64,000 bases of DNA from Phoronis australis (lineage: Eukaryota; Animalia; Phoronida): the NCBI GenBank assembly GCA_002633005.1, contig NMRA01000166.1, positions 634,381 to 698,380 of the forward strand. The letters are read 5' to 3'. The translations under genes were made by a program, and so were the position numbers. Below the pieces are notes generated by a model. The model was not told the origin of the DNA, did no database searches, and worked only from the letters and a program-made list of their open reading frames with translations. Position 1 is the first letter of the stretch, and every line of letters begins with the position of its first letter. Below, one piece after another: positions 1-64,000 of this stretch.

Positions 1-958
1 TATGCGTCGGCTTTCGGTGGCATGAAATATAGCGTCACCTATTGGCCAGTTTCTTGTTTTGCCAATTTTGCAATCAACTATTCTTCTTCCACGAGGTTGC
101 GCACATGTCACAACAAATTATTGGAACTGGTTTCATTTCATTACAAGTTCTTCGTATTTTGATATCCCAAAACTGAATTTCAGAACAAACTGTTCTGCTA
201 TGGGTTGGAAGGGCATCACACAGTGGTACCAAGCTGTATTTTGACGATAGTCTTCATGCAGCTAGCTGCCTGGCTAGCCAATGTCCAACCACAGGCACCT
301 TTATCAACCACTCAACATTATACTAAAATAAAGAGAAAGCTGAACAACTGCTATCCGGTATGGTCAGCCACCAGGCTTTTCTGGAATAACTCGAATCATG
401 TCATTGTGGGAGTAAAGTACTCACATACTTTCTAAGTGCTTATCTGCAATTGCCACATTTACTACTTATGTTTGTTGATATTGGCACCAATAAATACCAT
501 CCATTCGGGGACATCCTTGTGTGTTTGTATACTATATCATTGACCAGTATCTATTCATAGTGAAACCCTACATGATAGACTGCTGTTCAGACTTCATTCA
601 TGTGAGATTTGGATCAGATCACCGGATCTTTCAATTTTGTTGTTGTTTTGCTCTCAAAACCCACACGTATTTCTGTTCACTATACATATTGTTGTTAGAG
701 TTAATAAACTTGTGTGTCAGTAGAAACCCAACCACTATGTTCATTTTTATGCTGCTCTCCATCAACCTGCTGCTGCTACCTTGCTATCCAACTTATCTAT
801 ATATCGTTCAATCATTAATCGAGTAATCAACTATACGACCTATCACACTTGATTTCACGCCGCCCGGGTAACTCTGCGCATCACCACGTCATGAAACCCC
901 AGCTCAACATTTCATGTGGTAATAAAAACAATATATTTTCTTACTGGTCGAGAAAGCA

Positions 959-1031
959 TAGGACTTGGAGCTACTAGGACTAGGAGCTACTAGGACTAGG
1001 AGCTACTAGGACTAGGAGCTACTAGGACTAG
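959..1031. repeat. 16-bp tandem repeat (TAGGACTAGGAGCTAC) x ~4.5
   Basis: Directly visible tandem copies upstream of the SAP18 exon. Confidence 0.9.
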
Positions 1032-1261
1032 CATCTACTGAGAATTGAACTGGAAGAAATATGTCAATTGTGAAACGGCAGTCTCCTCCTGCCACTTTGG
1101 AATTTGTAACGATATGCTACAGTTGCAATTCTGTCTATTTGACCAATTCAACTATTGATTGAGGGTATCCTGAAAACTAGGAAACCCAATAAAACAAAAT
1201 TTACATGCCGATAAACAAATTGTTTGCTGCTCTACTGAGTTGTGTGTTTTTTTCATTTCAG

Positions 1262-1368
1262 CAATGTCCTCTTCTACTCAGAGTATTTTGTAATACAGGC
1301 AGACATCACTCCATGAGCGAGTTCGCAAGGGGAAACACTCCTTCAAATGAATTGCAGATCTACACCTG
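1262..1368 (+). CDS. SAP18: SAP18 (Sin3-associated polypeptide 18) internal coding exon
   Basis: ttcatttcag acceptor, TG|gt donor; reads QCPLLLRVFCNTGRHHSMSEFARGNTPSNELQIYTW, the conserved SAP18 N-terminal block. Phase 2 matches the next exon. The first coding exon was not found. Confidence 0.93.
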
Positions 1369-3234
1369 GTAATAATTTTTTTACCGTGGAATTTTGGTAA
1401 AATTTACTTTGCAATAAAACTCGCATATGTCTGATCCAACCAAACAGATAATATTTTATCCAATAAACTGAAATCCGGCTTATTTGGTGAACTAGAACAA
1501 CTGTAGTTTGGATCGTTGTCTGAGTTCAGCGAAAATCTGACTTATGAATGTCCAACTTAAGCATGTCATACTTGTGTGAGGTTTAATGAATTCACACTCT
1601 GGTCTTTTGATGAGCAAAACCAGCATGATCTTGGATATGGAATATTCCATTTAGTTGAAGGATTTCTATGTGCAGATTAGATGCTAAGCTAATCAGATTT
1701 CTTTCAAATTGTTTTCCTTGAATTATAACAGCAGTAGTATGTGATAAAAGTTTTTGAATACCATGTGGAGAAAGGATTATTAATATAATGTGAAAAGAGA
1801 TAGTATGCAATGTCCATGAAAATTATGCAATAAATTACGAAATGAAGAACAGACAAAAACACCCAAGTCTTATGTTATGGTGTCAATTATGGAATTTAAT
1901 GAAAATAGAACATAATGCTATGTGTGGTAGGAAAGTAGGAGTGCCGGGTGTTTTCACACTGTCTCTTTTGGTTTCTTTCTAGTGAAGGTAAAGAGTCAAA
2001 AATCTGAAATACGTATTGTGAGAGAAAGTTATTATCACCAAGACTTGTGTTTCTGTCTGTTTCCCACATGTCTCCATATTTGTGTATGTGATTGTCAGGA
2101 AAATTATTTTGATGTATGAGTTAATAAGTCTCAGTTCCTGCTCATAATGTCTGCTATATATCGGGAAAAAGTACAATGAACGCATTCACATTGTTTCCAG
2201 CCATCTTTATTACTACCCACAATTCTCTAATAATCCCATAATTCATAGCATACAAGGTATAGGGGAGCAAACAACTACACCACACATGAATACAGGTTTG
2301 TGGAAAAGGGATGTTATGCAACAGTGACACAGTGGACTAATTGAGTTTTCTTTGAAGAGTTCTCTAATTTATGTAGTTTTTGTGGAAATAATTTGAAAAA
2401 TTAAAGGGGAATGCAATGGTTTTTGATTTGATGAATAATGTGAGAAATAGTAAAAAACTTAAATGATTTTGGATGTGGCTTATCTATGAGAGTACATTTC
2501 CTTCAATTGAAATGCGCTCCTTGATTTTAATGCTATGGTAAAAATTGTTCAATTTTGGACAAAAATAACTGGCTGCTAAAATTGTCATATATCTATCTAT
2601 AGCGGCTTACCACATTATTGCATATGTTCAAAAATTTACCACATATTGTTTGGTAATGGCTATACCATACAAGCCATGCTGAAACAAAGTAAACTTTTCT
2701 GAAAGGTTACCTTCATTGAAAAATTTTACAAATTCAAATTTCACCTGTCTGCCGTATTGCGTCCCAAACTGAAGAATTTTTACGGTACATCAAAACATGA
2801 GCTCCTGTAAATTTATAATTAGGTTAATTTACAGATCATTTATCAGGGTTCTGTTTGCACAAGAATCCAAACATGGCTCAAATTGCGTGTGATGTTTTCA
2901 TGGCCTAATTATGATTTATTATAATTCACAGAAACTTCTTGCTTTATGCTATTTTCACTTGCTTAATAAGAAAACCTGGCTTTGTCATCATTACAGCACA
3001 AGAATAGAAAATAAATACTTCTCAGTGCTGGACACTTAGCTTGACGCCATGTTGCATTTGGCGACTTGGTAAAAATACATGTACTAGCAGTTTGTCATTT
3101 CTTTAGAGTTAATGTAACAAAGCATTGTGTTTAACCATATGTTATCATGGATATTTTTAGATTCTTGATTGTATAATTACACAATTCAAATGGCCCTGAC
3201 CTCTTTTGATTCCAAAAACTGCATATTCTTCCAG

Positions 3235-3520
3235 GTTGGATGCGTCTTTGAAGGAACTAACAAGTCTTATTAAAGAGGTCAACCCAGACTCCAGGCGAAA
3301 GGGAACATTCTTCGATTTTGGAATTGTTTACCCTGACCCTCGCGCACCTGTTTACAGACTGAGAGAAATCGGGTCAACCTGTGCCGGCCGCAAGGGCGCC
3401 GATGACTCTGTGACATTGGCTGGCAAGAAGTTTGTCATTGGTGATTATCTAGATGTGGCCATCTCACCAGCAAGGGGAGGGGCTGGTCCACCTTTGGGAA
3501 GGCGTCTGAGGCCTTATTGA
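3235..3520 (+). CDS. SAP18: SAP18 terminal coding exon
   Basis: ttcttccag acceptor; (W)LDASLKELTSLIKEVNPDSRRKGTFFDF...IGST...DDSVTL...FVIGDYLDVAI...RLRPY*, matching SAP18 including the C-terminal R-x-R-P-Y. Confidence 0.95.
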
Positions 3521-3900
3521 TCTGTGAATACTGAAATCTATGAACGTTTTAGAGGCAAATGACACTGAAGTCTTAGGACATTTTATCACCCTTCATAGCA
3601 AATGATGTGTTGGACTTACTGTATGTAGGATTTCATGTTAATATAGTTGACCAAGTCAGTTTTTAAAGATTTTAAAGCAGTTATAAACCCACCATTGGTC
3701 ATTATTAGACCACTTTCTGTCATCAAAGTGGCCTTAACTTGTTCTTTAAAAAAACAATTGTAGGCGGTCTGATAGACGTACCAGAGGTGCACAGGCTTCG
3801 TATGTGGGCCCCTTGCAATGATCACCTGGAACCATTTTTGTTTTTTATTAATATATAGTTAAAACAGAGCTGAGGAGCTAGAGACCTGACTCAAGGGTTT

Positions 3901-3980
3901 AGCAGTGTGACCCATTGGGACTCGAACCCATGACCTCCAGTAAAGAAAGCGGTCACCTATCACACTAGGCCACACTGCTT
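3901..3980 (-). mobile_element. tRNA-derived SINE head / tRNA pseudogene
   Basis: Minus strand has A-box-like TGGCCTAGTG and B-box GGTTCGAGTCCC; ends GCAGTGTG/CACACTGC are complementary; no canonical cloverleaf seen. Confidence 0.6.
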
Positions 3981-6599
3981 CTTCCTTGTTCCTTACTCAG
4001 ATGAATGATTTCATGTGTAGGGAAGCACTGAGAGTTCAGTGGTGGTCACCAACTATGTAAAATTTAAAATAGCATAATGTCAGTTATTCCCTAGACCAGG
4101 AGTCAGTGCAAGTCTGAATAACAATCTACTTATTTTTAAATTTAAATCGTTAAGTGCTCTAAATCAAGTGTTAATTTCTTAGAGAAGGTGGCTTTTATTC
4201 TCTGCCTTGGTAACCAAGCTATTTCTTTTAATTTGTAACTGTAAGGGCCAACAGTCTTTCCTAGTGAGGGTTAGCACTGGGGAAATACCGTGTAACAGAA
4301 GGAAGCAATATGAGATATTTTGATTGGTTGGAACATCACATTTGGACATTGGTTGTTGTTAAGAAATGCCTTTGTGGCATGCTGCTGACTAAGATGGAGC
4401 AAAATCGATGCATTCCACAAAAATTCACATCTGGTGACTTACTCAAGATAACAAGTTCAAATATAACAAACAATGACTACTTCTCTGGCTTATTCCAAGA
4501 CCATATCTTTGAAACATCCAAAGGGAGGCAAATGCACTAATGCAATGCCCGCAGGTAGATATTTTGATGTGTCCTCATGGCAATGCCACTCTTCTCCAGA
4601 GGTACCGCTGTGTATCTGCAGGGGGGGGAGTAAAAGTTAGGACTTGTGTTAAAGCCATCGTTTTGAAGATTAAGTGCAAAAGCACAGATGTAGTAGGTAG
4701 TAAGTAAACCTTTGTCTTGCTATATCAAGTTTATGGTGAATTCTGTGGTTTGATCTGTCTCTTACTTTTATGCACCTACATACCTTGTGCCGTCATCCCC
4801 AGTGTCCTCTGCGGTATCTCCAAAACCAGCTACCGGTGTGCCCCCTGTTATTTTCTTTATGTTTGCCTCCATGAAGCCTACCAATTTTCATGAAATTTGG
4901 CAAATAGGTATCTGTCAGGGAGAGACGGCGCTGTCTTGTTATGGGAGGGATTCCATATATTCTGTGCCACTAAGTGGCCGTCTACTTATTTGGAGTCTGG
5001 ATTAGTTCTAGACCAGTTGCAAGAGTAAGTAGTTTAAATCGAAAACTGGTTTCCATTTTTGTGATGAAATACGGGTCCATAGCTGCCTAAAATTTGGCAC
5101 CCTTTCAAAACCAACTTAAAGGGTTGCTATGCAGACGTGGCAGTTAGTGAAGTTGGAAATATAGCCGCCTAATACGTGAGGAACACTGAAAAAGTAGCCT
5201 ACCTTCACCAACAAAAAGAAAAACACTCTGAATCGAGCTGTCTGTGATCTTCTCTCCGAAAGGAAACTGTATGTGCTACCTAGGCCTACTTCTTATTGAA
5301 CACCTGTAAGACTTGGTTTAGCAAGTAGGGTAATCTAGGTTAATAATAAAAAAAGATCGCGCTTCGGTATGATTTGCCCGGATTTCCCCTGGGAAATGTT
5401 AGGAAATAACAAAACTTGCTGTTCGCGAAGATGTCACTGACCTCCCTGATGCGCACTAGTTATATTCTAAAAAGTTTGTGGAGACTAAATATAACAACAA
5501 CATTTGTAAAAAGAAACAAGCCCGGGTGTTCAGTCCAGAGGGTGTCCGGTCTTAATTAAACTCGCACAAGAAGGTTAACTTATTTCTTTAAAGTTTGTTT
5601 TGATGGTAAATAATACTGTAGTTCACTGCAATTTGCCCTATGCAGTTTTGGACAAAGGTGCACGAGTATTAAGGGTATAGAGCTAACGTACAAGTACCGG
5701 CACAGTGCCAGACCTGCGTTAAACTTTGGTGAAAGGCTGACAATGTATTTCGAAAAAAAATGAGATGGTTTGTAAAGCGCTGCTTTTGTGGAGCGTATTT
5801 ATATTAGTTAATAGGAATTTTAATTCAATAAGATAATTTTGCGAATGCAAAACTATATTTTTCCAGAGGCCCCTCTCTGGCAAGGGGTAATGGAGACAAC
5901 TGTCGCTCTATTTTTTCGTTTTTTGCTCGAAATGGCATGTCACTTGAGGAAAATTTTATGACCTGACAGATAGATTGCTGCGCATTTCCTGTTTTCGAAA
6001 TTATTGATCTTTTCATGTTTAGGAGCCCCGCCCTTGAAAAGGGGCCATTGTTGACATTCAAGTGGCCACCCTTTTGGGTTCTTATTGACAAATTCTTAAG
6101 GGGCCGCTCACGGAGAGTGGGCCCAATGTTGGAATCGATTATGCATACCTCTATTTTCGTGTTTTTGTGCAATCGTTCAACCGGCTGTCATGTTGAGGAA
6201 GGTAACTTCTTGAAGGGTCACACGTTGATGGAATGAACTGCCACTCTTTTACAAGCTTATTGATGCCTTTCATCTCAGACCCGTAGCAAGCATTGCGCAG
6301 GGAGTGGTTCGAATTTATCTGGTTGTATTTTGCATGTTACTTACATCGCTGGAAATGGGCACAGCACACTATTGTGAAGGTCCACTACTCCGAAGGTTCG
6401 CTACTCCGAAAATATCTAAATTTTCGAACCCAGGTTTAATATACTTTTGCATGCAAAATGTAAACGATACTTCGGTTATTAGATGCTCTGAGTGGTGTAC
6501 CCATACCAAAAACAACGTCCGCATACTATTGATTTCATGCGCATACAAAATTGCCTGCATGTCTTACCAATACGGAAAACTAAGTACGTTCTTGCATTT

Positions 6600-7237
6600 T
6601 TAAAAGGCTACCAAATCCAAGTTTGGCCTATTAACGAATAATAAAAATGACTTTCCCATCCAGTTCTCTAAAACAAAATAATACTCTGTAACCACTGACA
6701 ACCCTCGAAAGTTTGCTGAAAAAATTGAACACTCCTCTCAAAGTTTGCTAAACGAGCGAGCGTAACCTACGTTTTTTGCGAATTACACGACAACTGTGGG
6801 AAAGGTCCACCCACCAAGGACCATATTGTCCAAACTATGACAAGGGGTTTATGAATTTTCACGTGATTCCTTCATTAAAAAGAATTTTAAACCCTATTTT
6901 GATGACTTCAACGAATCTTTGTCCTCTCTTGCTGTTGCATCATTGGCGTCAATCTTGAAAGATAAAGCAGCAATCAACTAAGAATTTGTACACACTATCT
7001 CGAATTGGACATTATGGTCCTTGGTGGGTGGTTTTTTCCACAGATGCCGCGTAACTCGCTAAAAGCGTAGGTCACGCTTGCATCTTCATTAGAATTTGTA
7101 AGGAGTTATCTGATTTTCCTCAAAACTTTACAGGGTTGTCTATCCGTTACAGAGCATTATTTCGTTTCAGAGAACTGGATGGGAAAGTCGGTTTAGTATC
7201 TGTTAATATGATAAAACCGGGTTTGGTATACTTTTAA
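6600..7237. mobile_element. TTAA-flanked MITE with ~230-bp inverted arms (Kolobok/piggyBac-type target)
   Basis: Arm 6604-6835 is the imperfect reverse complement of ~7005-7233 (e.g. GACTTTCCCATCCAGTTCTCT / AGAGAACTGGATGGGAAAGTC); TTAA at both ends. Confidence 0.8.
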
Positions 7238-8269
7238 CTTGGAAGATTGACACCAGAGATGCATCAGCAGGTGACAGAACGAGGATTGGTGGAAATGATC
7301 ACAGGGTTTACTATCCTTTAAACGAATACGAAGTACATGGGGATATTGATGAATTATTACCTCACTCTACGGAACTAGTGGAAACTAAATGTACTTAGAA
7401 GAAGGCATTTCTGTCCCTGCCAGTAGTCAAAGGGTATGCAATGGTTACTAAATGGACAAAAAACACTATTTCATTCATGTCAGTTCCGACTCATTAGCAG
7501 ACAATCAGAGTAATGAATTGTAGGTGTAGTGAAACTTCATAGTGGACTTTGCGAGAAAGGAACCGTCGGAATAGTGACACGTAACCTTGGAAATCTTTTG
7601 CATCAAGTTTGTTGCTCGCATGAAGTCTGCGAGGCTGTGCACCATTGTCACAGATGTACAAGGGAACACTTTCTTCTTTGACCAAAGAATCATTAGGTCT
7701 AGACCTGCTTTTCCCCAATACTGTGAACATGCCCGTTTCCTCAGTGCAAGAACATACGGTAGTAAGTGTCTGGTTTTTGATTGAGCAACGACAGAAGACT
7801 GCTTAGAGTGAACTTACCGTTGGCGTGTACTGGATTTAAAAGAATGAAAACGCGCACACGTGCATTCCAGTCCACCAATCCACCATGAAAGTGCACACTG
7901 GATGAACAACAATCATTTGACGATCACCTTCAATTGGAAATTTGAAATGCCTGCACCTTACCCTACTATGCTACCAAGTATACCAAAATAGCAGATAACA
8001 ATCATATTTTTTGCTGTTTTGTTTCTTGGTCGATTTTAAGACATTCACGCCATACTACTTTTTGAGAGCTAGTTCGCTATTTTAAAGCTTTTAAGTTAAA
8101 ACCTCTTATAGACATTTACTTCTAGACTCCCTTGTTATCCTATAATGTATCGTTGGCCAGAAGCAAATTCGTCTAACTTAGTTATAATTATAGTTAGTAC
8201 TACCAGTAGCTGCAACAATGTTGTTGTTATTTTGGTCAATCTATACCCTATCTCTTACGGATAGCTGGG

Positions 8270-8990
8270 GGTGGCCCTTTTCCGCGGGGGGAGGGCTCGA
8301 TCGAACCGTCCGAACCCCCCCCCGCCCTGGCTAAAAGCCTGCATCTTGAGATGTCCCAATTCAGTGGGGGCCTCTCTCCGTCGGTGGGGTGGTTCGGAGG
8401 AATTGTCCCTTTGTCCTTCTATACATGTAAATCCGACAATGCGAAGTATTCCCGAGGGGGATTTGAGATTCCAAATTCATATGAAAAACATTCGTGAACA
8501 GCACACCAGTATCAAGACATTCGACCCAAACGGCTAAAATATGTGAAAAATACACTAGGATTGACCGCCATCGAAAGGGTGGAATATTGAAGAACGTGAA
8601 GTCCACTATTTGTGAATTATACAAAGGGACTTTCTAATGGTCAGTTTTACGTTTTCCAATAGTATCACTAGAATAGTATTTCTTTTGAAGATTATTGGTA
8701 GGAGTTGTTTTCAAGAAATTCGCACATGTCGAAAAGGCTGTAGGGACTACGATTTGTGCTGACCGCGTACATGTCGAACGGGTGTACTCTTGAAACCATT
8801 AACAGACGTTTCAGTTTTTTGAGATCAAGTTTAACTCGTGAACCGTTATAGATATCCCTGAAATGATTAAAAATACACGTTAATACGAATTCGGACATTT
8901 TCTTAGAGGAACCCAAACCCCGTGGGTAGACCCATCTCCCGTGTTCCCCCGGTGATCTGTCAAAAATCTGCGAGCATGCCTGCGGAAATT
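8270..8990. repeat. Interspersed repeat, inverted relative of ~49108-49790
   Basis: Shared blocks, e.g. GACCGCCATCGAAA and TGAAGAACGTGAAG..CACT, in opposite orientation. Confidence 0.7.
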
Positions 8991-10436
8991 GCTTATGACG
9001 TTCTGGTTTCTGGTTTACATTTTTTCTATATCTACATGTACAAAAATCGACAGATACATAGACAATTAGAAGTTAATCTTGTAAGAATTGATGACGTTTC
9101 AGTGAATTTATTTTCAGCCTGAATTTGGAAAACTCTATAATTCGAACCCCATGTAGTTAAATACACTAGCTTAGAAGATTTTTGCCTGTCTAAAATAACT
9201 CTCAAAACATTGATGAGATTCGCGCAGTTTCCAAAAATATACTCCTAATTTAAATGACAATAAATGCATTGCTTTCGACTCAGTTACAGGATGACAATAA
9301 ATGGATTGCTTTCGACTCAGATACAGGACTTGTGGTTTAAATTCACAAACGGGAGATTAAAAAGGAATTTACTCATTTAATCGAGGCAAACGAATTGCGA
9401 GTTACACTGGGGGCTCAGGACCGCAGGAAGGTAAAAAATGTTGGGGGAGGGACGCAAACCAATTCGACTTCGCCCGGCAAACTACCCCACCTCCTTTGGC
9501 TATCAATATCCTTGAGACTTATTTCAGAGAGGAAAAAATCGTTTAGTGTACTTGGCTGTTTGGGATCTGATGGTAGATCGAACTTTCCCAATGTCAGCCT
9601 GCAACTAAGTTTACTGAAGCATCGCCATTTCCTACAAGATCCCCAGACTCGCTCCTGGTCATGGCCGCGCCTTTAAATTCCTCTGCGAGAACCAATGGTT
9701 CGGACATCAGGAATCTGGACCCCGGGATTGGAATTTGGTCACCGTACTGCATGTATGCAACATTTTCGGTGCTTGTGTAGAGTTTGAGTCGGGAGATTTC
9801 TGTGGTAGTTACACGTGTCTGCTGGTAAAGGACGGGCCGGGAGTTTAGTAGGGGGTCTGATGGCTGGTCATTGACCGGCCTTAATTCCGCTAACCGGCCC
9901 TGCTTGACATGATGGCAAGATTCGATTGACCAGCCTTGTTGACATGCCGACTCTAGTAATGCTTGACCTTCACGTTGTGCTTGATAAGGCGACGACTCGA
10001 CCGCTCTGGAGGCTTTTGTTCTTTACACACAGATGTAGTATTTTTCTATCATTTTATCTTTATTATAAGCTCTTCTTCGACTAACGACAGTTTCTAATAA
10101 CATAGCTAAAAACTGAGCCCTTAATTCAGTCAAAATAATTAGATACTTACCTTAAATTAGGAGCGTTGCATAATATTGAGACTTCAACGTAGATTTCACC
10201 TTCAATTTGTATCTAAGCCAAAAATGGACTTAGTAATGAAACTCAAACATAAGAAAGGACAATCAGTGGTTCCACAAGTGCACAAATACGCAGTAAATTT
10301 AGGGACCTTTAGTTGAGTCCCTGTTTGGTTCTGACCCGAAGTGAGCAAACACAATAAAAGTCGTTCCCGATAAAATAAATGCCAGAGCGTCCGCAAGCTA
10401 CTACAGCTTCACAGTTAGCAACCACAGCAAGACGGA

Positions 10437-10865
10437 ATGAACAAGGTGGAAAAAGGAGAAACCGAACGTAGTAATGGAAACACTACGCAAGCGCTGCTTG
10501 AAAAGAATTCAAAAGACGATAAAGAGTTTGAATACTTTGAAGACATTCTAGTGTATATCGGTGAATGGGGACGAACTCAAATTTTGCTTAACATGGTAGG
10601 CTTATTAACGATCTTCCCTGTGGTATGGGAGAATTTGGCAATGGTGTTTTTGGCAGGGGTACCGCGACACCATTGTTTGGTAGAAGAGGGTTTGGAGAAC
10701 ATGTCGCTGCCGCTTGAATTAAACAAAGGTGAATTAGTTTACAGTCAGTGCCATATGTACGACATTAATTTAACAGACCCAGCTCGGAACAACCGCACTG
10801 GAACGATTCCATGTCAACGATGGCATTACGATGAATCTGACTTCGAAAACACAATTGTTTCAGAG
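10437..10865 (+). CDS. SLC22-family organic ion transporter, exon 1
   Basis: FEDILVYIGEWGRTQ, TM1, extracellular loop with 3 Cys ending W.YD.S.F.NTIVSE; GAG|gtaaat donor, phase 0. Confidence 0.92.
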
Positions 10866-11445
10866 GTAAATATTTTGTAACATTTGTTACTCATGAACTC
10901 CATCTGGTAACATTTCCTGTAATTACAACTATTTGCACAGCAATATAAATTCGTACACTTAAAGCGAAGGACCACTTTTGGGTCTGGAAGTGTAGTCCAT
11001 ATTGGAAAGGAACGCTGCATGAAGTCGATTCTGCAGTTATAGTGTAGCATTAAATAATTCCGATGTGTGCAGACGTCTCTCCGTCTTTTTGGACCAAATA
11101 TACCCGTCATTAGCACCTAATCCTTTATCAAAGGTAACAAATATTAATTGCAATAGTTTTGTTTTTCTCTTATTTTCTTTCTAGCCGACAGTTGCTTGGT
11201 TCATTGTTATATTTTGATGTAACTAGGATGGAAATTAAACTGAGGCAACGAGTGCTACCTATAGAGATGTAACCTTCTTTTTGTTTCTATGTTGCGTTTG
11301 TGACTGGAGATGTTGCGTATTAAGCGTTATTTGAAATAAAATCAAAAATGAATCAATAAGTCAACTAATTTAAATTGGAATATCTCACTTGTCTTGCAAT
11401 TGAACAACGAAAACTGTGTGTGAGTGAACGTGTTTCTATTTTAAG

Positions 11446-11549
11446 TGGAATCTGGTGTGTGGTAAGGCATGGTTGCGAGCATTTTCAACAATGATCTTCT
11501 TCTTTGGTTTCTTCGTCGGATGCCTTGTGGTCAGTCACCTTTCAGACAG
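11446..11549 (+). CDS. SLC22-family transporter, exon 2
   Basis: 104-nt AG/GT exon: WNLVCGKAWLRAFSTMIFFFGFFVGCLVVSHLSDR (W-x-LVC signature). Confidence 0.93.
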
Positions 11550-13245
11550 GTTAGTTCTTTTTATTGGGGATTATAATCACATTTGAATCTGCGAAACATA
11601 TCAATTAACCAAAAATTTTCATTCATGCGTTAACCAAAAAGGCGTTTTTCAATAAGCCAATGTTTTTCAAAACAAATGAAGCAACCGGAGGTGACAAAGT
11701 GGGCGACAATATGTGTCAAATGTGGCAATATATGTCGCAGCAAACGAGGCCCGCGAGGGTTTCATTGAAAAACATCTACGTTGACTTAAAAAATGACAAG
11801 TTTCTTCATAAAACAAATAAAACTGTCAAGCATTATGTATTGACCAAAAACTGGAGAAATTTCTGTCATAAGTACAGGTCACTGGGGTCCGATCGTGGGT
11901 ATACTGACACTACCTAACCTATGCAGATTGCCATTCTAAGGATTTTTTCACGCCAGCTTAGGAAAATGCAGAAATGACTAACTCGTAAATTACTACCAAG
12001 CTGGGATGCATATCTTTTCAAATGTTAGTTGAGAGTAATTTTATTGACTTCAGCCACAGGCGTATCCATAGCTTTGTCGGCAAAAGATCTCGAATAGGCC
12101 GAGTTAAGACAAAATGGTGGTCTGATCCACATAGGACAAACGCACCGTTGGTAATGGTCTATCGTTGGCCAAATGTGTGCACATATTAATTATTGTGATA
12201 GACATAGTATCACAGTCCGTGTCTAATAAAAAGACTGATAGTTAAACGAGGCTGCCGTAATTTTGACTCGGAAATCTACAGAAATAACTTCCCGTGTTGT
12301 GTTTCTTAGTTTATAGGATTAATCCCTCGATCTCGAGGTGCTCAATGGTTAATTTACTTTTTCATTTCCATATATCTATAGCGAGACACTCTTTGCCGCA
12401 CCGTTGAACTCTGACCGTGAAACGCGAAATGCAAGTTTATGCAACTCAAGTTGCTTTCCCGAACTTTCAGTAAGTGGGAAAGGTTAATTCCGGTTTTTAA
12501 TCTGCACGCGAAACTTCACTTAAAATGATAGGATTCGGTGTAGTGGGAACACTAAATGCGAAGTTTCGTCGAAGTTATCGGTGGAGGTCGCGGCAACGAT
12601 ATACGATCACGGGAGACTCGCAAAATGTTTTCTTTGTTATTGTAGTCTAGCCAACGTGCTCTCAATAGGCGGATGTAAATAAATAAAAAAGGATATCTGA
12701 TGATGAATGATATTGACCATTTTCATAAACACTTGTAAATGGCAAGAAAAATTTTTCAATTAGCCTAGCTCGAACCCACTACTCAATATTCGTTTGAGAG
12801 TACGAATGAACTGCGACATTGCTGTAAGTGGGAAAGGTAAGCGAAGTTTCGGAGAAGCTTCGGCAAACCGATGTTCCTCTAACGGGAAAGCGGTTTAAGT
12901 TTCTATAGTATCTATAATATTTCACTCATATGGGTCCTTTGCATAAAAGTTATACACGCATCGCGTTGCCTTTGTTGAAACAGTGTATTAGACGTCATAT
13001 AACAATCAAACTTATCCAGGGTGCTAACTTTGATGTCTTATGCAACCCAGGTATTTATCACCGTTGTTTCAGTTGCACGTTTTCGTTTGTGAATGCCACA
13101 CAAAATCATATATTATAAATGTAATGAAATTATGTAACAATATAATTCAAAATTTTGCTAAGGATCTCTTGAAGAGTAACTGTATGCTACTTTTCACAAT
13201 TTATTAATTTCTTTTATCGTGTGTTCGCGCTTTCTTTTCACCTAG

Positions 13246-13400
13246 GTTTGGAAGACGGCCCACCATTCTGGGGGTGACCCTTCTCATGGCGTTATCATCC
13301 TCTGCTGTGTACTTCTCGCCAAATTATACAGTCTTCACCCTTTTACGTTGCATTGTGGGGTTTACTGTAGGAGGCCAAATAAACAGCACCATTGTATTAC
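13246..13400 (+). CDS. SLC22-family transporter, exon 3
   Basis: 155-nt exon: FGRRPTILGVTLLMALSSSAVYFSPNYTVFTLLRCIVGFTVGGQINSTIVL; completes MFS motif A (DRFGRR). Confidence 0.93.
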
Positions 13401-14295
13401 GTATGTATTGTGTTGCCTCAACCGGGTGTAAGGTTATGTAGGCCCTAGAAAAATTCCAATTTTGACCGTCTTCGGACCATCATATCTCAGAAATGGCGGG
13501 TCAGATTTACTGAAACTTTCATCAACTGAGTTTCATGTAATGCTCTTCAAAACTCTATTAGGACTTATTTTTAAAATGAACCACTTTTGCATGAAGGGCT
13601 ATCAAAAATAGGACTTATATGATAGTTATGAAAAAATAAACTTTCGTAAATCGAAAACGAAACGATAATTTAGAAAATTGTTACGCTGGAATGTACCTTT
13701 CTTTTGTATTAAATTTTATTAAAAACAAGATCACATTACCTAATTAATGACAGATTGGTACAAAGTCAAAAATCAAATTTTACGGAATTTTTACTTTCAG
13801 AGAATATTTAATTTTGCTGAGTTGAATTCTAGAGTTTTTGACATTTGGCTAAATGTACATTCCTGTCGATAAGGTCCTACATAATCTTAAAGCGAGTGAG
13901 AACTGACAAATCGTCCTTTACAATCAATTTCGAACTTTGTATGAGTTGCTTTTCATTTGACGAGCATATATCAACTGGAATTTGTGATGTAATGTTAAAT
14001 TATAGTGACCACGTAATCACACTTCCTTTGAATACCATACGAAGTTCGTCTATTTCCGTGTGACGCTATCGTGTGCAGTATTACATATAGTATATTAAGC
14101 TTTTGCAACGTATTTGGCGGGTTTTAACATTTTCTAAATAGTTTGAAATACTGTGGCTATCCCGTCAAACTCGGATATCATGTGGATAGGCACTTTTGTC
14201 TCCCGATCGCATCACCAGTTCAATGTATTGCACACTTCGAACTAAGAATCCAGTAGGCCTACGATGACATTCCCGCGGTACAGTGATCTATATTT

Positions 14296-14551
14296 AGCAA
14301 GGGTATCATAGAATCATACCCACGAGCATGACATCTACCTAGGAACCAGTGAATCATGCATACGAACTCGGCATTTGTTCGTGAGTGTGATTCGATGCTC
14401 GTGTGTATGATTTTGTGTCCGTATGTGGTTTATGCGCATGATTTTTGTTCGTATGCGCAATTTTTGAGTTCGTATTCATGATTCATAAGTTTGAAGGTGG
14501 TTCGTGAGTAAGATGCAATGCTCGTGCGTATAATCCTATGGTACCCATGCT
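14296..14551. mobile_element. Palindromic MITE in SLC22 intron 3
   Basis: AGCAAGGGTATCATAGAATCATACCCACGAGCAT pairs with ATGCTCGTGCGTATAATCCTATGGTACCCATGCT; inner arms also complementary. Confidence 0.7.
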
Positions 14552-15364
14552 TAGGCTTGAGTGAACAGAGCTTACATATCACAAAACTATCTTAGCGCGT
14601 GTTCGACAATAATTAACGCTTTGGTGACTCGGCCAAACTTCACTCCGAGTTTTAATGCAATGAAAGTAGGATGCCGTGAAAATGTTCAGTCGTTCTGGTT
14701 TTCAAGGTAAGATTGGTATGATTGCTTAAAAATGTGTTACCTGCAAACGCGTTCTAAGAAATGACAAGAAGATTTAGTATGTTTAAAAAAATGTTAAACT
14801 CGCCAATTGATCGGTTGAATACGGCGCGCAGTGAAGTTAGTGATGAATGATCACAGTGGAGGAAAGAATTTTAATCGTCAATGCATACACCCGTATGGTT
14901 TTTGGCTGTTGAAACACAGATTCAGTTCCTTAAAATTCCGTTAGAGAAGACGAAGAACCGATTTGGTGACAAAAATGTTTCTCGAGCTCTATTTGTATAA
15001 ATATTATAACGTCGAACGGAAAGTGACGAATACTGTATCGAATGATCGGGGTTTTAAGCGCTTCAAATAAGCTATATGATCATGTGATCATATATGAAGG
15101 TGTACTACACTGCCGTGATAATACAACACAAAGAGGCACGCCCTTCCTACTCACTGTCAGGAACGCAAATTCTAAACCACTCACAGTATGCCAACAGGAT
15201 AAGGAAACTAAAATTTTGTGACCAGTAAATGTTCGAGTGAATCTATATTTTAAATAATTTCCACCGTGTTCAGTCCACACGTAGGAAGGAAGTATCACTT
15301 TTATACAGCAGTGAATATTTAAAGGTAACGATAAACATCAGCTTTGGGCGTTCTATTTTTGCAG

Positions 15365-15536
15365 GTCAGGAATGGTGTACAGCACGAATGCGAGTACCTC
15401 TTCAAGTAATTTATACGTTTGCTTTCATTCTGGGATTGCTGGTGTTTGGCGTCATCGCGTATTTTGTCAGGGACTGGAAAAGCCTCTCTCTCATAATTGG
15501 CATACCCAAGATACCTGCAGTGATTATTTATTACAT
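15365..15536 (+). CDS. SLC22-family transporter, exon 4
   Basis: ttttgcag acceptor, gtaagt donor; QEWCTARMRVPLQVIYTFAFILGLLVFGVIAYFVRDWKSLSLIIGIPKIPAVIIYY (AYFVRDW motif); phases 1/2 fit the neighbours. Confidence 0.9.
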
Positions 15537-15597
15537 GTAAGTCATAGTGTGCAAGTGGCTATAAATCCGCCTTTCTTTGCAAATAACAACTTTTGAT

Positions 15598-15878
15598 TTA
15601 AACCAATAAACCGTTATGCTCTCAAATTGCTCCTTGGTCTAAGAGTAGGTTTCATCGAAAAACTGACAGTTCGTTATTGCTTGGGCGCAGGCTCTACAAG
15701 TCAACTTGTCACGTTGTAAGGTTTTACAATACGACGACGGTTTCAAGGAAAAACGAGCCGTCAGTTCTTTGTAAACACAGAAAGTGAATGCTTAACAAAC
15801 TAAGACCAAATCTATAACGGTAAGTGGTCTAAATAAAAAGTTCGTTGTTTGAACGGAACGAGGCATTATAGCCGGTTA
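15598..15878. repeat. Short interspersed MITE-like repeat, related to ~22915-23220
   Basis: Shared CAGGCTCT.CAA.T.AACTTGTCACG and GGTAAGT.GTCTAAAT blocks; TTAA at the ends. Confidence 0.55.
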
Positions 15879-16029
15879 AAATCAAAATTAATAAAATGTA
15901 AATTACAAAAATTCTGACAAAGTTCTTATACTGATGATGGTATTGAGAGTGCGTAAAAAGCTTCTGGAAGCAACAATGGGACTATTGCCATAATCACCGT
16001 TATTAAACCCGTAGTCAGTCAGCTGCAGC

Positions 16030-17150
16030 ATGATCTGCACTGTCATTACCACCATCACAGCAATCACCTTCATCATTCCCATCAACACCACTACCATCAC
16101 CATCACTACCACCATCCTGATTACCACCCCACCTCAAACATCACCATCACAACTATGATCCCCACCACCATTTCCAACACCATCTCCACAACTATCATCG
16201 AAATTATCATCACCGTCTCCGTCACCATATTTATCAACACTACCACCATAACTACCATCATTATTACCACCACAATTGCCATCCCCATTCCACCACATCA
16301 ACACCACCATTATCACAACTGTCATTACCATCCCAATCAACATCATCCCACCAACGTCACCACCCCAGCATCACTCACTCCCACAACCATCACTACCGCC
16401 CGCACCACCATAACTACAATTACCATCCTGAACAACATCACCACCACAATCACTACTACCATCCCCACCAAAACTATTGTCACCATCTCCACGTGCATCA
16501 CTACGACAAAATATGATCAGCATTCCATCACCAGCACCACTGCCATCACCATAACTACCATCACCACAGCTACCAAAACCATCCCACTACAGCTACCAAC
16601 ACCAACATCGCCATAGCAATAAACGCAGATACCCTGCTGTAGTGGGGCGTAGGCGCACATAGGCGCAGCCAACCACCTTTTGGCATTTGAATGTAGCGCC
16701 TAAGTTACGTTCAGGGCTAAAAGTGATACGGTGGGGTTTGAGCGCCCACTTACCTCTAATTTTATCACTACAGCACTGCGCAGATACCATCCCCATCACT
16801 ACTAGAACTATAAGCATCCACACCATCTTCACGACCACCTTCCCGATCATCACTGTCGCCGCCTACACCATCTATATCACCATCACCACCGGCAACACCT
16901 CCACCACAAATACCTTCATCGTCATTAAACACGTAGTCAAAATGCAAAATTAAGAACAGCAGCGCCATACGTACTACAACTACAACCATCATCGCCACCA
17001 CTGTCATCGTTATCACCACCACCACCTCAACTACGTCTTCCGCGCCACCATCAACACCATCACCATGAACATCTTCATTAAACACGTACACAAAGGCACC
17101 AGCAGTGACAACAACAGTAATGTTGCCACTGTTGAACAATGATAATAATC
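16030..17150. repeat. Degenerate (CAC/CAT/ACC)n low-complexity tract
   Basis: Visible trinucleotide-like repeat; explains the Thr/Ile- and Val/Met/Gly-rich spurious ORFs. Confidence 0.9.
16632..16778. mobile_element. hAT-type MITE with 8-bp TSD
   Basis: TIR C(C/A)(C/G)TGCTGTAGTG...CACTACAGCACTG; CGCAGATA duplicated at 16624-16631 and 16779-16786. Confidence 0.85.
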
Positions 17151-17233
17151 ACTGTCACTGTAAGCAAAACGTAACACCCAGTGCCTGTGAGCCAATTCTG
17201 AATGTTAATGATTATCGTTCTCTTTTGTTGCAG

Positions 17234-17366
17234 TTGGTGTTACCCCTCGCCAAGATGGCTGATGGCGAATGGCCGGTACGATGAAGCACTTGAAGAACTT
17301 CACAGAGCTGCCAACAGGAACGGAAAGCCGCTGCCGAAAGACTTTGACATCCGAGCGATATCTGTC
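17234..17366 (+). CDS. SLC22-family transporter, exon 5
   Basis: ttgttgcag acceptor; WCYPSPRWLMANGRYDEALEELHRAANRNGK (PESPRWL-type loop); GTC|gtgcgt donor, phase 0. Confidence 0.88.
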
Positions 17367-17517
17367 GTGCGTGAATCTTGCACACTTTAATTTTAAAACA
17401 TTTATCTACTGTTCCTCTCTTACAAATTTTAAATGTAATCTTTGTATTTTCTTGTAGCAACCGCTCTCGAGAGCTTTCAAAACTCCCAGTTTAAGACTAT
17501 TTAATTTTTTTTTTCAG

Positions 17518-17812
17518 CCTAAGGCATATAAAGCTTCACTCATCGACCTAATACGAACACCAAACATGAGAAAAACAACATTGATTGTGTGGTACACGTG
17601 GTTTACGGTTGGATTTTTATACTACGTCTTGTCATACAGCGTCGGATACCTCTCTGGAAACATCTACGTCAACTACATCGTACTAAACAGTGTCATGTTG
17701 TTGCGTGTACCAATCCTCTCGTCACTTCATTTCGTCAATCGTCGAGTGGCATTAGTGCTATTTGCTTTTCTCACAGGCTTGGCTTTGCTTGCAGTAATGG
17801 CAACGGACGCAG
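17518..17812 (+). CDS. SLC22-family transporter, exon 6
   Basis: poly-T cag acceptor; PKAYKASLIDLIRTPNMRKTTLIVWYTWFTVGFLYYVLSYSVGYLSGNIYVN...; G|gtagga donor. Confidence 0.9.
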
Positions 17813-18699
17813 GTAGGAACAACAACGCCATACTGTACGCTTTAAAACGCACCTCTATTATTATAAAAATGTTCTCTTATCCAAACACGTTAACAAACCC
17901 ATTGCTCGCCTGCGTCTCATCTTTCTTGTAACGTGAGACCAATCTGTTACAGTAATAAAGATGATCACGATAATACCGGCAGCAATTTACGTTAACGTAA
18001 AAATGTGATAGTGTTGCTTTTCAAAAATTCATACAACTCCATGAGCTTGAAACGACGTTGCATCAATTTTAGTAGAATAAAAGCAGTTGTGAATTTGTGT
18101 TTATTTTCAACTTCCGAAACTTCTTAAGGTACTCTGAAGACAGTCAACCTAACACCTAAAATGTTTTACTTTATATGCGCTAATTACGAAGCGACACCGA
18201 AGCTACTTTACAGTGAAACCACACGTGTAGGTGAGATAAAATATATATATATATATATATTATGACAAACTAAACTACTACAGATATGGATAAATACAAA
18301 TATATATTGAGCTGCAAAAGGTGGGTGACAATCTGCCACAGATGCTGGAAGAGACATGTTTGTGTTTGATAACTTAAGAACCAGACTACAATTTTATCAT
18401 CCAGAAGGGGAAATTCAGTTCATCACTCAATATCAAACGACGTTTTTTATTAAGAATCATTCTTTCTTAATGAAGTAGGAACAAATGAAGGCCAATTTGA
18501 TACGAGGAGGGCTGGGGGGAATGCGGCCCGCCTCACGCGACTTGTTCGTGGGTAGGCGGCTATTTTTCTTCGAAAGATGCAGTTAGCACTCCATTGCGAC
18601 ATCCTAAATCCAACCGCTAGTGAACGTTTTTGGCAGTAGGTCTATTTCAGTAAAAATGTAGCTTGATAGGTAACTACACTTCTTCGTTGAAACACTGTT

Positions 18700-19470
18700 T
18701 TTCAGCCCATGAAATCGTCAACTTGTACCGTATGATTATAAAAACCTGTTACTTTAGGTCCCTTGAAATACTAATTTTCAACCAGCGACGTCATCAGTTA
18801 GCAAGTCATCGGTAATCACAAAAAGGTGCTAGAAAGGTCTGTTTGAAATATTTATTTTCATCCCATGAAATCACCAGTTTGCAAGTCCTCAATGATCTCA
18901 AAAAGGTGTTACCAAGGGTCCTTTTTTAATTAATTTTCAACCCCTAAAATCGTCAACTTGCGAGTCTTCGATAATCACAACAACGTGTACTTAAAGTTCT
19001 TTGGAAGTACTGAATTGCATCCGATGAAATTATTAATTTTCAAGTCCTCGGTAATCCCAAAACGTGTTGCCAAGGGTCTTTTGGGTAATTAATTTTCAAC
19101 CCGTGAAATCGTCAATTTGAAAATCTTTGATAGTCAAAAGAACTTGTTGCTAAAAGTCTTTTAAAGTACTCGTTTGCATACCATGAAACATATCAGTTTG
19201 CAAGTCCTCGGTGATCACAAAACGTGTTACCAAGGGTCCTTTGAAATAATGATTTTCAACTCATAAAATGATCAGTTTGCAAGTCCTCCATAATCACAAA
19301 AACATGCTACTAAGTTTTGTATTAAATACGGATTTTAACCTTTTAAATCATCTGTTTTCAATTTCTTCATGATCACAAAAACATTGCACTAAGCGCATTT
19401 AGGGTTATTTTGAGAAACTGAATTTTAAAGCACAGAATCATCGCTTTTTTAAGTCCCCTATGATCACAAA
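18700..19470. repeat. Degenerate ~79-bp minisatellite, ~9-10 units
   Basis: Recurring TTTCAACCCATGAAATCGTCA..TTGCAAGTCCTC...ATCACAAAA.GTGTTACCAAGGGTC in SLC22 intron 6. Confidence 0.85.
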
Positions 19471-19911
19471 AACGTAAGACGCAAGAAATGATATAAATTC
19501 TGTGTCTGTAAATTTTGTTTAGCTATGGCCTTATAATCCGCTATCAAAACAGATCAACGTTTCTTAAAATATAAGGAAAGCCTTACGAAATTTGGCAAAC
19601 ATGCCCTTTAAAGCAAAAGGCTGCGAGGATGTTCAAACTCCTCAACTAACAAACAACTTTTTTATGCTGGAAAAAGAGTCGGCCAATGTAGTAATAGTTT
19701 AAGAGGTGTCCATCCGTGATGTGTTGATCATATTATTATCAGTATATTTTGAAAGCAAGTATCACTTCCTTGTCTGTTGATGCCGGTCTCCACATTTTAC
19801 TATAGGACGCATGATTCTGATGATCAAATTTCAAGTCGGGACGTGCACATGGGCTTGTGCGATGTTTTGCTATTACACTATTCACATAACATAATTCAAT
19901 TCCACCCATAG

Positions 19912-20090
19912 GCTCCTCTGTTCGACTGGTGCTGGCCTCTACCGGAACCTTGTGCAGCGGCTCAGTATTTGGTCTCATCTATCTCTACTCAGTTGAGGTC
20001 TATCCCACGTCCATTAGGACCATAGGGCTCGGCATTGGATCAATGTGGGCGCGCGTTGGAACCATGCTGTCGCCTTACGTGGTTTTACTT
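19912..20090 (+). CDS. SLC22-family transporter, exon 7
   Basis: SSVRLVLASTGTLCSGSVFGLIYLYSVEVYPTSIRTIGLGIGSMWARVGTMLSPYVVLL (ELYPT-type motif); CTT|gtaagg donor. Confidence 0.93.
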
Positions 20091-21214
20091 GTAAGGGTCT
20101 TTTGTTTTCCTCGTTTATTGCTAGATCAGGTGTACAACCAAGATTACTTTCATTATAAATGCAACGTTGTTATAACCAATTAAACATTTTAAGTTTTAGC
20201 ACTTGTATACCGTAGGGTCACGTATTAGCTTATTTTTTTCTAAGACGTTTTGACCCAGCGCTTTTTCCAAGCCTGCGCTTATTCAAAACCGGGCGCTTAC
20301 TCAACAAGGCCAGATTTGCGGACCCGGCGTTCACATACTGTTGACAGTTGTTACCAACAGCGTGGTATGTTTGATAACATTTTATGAATAAACATTGTTT
20401 TGAACAATGTTCGTTTCACTTGACGACCATAAACAGACGAGCTGGGAACTGGCTTTTACATGTTATGTACGTTTTTAAAAACAACCATTACGTCACTTAT
20501 GATTTTTAACGCTTGCGACGCATCTATTCATTAATTCCAAGTGTTTTGTTCATATTTACATTTAGTAAGCAGTCGGCCCTATACTATCCTGTAAAAAGTA
20601 AAATACAGTCGGAGTTGTTCTTTCAGTTAGTCTTGAATTTTTAAATGGCTTTTACTCGGGAGCTTACTTTGCGATGCTGCCCCTTATTAAAGGACAGATG
20701 CTAACATGTGACATTGCGAAATGTATAAAACATCGACAAGTTGCAAGAATCACCCTCCAAAAACCTTTGCTAAACCATATCGTTGTGCTCGCAGCATTCG
20801 TGATAATAGGTGACAGGTAATCGTTTATGTTTACTAATTCCTGTGCCCTGATTAGATGGAACGTACATGAAGTGGGATTGACATGTCCCAAATATTCTTT
20901 GCCTAGGCCAATTCGAATCAGTGATAGCCTGAGCGAATGAATCGATGGATTTATTCTTTATTATACTACACAGGCTTGTAAAACACCGTAAATGGGGAAA
21001 GGCCTAAACCAATACAGGATACATGAACGTAAGAAGCTCTATAGAACAACACTAAAGACAGAATTCTGTGCCCCTGATTGAAAAGCTGCCATTGCACCAA
21101 TTGTCGAAAGTGAATAAATATACTTAAAAAGGGCAATTACTAAATTTCCGTGAAAATCTGATGGTTTGAAAATGTTTCTTTGAAATCAACTGAAAGTCCA
21201 TGTATCTCTTACAG

Positions 21215-21369
21215 TCTGAAATATCAACGGTTTTACCCTACGTCATTTGTGGTGGACTTGCCATCCTGCTAGCTCTCTTGTTCACAGTAGTGCCGGAAAC
21301 TCGAAACAAGCCACTTTGTGACACCATCGAGGAGGCTGAAAAAGTCAACAAGTTGTTTTTCCGGCTAAG
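21215..21369 (+). CDS. SLC22-family transporter, exon 8
   Basis: ctcttacag acceptor; LPYVICGGLAILLALLFTVVPETRNKPLCDTIEEAE (PET...L.DTIEE motif); AG|gtaatc donor. Confidence 0.9.
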
Positions 21370-21791
21370 GTAATCCATAGACTAATCTTAAGAAGATATT
21401 TTCTACCTGTATGCTTAAACAAGATATACCATAATTTTGCCGAGATCTGCATGCAAGCAATTCAGGCTCGAAAAAGTATTCAATTCTCATACAACAGAGT
21501 GGGTTTGTACAAATTAGCGGAAATGAGGCCTATATCCAAGACGTACGCAGATATCAGGTTTGCCTGAATCGATAACATTACATTAGAGGTAAAAGAAAAC
21601 TCGAAACTTCCCACTGGGAACGACCCCTGATTATTGGCTTGCAAATGACTATGCGGAGGGAAAAAATCACCCGACTAAGATTGAATATGTCTAAAACACG
21701 ACACTCGCGTGTTTCCGCCTGGTTGCCGTTCATTTACGGGTGCTTGTGCTGACGAAATGATAACCTTTTCATTCAAGCAACTTGTTTACAG

Positions 21792-21858
21792 AGAGCCAAA
21801 AGAAAAGAAAAAGGAAGTCTACAATGCTATAGTGCGAGATGTATTGGAAGATGTGTAA
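21792..21858 (+). CDS. SLC22-family transporter, probable terminal exon 9
   Basis: ttgtttacag acceptor in phase 2, EPKEKKKEVYNAIVRDVLEDV*; the nine exons sum to 1689 nt (562 aa + stop). Confidence 0.65.
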
Positions 21859-23219
21859 CTCTTAATTTTTGTCAATTGTGAGAAGTTGCAAGTATGCGGT
21901 ATCTTTTACTTCGATGTGATAGCTAGGGTCAGTTTATCGTCTACCACATTAAGAGCAGCACAATTCTTCATAAAAAGTAGAATACAAGCAGTAAAGATTT
22001 GTTTTGTCATGATTTAATTGGAAACACGCACATTTGACAGCAAGTGATAGTGATGCCAGAGTACGAGGGTGCACATCTTGTAGCTGTTTTGTTCCTGTTA
22101 CGTTTATAATGTGGTTGGCGCCTAGAACAAGTACATCTGTGATAAACTGCCTATGGCTTCTCCAACTGGAATTAAATTTCGCCCACGACGTCAAGTCGTC
22201 CCGTTTCCACTAACTTTTCACAGAAACAAATCTCTCTTGGATCTGCATGCAGTAAGTTTTAGTGTAAGCTTACAGTAGGCGACTAAGCGAATAGGAACTG
22301 TTATGTGTATGTTGATTCAAGGATACCGACCCAGGTTCTACGGCATTCCAACCAACGCTTGTAAAACACTGTCCACGACACATTGAGACTAGGTTATTTT
22401 CACGCTTATTTTAAGACGTTACGGACATATTTTCTATAAGGTCGCGAATATTAGACTTTAGGTGTAGCCATACACTATTACCGTAGGTGGGAGCTATATA
22501 ATATCACACTATATTGTTATTCCATGCATTTATTAATGAACGCTTAGTGTTTTATACAATTGATAATTAAATTGGTGGTATTAAGAAAATAGGGCCTCGT
22601 GAAAGAAAGGTTGGTTTGCCTTTTTTACTTGCACGACTAAATGAGCTTTTGGCTAACTAAATAAACATAACCGTTTGATGACACTGTTCGCATCCTACTT
22701 AGCAGGCTACGTTAGTCACATCTCCTGTGTATAACATCTAGTGAGACTTTCAGGTGTGAAGTTACATTGCTCATCTTCTACGACAGCTGGTTGGCGTTGG
22801 AGAATTACTCTACATTATTGTTATGAGGAATATACTATTTAATGCTTAGAGCTCTGCACTTTTTATTAAAGCAGTATTAAACCCGCATTACGTCACAAAA
22901 AACAACTTTTGTTTTAAGCCAGTTACCGTTATGAAATCGGTCTCAAATTGTTTCTTTGTCAAAAAAATACGATTTCTGTGTTTGGAAACAACTGACAGTT
23001 TGTTGTTGCTTGAGACCAGGCTCTGCAAATTAACTTGTCACGGCGTGTCACTTCATTTGCCCAGTATCGTCTCGAGTAATAAAAAATTGTCAGTTCATTG
23101 CAAGACCAAAAATCATGTTTTATTAATTTCAGTCGGAAAAAATTGACACATATTTTCTAGTGGTAAGTAGTCTAAATCAAAATTAATGTCTTTGGCGGAT
23201 GGCGGGCTTATAGTCGCTT

Positions 23220-23710
23220 TTATTAAAAAACAACCACGGTTTTAAATCGACATGTTTCGGTGTTATTTATTCAGAAGAGAGAATATAGTGGCCACCTAGC
23301 TAGGCCGAGCAACAAGTGATGAAACACAGATACAATCAGTTACATGGAGTGACAATAAACTAGACCAACAATGACAACCTGTGGTGTGCCAGTTGCCTAT
23401 TGCGATTGGGCTTGCACCAACTGATGTGTAGAGCCTCACGAATTTTAAGCTCCTTTGTTGTTTCTGCCTGGTCTATTATTGCAAAGTCATTGAAAGAGCA
23501 CTGCTGATAACAATGATTGGAGCTCTGTAGATGAATAATAATAATGGTCAAGTTTATTGTCACTCCCTGTAACTGACTGTGTTTGTGTTTCATCACTTGT
23601 TGCTGGGCCTAGCTAGGTGGCCACCACATTCTCTCTTCTGATGATGGTGTTTGAATAAATGACACCGAAACATGTCAAGTCGATTTAAAACCGTGGTTGC
23701 TTTTATTAAT
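23220..23710 (-). mobile_element. 5'-truncated Penelope-like retroelement with inverted pseudo-LTR
   Basis: Minus-strand peptide HLQSSNHC...FAIIDQAETTKELKIREALHISWCKPNRNRQ resembles the PLE GIY-YIG C-terminus; ~23220-23366 and ~23546-23710 are inverted copies. Confidence 0.85.
23635..23679 (+). ncRNA. Minimal type I hammerhead ribozyme (Penelope pLTR type)
   Basis: CTT-CTGATGA-T-GGTGT(loop)ACACC-GAAA-CATGTC-AAG: intact core, stem II GGTGT/ACACC, palindromic ACATGT stem III, GUC cleavage triplet, short stem I CTT/AAG. Confidence 0.75.
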
Positions 23711-24341
23711 ATATGATGCTACTTGCCATCATGGAGATCTTATAGTTGCTTTAAAGTGCGCGTGTGTAGAAGACAGCCAGTCAATCTGAGCGCCTCCTCT
23801 ATGATATTTCTAATTTGTTTGAGACTTGTCTCGTGGGTCACTTTCAGTAAATGGTGAAAAAAGGTCATGAAGACACGGTCCCATCAAATTGTGCATTTGG
23901 TAGGCGAGGGCCAAATCTAGAGATTGTGATTTGAATTAAATATCCTATGTGTTGTTTATTAATATAAAAGCAAATCGTATTGTCAGTGTCATAAGCAGAC
24001 ATGATTATTTTAAAACTACATTTTGCAAAGGATTATGTACGTATTATTAAATGATTTACAAAATACTAGTGTTCATGAGTTCTTCTTTCCTTAGATGTCA
24101 CAGAGCTTGCTTGCTCTGAATTTGGTCAGGTCGCTACAATAAGTCAATAGCTCGGTCTTGACATACAAGTGAACAAGTGTCATAGTTCCTTTCACACACG
24201 CCTTGCGAGTAAAGCGGGGAGCCTAAAACATAAGGTTTGTTATTTTATAGCCCATTTTCACATCGGGCACTGATACCTCAATCTCACGTCATTAATTATT
24301 CGCTCAAAAGAGTGACTTGATTTTATCCCTATACCTTGAAA

Positions 24342-25439
24342 ATGGTAGGCTTAGTCTTGCTACCTCCTATGGTTACACTAATCTCATCTTCAGCACCAAG
24401 CCTGAATCTCCATTGCATAATTCCGTCAGGTCCCCAATGGTCAACACTGACAGACTCACACCAGTCTGTCCCAAACGGTACCGAAATCGTTTACAAATGC
24501 AACGAAAGCTACAACGTTGAGTTAGGTGATAGTGCATCAAGTAAACAACGTACGAACAGGAATGCCAGTCGTCAATATCTAACCTGCGTGCAGAGCAACG
24601 GCACAGCACTGATGAAACCGTCCACTCTAAAAGAGTGCATACAAAGGAATTCATCTCTGCTCGACTGTAGTGTCCCTCCAAACCCACCTCGATCTCAGTT
24701 GAGCAATAGAACTCACGCCATCGAGCAAGGAAGGGCTATTAACAACCAAAGTCGTTTACATTACCAATGCAACCCAGGAACCCACGTGGGCTCGGGTGTG
24801 ACAACATTTTCAATAATGTGCTTAGTACTGAACAACCAGACTTCGTGGATTCCGGCGAATCATAGCGGATGCGTCGCTATGGAAACAAAACATAGGCGCG
24901 TTACCCAGTGTAACATTGATTATGCTGGATTTGTTGAAAGTCCCCCTTCAATTGATACACTGTTTATTACGTTGGCTATTAACATTATATTGGCTGCTAC
25001 ACTGGCAGCTTTGTCTTACATAATAACCGATGTAAAACCTCCACCGGCGGTCAAATCTTCTCTTGGAAAACCTAAAAAGGAGTTTCCCCTTCAATCCAAA
25101 AAACCGATAGTTGTCTGGCGTCCTAGTATTAACAACAAACTTCTCGGGGATCTTCGACAGTCTCCAACACATGGTCACATCAGTAAGGAATCGGATCTTT
25201 CACTGGGGCCAGAGCAAAGCATACCGCACAATCCCACGAATGTCGCTAAGCTAACTGAAAAACAAGCATACAATATTGAAGAAATTTTTAAAAGAAGGCT
25301 CTCAAACCTGAATGATATTCATGATTTAGAAGGCGGGAACGTTGGCCTGGAAAGGCCTCTTCTGAACCCCGTGCCAGAAGATGGAGACAGCTTCCTTTGC
25401 TCCAAACGCCACGCGAGGCCGGAATACTTTGGAAAATAA
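24342..25439 (+). CDS. Intronless type I membrane glycoprotein with two sushi/CCP-like domains
   Basis: 365 aa from the first ATG; hydrophobic N-terminus; two 4-Cys modules (C..P..P...GT.I.Y.C..Y...LTC...C and C..PP.P...L.Y.C.PG...I.C...W...C); TM segment TLFITLAINIILAATLAALSYII; long polar tail; many N-x-S/T sequons. Confidence 0.8.
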   Translation: MVGLVLLPPMVTLISSSAPSLNLHCIIPSGPQWSTLTDSHQSVPNGTEIVYKCNESYNVELGDSASSKQRTNRNASRQYLTCVQSNGTALMKPSTLKECIQRNSSLLDCSVPPNPPRSQLSNRTHAIEQGRAINNQSRLHYQCNPGTHVGSGVTTFSIMCLVLNNQTSWIPANHSGCVAMETKHRRVTQCNIDYAGFVESPPSIDTLFITLAINIILAATLAALSYIITDVKPPPAVKSSLGKPKKEFPLQSKKPIVVWRPSINNKLLGDLRQSPTHGHISKESDLSLGPEQSIPHNPTNVAKLTEKQAYNIEEIFKRRLSNLNDIHDLEGGNVGLERPLLNPVPEDGDSFLCSKRHARPEYFGK

Positions 25440-25627
25440 CGATGAAACAACTGATATCACTTTAGTCGAAAATATATTTTAATCAACAAAATATTCGGCT
25501 ATTATACTACTGTGAAGGTACTATTTTTTTCAAATCCTTCCTCTACGATCATGTTGGTCTGAGTTATTGCTAAAAATTTCTATAGTGTGTTATGTAGTCG
25601 ACTAAATTGCCCTAAACTATTGTGTGC

Positions 25628-25793
25628 CAGTGCTGTAGTGGTAAAATTAGAGGTAAGTAGGTGCCCAAAGCCCACCGCATCACCTTGAGCACTGAACGTA
25701 ACTTACAGTGCGTAGGCGCTACGTTCAAATGCCAAAAGGTAGTTGGCTGCGCCAACGTGCGCTTACGTGCGCCTACGCCCCACTACAGCACTG
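25628..25793. mobile_element. hAT-type MITE, second copy of the 16632-16778 family (opposite orientation)
   Basis: Perfect 13-bp TIR CAGTGCTGTAGTG/CACTACAGCACTG; flanks TTGTGTGC / CTGTGTGC (8-bp TSD, 1 mismatch). Confidence 0.85.
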
Positions 25794-26949
25794 CTGTGTG
25801 CGCGCTATGTCGTCTGGACGGCTTGAATGAAAAGGAATATTTCACGGCTAGCCGGTCGACCTCACCAGATAACGGAAGTTACCAAGTTGCGTGTTATCCA
25901 ACCAGAAGACGGGATCAAATTGTGGTCGTTCAAAACATAACGGAAGTTATCGTACTGCGTTTTAAACAACCAGAAGACGACATCAGTGGCTGCGTACCAA
26001 TAAAAAGAGCAAATGCACTATCAGTCTAAGTCTGAAACACAATGATAATGATGATTCCAAATGTTTCACATGTAACACATTACAGTGGCGACAATGAGAA
26101 TTCGAAGTACGGTCAAGAGATACAATTTGCATGCTTATGCAACTAGCAGTGGTTCTTATATGCCCATTAGTTTAACGACAAACTTTTCAAGATTTGCAAC
26201 AAACAAATAAAACTTTTACAAATTAACACAGCAGCAAGTTTTAAAAAATAAGCAGGATTGGTCTTATCTACGTCTTTTCATAAAGAATTACCATGACGTT
26301 TGGCAGATACAAAGAACATTACGGCGTTTTCCCGTTGCTCCCAACTAGTTCGATTCTATAGCCCAACAACAAGTTGCCGGGGAAGATGACCCTTGTAGTC
26401 AATATCTTACACGCTGATCAACTCCATTCCGGCATTTATGTTTGGAGGGCCAGCTCCCTTTTGTTCGATAATTGCTCTAATCTCCAATGAGATCATATCT
26501 AGCCTGACTGGGATGAGCTGTTAAAATAAAAGTTAAGTTATAACATATTTGAACATAAACCAATACCATTTCTGAAATCCTCGTCAAATGGTGATCATGT
26601 TTAATTTTTGAATCGCCAAAATCGCCCAACTGCAACCAAAGTTACGACAATCTAATTCTTTCCGAATGTACCAATTCGCTCTGGATTTGACTGTGTTCAC
26701 ACGTGGTCTGTAATAAGACTGGTAGATAACTGGCCTGCCTCTTGTCATACCAGACGAAAGACTGTGCTCGGCAGTTAACAAAGAAGCTAGATGTTATCAC
26801 AAGCTCACAACCCTCTACATCTGGTAATAGTCCAGTCATTCTACGGATAACCCGGAAAAAAATTGCAACAGAAGGTTTTATTGCATAAATGGTATTCTTT
26901 CACACCCCTTAGTGTGAAAAAAAGTCTACCGGAATCGGAGTGGCGGAAG

Positions 26950-27735
26950 TTGGTTTTTCAAGATGGCGGACAAAATGGCCGCCAGATTTTCTGATGCTCA
27001 CTTAACTCAAGAATGGAATGTGATAGAGTAAAAATTCAAAAAGGTTTACCTATATTTTGTGGGTCAACAAATCCATTGGAGATGGTTTTGTATGACTGTG
27101 GTGACACCGTCCGCCATTTTCGAAGATATCCGCCAAATCCTCTACTTGAGTCGCACAACTTAGCACGAACAGATTAGTGTGTCGTCTTGCATCAAACGTC
27201 GCATCATAGGTTTTCTGGGTCGACTAATCCATTGAGACTCATTGAATTTGGCACTAATTATTACTTCCACCATTTCCAAGATGGCGGACAAAATGGCCGC
27301 CAGATTTGCTGATGATCATTATAACTCGAGAGTGGAATGTGATAGAGTAAAAATTCAAAAAGGTTTACCTATCTTTTGTGGCTCAACAAAACCATTGGAA
27401 AAGTTTTGCACGGCTGTAGTGACACCATCACCCATTTTCCAAGATGGCCTCCAAAACTATTTCGAATCGCACTACTTCGCACAAACAGATTAGACCGTCT
27501 TGCTTCAAACATTGTATCATAGGTTTTCTGGGTCGACTAATCCATTTAGACTCATTGCGTTTGGCTCTGATGATTACTTCCACTACTTTCTAAGATGGCC
27601 ACCAAATGGGTGCTTCGTGTAAGAGCTTCTGATTCCAGAGACACACCGTATCCTGAGTTTTTAGGTCAGCACGTCCATTACAATAATTTTTGCCTGGCTC
27701 TTGATGAATACGACTACCATTTTCAAGATGGTTTA
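26950..27735. repeat. ~318-bp tandem duplication rich in AAGATGGC/AAAATGGC motifs (probable subterminal region of the adjacent transposon)
   Basis: CAAGATGGCGGACAAAATGGCCGCCAGATTT at 26959 and 27277, followed by colinear sequence. Confidence 0.8.
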
Positions 27736-27949
27736 ACGAATAACTTATTTGGGTCAAAAACATTAGGTTTTCCTGGACTGAAGGATCATTCTCCTCCTGA
27801 AAAAATGTGCTGTATTGAAAATAACTCTCTGCAAATAATTCAGTGATCTACTATCCACACTGTCTGTGTCACTTCCAGTTAGTTGTAAATGCTAGTGAAT
27901 CTATACACAATCAACCAGTATTTACACAACTAATCTCTGTTAACTGAGA

Positions 27950-29070
27950 ATGAATTGCTGCAGCTAAAACCACGGCATTATCCACAAGCAACCGAGTACG
28001 GCAATCCTAACTTCTTGCAAGTACACCTCTTGGAACTGCAGTTGGTCTTACACGAGCATCTCACTACTTTCAGCAGGTTCTCTGGTGCTGCTGACTGGTC
28101 TGTCGTCGTGGGAATGAATTTTCTACCTGCCAGCATCCATCCCCAATACAGCGAGTCTAGGCCACTGCCACGGAAACTTGACCGCTCTTGCTCTTGATAG
28201 TATGTCCCGGCAGCAGGGAATTTAGCTGCTGAAGAAAGTTGGTGATAATGACTGTATTTGGACTGTGACTAGTCTGAAACCTCATCCACAAATCGCCTGT
28301 ATCTCAAGTCATCCAAATTTCCAGATCCAGGACTGCCATGAAGCACAGATACAATTCTTACCAGCTTCAAACATGTCTTGCTTCAGCTGCATGTGTCTAG
28401 TGAATACTCTTACAAGAGTTCTTGCAGAATTCTCGATCACGCAGTCTTGAATGGGAAAGCCTTTGCTAATACCGAACAGTTGTAATTTTTGTGTTGCAAT
28501 CACTTATTGCATGCGCAAATGGCAAAACTGTGCAAGTTTCGGCACCAAGAGACAACTGTAGTTCCTTGATGTCCCAAACTCTCCTCTTGCTTTGCTTTGT
28601 CTCTTGTCAAATTTAATGAACATTGGAATTTGTTGTGAAGTAGCATGGTAACACAAAAGAACCAACAAGTCTGTATCGTCTGCAATAAGGGTAGATGGAC
28701 CCTGTGCTGCGTTCTCTAATGCTGTTTCTACAATTAAAACATCCGCGTCACCTTGAGCTTGCAGCACTGTGCAACCAGCATTTCCTATCAAACTTGACAA
28801 GAGATGAATGAATCGTTTGTTTTTGCTCTTTGCCAAAAATGTTCCTTTTTTACTTGATCACCATGTCACCATTGAAGTGAACTTCAGTTCCATCCACCCC
28901 ACCCAGTCTTCGAACAGGAGAGACATCTTTAGTTGACGGTCGATCTCATTAACCATTAAAAACAATAGTAGGCTGGGTGCACTTGCTGATGTAATCCACA
29001 TAAGCTCTACCAAATGACTGAAACGTTGCACCTCTAGGCCATGGAATACGGTGAAGGAGAGAACCGTCGT
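27950..29070 (-). mobile_element. Degenerate Academ-like DNA transposon ORF (XPG/FEN1-like nuclease + Cys8 finger)
   Basis: Minus-strand fragments GDADVLIV, ADDTDLLVLL, LPFAHAISDCNT/LFGISKG (H3TH-like) and WGW...PENLLKVVRCSCKTNCSSKRCTCKKLGLPYSVACG*CRGFSCSN; stops and frameshifts present. Confidence 0.7.
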
Positions 29071-29838
29071 CGATTACATGCATCACCGTATTTTCTGGAA
29101 ATTGAAGTCCTCCGGTAGTCCCCCGCTGGACCAGAGTGCATCAGCTCATATTGATTTATTAGTGACTCTGGGAAGACCAGATGTATCAAAAAGATAGGGT
29201 CATGAGTACGAGAACGCTGCAGAGTAATTAGGTCAAAAAATTTCAATTGTTCAGACAGACAACCTCTTATCCCTGGCTTCGTAGTCATTTATATAGCAAC
29301 AACTTTAGATTGTAATTATATTAAGACGCAAATTCGTATTATTGACGCACTCAAGATTACTAGGCGTCGAAAAAAAAAAACGATTCACTACAGACTCATT
29401 CCCGTGTCTCCGAACCAAGGCAGGCGCACTGATGCCAGCAAACGATTTCCGCGTGTCGTTCAGGTGAAAGATGATAGAGCCACGTTGATGATCATCTGTT
29501 CGGTTAACTGGCAGGTGATATTAGATTGATGGTACCTCATTTACACATATCTCATTAACTGAACTTCTTGCTGCTTGAAATGCTACGGTGAAATGATCTC
29601 TCAAGATCGTAGCCTAGGCCTACGCTTTACATGTACTGGCTATGCTGCTTAAGATGACATTATCTCACTATCTTTTGTGTAAATACACAAAACGTACCGA
29701 GCGTGGCGTAAGCGAAGTAATATCCCATGTTACTTCATGTATGCCACTTTCGGTACGTTTTGTGTACGTATAGGAGTTAACGAGTCGTTGGTGACATGCC
29801 AAGGGTCATGTGTCATCACTGATGCTGCGAAGGTACAG

Positions 29839-30460
29839 GTTACTGGAAATGAAGAGGAGGGATTGGATGGTGCAACTGTTGTCGGCATAATTGTTGGGTT
29901 ACTTGGACTGATGTTGGTTACACTGGCCGCGAGTCATTTTTAGTATTATTACAGGAAGGGAACATGGAAAAGAGGAAAGGACAGCGCTAAACGTTCAAAA
30001 CCTAACCAACGTGGGGAGGATATGAAAGTGAGCAGACAAGATGTTATAGATGAAAATGTTCGAGAAAAGCATTATGAATACAAATATTGCGCATGGGGAC
30101 TGCGATTCGATGTATCAAAATGTCGCTGCTGAATCTCGACCTTGTGAGGCGCTCTTCCCACAAATAGATGGAGGGGAAGGCAAAGAAGTTGATTCAGATC
30201 CTGGTGCTAACTTTCGGGATACCGCCGAAGAGAGGGATTCCTTCCCGCCGTCGCCAAACACTAACGCCGCTCACGGTGAGTACGACTCAATATATAAGGA
30301 GGAAGTTGCTGCTGCTCTTCAGTCGGAGGATTTGGTGAATGAAGACGAAGAAGAAAAGTCAGCCGTTGTCAACGTCATTAGTTTTGCTCAAGTTGAGGAG
30401 GTGCGTGATAACACTAACATAGCGCAAGAAATACAGTGGCACAGCAAAGCCGCTTTTTAA
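29839..30460 (+). pseudogene. Disrupted TM + cytoplasmic segment of a type I receptor-like gene
   Basis: GLDGATVVGIIVGLLGLMLVTLAASHF*YYYRKGTWKRGK (TM plus basic stop-transfer, broken by TAG at 29941); frameshift near 30065 into an acidic tail with repeated NTN.AHG..DS.Y. Confidence 0.55.
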
Positions 30461-30929
30461 TTGGAGCAGACAGGACAGTAAGTTTTTGTAACTGCACACG
30501 GATTATGTGTATTAAATGAGCAGACATCAACAAGAAATACATTTTGTTTCTGTAAGCTACTTAAAGTGAAACATGATTTTTAATAATTGTGAGAAATGTC
30601 AAGTAGAGCCTACGAGAAAAAAAATAATAATGTTAAATCATAATGTAGTGCCTTGTTTTTTTCAAAACGCTCGGTGTACAGCTCCAAAACATTAATGTCG
30701 CCGCTGAGACATATTCTAACCAACAACATATGACTCAGAACACAGCATAGCTGACATGTAACCGGGATGTGCTCCTCGTGAGAGAAGCGAAACCACGCGA
30801 AATTATTTCACGATAGCCAATACAGCCACTCAAGCAAAGCTGAAGATCCATCGAAAAATGTAAACCATAGGCAACCAAATCTCCCTATTTCTTAACCATA
30901 TAAGAAACAAAAATGTGTTTTATTAGTAT

Positions 30930-32140
30930 CACAAAGTGTTGGTGGTAGTGGTGTATACGAGTCATCTGAGTCATCTGAGTGAACGACCAACATCACTGCA
31001 CAAGGAACATCATCATAACCACTCCGTCCCCCGAAGAAGTACATCCCGAAGTGTGTATATGCTGACAATTCCAATCAGTGGCTGATTCACTTGCCTTCTG
31101 TTTCTTCCACAAAGTCTTGATTTTCTGCAAGCAGCCCATCCAACTCCTAGCTCACGAAGGCGTTCCAAATGATGATGTTCCGATTCCTTTTTGTCTTTCT
31201 TCAGCTTCTCCCGGACCATATTCACAATTTCCGGTTGATCAGGACACAGCTTCCCTTCTGGTTTTGCTTTCCCAGCCAGCTCATCAGCATGTTCATTGCA
31301 CCTGACTCCAGCATGGCCTGGGGTAAATATCCAGGTGATCTTTTTCAAAGTCGACTTTCTTATGAGCTCAGTCCATTCAGCTCTCAAATGTCCACTTTCA
31401 ATTTTCTCCGGAGTACTTTGTGAATCTGTAACAAAGATCACAGGTGCCTGCCGAGTTGTTGTGACCCACTCGAAAGCCTGTGTAATTGCTTCTATCTCCA
31501 TTATCATGCTGAAAGTTCTCATATTGTAAGCTCCTTGCTGTTCCTGCACTAGTGTGCCATTTACAATGGCTAAGAAACCCCATCCAGATTGTTCTCCTCT
31601 TTTAACAGATCCATCCGTGTAAACAACTACATCTCCATGCGAAGAGTTGTGTTCAATAAGTTGTTTTATTTAAGCATCTGTCGCCCCCTGCGCCCACTCT
31701 CTACATTCTCTACTCAACGTGATCACCACCTTTCCAAAATCTGCCTGCTGTTTCTCATTCGTCTGAATCCACTCTTCTGCCCGCGGTATAGTTTCCAGTG
31801 CACATACATCTTTGATGGGGTCTTCTGCCTGAGCCATACAAGAAGCTCCTCGTTTCAGGCGGTTGCCCTTGGTTGTTCCGATGAATGCATGAAGTGAATG
31901 TTGCTTATCAGCTGCTACTTTTAAGTATGCTCTGACCTGAGCCACTTTGTGCCTGTTTTCCAATGACATAAGGCCCAAAACATATCTCATACAGAAAACA
32001 GGTGCATCTTTGGTGCAGCCAAGTATGATGCGCAATGCCTGATTTTGATTTCTCTCCAACTTGTAAACTTGGGTTTTTGTCAGGGTCAATACCCGTGGTG
32101 GATACGAGGAACAGATAAATTCAAGGGTGTGTGGTAACAC
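30930..32140 (-). mobile_element. 5'-truncated non-LTR retrotransposon with RNase H (I/Ingi/Nimb-type architecture)
   Basis: ORFs 32140-31670 and 31549-31013 share a frame, separated by one TAA; post-RT KLERNQNQALRIILG, then RNase H motifs YTDGS, E, TDSQ, PGHAG..NEHAD; short repetitive 3' tail. Confidence 0.88.
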
Positions 32141-33469
32141 TGAAAAATCAAGTCGCCTCCAATATTATAGACATCGGTCCATTCCAAAAACAATGACAAA
32201 TCAATTAGTAAATTTTAATTCAAAGACTGTTCCAAGAAAGTAAGAAAGTAATCTTAAGTTTTTGACTTAAGTTTTGTCTTAAGTTTGTCTAACTCATCGG
32301 ATATGGAAATTTCAAAGTTTGGAGGTTGATAAAAATCTTAGACTTACTGGTAAGTCAAAAACGAACTTTAGCTCCCATGTTGTTGATAGCAGTTCGTCAA
32401 TCATTCGCTCGGTGGAGCCACAGGTCACGCAAAGTATTATGGACAATATTTTGGAGCTTTGTAGGAATGTTGTTTTTAGCAGACGACGAGTTACTGAATG
32501 AGTTGAAGTTATTAGACATAACCAGGGCCCGGTCTCTAATTTCCGTTCTCTGACTCCACTCAGACTCAGACTCACACTTTATAATCAATTCGAGTTCAGT
32601 CTCAGCTTTGATGTATTCAATGTCATACTCTAAAAATCTGTACTCGAAATTTCGAGCACCTATTCACTTTTCGAGTACTCTTGAATTGAAGTATATCTCA
32701 TTTATATTTCGAGTACGATTTTGGCTAAAAATTCCGGGTATATGCTCCAAATTTCAAGTTTCCTTTGACAGTGTGCTTGAAATCGTACTCGAAAATAACT
32801 ACGAGCGAGAAAAGAAAATATCGAAAGACGTAGCAAAGCTTTGGAAAAAATAAGTCCTTATACCATATTTCAGCGCTTCAGTTTCAGTCCTGAGATAACA
32901 GTTTTCATTTTAAATCTTCTTCATCTTATTAAACCCGCCGTATCCCCACAATTCATTGCCGCCAATTTATAAACTCCTTCTTACTGTACGATTCCTGGCA
33001 ATAGGTGCATTCTAATCCGTTGTCGGCGAGTCATTACAAGTGTCAAAAGCAGCTGTGCCTGTGGGGAAAGCCGTGTAGGAAGTTTGTGCTGCCGTGATTG
33101 CAGTAGGTACCCCAACGGTTTGTAGGGTTTCCCAAAGACGAGGAGGCGAGAAAAGTTAAAAAAACATTTTGCTTCCCTTCCAGAAACATTTCAAATCATA
33201 GTTTAGTCCTCGATAATTCCTCAATCCCCGAATGGTATTCCAGATTTTGTTTGCCGATTTCTAAGTTGACGTCTCGTCCAGTTCACTGATGAAAAATGGA
33301 TGCCTGTATGTCAGAAGAAATATTGATTAAGTAATTAGTAAGACTAGACCAAAATTAAGTTGCATATGTACTATGTCTTTTAAATCATGGGGTCAAACCT
33401 GTTGACACGTACTTTAACGTCAAAATCTATTTTAGATGGTGTTTACAACTTTGGTTCTGGGGTCAAAGC

Positions 33470-33640
33470 ACTCTAGAGATTCTAGAAATTTCTGAGAACA
33501 AATGGTAACAGCCAATGATATGATTGGATATGATCATATGTGATTTTTATTAGCCAATCGCTAAATAAGTTGAATATTACAATATGGGCTAAAATCAAGA
33601 AGATATTCAGATGAGCTATAGTAGTTGAGGTAATAAATTA
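33470..33640. repeat. Interspersed repeat, direct copy at ~44740-44880
   Basis: GATTCTAGAA.TTTCTGAGA...AGCCAATGATATGAT...GTGATTTTTATTAGCCAATCG shared. Confidence 0.7.
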
Positions 33641-36600
33641 GAGGAAAAAAGTTTCTTGATCAAGAAATGTCTTATCTTTACCTCCATATCGTGAAATTGA
33701 TGCAAAGAACCAGCCTGAAGTGAGCAATTGTCCCTATCGTGTGAGCGCCGTGCGTAATTGTCATCAAATCGGCACTGGCTTTACTACCCGTTAAAAATGT
33801 AAAAAAGAAGTTTCAACAAACAAGAACCAGTTTTATCTCAAAACAGTGAGCTCCACATCTGTTCTTGATTTTGCTGCTAGGACACCGTAACCGGCGACTG
33901 AATCAAGTACCGGTAATTCCCCGACCTGCAGTCTCCGTGACTCTTCGCCGGGAAAATTCACTAGCTAAGTTGGCTTTATTTTTGAATTATCAGGGACAAT
34001 ATATTTTCAAACCTCACATATTCTTGCAATATATACCTCTAATGTCTTAATATAAAAATTCAGCGCCGCAAACCAGAGCGGGGGGAGTGTCGTGAATTTT
34101 AGTCAATGAGCTGAATGTCGGCAATGGCAAAATATTGCAGTGTTAGGAGCAAGACGCAGTATTTTTTAATCTCTTTGTCACAGGAATATCACTCATTCGA
34201 GGGCCGGGTAGCTAATAAATGTTTTCATCTTTCCCTGCGCGGAGCACATACGTCCGCGCGCGCACGGCAGGCCAGGCGGTCCGGCTCCGCCGGCTAGCAG
34301 CGTATACGAATCTTTCTGGCTAAGTTAGAATTATTCCTTTTACTTTAAACTAATTAATACTTATATTATACCATTTGGCTCCATGGCAGGTTTTCTACCT
34401 GAAGTTATTTCTCAACCAAATGGTTGCCCATTCTCTTGGCAGTCAGCCGTCCGACCGTAGCGAAGTCGCGTCTAAATTCTAACTGTATAGCAATTTTATT
34501 CAATAATTTCAGTGATGTGCATTTCGTTGTTCTCTTTATACTGTTTGTCTACCTTTAATCAAACCCAGTAAAACACGGTTAGCTTAGCCCGCCATAGTCA
34601 GCCCCGGTTGTTAGTCAATCGTTGGCGCAGGACTGTTACTATTCCGTAATTTTATACAAGTGTCGGAAACTATCTTTGTATGTATACGGCATTCTTGATT
34701 TGGACCATTTATTCTGATAAAACAGTCGAGGACGGCGTGCTTTGGTCTTTTGTCAGTGCCAGTGGTCTCGGATCGGTCTGCAGCGGGTCATCGGCTGCAG
34801 CTCCGAGCCCGGCAAAATAATATCTGTCAAAATTTATTTAGCCACATTTTGAGTACAAGTTGCCCCTATTTTTGGTTTTATTAAAGTTGAGGTCCGTTGT
34901 CGATTATTTTATCCCCGTTTGCAGGCTCATAACAGACACTGGCCCAGTCGCACAGCCGGCTTGTACTAAGCCTGAGTTTCTGAACGAATTTTACTTACGG
35001 GTTCGCGGTTAGTTCAAAACGGCGGTGTAATCTTCGGGTCGGAATTGAGAGTGACGCCTTTATTTAAACTTTCTTCGACTACGGATTGTGTATCGCATGA
35101 TAGTCATAAGAAGATCATTTTCATAATGTTCGTTAGTAACTTCCTTTGTGTCAGTCTGTTATTCACCTGATAACTCTTTACAATGAGGTTTTCATAACCT
35201 CTATAGTACTGCATGATTTCACTGCCATGAGCCCCTTCAGACTGTTTGGACACCCAAGTGCATGTACAAAAAGTACTATAGTCATTTTGTCAGTCATTCA
35301 TTTTTGAATTTTTGCTGAGACTAGTTCTCACTTTACAAGTTAATTTTGCTTCGTTCTCGGTTGTTGACATCTTGGCTTCAGCTGGATTGTTTTCTAGCTG
35401 ACAAATAGAAGCAGGCTACACTACAAAAATTGTCTCTGAAGAGCTGCTCTCGGCCAAAAGGACTAATTGTGATTAAACAACTTCTGGGTGGCCTAAATTG
35501 TGTACATGTATGACTCAAAATGTTGCCTGTCGTTCATGCAATGCTTAACGGAGTAAAATATGGTGGATGCACTTTTCACCATGAAATTGATCTGCCGCCA
35601 TAGTCCGTTTGCAATATTAAACGATCATTCTATATTTTCTGACTGAATCCTAACCTTCAGGATGGCGTAAATTTGAGGTCAAGAGTAAACTCACTGCAAG
35701 TTTAGTTAGCATACAGGTATGACGACTTGGCGTCGAGAAGCCGTTTAGTAACTCATTTATTGGTAAAAAAGGAGAGACGTTACTTACTAGAAGACTGTAA
35801 GTTAGGTACGCATAACGTTTCGAGCCTGCAGATCAGGCCCTTGTTCACATGTCTGATCTTCCCGTCGTTGTTGAACCGGAAGTAATACCTTGTCGTAAAT
35901 GGGGGCAAGTTGTAGTCCTTGGTCATTTATTGTAACAACTGATTAACACTAATCTCCATGGGACATTAAAAAGAAGACTCTGTGCGGACTTTATGTGGCA
36001 TCATTAAAAAGCAGACGTCTTTTGCTATTTTTGTGAAGATCACACTGATTCAACAATGGACGATTCTTTGATAATGCGAGGATAGGTTGCATAAACTTCA
36101 AAACTAATCTGCTGGTTAAGTTTGGTTGTTGCGTGGCGACAAGTATATCGTTTACAAAAAAAAACGTTGCGTGTGATAATGGGACCTGTTATTTCACTAA
36201 TGTGTACTTTACGACGTTTTTTACACCGAAGCGATGAGATGGACGACAGGACCTGCGTTATTACCGGACACGGGGCTGTGACTCCTATGTTTCAGTGTCG
36301 GATTTCGATTTAAGCAAGCCGGCTAACCGGATGCAGACTTATTTCAGTACAATCGAAATCAACGACTATGTAGAAGTCGAAAGAACCTTAGGAATTATCC
36401 TCACTAACTGTTAGAAGAAGGTGACACTGGTTTTAGAAATTTTGCTGTTCTATTTGTCTACTAGCAAAGAATATCTGATTGACATGACTCATGAGGTCAG
36501 ACCAGTGATGATGTAATTTGTGTAGAATGGAATACTAGAGAACATTCTAGTAGATTCCAGCATATAAGTGATTAACATAGAACCGTAGTCTGGAACACTC

Positions 36601-37009
36601 TACAGCTTAGTATATCTTTGTAGAGTGGTTGGATAGAGTTTGGAAAGGTCTAGCAAGTGCTTGAATTAGTGAAAAATTCCATAACATTGTAAGACGCTAC
36701 ACATAGGCTACCAGGCACGGGTTAGGGACATCCGGTTGACGTAGAGTTAAGTAAAAATTGAAAATACAGCGGCAGTTGAAGTTGCAGTTGATTCAAAGTT
36801 ACAAAATCAAAAGTTATAGCGATAATTAGTAAAAGATAGGTGTAGAGACAGTGGCTTATGTAACCAACGAGTGTAACTAGAAAGATTATTGTCACGGCGT
36901 GACAATAACGGAATCTGCGCGTGCGTATTACTGGAATTGTTATGGAAAGCAACCCATTTACCAATATAAAAAGGAATTCTTTAAAATTGTAGGAGACATT
37001 ACACATTAA

Positions 37010-38170
37010 TTTGTCGATGACCTTTCCACTTATTGACCTCTTCCGGTGCGTTATGAGCCCCGATGAGGGAGTAATTGTTAACTCGATTAAAAGTGTGGTT
37101 AATGCTAAAAATCACAGATGTTGTACTTTAAGCACTTCAGAATACAAGATGAATGAATTGGTCAAACTTTCAGAAGAAATATACACCTAATGACCCCTTG
37201 GGTGCACCAACTGACCTGAAAATTTAAAATTCAAACTCAATCGCAGTTAGTAAACAGATATGTAATTTTGAAGTCTCTATCTCAAAATTTTCGTTTGCAC
37301 TCAATGACCTTTGACCTATTTTTCTGATTGGTTAGGCCTATTGCGAAGTAAAGTAGGGTATTCAATTGCCGTGTTGACTTACACCAGTGTGCTGAAATTT
37401 AAAAGAATTCCTTGAAAAACGTAAGAGATATAACATTTTGAACGTTACATGATCTTTGCACTAATTGACCCTATCCGGTGCATTATAAGCGTCTTTAAGA
37501 GAATTATTGCAAAGCCCATGGAAAATGTGTTTAACACTGAGAATCACAGTTGTCTGACGGTTGACATCAGTATACTTGCTGATTGAAAAATTCAAATTTT
37601 CAGAAGAAAAATGCACTTAATGACCCCATGTTTGCACTAAATGACCTGAAACTTTGGATTCCGAATTGAATTACATTTGGCAATCAGACCTGTCAATTTG
37701 AAATGTCTAGCTCAAAATTTTAGTTTGCACCTAATGACCTTTGACCTATTTCACCTGATTGGATGACCCGATTACTTAGAAAAGTAATTTTTTAAATTGT
37801 CATGTTGACTTATACCTGTGCACCGAATTTAAAAAGATAGCTTTAAAACTGAAGGAGGAGTAGCATTTTGAAAATTATATGACCTTTGCACCAATCGACC
37901 TCTTTCGGTGCAATATGGAATATGATTATATAACTAATCAAAATTTGTATACTGTCAAAAGTCATATGCTGAATTTAAAGACCGTACCTGCACCCAATTT
38001 GGAGTTATTAAGCCTCAAGGTTGGTCGGAAGAAAAATAAGAATAAGAAGAAGAATAAAATTGAAGAAAACCCAGGAACAACAGTACTCTGCGCTTACACG
38101 CGCAGAGTAATAAAATTGAAGAAAACCCAGTAACAACAGTACTCTGCGCTTACCCGCGCTGAGTAACAAT
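37010..38170. mobile_element. Non-autonomous element with ~430-bp internal tandem duplication and duplicated terminal hairpin
   Basis: ~37020-37450 repeated at ~37450-37880 (both contain AATGACCTTTGACCTATTT); hairpin TACTCTGCGC-TTACAC-GCGCAGAGTA at 38084-38109, duplicated to ~38168. Confidence 0.6.
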
Positions 38171-38510
38171 TGCTGCATGTGACCTATGAGTTCATTGCAG
38201 GGCTTCTAAGCACTGGTTGGAGCATAGAACAGACATTATGCCGGACGTATTGTTTGAGTAGACTTGTGTACGAACGGTGACAAATGCTTTCACGAACAAG
38301 AATCGACAGTTGCCAAAACGTTTAAAATAGCAATAGCCATGGGCATATGTTGCACATAGGATTAAACTAAATTTATGTGATTGCAAAAGATTGTCATTGT
38401 TTTGCTTATTCACCATTCCGTAACTATTAGTTTGTTTGTATGTCTTTTTCACTGGGATTAGGTTTCTCAACGTTAAAAAAAGTTTGCACCACAAGCATTT
38501 CACTCACTTT

Positions 38511-38516
38511 TTTATT
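38511..38516 (-). terminator. Candidate polyadenylation signal AATAAA of the EF-hand precursor gene
   Basis: AATAAA on the minus strand ~45 nt after the stop at 38560. Confidence 0.55.
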
Positions 38517-38559
38517 CATCGAAGTTGATAAATAAATAAATATCAATACGAAGAAAATT

Positions 38560-38758
38560 TTATTTTTTGTAGGCATTTTTTCCAACAAAATCTAGAAGCT
38601 CAGCCACTTCGTAGACAACTTCGTTAGCGTCGAATTCTAACTTGAAATTTTTGACGGCCTGTGTAAGGACTTGATCGACCTTTTTCAATTCCTTGATATC
38701 CAAAACGTAATCCATATTCCCGTCGAGCCAATGGATAATATACCAGACAGTGCCAGAT
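38560..38758 (-). CDS. Secreted repeat-propeptide/EF-hand protein, terminal coding exon 5
   Basis: ctctcttttgcag acceptor in phase 2; SGTVWYIIHWLDGNMDYVLDIKELKK...LEFDANEVVYEVAELLDFVGKNAYKK*; EF-like loop DGNMDYVLDIKE. Confidence 0.7.
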
Positions 38759-39213
38759 CTGCAAAAGAGAGTGCCCAAACTTTTAAAGACATTGGATAGT
38801 ACTACTCTATAAAATGGAGGAGACGTTTTTATTGCGTCCGTGGAATCTGAAGCACGTTGTTCCCAAGCCTATAAATTATGAAGTTGGCTGTATCAGCCTG
38901 AAAACCGTGTAAAGGACTCGGAATATCAACCCATGAGAAGGTAAATATTATTGGGGGCTGGAGGGGACACAGACCAATTCGTCTTCGCCAACATTTTGCC
39001 CCAACCCCCCTCCCCCTTCCTAATGCCACTACCTTTGCTACCCCCTTAATCCATTCGCCGAATGTTGCCAGTTTTGTTCAGATCCCCCACGCCCGTCACA
39101 GCTGGACGCCAACACAGGGAGGCAGCCATCAGAGCTTGGGTAACCATGTTTCAACAAAGTTTCAGAGAGAGTAGGAGTGAGACAAAGGGCCAGCGCAGAC
39201 AGATGGCAGGGAG

Positions 39214-39260
39214 CATACATACACACATACATACATACATACATACATACATACATACAC

Positions 39261-39293
<33 letters not shown>

Positions 39294-39320
39294 CATCCAT
39301 CCATCCGTACATACATATAT
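39214..39320. repeat. (TACA)n microsatellite
   Basis: Directly visible. Confidence 0.97.
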
Positions 39321-40513
39321 GAACACGTATAGGTCTATACACCCCTTCGTTAACGCAAACTTCATTAAAAACACGAATATCGAAAAGCTTGATATACACT
39401 CCCTCACAGTCTCTGTAAATAATTTGCTATCTTCCGGTGAGCAGGTATACAACAAATTTCCAGTAGACATTGCAAACAAACAAGCTAAAATGGAAGCTAT
39501 ATTTCGAGAGCACAAATGCCTCTTTACATAGTAAAAATGAACATGGTGTAAGCGAAACAGAGAAATAAAAACTGTGACAGCATGGTAGAGTTCAGTAGCT
39601 GTCTCGCTGCTAAAAATCTAACCAAAATCAGGTGCCCTTGTTCAAAACACACGGCAATATATCGAGTAGTCTTTTTTGAAGTAGTTCCTGACGAGGTCCA
39701 AGTGTTATTGAACTCTACCCAGGTAGAAGGGCATACAACTGGAAGCGAATAGAGCCAGAATGCGGGAAATCCCCGGGAGCTCCTCATTCAGCACAGGTTT
39801 TTCATGACTGGTTAACATTGACTGCAAAATCTTTATCCAAAATGTTCCATTTGTGCATAGCAAAAAGCAGTGCTGTATATTGTATCTTTCCATGTTGATA
39901 TAATATATAGACCGGCAGCACAGAGCACTAAGCATAGATGAAAGAGGTACCAACATCTGACCATAGGAGCACTTAGAGTCCACCTCAGTATGTACAGAAA
40001 CTTATTTACGCCCTTGTCTACACTCTGGGTGTGACCCCTGGGTACCTTACAGGGGGGAAATATGAACTAGATGAAATATTCGATGTACCGGCCAAAACTG
40101 TCCTAAAACGAGCAATAGTACAACACTGAACTACGAATGACCCATGGCAGACAAATTGCACTTTAGAAAGGGTCCGCCATAAACCAAAAGGGACCCCCAA
40201 AATTGAGGTAGCTCATACATTTGAGGTACCACAAAAATTCTATTCCATATGATTCAGTACATGCCACTGACCACTAAATGGCCTATGACAGAAAAAATAC
40301 ACTCTAGACTGTACTCACCAGAAACCCCCAAAATCTCAACAAAGGTATGCCACTGAACATTTGGCCTAGATTATATATTCGAGATACCGGTAAAAATAAT
40401 TAAAATGAATGATAGTGTCTCACTGAACACCGAATAACCCATGAAAAACAAACTACAATCTGGAAAGGGTCCGGCAGTTACTGCACATTTACTGTTCGAG
40501 TATAGATACTTAC

Positions 40514-40611
40514 AGATCCCTTGTCTTGTTTAAATATCCGAATTCCTCTGCCATCACGTCCCAGAAAGTAACATTCCCATCCTTATTCAGGTCAGATTGT
40601 TTCAAATACTC
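40514..40611 (-). CDS. Secreted repeat-propeptide/EF-hand protein, coding exon 4
   Basis: cattgtag acceptor, CT|gtaagt donor; EYLKQSDLNKDGNVTFWDVMAEEFGYLNKTRD with EF loop DLNKDGNVTFWD; phases 0/2. Confidence 0.85.
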
Positions 40612-41819
40612 CTACAATGATATGTTTCGAGATTCACAGGTAGGCATCAAATTCAGGTGCACTAATCTGATACAATTGCGCGCTAAGAGCTAAACCAGCA
40701 ATTGCAATGTCAGACGGGCTTTTTCCTACACCAGGCCAGTCCATTTCTGTATTGAATAAGTCACAAATTTTCTCTAGTGTCGAATTCATACTTTGGGGCC
40801 CGAACACTATGAAAGTGGAGAATAAATCGTAAACGTGTGTGTGTGATTGGTAGATTTAATTTTCTTCGGTAGATATATTACCTAAAACCTGTTGATCACT
40901 GCGACTTCCAAAACTTTTGTTTTCTTCAACTTACATGTAAAGAAATCACAAGAAATTTTAAGCAAGAAACGTGTTTTCTCGTAATTTAACTCAAAGATCA
41001 CAACCATGAGTTTTTGCAATCAATGAGGGTGATACAATTATACGCAGTTTGTACAGTCAACCGAATGGCTTTTAAGACGATCTCAAATGTGTGAGTACGC
41101 TGCTTTAAAAATCCGTTGTCGCCAAAGAAACATGCTTTTTATTTAGACTGCATAACGTTATAAAATTAAACTTGTTTCTTACTTAGACGAAAAATGGTGT
41201 CTGAACTTAAAAGAACTAACAGTTTCTTTATCGTTTGAGATCATGCTCGGCGCATGACGTGACCCGACGGGACAAGCCAGCTTGTTGAGCTACCAATAAC
41301 AAAAAGTATGGACTAATGTCACAGTTGGTAGTGATGCTAATCAAAAATTGCATTTAAAGTACATGTAGTCTCTTTTGCATTATCAAGGTTCGCTATAGAA
41401 TCATAAACATGATTTTTCAGAAGTTTCACTTTGTCAAAACAATCTGTGCTCTGGCTACAACATAACAAAAATACCAAAATGAAATTTCATACGTTGAAGC
41501 TCTTAAAGTAGTCACGTGCAAACACATTTTATAACAGAAAAGTTGCACTTGGAAAAAACATTTTCAAAATCTGCTATTTTCGACAAATTCCACAAATTTT
41601 GCTGGCATGGTGATATTTTGTAACACGAGATGATGATAGCCTTCGGAGTAAAATGTATAATTATATTTAGTAGTAAAAACTGCCATGAAAAGACTGTATC
41701 GGTAAATCTCATTAACACATGTACACCGTAGATCTATGTTAGAGCCATCTTTCTGAACACGTGTAACAGTAGCCGTACTTTGTACAAAGGACGCAAAACA
41801 TTCCGTTTTTAACCCTTAC

Positions 41820-41933
41820 CTTAGTTTCATTAACTGCCAACGCATCTGACATGTTTTTCACCAGGTCTGATACAGTAATAAGTCCGTCCTTATTGGAATC
41901 GAGCAATCCAAAGTACGCTCTCACAAGTGATTT
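41820..41933 (-). CDS. Secreted repeat-propeptide/EF-hand protein, coding exon 3
   Basis: ttttcctttcacag acceptor, AAG|gtaagg donor; KSLVRAYFGLLDSNKDGLITVSDLVKNMSDALAVNETK with EF loop DSNKDGLITVSD; phases 0/0. Confidence 0.88.
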
Positions 41934-42259
41934 CTGTGAAAGGAAAATAATGTGATGTTAAGTACATTCCCTCTACACCACGAGATTGCATGGTAGGAAT
42001 TACGTAATCAATTTGGGACGAGCTGGAAAAAGTCCGGAGCTCAGTAAAAAATCGAGATTAAGACAGGCTTAGTAGCACTAGGTATTGTAGTTTTTCTTTT
42101 CGAAGGCTTTTATCTGCAGCACTGCTGTCGTCTTTCAAATCTATTACGGAACGGTGACCTCTGTAACAGCGCCACCTACGCGGTAACCTTTCCTAGCACT
42201 GGGAAAGCGTGTATGTGGAACGCTTGCTGGCTCGTAAACAGATTGACGTACAGACCTAA

Positions 42260-42262
<3 letters not shown>

Positions 42263-42315
<53 letters not shown>
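42263..42315. repeat. (TG)n microsatellite
   Basis: Directly visible. Confidence 0.97.
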
Positions 42316-42316
<1 letters not shown>

Positions 42317-42632
42317 GCGTATGTTTTGCGCGTCCGTGTGCGTGTATCATATTTTGCATTGCTTGACGCAAGACTGGGTGCTATAACTGTTTTTGTATGT
42401 GCGTGCCATTTGGCAAAAATTGGACTTTGAACAACAAGAAAGCTGTGCCTATAAGTTAAAGCATCCTGTCAGAAAAACAGATAATTTAAATGAAGCACAG
42501 CCTTGGAAAACCCTTCAGATTTTAGAATACCACTAAAGGTGCACAAAGACTGGTATAAACATGTGAATGATTTACTCTACAAAACCAAAAGAAATACTTG
42601 AGTGTTTAAAGCACGACCATACACATACTTAC

Positions 42633-42666
42633 CCAAGTTTGACACTTTATGCCACAGTTTGCACTC
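42633..42666 (-). CDS. Secreted repeat-propeptide/EF-hand protein, 34-nt coding exon 2
   Basis: catcatttcag acceptor, TGG|gtaagt donor; (S)SANCGIKCQTW; converts phase 2 to phase 0 as needed to join exons 1 and 3. Confidence 0.75.
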
Positions 42667-43384
42667 CTGAAATGATGCAAATAACTGAATTGTTTATTTT
42701 ATACATGACAGAATCTTTAGAATCCGCAAAAGAAACGCGTCTGAAATACAGAAAGTAGAGCAATGTTGCATTATTTTCCAGGGGGAATGTTGTTTCTACT
42801 AGAATTGAAATTTTTAGCCATATGACTACAACCCTAAACAACTCAGGTTAATCTTTTTTCATCAAATGTCGCAAAATTTTCAGAACAAACACCACCCCCC
42901 GCTGATGAAATGCTTTACTTTTTCTTTCATCTTATATACAGAATCGAATTTTATTCAGATATTTCACAGCACTACTCCGAACTTGTTCGACTTCCAGAGT
43001 GTTTTCTCAAATGCCATTGTCTGAATCTCTCTGAAACCTTTTCCCCAGTACTGCCCAACGAACAATTATTTAGTTATCCTTTACACTGGTTAAGAAGTAA
43101 CTGATCTCACGTCTCATCACTTATTTAATTTACTCCAACATCGACGAAAATTTGATTAGTGGCCACAAAAACTGATTACACCATATAGAATGATGTCCTA
43201 CATTTGACAAATGAATGTTTGTTCAAATACTGATTGTAAAGGAAAGAGATTACAGTGGGTCAACATTACATACAATGACACAGTGAATAATGTTTATGTA
43301 ACTGGAAAAGCTTCTGTCAGAATAAATATTGATTGTGTAATTAGTAGAGTTGGTTCCATTTAAGTTGCCCAAATTTTCTGCATA

Positions 43385-44636
43385 CCGTATTCGCCTTGAT
43401 AAGCACCCATGCCCCTGTAAGCGCCCCCCACGCGTTTTCAGACTTCACTAAAATAAGCGCTCAGCCCCTGAACGTGTACAAGCGAAAAATGCCTTACCTA
43501 CAGTTCTAAAATTCTACAGTAACGTCTTCAATTAATCGACAAAATCCGACAGTCCTGAAAAAATAGTTGTGCGTGGTATACACTTCAAACTTTCGCCGTG
43601 CTTCAAAAACAACGCAAAAGTTTTGCTGATCTTGCGAGTAACGTGTCCCACCATGGTCTGGCCTTTCAGAAAAGACGCAGCATACTTGTCAACGGGGTTG
43701 TATTGTAACTTTTCCGTACAGATGTTCTCCCTCAGCAGTAATCTACATTTCTTTGTACGCGCGAAAACTTCGAATTGAAGACTAATAAAAACTTGACCAG
43801 TGTTAAAAGCACGTGGCCAGGACGCGTGCGCTGCATACACGTATACCCAATGAGATGAATATAGCTATGTATATAGCTCATTGCGTATACCTGTCATTAG
43901 TCGGGAACTATCCATTCATGAAACGTAGCATAGCATCGGCAAGAAATAAATATTGCCACTAATTTCCGAGATTTTCCAGTACCGTAAAAAACGTTTACGT
44001 TATTTTTAAAAAGAATTTTTTGATTAATCATTATTGGTGTTTTTAAAGTCAAAATGACCCACTGATAGTGAAGACTTCCGCACCCTTACACCCCGAAACT
44101 CCCGTTAAATATCTGTTAGACTATCACGCATCTAGTCACCCGGCGACTCAATCAGATTTAATATCGGCCTTACTGAGACAATTCTCGGATGTTTTTAGCA
44201 AGTGAGACCAGCAAGTGTAAAGTAAAATACGTTCTGCTTTACTGCTTGAGTTAATTTTTTTAGTTATAATGCACACCTAGATCGTTACATGTTTACGTTG
44301 GCGAATGGACTTTGATGACACGCACGCGCTCGCTCACTCACACACGCAGACAAACTTAAGGGGGATTTCAGGTAATTTGATAAGTCGAAACTGTATTTAT
44401 ATTCAAGAATTCAACTTGCACTATCGAAAATCGCGAGGCATTGGGATTTCAGCATAATTTTTTGAAAAATGATCGTAATTTAACAACGAAGCTTGATAGC
44501 AATGCACCAAACTTTTGTAGAAAGTCTGTCATAGGTTACAGATATGCCAGAGAGTCTAAATTTTATGAATCCTAGCTTCCGATTTCACCCGTTTCAGAGA
44601 TCGATTTTCAATCGGTTTAGTCCTGGGCGAATACGG
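43385..44636. mobile_element. TA-flanked TIR element (Tc1/mariner-pogo-like ends) carrying a HIRAN-like fragment
   Basis: TA-CCGTATTCGCC...GGCGAATACGG-TA; internal minus ORF 43532-43840 has NPVDKYAA...VGHVTRKIS...FLKHG. Confidence 0.65.
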
Positions 44637-45408
44637 TATGCACTTTTAAAACCATGGGATCAAACTTGTTTACATGTACTTTTGATATCAACATGTATGT
44701 CAGATGTTGTTTACGTCTTTGTTTCTGGATGCACTGTGAAGATTCTAGAATTTTCTGAGATCAGAACGTAAAAGCCAATGATATGATCATGTGATTTTTA
44801 TTAGCCAATCGTTAGGTATGTACATTATAATAATTTGGGCAGAAGTCTGGAAATAGTCAGATGGAATTTGGTAGTTGAAACTGGACTTGCTACAGTGTAG
44901 CGCCTACTGAAGAAATAATACAACAGAGCCATCTCGTGGAAGATTCTAAAGAGGATCTTGACAAGGGCAAGCTAGGGTTAGGGGGGGNCAATTTTGGGTT
45001 GTTTGAAGGCTACTTGAAATCGCAGCCAATTTCTCAGTCGATACCCAGCAATGCACAATTGCAACCGGGGGCCGCCATCTTGAAGAAGATTGCAGCTACA
45101 GCCGAGAAAGTGGCCCTTTTTTATTTTCAACATAATAAGTTAATTTAATGGTTCTCTCTCCACCCACGCACAATAACAAAGTATAGCAACCGTTAACCAA
45201 ACCCACAGTCAAGTTCTGACATACTGTGGTTGTTTAATTGCGCTCTTTTTAAGTCGACAGGTGATTGTCAAAAGCTTGAAAACTGTTAACTGTTCTTGAA
45301 GTCATGGGACGCGCTCGGGAAAAGTCCAACGGCCACTGTCATACTTACCAAACATTAAGTACGAAACTTCATTTACCATGACGTATAAAAGTTGGAATAA
45401 GTACTTAC

Positions 45409-45971
45409 GAGTTCTTTAGTGCAGTCAATATTGTATCCACGGTCTCTTTGGTTTGCATCGTTCCATTGGGTTTACAAGCCTTCCTTTTAACAATTGGCTG
45501 TGCTCTTCTTACCACCGTGGCATTGTCGAGCTGCGCTGCTCTTTTATCCACCGTTTCAGACATGATAGTCGGCATTGCTCTTCTGACCAATGAGGCATTG
45601 GCTAAGTGCGCTTCTCTTTTATCAACCGTTTCAGGCATGATAGACGGGATTGCTCTTCTTACCACCGTGGCATTGTCGAGCTGCGCTGCTCTTTTATTCA
45701 CCGTTTCAGACATGATAGTCGGCATTGCTCTTCTGACCAACGAGGCATTGGCTAAGTGCGCTTCTCTTTTATCCACCGTTTCAGGCATGATAGACGGGAT
45801 TGCTCTTCTTACCACCGTGGCATTGTCGAGCTGCGCTGCTCTTTTATCCACCGTTTCAGACATGATAGTCGGAATTGCTCGTCTGACCAACCAGGGTGGT
45901 GCTCCTCTGTTAAGGGATGCTGTGGAACAGACGGCCAAAACAAAGGGAAAGATGACCAGCAAGACTTTCAT
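45409..45971 (-). CDS. Secreted repeat-propeptide/EF-hand protein, coding exon 1 (signal peptide + dibasic repeat array)
   Basis: MKVLLVIFPFVLAVCSTA signal-like; five 25-aa RR...KR... repeats; the apparent stop TAA lies inside a consensus TC|gtaagt donor at 45408; tttctatccacag acceptor 9 nt upstream of the ATG (exon starts at 45980). Confidence 0.88.
45504..45884 (-). repeat. Coding tandem repeat, 75-nt units in a 150-nt higher-order pattern
   Basis: Near-identical alternating units visible in both DNA and protein. Confidence 0.95.
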
Positions 45972-46184
45972 TTTCGTGACCTGTGGATAGAAATTATGAC
46001 TGTACGTACACGATATTCTAGTCCGGGTGTGAATTACCTGACTAGATACCCTATATATATAAAAATTTATGGTGATTTAATCGGCGACAGTGAAGCATGG
46101 GTAAAACGCGCACAGTTGAACTGAATTAGCAAATTCATCTCTGACAATATTTCAACAGTTGTTCCGAGCGAATGTGTTTTTCTT

Positions 46185-47166
46185 GGATTGTTCTGAAACC
46201 CCCTCGACCCTCACACCCTTTGACCCTCGACCCCCTCTACCCACAACCTCCTCGACCCACGACCCTCTACTCACGACCCACGACCCAAAGCCTCCTCGAC
46301 TCAGTCTAGACACAAGCTCTACTCCATCTGAGCATAGAACACTCAAGCGCTGACTTGTGAGACCAATAATTTGGGCCGTGACCTCGGCTAGCTTTTCCCT
46401 GTTTTTGCAATTAAAGCAGTTGGTTCGGCAAGTTTGAAAGTCAAAAGACATACCAACCTTACAAATGTCGTTCTCGGCAGATTATAATCGTCTCGTTTGC
46501 TCTTCAGTGAATTGTATAGTGCGAGGAAACGACAAAACTGTAATTTCACCAGTAAATACAGTTTGAAAAAACAAAACGTTAACTAAAAAGTTTTCAACGT
46601 GATATGGAGTATATTGTGAAGGAGTACACAAAATAAAGCAAATAATAAAAATCGGAAATTCTGTACATTCAGGTTATTGTACTCGCTCCCTAAGTTTATT
46701 AGAATAGGGCCATTGATAGCCGCTCAAGAAACTATTTCCGTGACAACGATAGCACGCTCACAATGCGCTATTCAAGACCACCTGCGTTCTCACGCCACTT
46801 TCTGTTTTTACTCACCAGCCTCCCGTTCAGTAACGCTAGGACCTCGCTAAAAAACAAGACTTCGCGAGATTACGTGAGATATTGCCGTGTATTTTAAATG
46901 GGAACACGTGACCTTGACTAGACTTTAGCTAGATCCTAGCGTAGGTCCTAGCGTCTACTGAACGCACGCCAGATTTCACTGAGCCAGAGCAGACTCGCGT
47001 GTAGGTATGTTTTATGAGAAAGTCGCGCAGCGACGTAATAAGATCGTGACATATGTAAAAAGCCCACAGATACCTCTATTTCCTCAGGTCGTGGGTCGAG
47101 GGGGTCGTGGGTCGATTGGGTTGTGGGTCGAGAAGTGTGGAGTTCGATGGATTTTCAGAACAATCC
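46185..47166. mobile_element. MITE with TIR GGATTGTTCTGAAA and CGACCC-rich subterminal repeats
   Basis: GGATTGTTCTGAAA at 46185 and TTTCAGAACAATCC ending 47166; mirrored (CTCGACCC)/(GGGTCGAG) arrays. Confidence 0.75.
46820..46972. mobile_element. Small palindromic MITE nested in the 46185-47166 element; sister copy at ~55976-56131
   Basis: TTCAGTAAC.CTAGG.CCT...AGGTCCTAG.GT..CTGAA ends; shared core ACTTCGCG.GATTACGTGA...GTGTATTTTAAA..GAACACGTGA. Confidence 0.7.
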
Positions 47167-49107
47167 GCTTTTGCTTTTGTGTTCAAAACATCGGCGAGGC
47201 CAATTACCCTCGACTTCCTAACTGCTGAACCACATGACCTTCAGGTATCGCGTTACTAGTAAGCTTAGCTCCACTTACTGCAAATCATATTTTTCACAAT
47301 AAAAATTAAACAAGCTCTCTTTGCCAGCACGTACATTTATAGTTCACGTATGATGCCCAACACCTTAGTACTCGAGTGATTGTTACCCCCCACCCACCCC
47401 CCACCCCCATAAAACTGCATGAGGTAGCAGTTACAACTATCAAGTTATCGGGTTTCCAAAGCAAATTCGCACATTTAGAAAAGCGAGGTTTGTATTATTA
47501 TATGCCATCAACTGAACAAGATCATTAACATAATAATTTGTCGGCCAGTTTTTTAATTTTGATATTTTGTATTTTTGTCTTTGTCTAGTACAAATCAAAA
47601 TATGTTGGGGTCACCAAATTCTAATTTGTTGCCCATCGTGTTTCATCAATTATATGAATTGCATCGTTCACACAAACTACGCTCCCCGCTCCACTACAGA
47701 CCTTCGTTGCACCCGTTTTGGCACTGCCTTGGTCCCACGTAGGGTACAGGCCCTCTATTTAGATGCGTGCTGTTCTATATTTTTCTCGCGTGTCGTTTTT
47801 CGCGGACTCGGAGGAAGGGTGGCCAGTTTCGTACTGGCCTTGGTGACGTCAGTCCGTCGACTTAATTTTACTCCCTCCGGCTTCCGTCGCGTACATACTT
47901 CCTCGGGTCTGTCGCCGCCAAAATTAATGATGTCATTAAGGACTAAAATTATCCTTAGTAAACGTACTTATTTACCGATGTTGGAAAAATTGGCATTCTA
48001 CTGTTATTTTGCTGCCAAAATTGTGGTGGGCTCTTTTGGGTCGGCTTTCGGTGCCATTGCGTCACCTGTTTACCCATTTCCCCGATTCTTCAATCAACTG
48101 ATCATCTCTTCCACGAGATTGTGTACATGTCATAACAATCGGAACTGGTTACATTCGTTTCAAGTTTTCAGTATTTTGATACCAGCACATTCGATTTCAG
48201 GACAAATTTTGCTGCTACGAAGCTGTCATCATCTCCCGAGAGATCATTTGCAAACTCTTTAGTATGAGCGGCGTTCGGGTGTCATAAAACGACAACAGAC
48301 TTTTCTTTGCTAGAAAAGGGGAAGAATTACGCAAAGGTGATGTTTATTACATTTTTTCACTACAACGGCTGTAACCGACAAGATGAGTGCTGATTAGTTC
48401 CCAGATTAAGCATGCACCCTCGCAGGTCATTAGATATACAGTGTTGATAGCCACGACGAGCTACCTGGGTTGTGTGAAATTTTGGTGTCTAACGGAGCTC
48501 AACACATAGCTACCTAGCTGTAAACTGACTAAAGCCTTAACTTATACAACTAGCTGGCTTTCTACCTTTGTATATACATTTATGATACAACTTTTGTAAA
48601 TACAGTATGTACTTTGTTTGTAACAGACTATTTTGAAATGCTTCCTTAGTATGCACTTTAAAGAATAACCGATTATCGCACATCATGTTACGACAGGGTC
48701 AAATGTCCTGGAAAAAATCGTACTGCCTGAGGCTGAAAGAACCCGGCCTCAACCGCACATCCTGTCTAAATCTGAAGGAGTTGTGATTGAAGCTTTAAAA
48801 TAAAACGGTCTCTTCAAGAAATGTTCCTGTCTTGCGATAAAAACTAATATTCACTTGGCATTTTCCATATACTACCTAACGTCTAGTATGAATATAAAGA
48901 ATAGACAGTCACCGAACAGCGCCATACTTCTCAAACGCTTGCCAATTTCAGCATCACGATTACGCTACTGCGTTTCAATAGATAACCATTATATCACAAT
49001 ATGTTGTTGGCATTGTGAAATCAGTTTAGTTGATGGGAGATGTCTAAGACGGAAAGTTACTTCTTTCGTAAATTTGAAGTTGCCGTTTGAATTTAAGCCA
49101 CACCTAA

Positions 49108-49790
49108 TCAGGCGCGTAGGAAGGCAAAAATATTTGGAGGGAGGGGCATAAACCCATTAGACTTCGCCAAACTACCCGACCCTTTCCTAACGCCACTACA
49201 TGCTCGCAGATTTTTGACGGGTAACCGAGGGAGCATGGGAGACGTGGAATTCGCTTTAAGGTGCGCTTTTGCTCATTTCAGAAGTACCTGTAATGGTTCA
49301 CGAATTAAACTTGAATTTCAAAATACTGAAATGTTTGTTTATGATTGCAAGTACTTTGAGTACCACCATACGACATGTACACTGTCATCAGAAATCATAG
49401 CCCGGACAATCTTTCGACAGGTGCGAATTTCTTACAAAGATTACTTCTAGTAACGATCTATTCTTGTGATTTTATGGGAAAACGTAACGTTATACAATAA
49501 ATAGTCCTCTTGGGTAATTCACAAACAGTGGTCTTCACGTTCTTCAACATTGTACCTTTTCGATGGCGGTCAATCCTATCGTATTTTCACATTTTTGATT
49601 CTTTGAGTCGAATGTCTTGATACTGCTGTGCTGTGCACGAATGCTTCGTGTTTTTGATGAATTTGGAGCTTCAGCTTCCCCTCGTGAATAATTGATAGTG
49701 ACTGATTTACATGTATAGAGGGACAAATGGACAATTTCCCCGAATCCCCCCCCCCCCAACAATTAAGTGGGACACCTTGAGATGAAAGGT
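49108..49790. repeat. Interspersed repeat with CAGG terminus; related ends at ~9416, ~38935 and ~59786
   Basis: CAGG..CG.AGGAAGG.AAAAA...GG...CA.A..AATT.GACTTCGCC-like start shared; body is an inverted match to 8270-8990. Confidence 0.65.
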
Positions 49791-52538
49791 TATTAAACAT
49801 ATAACTAAATTTGGAAAAGAATGACAGCTCAATCTATCGTCGTTTGACCTTGCAAGAAGTGACCTTCACAAAAAATAGGAAAATAGAGGAAACCGACTCC
49901 ACGGTTGGGCCCTCTCTCCGTGAGCGACCTCTAATAAGAATTTGTCAACCAAAACACTCGTTGATTCAATAGCCTGCTGTGTCTATAGCTGGCTCTCTGT
50001 TGACTCTCGCTGTAACTGCTGATTCTCTTCACTGCAACTCAACCGTCATTCTCTCAACTGTTTAACTGTTAACTGCTTTTACTCCGCCGACTGCTGAACT
50101 GCTTAGAGGAGAATGCCACCCGGTTTAATTAGTCTTTTTTGCCGCCTATATCCACATCGCCTCGCATACGGTCGACCTAACCTTGCCAAGAGGTGTGGCG
50201 TTAACCTGTGAGGAAGGTGAGAAACGACGCTAACGACGTCAGTGGTTCATATTCAGAGTGAATGCCGCTATGTTGCGGTGCATCGTTCCCGCTTGTCCGA
50301 ACTAAGCAGCTGCGAGGAAAGCGGGTATATCGTTTTTTTTTTTAATTCCTCGAGAGTCCAAAATGCTTAGGAAGTGGCTCATGGTAGTGAAGAATGAAAT
50401 GTACGCTGTAAATAGCAAGTATGAGGCTGTGAAACATCTCCGTGTCTGTGGCCTGCAGACGTCGACAGTGCCTGACGAATGTCGGCTTACCAAATAACTC
50501 CATACGTTCCGTTGTCTGAGGTTGTTCACGGCGCCTCTCTAGTATTTCTTCATCACTGTATTCCTGTTCGAATTGATAGCCTGTAAAACTTAACGATCCA
50601 CCTGCAAAGTCGGGACTGATGAGCTCCAGCTCGTCCTAAGTCGGGATTGCGAGTTGCCATGTTGGCGTTTATTATTGAGCGTTCTGTTTCAAAATGAATT
50701 ATCCTCACCCTAACCAATACTTACATAAAACTGAAACAAAGTCTGTCTCATTAGATCCAATTTGCAATGCCTTTGGAGTGTTCGTGGGTGCAAATGATTT
50801 GAGAAGCCAGCAATGAATAAATCACCGCGTTACAGGCTTTAGGTGCAATAAAACTAATTGACGGGACACCGAGGATGTGTGAGTTCATGCTAATTTAGTG
50901 TTTGCTGGCAGAACCTTTTTTTTAATGTTTATTACGAAATCTTCAGAATACAATGAATATACATAACCCAGAAAGCGCCAAGAGCCATTAGATCTGGGTA
51001 AAAAAATACAAAGAAGTCTATATACAATGATTATATACGAATACATAAATAAAAAAACTGATGTTAAGAATACAATGATATATGACAACGAATGAAAATA
51101 ATTCATTTTCATACAGATGTATAAAATTCTATCCACTCACACAAAGAGATTTAATGTTATAAAGAAATTCTGATACTATTTCAAATAAAACCTTATTTTC
51201 GTTTGAGTTAAGTTCTTGACATCCATATAGAAAGAAATTAATTTTGTTGTACAATTGCGGAATTTCAGANTTGTCAATGTACAACTTCTGCCCTGACGGT
51301 GCTGTGGCCAAAGCGAAACCTGAATTCGCGGCCCCCAACGAGTAAGTACATTTGCAGTTTCGTGGCTAATTCACCAACATAATCACGTGCACATTACTTT
51401 GGCTCACTAGTATAGTATTTTCTTGACTGGAAGTTTAGTTTCCACTGAACTTTGGCTGGTTTATGTTCGTGATGTCTCAGTTTCCGAGCCACTGGCCGGG
51501 ATAACGCCGAGTCCAATCCGGCCGGCCGCGACGGGCCTGATCGAGCTCCGAGCCACTGGCCAGGATAACAAGCGTTTTGTGTTTAGAACAAAAAAAATCA
51601 CAAGTCTAAACAACACAGATATAGGTTCTCCTGTCTGTATCTCACGGAAAATACTTCGAAATTATCTCCGTACAGACCCCAAACTCCTGCCACCGGACGT
51701 TTTTGGCCTGCCGAACTTTGTAGGCTACGGTGTGTACAAACACCAATAAATCCGTAAGAGCGAAATAAAACAACACGTTTTTATAAGAACTCGGTGTATT
51801 TTTAAGGGTTTATATAGAAGTTTGATGATTTATTGGTGTTAAACGATGACTTCAAGCGATAAGCTGACACCAGTAACCGGTGTTGTGAACTGCTGAACAA
51901 ACTGCGTGTGAAACGATGACGTCATTGGATAATTTCGACACCTCCGTCTGCCGTCAGGTGTCAGGTAACGCAACCGTACGTGTCGTTATGGAGTAGAACT
52001 ACTCGATCTAAACTGATACAAATTAGGTTGTTTTTTTTTGGGTGGCATGCTCCTTTAACTGCTTTACTGACTTTACTGACCAATACAAAGCCGTGCTTGT
52101 GTACTTATAGACTAATGCAATGTTCTTGAACTCTTCACCAATTCAAGCACATTTTAGAATTTTCTGGAATCTACCCAATTATTTTACAAGCATATACTAG
52201 TCTCTAGAATATTCCAGACTGCATTAATCACTGTCATACTAGAGTCCTCTAGAAAGTTCCACACTATACTGTAGTAAACAAATTGCATCATCACTGTACC
52301 CCTTGAATTGTAAGTTTACGCTTAAAACCAGTCAAAAGTAAGCTTGAATGTCAAGCTATTTCCGGAAAACGGGTAGGGAATGTATACCCACCCGGCTGTA
52401 AAAGCTCGGTAATTTCTAGAAATATTCAACTCATCTCGTACGGCAGTCCAGGTGGCAATTCTTAGAAAAGGGACTTAAGTTGATTTTTGACTAAGTCTAA
52501 GGTTTTCTTCGACTTCCAAACTTTAAAACCTCCTGATA

Positions 52539-55386
52539 CAGTGTCGGATCTAGGATATCACAAGAGGGGCCAACATTTTGTCTGTAAACATTTGCGCAAT
52601 GCACGATTGTAGATGCGCATAGCACCGAAAATTTTTCTGTTTTTTCCTAAAAATCGAGCATTTTCCTTGATTCCTGAAGTATTATCCAAGAAAAAAGAGG
52701 CAAAGCAAAAAACGGAGAACGTGTCTAAGTTGACAAACTGTGATCACCACAGAAACGAACTCACGACCTAGCGGATAGAGTGCGCGTGCTTTACCACTGC
52801 ACCACCACGATTTCACTTGCGCATTAAGTCTAAGAGACCTATATGTTTATGGTCCACAGGGTTTTCGCGCGAAACTTACTTCTTTTTGTAATGCTTATTA
52901 TACTTTTATATTTTGTGCAATCAGTTCATAACAAATTTGTTGTATTTAAAATAGTCTTCAATTGCCCAAAAGTCCAAATTCGTTTTTTGTGTTGGCATTA
53001 ATGACGCGATTGCTTTGGAAATCGTTTTAAGTTAAGGTTTGACAAAGAGAGAATTATGAGTTTCTGAGTGATTCACTAAGTCTTCGATTAAAATTCACAT
53101 CTTACCAGCAACTTCTGTTTTTTCATCGTCACGCAGATTCCGTTTTCTTTAAAAAATGAAGTAATTTTCTTTATTGCACAGTGAAGCAGACGACGGAAAC
53201 GGAGTCGTAGTGCGCAGCGCCACTGCCGCTCGTCCGAATATCGCCGGAGAGCCTATACTTAGACATAGCTCCATTACGATTGCGCCGTGTTCCGAATTTG
53301 ACACTTGAAATTGGACCTGAGCCTCACCCCTTCCCTAAACACACTAAAACTTCACACATTTAAATCTTCCAGCCGTATAATGTTAATTACCGGGGTTAAT
53401 TAATAAACCTTTCACTACGCTTTTGCTGTTTTATTTTTTGTGGCAGCCAAGGGGGGGGGGGTGGCACTCACATTGACAAAGTGACCGCATCCGCGAACAG
53501 TGTACAATACCAGAAATTGCGGGGAGGCTGTACTTTCACAACAAAGTCTTGCGGGACTTGTGCGATGTTCAATAGGCCTCCTGAGGAGCCCTGGTTCCGA
53601 CCTCAACACCTAAAATCTTTCTACCTGCAATAAGCACCAATGGCAACTGGAAATTTCTGCAGAAAGCCCCCCCCCCCATGGAATGCCTATGCCCATGGGC
53701 ATTTATTTGATGTTAGTACTTCGGGTTTCAAACGTTCAGACATTGGGGCGTTTATATCGAAAATTGCAAGAGATGCAAATAGGTCCTGAGATACATCGTC
53801 AAGGTTTAAAGTAGTCCATGATGAACGAATCAAATGTAGTTGCGCATGTAAGTCTTTTGAATGGACTTGGCAACCTCAGGGGGCTTAGTGCCAACTGAGC
53901 TGCGAAACGAGATGCTGACGTTGTAGAGGCTTACAAGCTCATTGACACAGCAGTTGACGTGCAAGCGTTGGTAAGAAACATCGAAGATATCTGGGTAGAA
54001 TGGTTCCAAGACGAGGAAACCATTGGATCGGATATACAGATTCCTCGGCAGTCTAGACAACAGAAGGATAGGACTAACGTTCCTGGAGAAACACCCAGGT
54101 AATAAGTTATAATTCTACACAGTTTGTATAAAATGTCGGTTTTTTATGCTTGTGTACAATTAAAACGAAATAAAAATTAGTTTTAGACATACCAAATTTA
54201 ACCAGTACAGCATAGGGTTTACGAGCGCACAGAAACTGATTTCCACTTGGCTCTATCTGCTTCATATCCAAAATCTAGTCCACGTAGTGCGTAGATAAAT
54301 TTGTACTCAATACTTGTTTCTTCCAGCGAGTACTACAGGACCGTGCGAAAACCCTTCATAGAGAACATCTCTCAGCAATTGACCACCAGATGTGTAAAAT
54401 ACACGAATGAGCAACCACTTGGGATTAAAAAGTGTTTAGAGAGAAGTTTTCAATTCAATTTTTTTGCATAGTACACTTTAGATCTCGCGACGGACCAGGC
54501 CAGCTTGATTTGTGTAGATATTGAGTTTCAGTGTACTTCGTCCCTCGGCGAACTAGTCTTGTGCTGTTTTTACCAACGTGTGCTTTGTAAAACTATTTAT
54601 CTCAGCCGGTACTGTTTGGTCACGCGACATATCGACTATCTTTATAGGGATAATAAGCACAGGTGTTCTTTTGGTCTCGTGACGGACCAGACCAGCCTTT
54701 TTGTGTACTCTCAGTGTACACCTGGTCCCTCAGCGAACTGGTTCTGTATATCTTTTCACCACGGTGTAGGCCTACAGAATGTTTTGGTTTGGTGAAACTG
54801 TTTTCAGATGATTTCTTTCATGATACATTTGACGCTTTTCAATTGTTGTCAACGCGATTCAGCATAATAAAGTGATACTTAATTGTTTATTGTCGCTTTT
54901 AATAATAGACTATGAGCTGAGAGCACCATTGTTCGGCAGTTTTTCTCGTAACGAGACAGAACAAATGTTTATTTCCGGACTAAGAGCGCAGGTCTTCGTT
55001 CTTAAACAACTTGAGGCTGCAGTTACGCGATCATCTGATATTCGAGTTTTTACGTCCCGTCGGTGCTCCTTATGCTCTTGAATATTTTTTAGTTGTCTAA
55101 GCCCCTGTATACACGCCCCACTTTTTCATATACGACTTCATGTGACGAAATCGAGAAGGGTTTTAAATTATCTTAAGAAAAACTCCAGAGACATAATAAG
55201 TGCCAGAAACTTACCAGGATGCATGGAAATTTCACTATGGCTAAAAACAAAAAATCGTCGTACACGGTAGAGGGGAGCCCCCCCCCCCNCTCCCGACCTC
55301 TCCCCGCTCGGCGCCACACGCCTCGGATTCGACCTTTGCGGGAATCCTAAGCCCCTCTTACTGAAAACGTACTAGATCCTCCACTG
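52539..55386. mobile_element. Possible hAT element span (TIR-like CAGTG..GGATCTAG ends)
   Basis: CAGTGTCGGATCTAG at 52539 and CTAGATCCTCCACTG ending 55386 bracket a hAT transposase relic; no matching 8-bp TSD, so the pairing is uncertain. Confidence 0.45.
53836..54392 (+). pseudogene. hAT transposase relic (ZMYM1/P52rIPK-like) with an intron
   Basis: LRGLSAN*AAKRDADVVEAYKLI...IPRQSRQQKDRTNVPGETP, GT-AG intron 54099-54326, then SEYYRTVRKPFIENISQQLTTR, matching the hAT PR..Q..R.N.P..TP.EYY...PF...L..R block. Confidence 0.7.
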
Positions 55387-55975
55387 GACAACTCATGGGA
55401 AGGTTGCCCTATTGACAGATATAGAAACCCACTGCCTCGAGTGCGGGCAGTGAATTTGGTTGCCAAACTTTGTAACACACAATTCAGAATGATGATACGT
55501 TTTATAAACGACCTAACAATTTCTCACCGATTTCCAAGTAATTTCCAGCGAGTTGATACACCTACCTTTAGATACCTTTTAAAGTCATACTCATCCCATG
55601 TGTCAACCTCCTTTTATAAGTACGGTCAGACCCGTACTTTAATTTGAAAATAACGGCGACTCTATTTGGACGCTTGGACAAATACCCATTTCATTCTATA
55701 AATACCGTATAAAAAATATGGGTTTATTTTAGGTTCGTGGGTTTGTTTAACGCTTCATCCGACAAGCTTGGATTGATTGATTGGTGATTCTATTCATTTA
55801 CCTGTTTTAGATTTTCAAACGGTGTAAAGTTATGAATTCTCATAAAAGCCCAGGGCAAGGGGCTTGATTTTTGTTCTCTATTTTTTTACTTTTTTCGATC
55901 TACATTTGTGTTAACTCAAGTTTATGTTATTCTGTGCTCGAGTATATCATGGTGTATGTGAATGATTGTTTAGTA

Positions 55976-56131
55976 CTGGGTAGATTTCAGTAACTTTAGG
56001 TCCTCGCAAAAAAGGAGAACTTCGCGGATTACGTGAAATGTTGCTGTGTATTTTAAAAGAGAACACGTGATTTTGGCTAGATTTTTGCGAGGACCTAGCG
56101 TAGGTCCTAGAGTAACTGAAAAATACCCAAG
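55976..56131. mobile_element. Small palindromic MITE (family of 46820-46972)
   Basis: GGGTA..TTTCAGT.ACT.TAGG.CCT / AGGTCCTAGAGTAACTGAAAAATACCC inverted ends. Confidence 0.7.
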
Positions 56132-59100
56132 TCTGCACTTGATGATGTCACCATTAACTGTAAAAGTTCGAGTGTGAGTTTGTAGTTCGAATTGGATTGG
56201 ACACATCAGCACAGACCATAACATGCTCGAGCAGAGGCAAAGAGGTACTTTTCTTGACTTTACAAAGGGTAGAAATTTACGTCAAGATTTCGAGTACAAA
56301 GGTAGTACCACCGGCGCACAAGAATAATACTAATTAGAAAGCATTAAAATAATAAAAATAATTGCAGGCGGTCTGATACGTGCGCAGGCATTACTCATGT
56401 GACAAAAATTCATTCCAAAATCCCGTAGTTTCACCATTACATGTCGCCCTTGACATGGAGACGACTTGAAGACGTGACTCATATTGGAAAAAATGCGAAA
56501 GTCGCTTAAAGCCTTTTTTCCTACACCACGTTAGTAGCCAAAACGAAGTAGGTGCCTACGGTTACACCCAGATTGTCAACTCATAGTTATTTCGAGTTTT
56601 TACTGTGACACATAATTTTTTCCAGTCCTATCTGTATCTATAGACTTCTCATCTTTATGGATACACTTATTATATCTATTGATAAATTTAGTATCTCTGT
56701 CAATAGACTTTGTATTGTTTGATAGTGTTGGTATCTCTGGCAGCTCGTTCAAACCAAGTACCGTAATGTTTTCTGACCTCTCATGTTGGCTGCACTTGTT
56801 CAGGTCAAATCTCTGAAATGTTCCATTATGTCCGAAATACTACCATTCCACTTCTCCATTCGAATCTTGGCGCCAACTTGCATCTATGACGTCCCATAAA
56901 CCATGACGAAGGAAACATCAGTGTTGTCACTAGGGATTTTGAAGGTGTGTGTGCCTTCTTCCACTACTTTAAACATTTACCTATTTAACGTCTGCTTCAG
57001 CATGTGTAATAACACAATCACTCTTCTTGACCCGCTCCATGTTGAATAGAAGGGGATGGCCGCATGCACATAGAAGTTTGTTTAACATATCGTTATTTAG
57101 AATAGTTTCTCGGCAAAAGAGGGATGTTTGGGGTTATCAGGGCTTCCTCCACTTTTCCTCGTGTTATCTTGTCAGGAAACTTTGTGGTCATATCACTCAG
57201 TGCGAATAAGTTTTTACTGCTAGCAGACTGCGGAGGCCTCACCTAAATCTCCTGTAGTTCCGGAAACAGTCCGAACGACCTGGTACATAAGCTGGACAAC
57301 AGCAATCAACACCACATCCGGAGCAGAATGATTTGGAACATACGTGGAGAGATTTGACCACAATGGCTTTGTCACCCGTCCTCAGACTGCCGAATTTGTC
57401 GATCTGGGCTGTAGGGAGTGGAGTTATTAAGTTTATACTGAAAGACATCAGCTACATTAATGTTACATTGCCGCCCTATGACTAACAGGCACCTGAACAG
57501 CACCTAAACGCCATAGGTGGCCTTCCCTTGAGAGTTCAGGCTTCTTCAGCACCTCCGGCATTTTGACTTTTTCTTATAATTGCTTTGTAACATTCACTGC
57601 ACACCGAAACTAAAAAACTGAATGCTCTGCTCATGCCCAATGACAAGCTCGTTCTGGAATCTACTCGGCGATTGCAGGGGTTATGAAAATATGACTGCTT
57701 CTTTATCTCCTCCGTAATCTTTCTCTAGTTGTCCTCGTCCAGGTTCACTCCTTCCTTCTTGTGCTTAGTCTTTTCCTGTCACTCGACTACGTGACTTCTG
57801 GTCTTCAATAGATTCATTGCAAATGACATATGTTCTCCTTGGCAGTATCAAGGTGGGCTAACCCACTGAAACTCTTCATCCACAAGGCCACTTGCTCGGC
57901 TCTCATTAAAATGCCCTTTATAATCCCAGAACTTTTTTCTCGTTTGATATACGCTATGCCTGTTCTTCGACTTGGTCACCTGGTACTGCACTCTTGTCTT
58001 CCAAGTGTCAACAGCTGCGAGTAGAACTTTCTTGACATTATCGGAAACCGTGCTCCACAGATAGTAGACTTCAAACTAAACTTGGAAAGAACTCTGCCAA
58101 GCTGCTAAACCTGAGATAAACTTCTTACCAGAAATGTTTGGTACCTTATTTGAACATTTATCGCCCCTTTGTCGAACTTTTGTTTGAGTTTAAGTAGATT
58201 TCATTGTGCCAAGACGCTTATTGTTTAATTCTGAGTGAATTTACGTGCTTTTGATCATATAGTGTGTTCTCAATGTGTGCCTGCATGGTATCAAGGAATC
58301 GTGGCAATGTTGATTGTGCAAGCGATTGAGGAAGGCTACGTCGTAGAGACTAAGTTTTCCGAGCTTCATATTCGTGTCAGTTCAATAATAGGAGAGGAAA
58401 CCTTACTGAAAGTTGCACTGAATAATGTATACTGCATTGCATTTTTAATGTGTATATATAATTCAATTGTACGATAACCATCATGCCTAAAATTGTGTTA
58501 ATCTAGTTCTATTGTTTACTAACACATTTTGCAAGTTAAAAACTAGGTTCGTAATGTAAACTTTCCTTGAAGCAGGTTGAATGTAATTGAATCTCCCGAT
58601 TCACCATCCCTTATGCGCCCCTAATTTTTTGTGTATTCTCCGCCATCCAATTAACTGATCCCTTCTTTGTCTTGCGCTTCCGACGGCGCTAATGACTGCA
58701 TCATAGAGAACTGTATTTCACAGAAGATAATATTTGTAAAACAAATTAAATATATGTTTCGTGCAACTAGTGCGTTCTTTTCATAAATATGTCGATGAAT
58801 GCAGCCGATTTTTAAATATCCTTCAATGAAAAACAAATTTTGATAACTAGTAACTAAGTTCATAAAAATGCTGGTGTATATCTTAATATTAGGTATACTA
58901 CATGATGGCATAATGCAGCCAGGCGTATTATTTTAAGTTCTACATTTTTATAATGTTTATTACAACAAAACATGAAAGACACTCTGCTTACACATTGTTT
59001 TGCATCCACATGATAGTTTGGATTAAACCATATCAATGATATTTTCACAACCTTTTGAAAAATTGCCTTTTCTCTCCTTCTCCTGTTCGCGTTTTAGTGG

Positions 59101-60124
59101 AAAACGCCAACTTAGCTTCATTATAACTCAACCCAAATCAGATATTGGTTACGTGCGAATAGTATGCTCGCATTTGTGGACGATGATATCATTGAAAGAT
59201 CTCCATTTAAAAAAGTAATGTCACTTAATTACAAAGGAGGGGCAATAGTTCCAGTTATGCATTTAATAGGTTTCTGAGATCATCAAGGATTTGAAAACAT
59301 ATTTAGTTTCATAACTTAAAATGATTAGATAAAACATTTGTGAAGACTTATAAACCTTGGTAATGACGGAATGCAATTTTACTTTCTTTAAGCCATTTAA
59401 ATTAAGTTGATCCAAACTGCCATGCATTTACCACGCTAAGCACTATGTAGATATTGGATTATTAATATTATTATTAATAAAAACACGTCAAAATTGCAAG
59501 AGTAAGCACTTGTGCAAATACAGGAATTATTTAACTAAAGTTATCAAAAGTACAATAAGCTTAGTATAATAACAGACTTGGTCAAATCTGTAATAGTAAG
59601 CACATAATAAATACAGCAATACACTTAGCATAATAAGGGCTATGAATTATTATTACTTGATATTGTTACAGTTGCTAAAAATTAAATTTAAATAGAGGTC
59701 CGTATATATGTATGATTGTTTTGGCAGTACCGGGATCAATTCATTGTGTCCAAACTAAGATGTGGTCGTGTTTACTAACCACATACAGGACCGTAAGAAG
59801 GTAAAAATTCTTGAGGTACACAAACTAATACTATTTCTCCTAACATTTGACCTCCCACCTGGTCTCAAATTTTTGTAGACCGAACATTGTCTCAGATACT
59901 TTGGTTACAGCTTCAATCGTCTATTTGGAGAGTGAATACGAGACCTAAGGTCAAGATTAACCTTATAAGGGCCCAGTTTGGAGAAAGTCATTTCATTACG
60001 ATCATGCTTTGAAGATACATTTTGTAAGAGTTTTGTCCGAGGTCCTTGCTACATAGCGTCAGGGCTATTTTAAAACCCCTTGATAAAAATGGCAAATAAG
60101 TATGTAGTCTGACCATAGATATTA

Positions 60125-60970
60125 GTAAAGAGATTCGCGACTCCGTGAAGTCTCGCGGCCTAACGCAAAAGTACGTGAGCAGGATTAAAAACTTCCGGTG
60201 TCATGGCTAAGCATAGTAACGAAGGTGAACTTTGGTTTTTATTTCACGCACGTCAAGCAAATTTTTGAATTTGAAATTAATTTGTTGTGTTTAATGCAAA
60301 CTAAATCGCGTTTGCGAGCCATTCAAGTCGGATTATTGGTACGAAACGTGTCGGAATTAACTTGACAAGTTGTTGATCGGCCCGCTTGCTGGCACAGTTC
60401 AACACACGAATCGAGGAGTTTGGCCCAAAGAAAAGGTTGAGCTAAATGGATAATTCTTTTCACCAGTTGAATTCTCAGTCATTTATGATGAAATTTAGTT
60501 TGCATTTTGTGATTTTGTATGAATTTTGGATCGACCTAAATGCAGTTTCTCATTCGTCTACGTTTACAATACATAAGCCATGGTTTAGTACCAATATATC
60601 CAAAATTCAGCAAGAGCGAAATTTTGCCATTTTCATGATCTTCAGAAGCTCATATATATTAGCGTGAAAAGTGGTGGAAAATGAAAAGTATGCCAGCGAA
60701 ATATTTAAACTTTCTTCTTTATATTGATATCCGTTTCAACAAATGGGGGCATTCATGAATATTTTTAAAAATCGAACTACTGCAGCACTTGAGAAGAGGA
60801 TAAATTTTCAGTTGCTAAATGGCCATTACTGAACCGATTTGAATGATATGTATATCCAGGGGCAGATCCAGGATTTTGTGTTAGGAGAACCAGAGAAGAG
60901 TATTAGCTAGGATTTTGTCATTCAGACATTGGCACTCCCGATCTGTCAAATGGAATCTGGGGGAATTTTA
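60125..60970 (+). repeat. Direct repeat copy 1 (copy 2 at ~63173-63901)
   Basis: Near-identical sequence from TAAAGAGATTCGCGACTCCGTGAAG onward; copy 2 lacks ~60792-60910. Confidence 0.9.
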
Positions 60971-61737
60971 NNNNNNNNNNNNNNNNNNNNNNNNNNNNNN
61001 NNNNNNNNNNNNNNNNNNNNNNNNNNNNNNNNNNNNNNNNNNNNNNNNNNNNNNNNNNNNNNNNNNNNNNNNNNNNNNNNNNNNNNNNNNNNNNNNNNNN
61101 NNNNNNNNNNNNNNNNNNNNNNNNNNNNNNNNNNNNNNNNNNNNNNNNNNNNNNNNNNNNNNNNNNNNNNNNNNNNNNNNNNNNNNNNNNNNNNNNNNNN
61201 NNNNNNNNNNNNNNNNNNNNNNNNNNNNNNNNNNNNNNNNNNNNNNNNNNNNNNNNNNNNNNNNNNNNNNNNNNNNNNNNNNNNNNNNNNNNNNNNNNNN
61301 NNNNNNNNNNNNNNNNNNNNNNNNNNNNNNNNNNNNNNNNNNNNNNNNNNNNNNNNNNNNNNNNNNNNNNNNNNNNNNNNNNNNNNNNNNNNNNNNNNNN
61401 NNNNNNNNNNNNNNNNNNNNNNNNNNNNNNNNNNNNNNNNNNNNNNNNNNNNNNNNNNNNNNNNNNNNNNNNNNNNNNNNNNNNNNNNNNNNNNNNNNNN
61501 NNNNNNNNNNNNNNNNNNNNNNNNNNNNNNNNNNNNNNNNNNNNNNNNNNNNNNNNNNNNNNNNNNNNNNNNNNNNNNNNNNNNNNNNNNNNNNNNNNNN
61601 NNNNNNNNNNNNNNNNNNNNNNNNNNNNNNNNNNNNNNNNNNNNNNNNNNNNNNNNNNNNNNNNNNNNNNNNNNNNNNNNNNNNNNNNNNNNNNNNNNNN
61701 NNNNNNNNNNNNNNNNNNNNNNNNNNNNNNNNNNNNN
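60971..61737. other. Assembly gap (N run)
   Basis: Run of N. Confidence 1.
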
Positions 61738-63172
61738 CATTCACGAAACCCATTTTGAATGAGCAGCAAACAGGGTCATGCTGCACTTGTTAGCGCGACA
61801 TTCTTGTTACCCCCTCCATTTGTCAGTCTTTGCAGTATTTCACACCTGCTGTGTACCATTGCATATTTGATTAGCTTTTACTTTGTGGTGGTATTACTGA
61901 GTCATTTTATTTCCACTTGATGAAACAAGTATTTTCGAAATATAGTTTGTCGTCTCTTGGTCAGTTTCTTTACCAATGTTTTGACGATACGAACGGAATG
62001 GAATAAAGATTGTTAACAGCAACAAGTGTCATGTATCGAACCAATTTTGCATAATCGTAGTTATGTTTAGAAGTTGCCTTACAATGTACTTTTGGCCTAT
62101 GATAGTAGTGACAGCAAGTTTTTGACACACAAGTTTTTGACACTCAAGTTTTGCAAATGATATGTCAATGTCAGTTAGCCTTTGGCCCTTCCCCCTGGAA
62201 CAAAGCTGTGTGAATTACAAATATTTATTGTGTAACATTGTTACAAATTCATTCATGATTATGAGCCGATTCGTACGGTACTCAATTTAAACAAACATCA
62301 ATACTAATTGCAACAAAAAATCAGCTGATGCGACTGCGTAAGTGTAAATGATAAACACGGGAAAATCAGCTGAAGACGTTTCTGGCGTTAATAACTCATA
62401 ACATGTCTGAATTATCTTGTGAATGTTTTAAATGACATGACAGAGAACAGTATACGCATTTTATTTTTACAAGTCTTAAACACTCCAAAAAAATCAAGCA
62501 ATTCGACTCATTACTTTACCAAATCTTGAAACGAGGGAACGACCGCTCCATAAAAGCGGAAGTTTTCTATCCTGCGTGTGCAGCGCCCTCTCATCGTTAG
62601 TGCTTATGTCCCGTGGCCCGCGACATGCGCAACGCGCTCTAACGGGAGTTGGCAGTCCCTATCTATAGTCTATGGTCTGACGGCTGCCCATTCCGGGGAA
62701 AATGGTATAAATCATCAGGCTACGTCAAAATTCGTAGAACAACAATTCCTTAGACGGTTTTTTCAGAATGGCAAAAATTAGCTAGTGTTCTCTATTGTTT
62801 GGTGGACGGGTGATGCAAATTTCCCTAAAGTTCACCTTGTATCTAAGTCTGTTAAAGTATCGTTATTTTCTTTAAAGATTAGCTTCTGATTATTGGAGGC
62901 AAGCAAAAGAATACGAGTATCATTTTCTGAACAGTCATTTTATGATGGTGTGCTGGCAGTATCCTGATCATGGCTCTATAGACATAGATGGTGGTACGTA
63001 CCAGATGGATACAGGATACCACACAACACAAGAAATTTTCACATATCTGATAAACTGAACTTATTACTGCTTGAAATGTTACGGTGAAAAGATCTCTCAA
63101 GATCATAGGCCTACGCTCTACATGTACTGGCTATGCTGCTTAGGACGACATTATCTCACTATCTGGGCTGGT

Positions 63173-63901
63173 TAAAGAGATTCGCGACTCCGTGAAGTCT
63201 CGCGGCTTAACGCAAAAGTACGTGAGCAGGATTCAAAACTTCCGGTCTCATGGCTAAGCATAGTAAAGAAGGTGAACTTTGGTTTTTATTTCACGCACGT
63301 CAAGCAAATTTTTGAGTTTGAAATTAATTTTTTGTGATTAATGCAAACTAAATCGCGTATGCGAGCCATTCAAGTCGGATCATTGGTACGAAACATGTCG
63401 GAATTAACTTGACAAGTTGTTGATATGCCCGCTTGCTGGCACAGTTCAACAAACGAATCGAGGAGTTTGGCCCAAAGAAAAGGTTGAGCTAAATGGATAA
63501 TTCTTTTCACCAGTTGAATTCTCAGTCATTTACGATGAAATTTAGTTTGAATTTTGTGATTTTGTATGAATTTTGGATCGACCTAGATGCAGTTTCTCAT
63601 TCGTCACTATGTTTACAATACAGCCATGGTTTACCAATATGATCCAAAATTCAGCAAGAACGAAATTTTGCCATTTTTCATGATTTTCAGAAGCTCATAT
63701 ATATTAGCATGATGAAAAGTGGTGGAAAATGAAAAGTATGCCATCGAAATATTTAAACTTTCTTCTTTATATTGACATCCGTTTCAACAAATGGGGGCAT
63801 TCATGAATATTTTTAAAAATCGAAGTACTGCAGCACTTGATTTTGTCATTCATACATTGGCACTCCCGATCTGCCAAATCGTGGAATCTGGGGGAATTTT
63901 A
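63173..63901 (+). repeat. Direct repeat copy 2 of 60125-60970
   Basis: Colinear with copy 1, with scattered substitutions, small indels and one ~120-bp deletion. Confidence 0.9.
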
Positions 63902-64000
63902 GGGGGGTGTAGCCCTCTTGGCCCCCCTCTAAATCCGCTATTGATGTCAAACTGCTAAAAACATCTGCCTTAAGTGTACACTTTTATTTGTTTTTTTTTT

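Follow-up and report, generated by a model that had tools for sequence, protein, structure and literature searches.

The minus strand of this window (the whole 64,000-nucleotide stretch of Phoronis australis DNA analysed here) contains a 188-aa open reading frame (ORF) built largely of repeats. Is this ORF a complete protein, or is it the first exon of a longer gene, and what would such a gene release? The choice has consequences for annotation: naive ORF calling would yield the 188-aa repeat protein alone, and the EF-hand domain encoded further downstream would be overlooked.

Gene Model and Splice Sites

The preliminary description joined a multi-peptide precursor to a secreted EF-hand domain through five exons, and on recomputation its exon coordinates, phases, total length and splice-site ends were all exact. 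Five minus-strand exons of 563, 34, 114, 98 and 199 nt, separated by GT..AG introns, add up to 1008 nt (335 aa), and their end phases of 2, 0, 0 and 2 agree at all four junctions. The donors of the four introns are, in order, GTAAGT, GTAAGT, GTAAGG and GTAAGT, every acceptor is YAG, and the joined frame is open as far as the TAA at 38562-38560 (-). Without splicing, the frame ends as the 188-aa ORF, whose stop TAA does sit within the first donor GTAAGT, as had been pointed out. The AATAAA reported after exon 5 is likewise present. The parts of the model are:

45409..45980, minus strand: first coding exon, with an acceptor before 45980, the ATG at 45971 and the donor after 45409
42633..42666, minus strand: exon 2 (34 nt), joining phase 2 to phase 0 and containing two Cys
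41820..41933, minus strand: exon 3 (114 nt), with EF-hand loop 1 from 41900 (Asp12) and two sequons
40514..40611, minus strand: exon 4 (98 nt), with EF-like loop 2 from 40593 (Asp12; sequon at loop positions 7-9)
38560..38758, minus strand: coding part of exon 5 (199 nt), with EF-like loop 3 from 38724 (Glu12, Tyr6), helices and the stop
38759..38806, minus strand: candidate 48-nt in-frame extension of exon 5, with a second acceptor upstream at 38806
38511..38516, minus strand: AATAAA polyadenylation signal starting at 38516, the nearest AATAAA found downstream of the stop, in the position expected behind exon 5
47279..47341, minus strand: candidate promoter and non-coding first exon, with TATAAAT at 47341 and a GTAAGT donor after 47279

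Besides the signal peptide and the repeat array, the first coding exon encodes the initial 24 residues of the C-terminal domain. The acceptor of exon 5 is ambiguous, as the alternative at 38806, 48 nt upstream, is equally pyrimidine-rich; the candidate extension would bring 16 more residues, among them a fourth Cys. A further candidate exon, 41289-41183, is open in frame but contains nothing EF-like and is unproven. Intron 1 offered no strong candidate for an alternative first exon, and the bin of the candidate first exon at 47.3 kb contains both stranded reads and a repeat, so that its reads are not attributable.

RNA and N-Glycan Sequons

RNA was available from four runs assigned by species label (X1-X4, of which three are raw-read runs and one is a contig run), with depth counted in 500-nt bins and low throughout, at about 1-23 read-equivalents per bin. 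Stranded RNA covers all five exon bins in X1 and X2 and none of the five in X3 and X4; summed over these bins, first-mate-plus/minus depth is 15.97/0 in X1, 8.77/0.39 in X2, 0/0 in X3 and 0 in X4. The individual values for X1 and X2 are 6.64/0 and 2.22/0.38 for exon 1 (bin 45517-46017), 1.36/0 and 0.26/0 for exon 2, 3.98/0 and 2.16/0 for exon 3, 2.21/0 and 2.83/0 for exon 4, and 1.78/0 and 1.3/0.01 for exon 5. A few stranded reads also fall in the intron bin 41008-41508 (0.66/0 and 0.5/0), and two near-empty intron bins contain microsatellites, which were skipped in read matching. RNA thus agrees with the model in strand and position over all five exon bins, but no read over a predicted exon junction was found among the 15 joints listed (90 further joints are unlisted). 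Hence, we infer the splicing itself, and the five-exon model is supported.

The whole protein contains 11 N-glycan sequons, which likely mark the product as a secretory glycoprotein. Six fall in the 172-aa C-terminal domain, where 1.5 are expected (p=0.00085), and exons 2-5 alone contain four against an expected 1.0 (p=0.011). Because they are sequon-rich, exons 2-5 look secretory and would need the signal peptide of exon 1; by themselves they have neither a start nor a signal peptide. This bears on a very unlikely alternative in which the join is wrong or minor, so that exon 1, through read-through or a donor after 45349, would encode a precursor of 188 aa that yields peptides only, and exons 2-5 would come from another transcript. 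The stop-terminated ORF is indeed complete without splicing, a second GTAAGT donor lies behind its stop, after 45349, three GTAAGA occur within the repeats, and the joints listed include no junction read. Such an arrangement would nevertheless have to accommodate, besides the orphaned secretory exons, five bins expressed from the same strand in the same runs, phases that fit at every junction, and a first AATAAA after the stop that sits behind exon 5.

Signal Peptide, Repeat Array and Dibasic Sites

The N-terminal part of the precursor comprises:

45915..45971, minus strand: predicted signal peptide spanning roughly the first 15-19 residues, from hydropathy and the (-3,-1) rule
45501..45895, minus strand: tandem array, 5.2 copies of a 75-nt unit, overlaid by a higher-order repeat of 150 nt with 97% matches
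45483..45488, minus strand: final dibasic site (K162-R163), where cleavage would set the 172-aa domain free

Hydropathy over 11 residues peaks at 3.12 at residues 3-13 and never exceeds 1.18 beyond residue 30, and the (-3,-1) rule is satisfied after residues 15, 16, 18 and 19. Together with the sequon content, this peak supports the secretory character proposed for the product.

Each 25-residue unit combines RR, an 11-mer, KR and a 10-mer that bears an N-glycan sequon. The count of 12 KR/RR sites given in the preliminary description is right, but these are not 12 independent signals: 10 stem from five copies of the one unit, mostly two sites copied by the 75/150-nt repeat, and the remaining two are located at the ends of the array or beyond them. 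The array is young, with 97% identity at 150 nt. Residue P4 is aliphatic at 12 of 12 sites. Eleven internal peptides are delimited (five 11-mers, five 10-mers and one 5-mer), five of which carry a sequon. The idea that the repeat unit arose from the beginning of the mature domain was also considered and was rejected, the resemblance being not significant (p=0.11 for protein, 0.07 for DNA).

Repeat-type neuropeptide precursors combine a signal peptide with many copies bounded by KR or RR. The Phoronis protein differs from them in that a Gly serving as amidation signal precedes none of the 12 sites, half of the peptides have a sequon, and a 172-aa domain follows at the C-terminus. Hence, nothing marks the peptides as hormones, and the prohormone-like character first ascribed to them was overstated.

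A second comparison is with the fungal KEPs, which are described with a signal peptide, repeated short peptides between dibasic sites and X-Ala starts, dipeptides of the kind trimmed by dipeptidyl aminopeptidases (PMC9769878). The Phoronis precursor resembles KEPs and the alpha-factor precursor in its signal peptide, its regular dibasic-bounded repeats and the X-Ala starts of its 10-mers; it differs as an animal gene with introns, with a folded-type EF-hand domain behind the array and no sequence homology. There is also a weak resemblance in the Atlas, where the clusters nearest to exon 1 (scores 0.80-0.86) are small fungal proteins, one with MF-alpha Pfam families; we use this as a lead only. 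It is possible, though doubtful, that the repeats are the main product in an animal analogue of these fungal precursors, which would deliver two kinds of peptide in several copies each, as signals, as pheromones or as structural glycopeptides, with the EF-hand part as carrier or co-factor. This is in essence the view of the preliminary description, which tentatively suggested a use in biomineral matrix, adhesive, mucus or venom. The layout just described, the X-Ala starts as trimmed in KEPs (PMC9769878), the fungal Atlas neighbours and the retention of the basic pairs and the sequon in five of five units all fit this reading. That retention is less telling than it looks, since 9 of 25 unit positions vary and their avoidance of the four basic positions is not significant (P=0.14); moreover, the amidation signal is lacking, no motif common to the 10-mers and 11-mers was found, and the peptides are predicted from sequence only.

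The same duplication could have carried the dibasic pairs along as passengers. The protein would then be secreted uncut or cut once, with the array as a basic glycosylated spacer or stalk of a matrix or mucus protein. We consider this unlikely, even if 10 of the 12 sites derive from one duplicated unit, the sequon in each unit could shield them, and repeat and EF-hand modules together suit matrix proteins, EF-hand domains being recurrent in shell proteomes (PMC13425148): the two distinct dibasic sites per unit, the two at the array ends, the aliphatic P4 throughout and the position of the last site immediately ahead of the folded domain all argue for cleavage.

The C-Terminal EF-Hand Domain

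The C-terminal part (residues 164-335) contains neither KR nor RR, which says little because Arg is scarce there. The three loops quoted for this ~172-aa domain are borne out and begin at residues 211, 244 and 282. A search of all six frames of the window with an EF-loop motif gave four matches, three of them in exons 3, 4 and 5; 200 shuffles yielded a mean of 0.5 and a maximum of 4 matches, and 0/200 placed three or more within the gene span on the minus strand. The motif was modelled on the EF consensus, but with the loops already known. All three loops have D/N at positions 1, 3 and 5 and a hydrophobic residue at position 8. Gly6 is present in two and Glu12 in one, and no loop has both: the loops of exons 3 and 4 have Asp12, and that of exon 5 combines Glu12 with Tyr6. 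Asp12 is associated with lower Ca2+ affinity and a shift towards Mg2+ (PMC7465447, also the source of the consensus). The two Asp12 loops thus point to weak Ca2+/Mg2+ binding by the domain; binding could also suffer from the sequon inside loop 2 and from the Tyr6 of loop 3. The Ca2+-binding domain of the preliminary description therefore stands as to its EF-type loops in exons 3-5, but with weak Ca2+/Mg2+ binding predicted from two of the three. Its degenerate fourth EF-hand was not found; a loose pattern also yields three loops only.

Profile and structure searches used the exons singly. Against Pfam, exon 3 matches EF-hand_6 (E=2.9e-4, 20.7 bits, under the cut-off of 25), exon 4 matches no EF-hand family and only weakly Dockerin_1 (E=0.041), and exon 5 matches no EF-hand family. 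Against the PDB, the best match of exon 3 is KChIP2 (E=1.4e-6, summed over repeats), with SCP at E=2e-4; exon 4 matches KChIP2 weakly (E=0.16), and the two matches of exon 5 both have E >1, neither being an EF-hand. Exon 5 modelled alone is helical with low confidence (pLDDT 57), too weak a model for comparison of folds.

Relatives and Known Systems

Homologue queries were single exons and short, so that remote relatives are possible. Exon 1 gave no homologue among 239 candidates of 330-2000 aa or 20 of 103-329 aa, nor any PDB match, and exon 5 none among 75 candidates of 115-2000 aa. A single match of exon 5 in 1.84 billion representatives was rejected as a summed match to receptor phosphatase FN3 repeats, and its Atlas match to unnamed viral clusters was rejected for low recognition. 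None of 282 pattern matches in metagenome contigs was confirmed, NCBIfam gave sub-threshold noise only, Rfam gave no match, and tblastn and blastn found no second gene copy within the window. Single-exon queries thus found no relative for the EF-hand domain. Nor was a description of such an architecture found in the part of the literature covered; supplementary tables of shell, mucus or venom proteomes may contain a protein of this kind.

The CREC family (calumenin, reticulocalbin, Cab45) comprises secretory-pathway proteins with six or seven EF-hands and an HDEL-like C-terminus. The Phoronis protein is likewise secretory with several EF-hands, but it has three loops and a dibasic array and, as had been stated, no HDEL-like signal, ending in AYKK.

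Closer in layout is nucleobindin/nesfatin, in which a signal peptide, dibasic sites and EF-hands occur together in one precursor and cleavage liberates an EF-hand fragment from the C-terminal side (PMC9004410, PMC10308643); the first three also occur together in our predicted spliced model. Nucleobindin yields three long products, has two EF-hands and a leucine zipper, and is conserved widely. The Phoronis protein has instead a tandem array of 10-11-residue peptides and three loops; by a simple pattern test, residues 164-335 contain no heptad run of four Leu, and no single-exon search gave a nucleobindin match. Lophotrochozoan shell-matrix and gland EF-hand proteins are secreted with fast sequence turnover (PMC13425148, PMC6337334, PMC11359391); compared by description only, they differ in that a dibasic repeat array is absent from the available parts of those descriptions. 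Neither the nucleobindin nor the KEP family fits the protein. Of the architecture, not recognised at the outset, the combination of signal peptide, dibasic sites and EF-hands is known from nucleobindin, and the repeat array is not.

Proposed Processing and Its Meaning

We take the gene to be real and to encode a lineage-specific, probably secreted proprotein. The likeliest reading is that a repeat-expanded pro-region releases an EF-hand glycoprotein, with bioactive peptides as a live alternative. We prefer the former tentatively: quite possibly, one 335-codon gene encodes a secreted N-glycosylated proprotein whose convertase-cut pro-region frees a weakly Ca2+/Mg2+-binding EF-hand domain. The five exons would be spliced into a single open frame, and the signal peptide would direct the product to the secretory route, where N-glycans would be added. 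Convertases would then cut at the paired basic residues of the pro-region, itself expanded in tandem, and set free the 172-residue domain, which in the extracellular space would be a weak binder of calcium or magnesium. This EF-hand glycoprotein would be the main product and would be made only in certain tissues or states, for example in a gland or epithelium. The 11 internal peptides would be mainly spacer or packaging pieces, born when a two-site pro-segment duplicated.

The release of an EF-hand domain is favoured by the frame, phases and splice sites, the clustering of EF loops, the stranded RNA and the sequon excess, and further by the aliphatic P4 residues, the absent amidation Gly, the youth of the array and the precedent of nesfatin-3, a convertase-released EF-hand fragment of nucleobindin-2 (PMC10308643). 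Against it count the lack of a junction read among the joints listed, the coarse low-depth bins, the stranded reads in an intron bin, the single, sub-cut-off EF-hand profile of exon 3, the sequon of loop 2 and Tyr6 of loop 3. Copy-number expansion, too, is typical where the peptides of a precursor are the active product, and counts against this reading. KEPs are an example of such expanded-copy precursors (PMC9769878). More speculatively, and with no great probability, an animal KEP counterpart might be fused to an orphan EF-hand domain, with some ten short peptides and glycopeptides and a low-affinity Ca2+/Mg2+-sensing glycoprotein forming one metal-triggered extracellular system for packaging, setting or signalling in secretion; it would found a family absent from databases.

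If processed as predicted, the protein would be a secreted calcium-binding protein that gained, through a tandem duplication of recent date, an arm of the multi-peptide precursor type, and would offer a direct view of the origin of a polyprotein precursor. It would also bring into the known secretome an orphan EF-hand domain of the extracellular space, whose loops suit surroundings high in Ca2+/Mg2+. For now, it is a single lineage-specific gene for a presumably secreted protein, of a type that arises often in animals. Its neighbours (a sushi-domain ORF, SAP18 and an MFS transporter), together with the long introns, indicate an animal gene.

Gene structure and expression

The focal gene is real, expressed and lineage-specific. 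The preliminary description had placed five exons on the minus strand (45971-45409, 42666-42633, 41933-41820, 40611-40514 and 38758-38560), and what it observed is borne out as a whole, a fourth EF-hand excepted. A scripted join at these positions yields 1008 nt, a frame of 335 codons uninterrupted by any stop, the end phases (2, 0, 0, 2) are reproduced, and an AATAAA lies at 38516, 44 nt past the stop. The TAA terminating the unspliced 188-aa ORF sits within the first donor. Donors read GTAAGT, GTAAGT, GTAAGG and GTAAGT, and all acceptors are YAG; model donors account for 4 of the 14 GTAAG and 3 of the 5 GTAAGT in the gene span. Other donor-like sites occur on the minus strand: splicing from 45348, which lies past the stop of exon 1, would leave a product made of peptides alone, and use of 45512, 45662 or 45812, within the repeats (phase 0, in frame with exon 3), would shorten the array. 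A candidate exon at 41183-41289 (minus strand, 107 nt, open) makes the phase change of exon 4 and is devoid of EF-like content; its bin holds a few stranded reads. Intron 1, scanned for alternative exons, contains weak candidates only.

RNA data comprised four runs matched by species label, three of raw reads and one of contigs; the analysis covered about 18-19% of each raw run, with a likeness threshold of at least 90%. In runs X1 and X2, reads fall in all five exon-bearing 500-nt bins, nearly all with the first mate on the plus strand, which denotes minus-strand RNA in most stranded libraries. Counts are small: summed depth over the five bins (first mate plus vs. minus) is 15.97 vs. 0 in X1 and 8.77 vs. 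0.39 in X2. Runs X3 and X4 have zero reads across these bins, and expression looks restricted to a tissue or state. A few stranded reads also lie in bin 41008-41508, which has no predicted exon. Repeat-filled intron bins show both-strand reads in every run, and the emptiness of two near-empty intron bins is read in light of their microsatellites, which are skipped in mapping. Splicing is predicted; no focal-gene junction is among the 15 read joints listed (90 further joints exist). Interspersed repeats at 46814-46972, 37000-38200 and 49500-52000 have deep both-strand RNA cover with many differing loose ends. The first, a 160-nt element with a second copy near 55986-56120, resembles a short dispersed repeat found in many transcripts.

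Predicted signal peptide and dibasic repeat array

The sole strongly hydrophobic stretch of the protein spans residues 1 to ~19, with plausible predicted signal cleavage after 15, 16, 18 or 19. The array repeats a 25-residue unit five times (DNA repeat 75 nt; higher-order repeat 150 nt at 97% matches) in the order RR, 11-mer (e.g., AIPTIMSETVD), KR and a sequon-bearing 10-mer (AAQLDNATVV or EAHLANASLV); the 10-mers begin X-Ala. Cutting at the 12 dibasic sites would yield 11 internal peptides. P4 is V, L or I at 12/12 sites, and Gly precedes none of the 12. Ten of the sites descend from a single duplicated unit, so they cannot be counted as independent. Between units, 9 of the 25 positions differ, and none of the nine is one of the four basic ones (P=0.14).

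Our leading, still tentative, reading is a secreted glycoprotein precursor, each step of which beyond transcription we infer. Signal peptidase cleavage and glycosylation would take place in the ER, and convertases would cleave the array in the late secretory pathway. The freed EF-hand domain would bind Ca2+/Mg2+ weakly within an extracellular secretion, the short peptides being mainly spacer or packaging pieces from a recently expanded pro-region. The main rival, which we consider less likely, is that the peptides themselves are the amplified active product, as excerpts of PMC9769878 describe for the precursors of fungal KEX2-processed repeat proteins (KEPs) and alpha-factor. In the Atlas, exon 1 is nearest to small fungal proteins including an alpha-factor cluster, with scores < 0.9 that make this a lead only. 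It is improbable that the protein stays uncut, with the array forming a glycosylated stalk.

C-terminal domain and its probable link to exon 1

Slightly less probable still is a wrong exon join. Over all six frames of the 64-kb window, a canonical EF-loop pattern has four matches. Exons 3, 4 and 5 contain three of these, which share a strand and have the reading frames demanded by the splice phases. Block shuffles give a mean of 0.5 matches, and 0/200 place three on the minus strand within the gene span. The 172-aa C-terminal part holds 6 N-glycan sequons vs. 1.5 expected (p=0.00085), and exons 2-5 alone hold 4 vs. 1.0 (p=0.011). Because exons 2-5 are sequon-rich but have no signal peptide of their own, they are tied to exon 1. 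Judged by sequence, they look secretory in character. The earlier interpretation of a prohormone-like multi-peptide precursor fused to a secreted EF-hand domain is supported in part; the twelve dibasic sites are not independent signals, and no fourth loop was found in the C-terminal part.

This part is acidic (pI 5.3) and has three Cys. D-x-N-x-D is common to all three loops, as is a hydrophobic residue at position 8. Gly6 is paired with Asp12 in loops 1 and 2, and Tyr6 with Glu12 in loop 3; loop 2 also contains a sequon. Asp12 lowers the Ca2+ affinity of an EF loop and shifts selectivity toward Mg2+, according to excerpts of PMC7465447. With exons scanned singly, the EF-hand profile matches exon 3 only, under the cut-off. 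Single-exon comparison gave a weak match for exon 4 and none in the PDB for exon 5, whose single-sequence structure model is helical at low confidence.

Relatives and known systems

Single-exon queries found no relatives in 5.8 billion proteins, metagenome contigs or the PDB, none genuine among 1.84 billion representatives, and no second copy within the window. One match among the representatives was spurious, summed over FN3 repeats. Remote relatives are possible because the queries were short and single exons, not the whole domain.

By analogy, the protein may work like nucleobindin, and its front half in the manner of a KEP; it belongs to neither family. In nucleobindin, too, a signal peptide occurs together with dibasic sites and EF-hands, and nesfatin-3 is an EF-hand fragment that it releases (excerpts of PMC9004410, PMC10308643). 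Secreted EF-hand proteins occur in shell matrices and glands, and the excerpts describe no dibasic repeat array in them (PMC13425148, PMC6337334, PMC11359391, PMC7460313). The focal protein shows neither the leucine zipper pattern of nucleobindin nor, in single-exon searches, homology to it and, unlike KEPs, its gene is not fungal. It lacks the loop number and the C-terminal signal of the calumenin/reticulocalbin (CREC) family. The gene joins two known designs, and no published description of the combination was found in the paper listings and excerpts searched.

Neighboring loci

Features flanking the gene in the window:
3235-3520, plus strand: final SAP18 exon (Pfam E=1.2e-19; PDB E=3.5e-31)
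about 10400-20200, plus strand: multi-exon MFS transporter gene, one exon matching Sugar_tr/MFS_1, which we take to be SLC22-like
24321-25439, plus strand: 372-aa open frame without interruption, comprising a hydrophobic start, a sushi domain (E=9e-4), a likely membrane helix and then a long tail
31013-32164, minus strand: remnant of a broken retroelement that retains an RNase H domain (E=6e-13)

By their sequence, these neighbors mark the genome as animal; no functional link between any of the four and the focal gene was found. The assembly has a gap of 770 N at about 60970-61740. The segments 60126-60792 and 63173-63840 are 95% identical and may be an allelic duplication spanning this gap.
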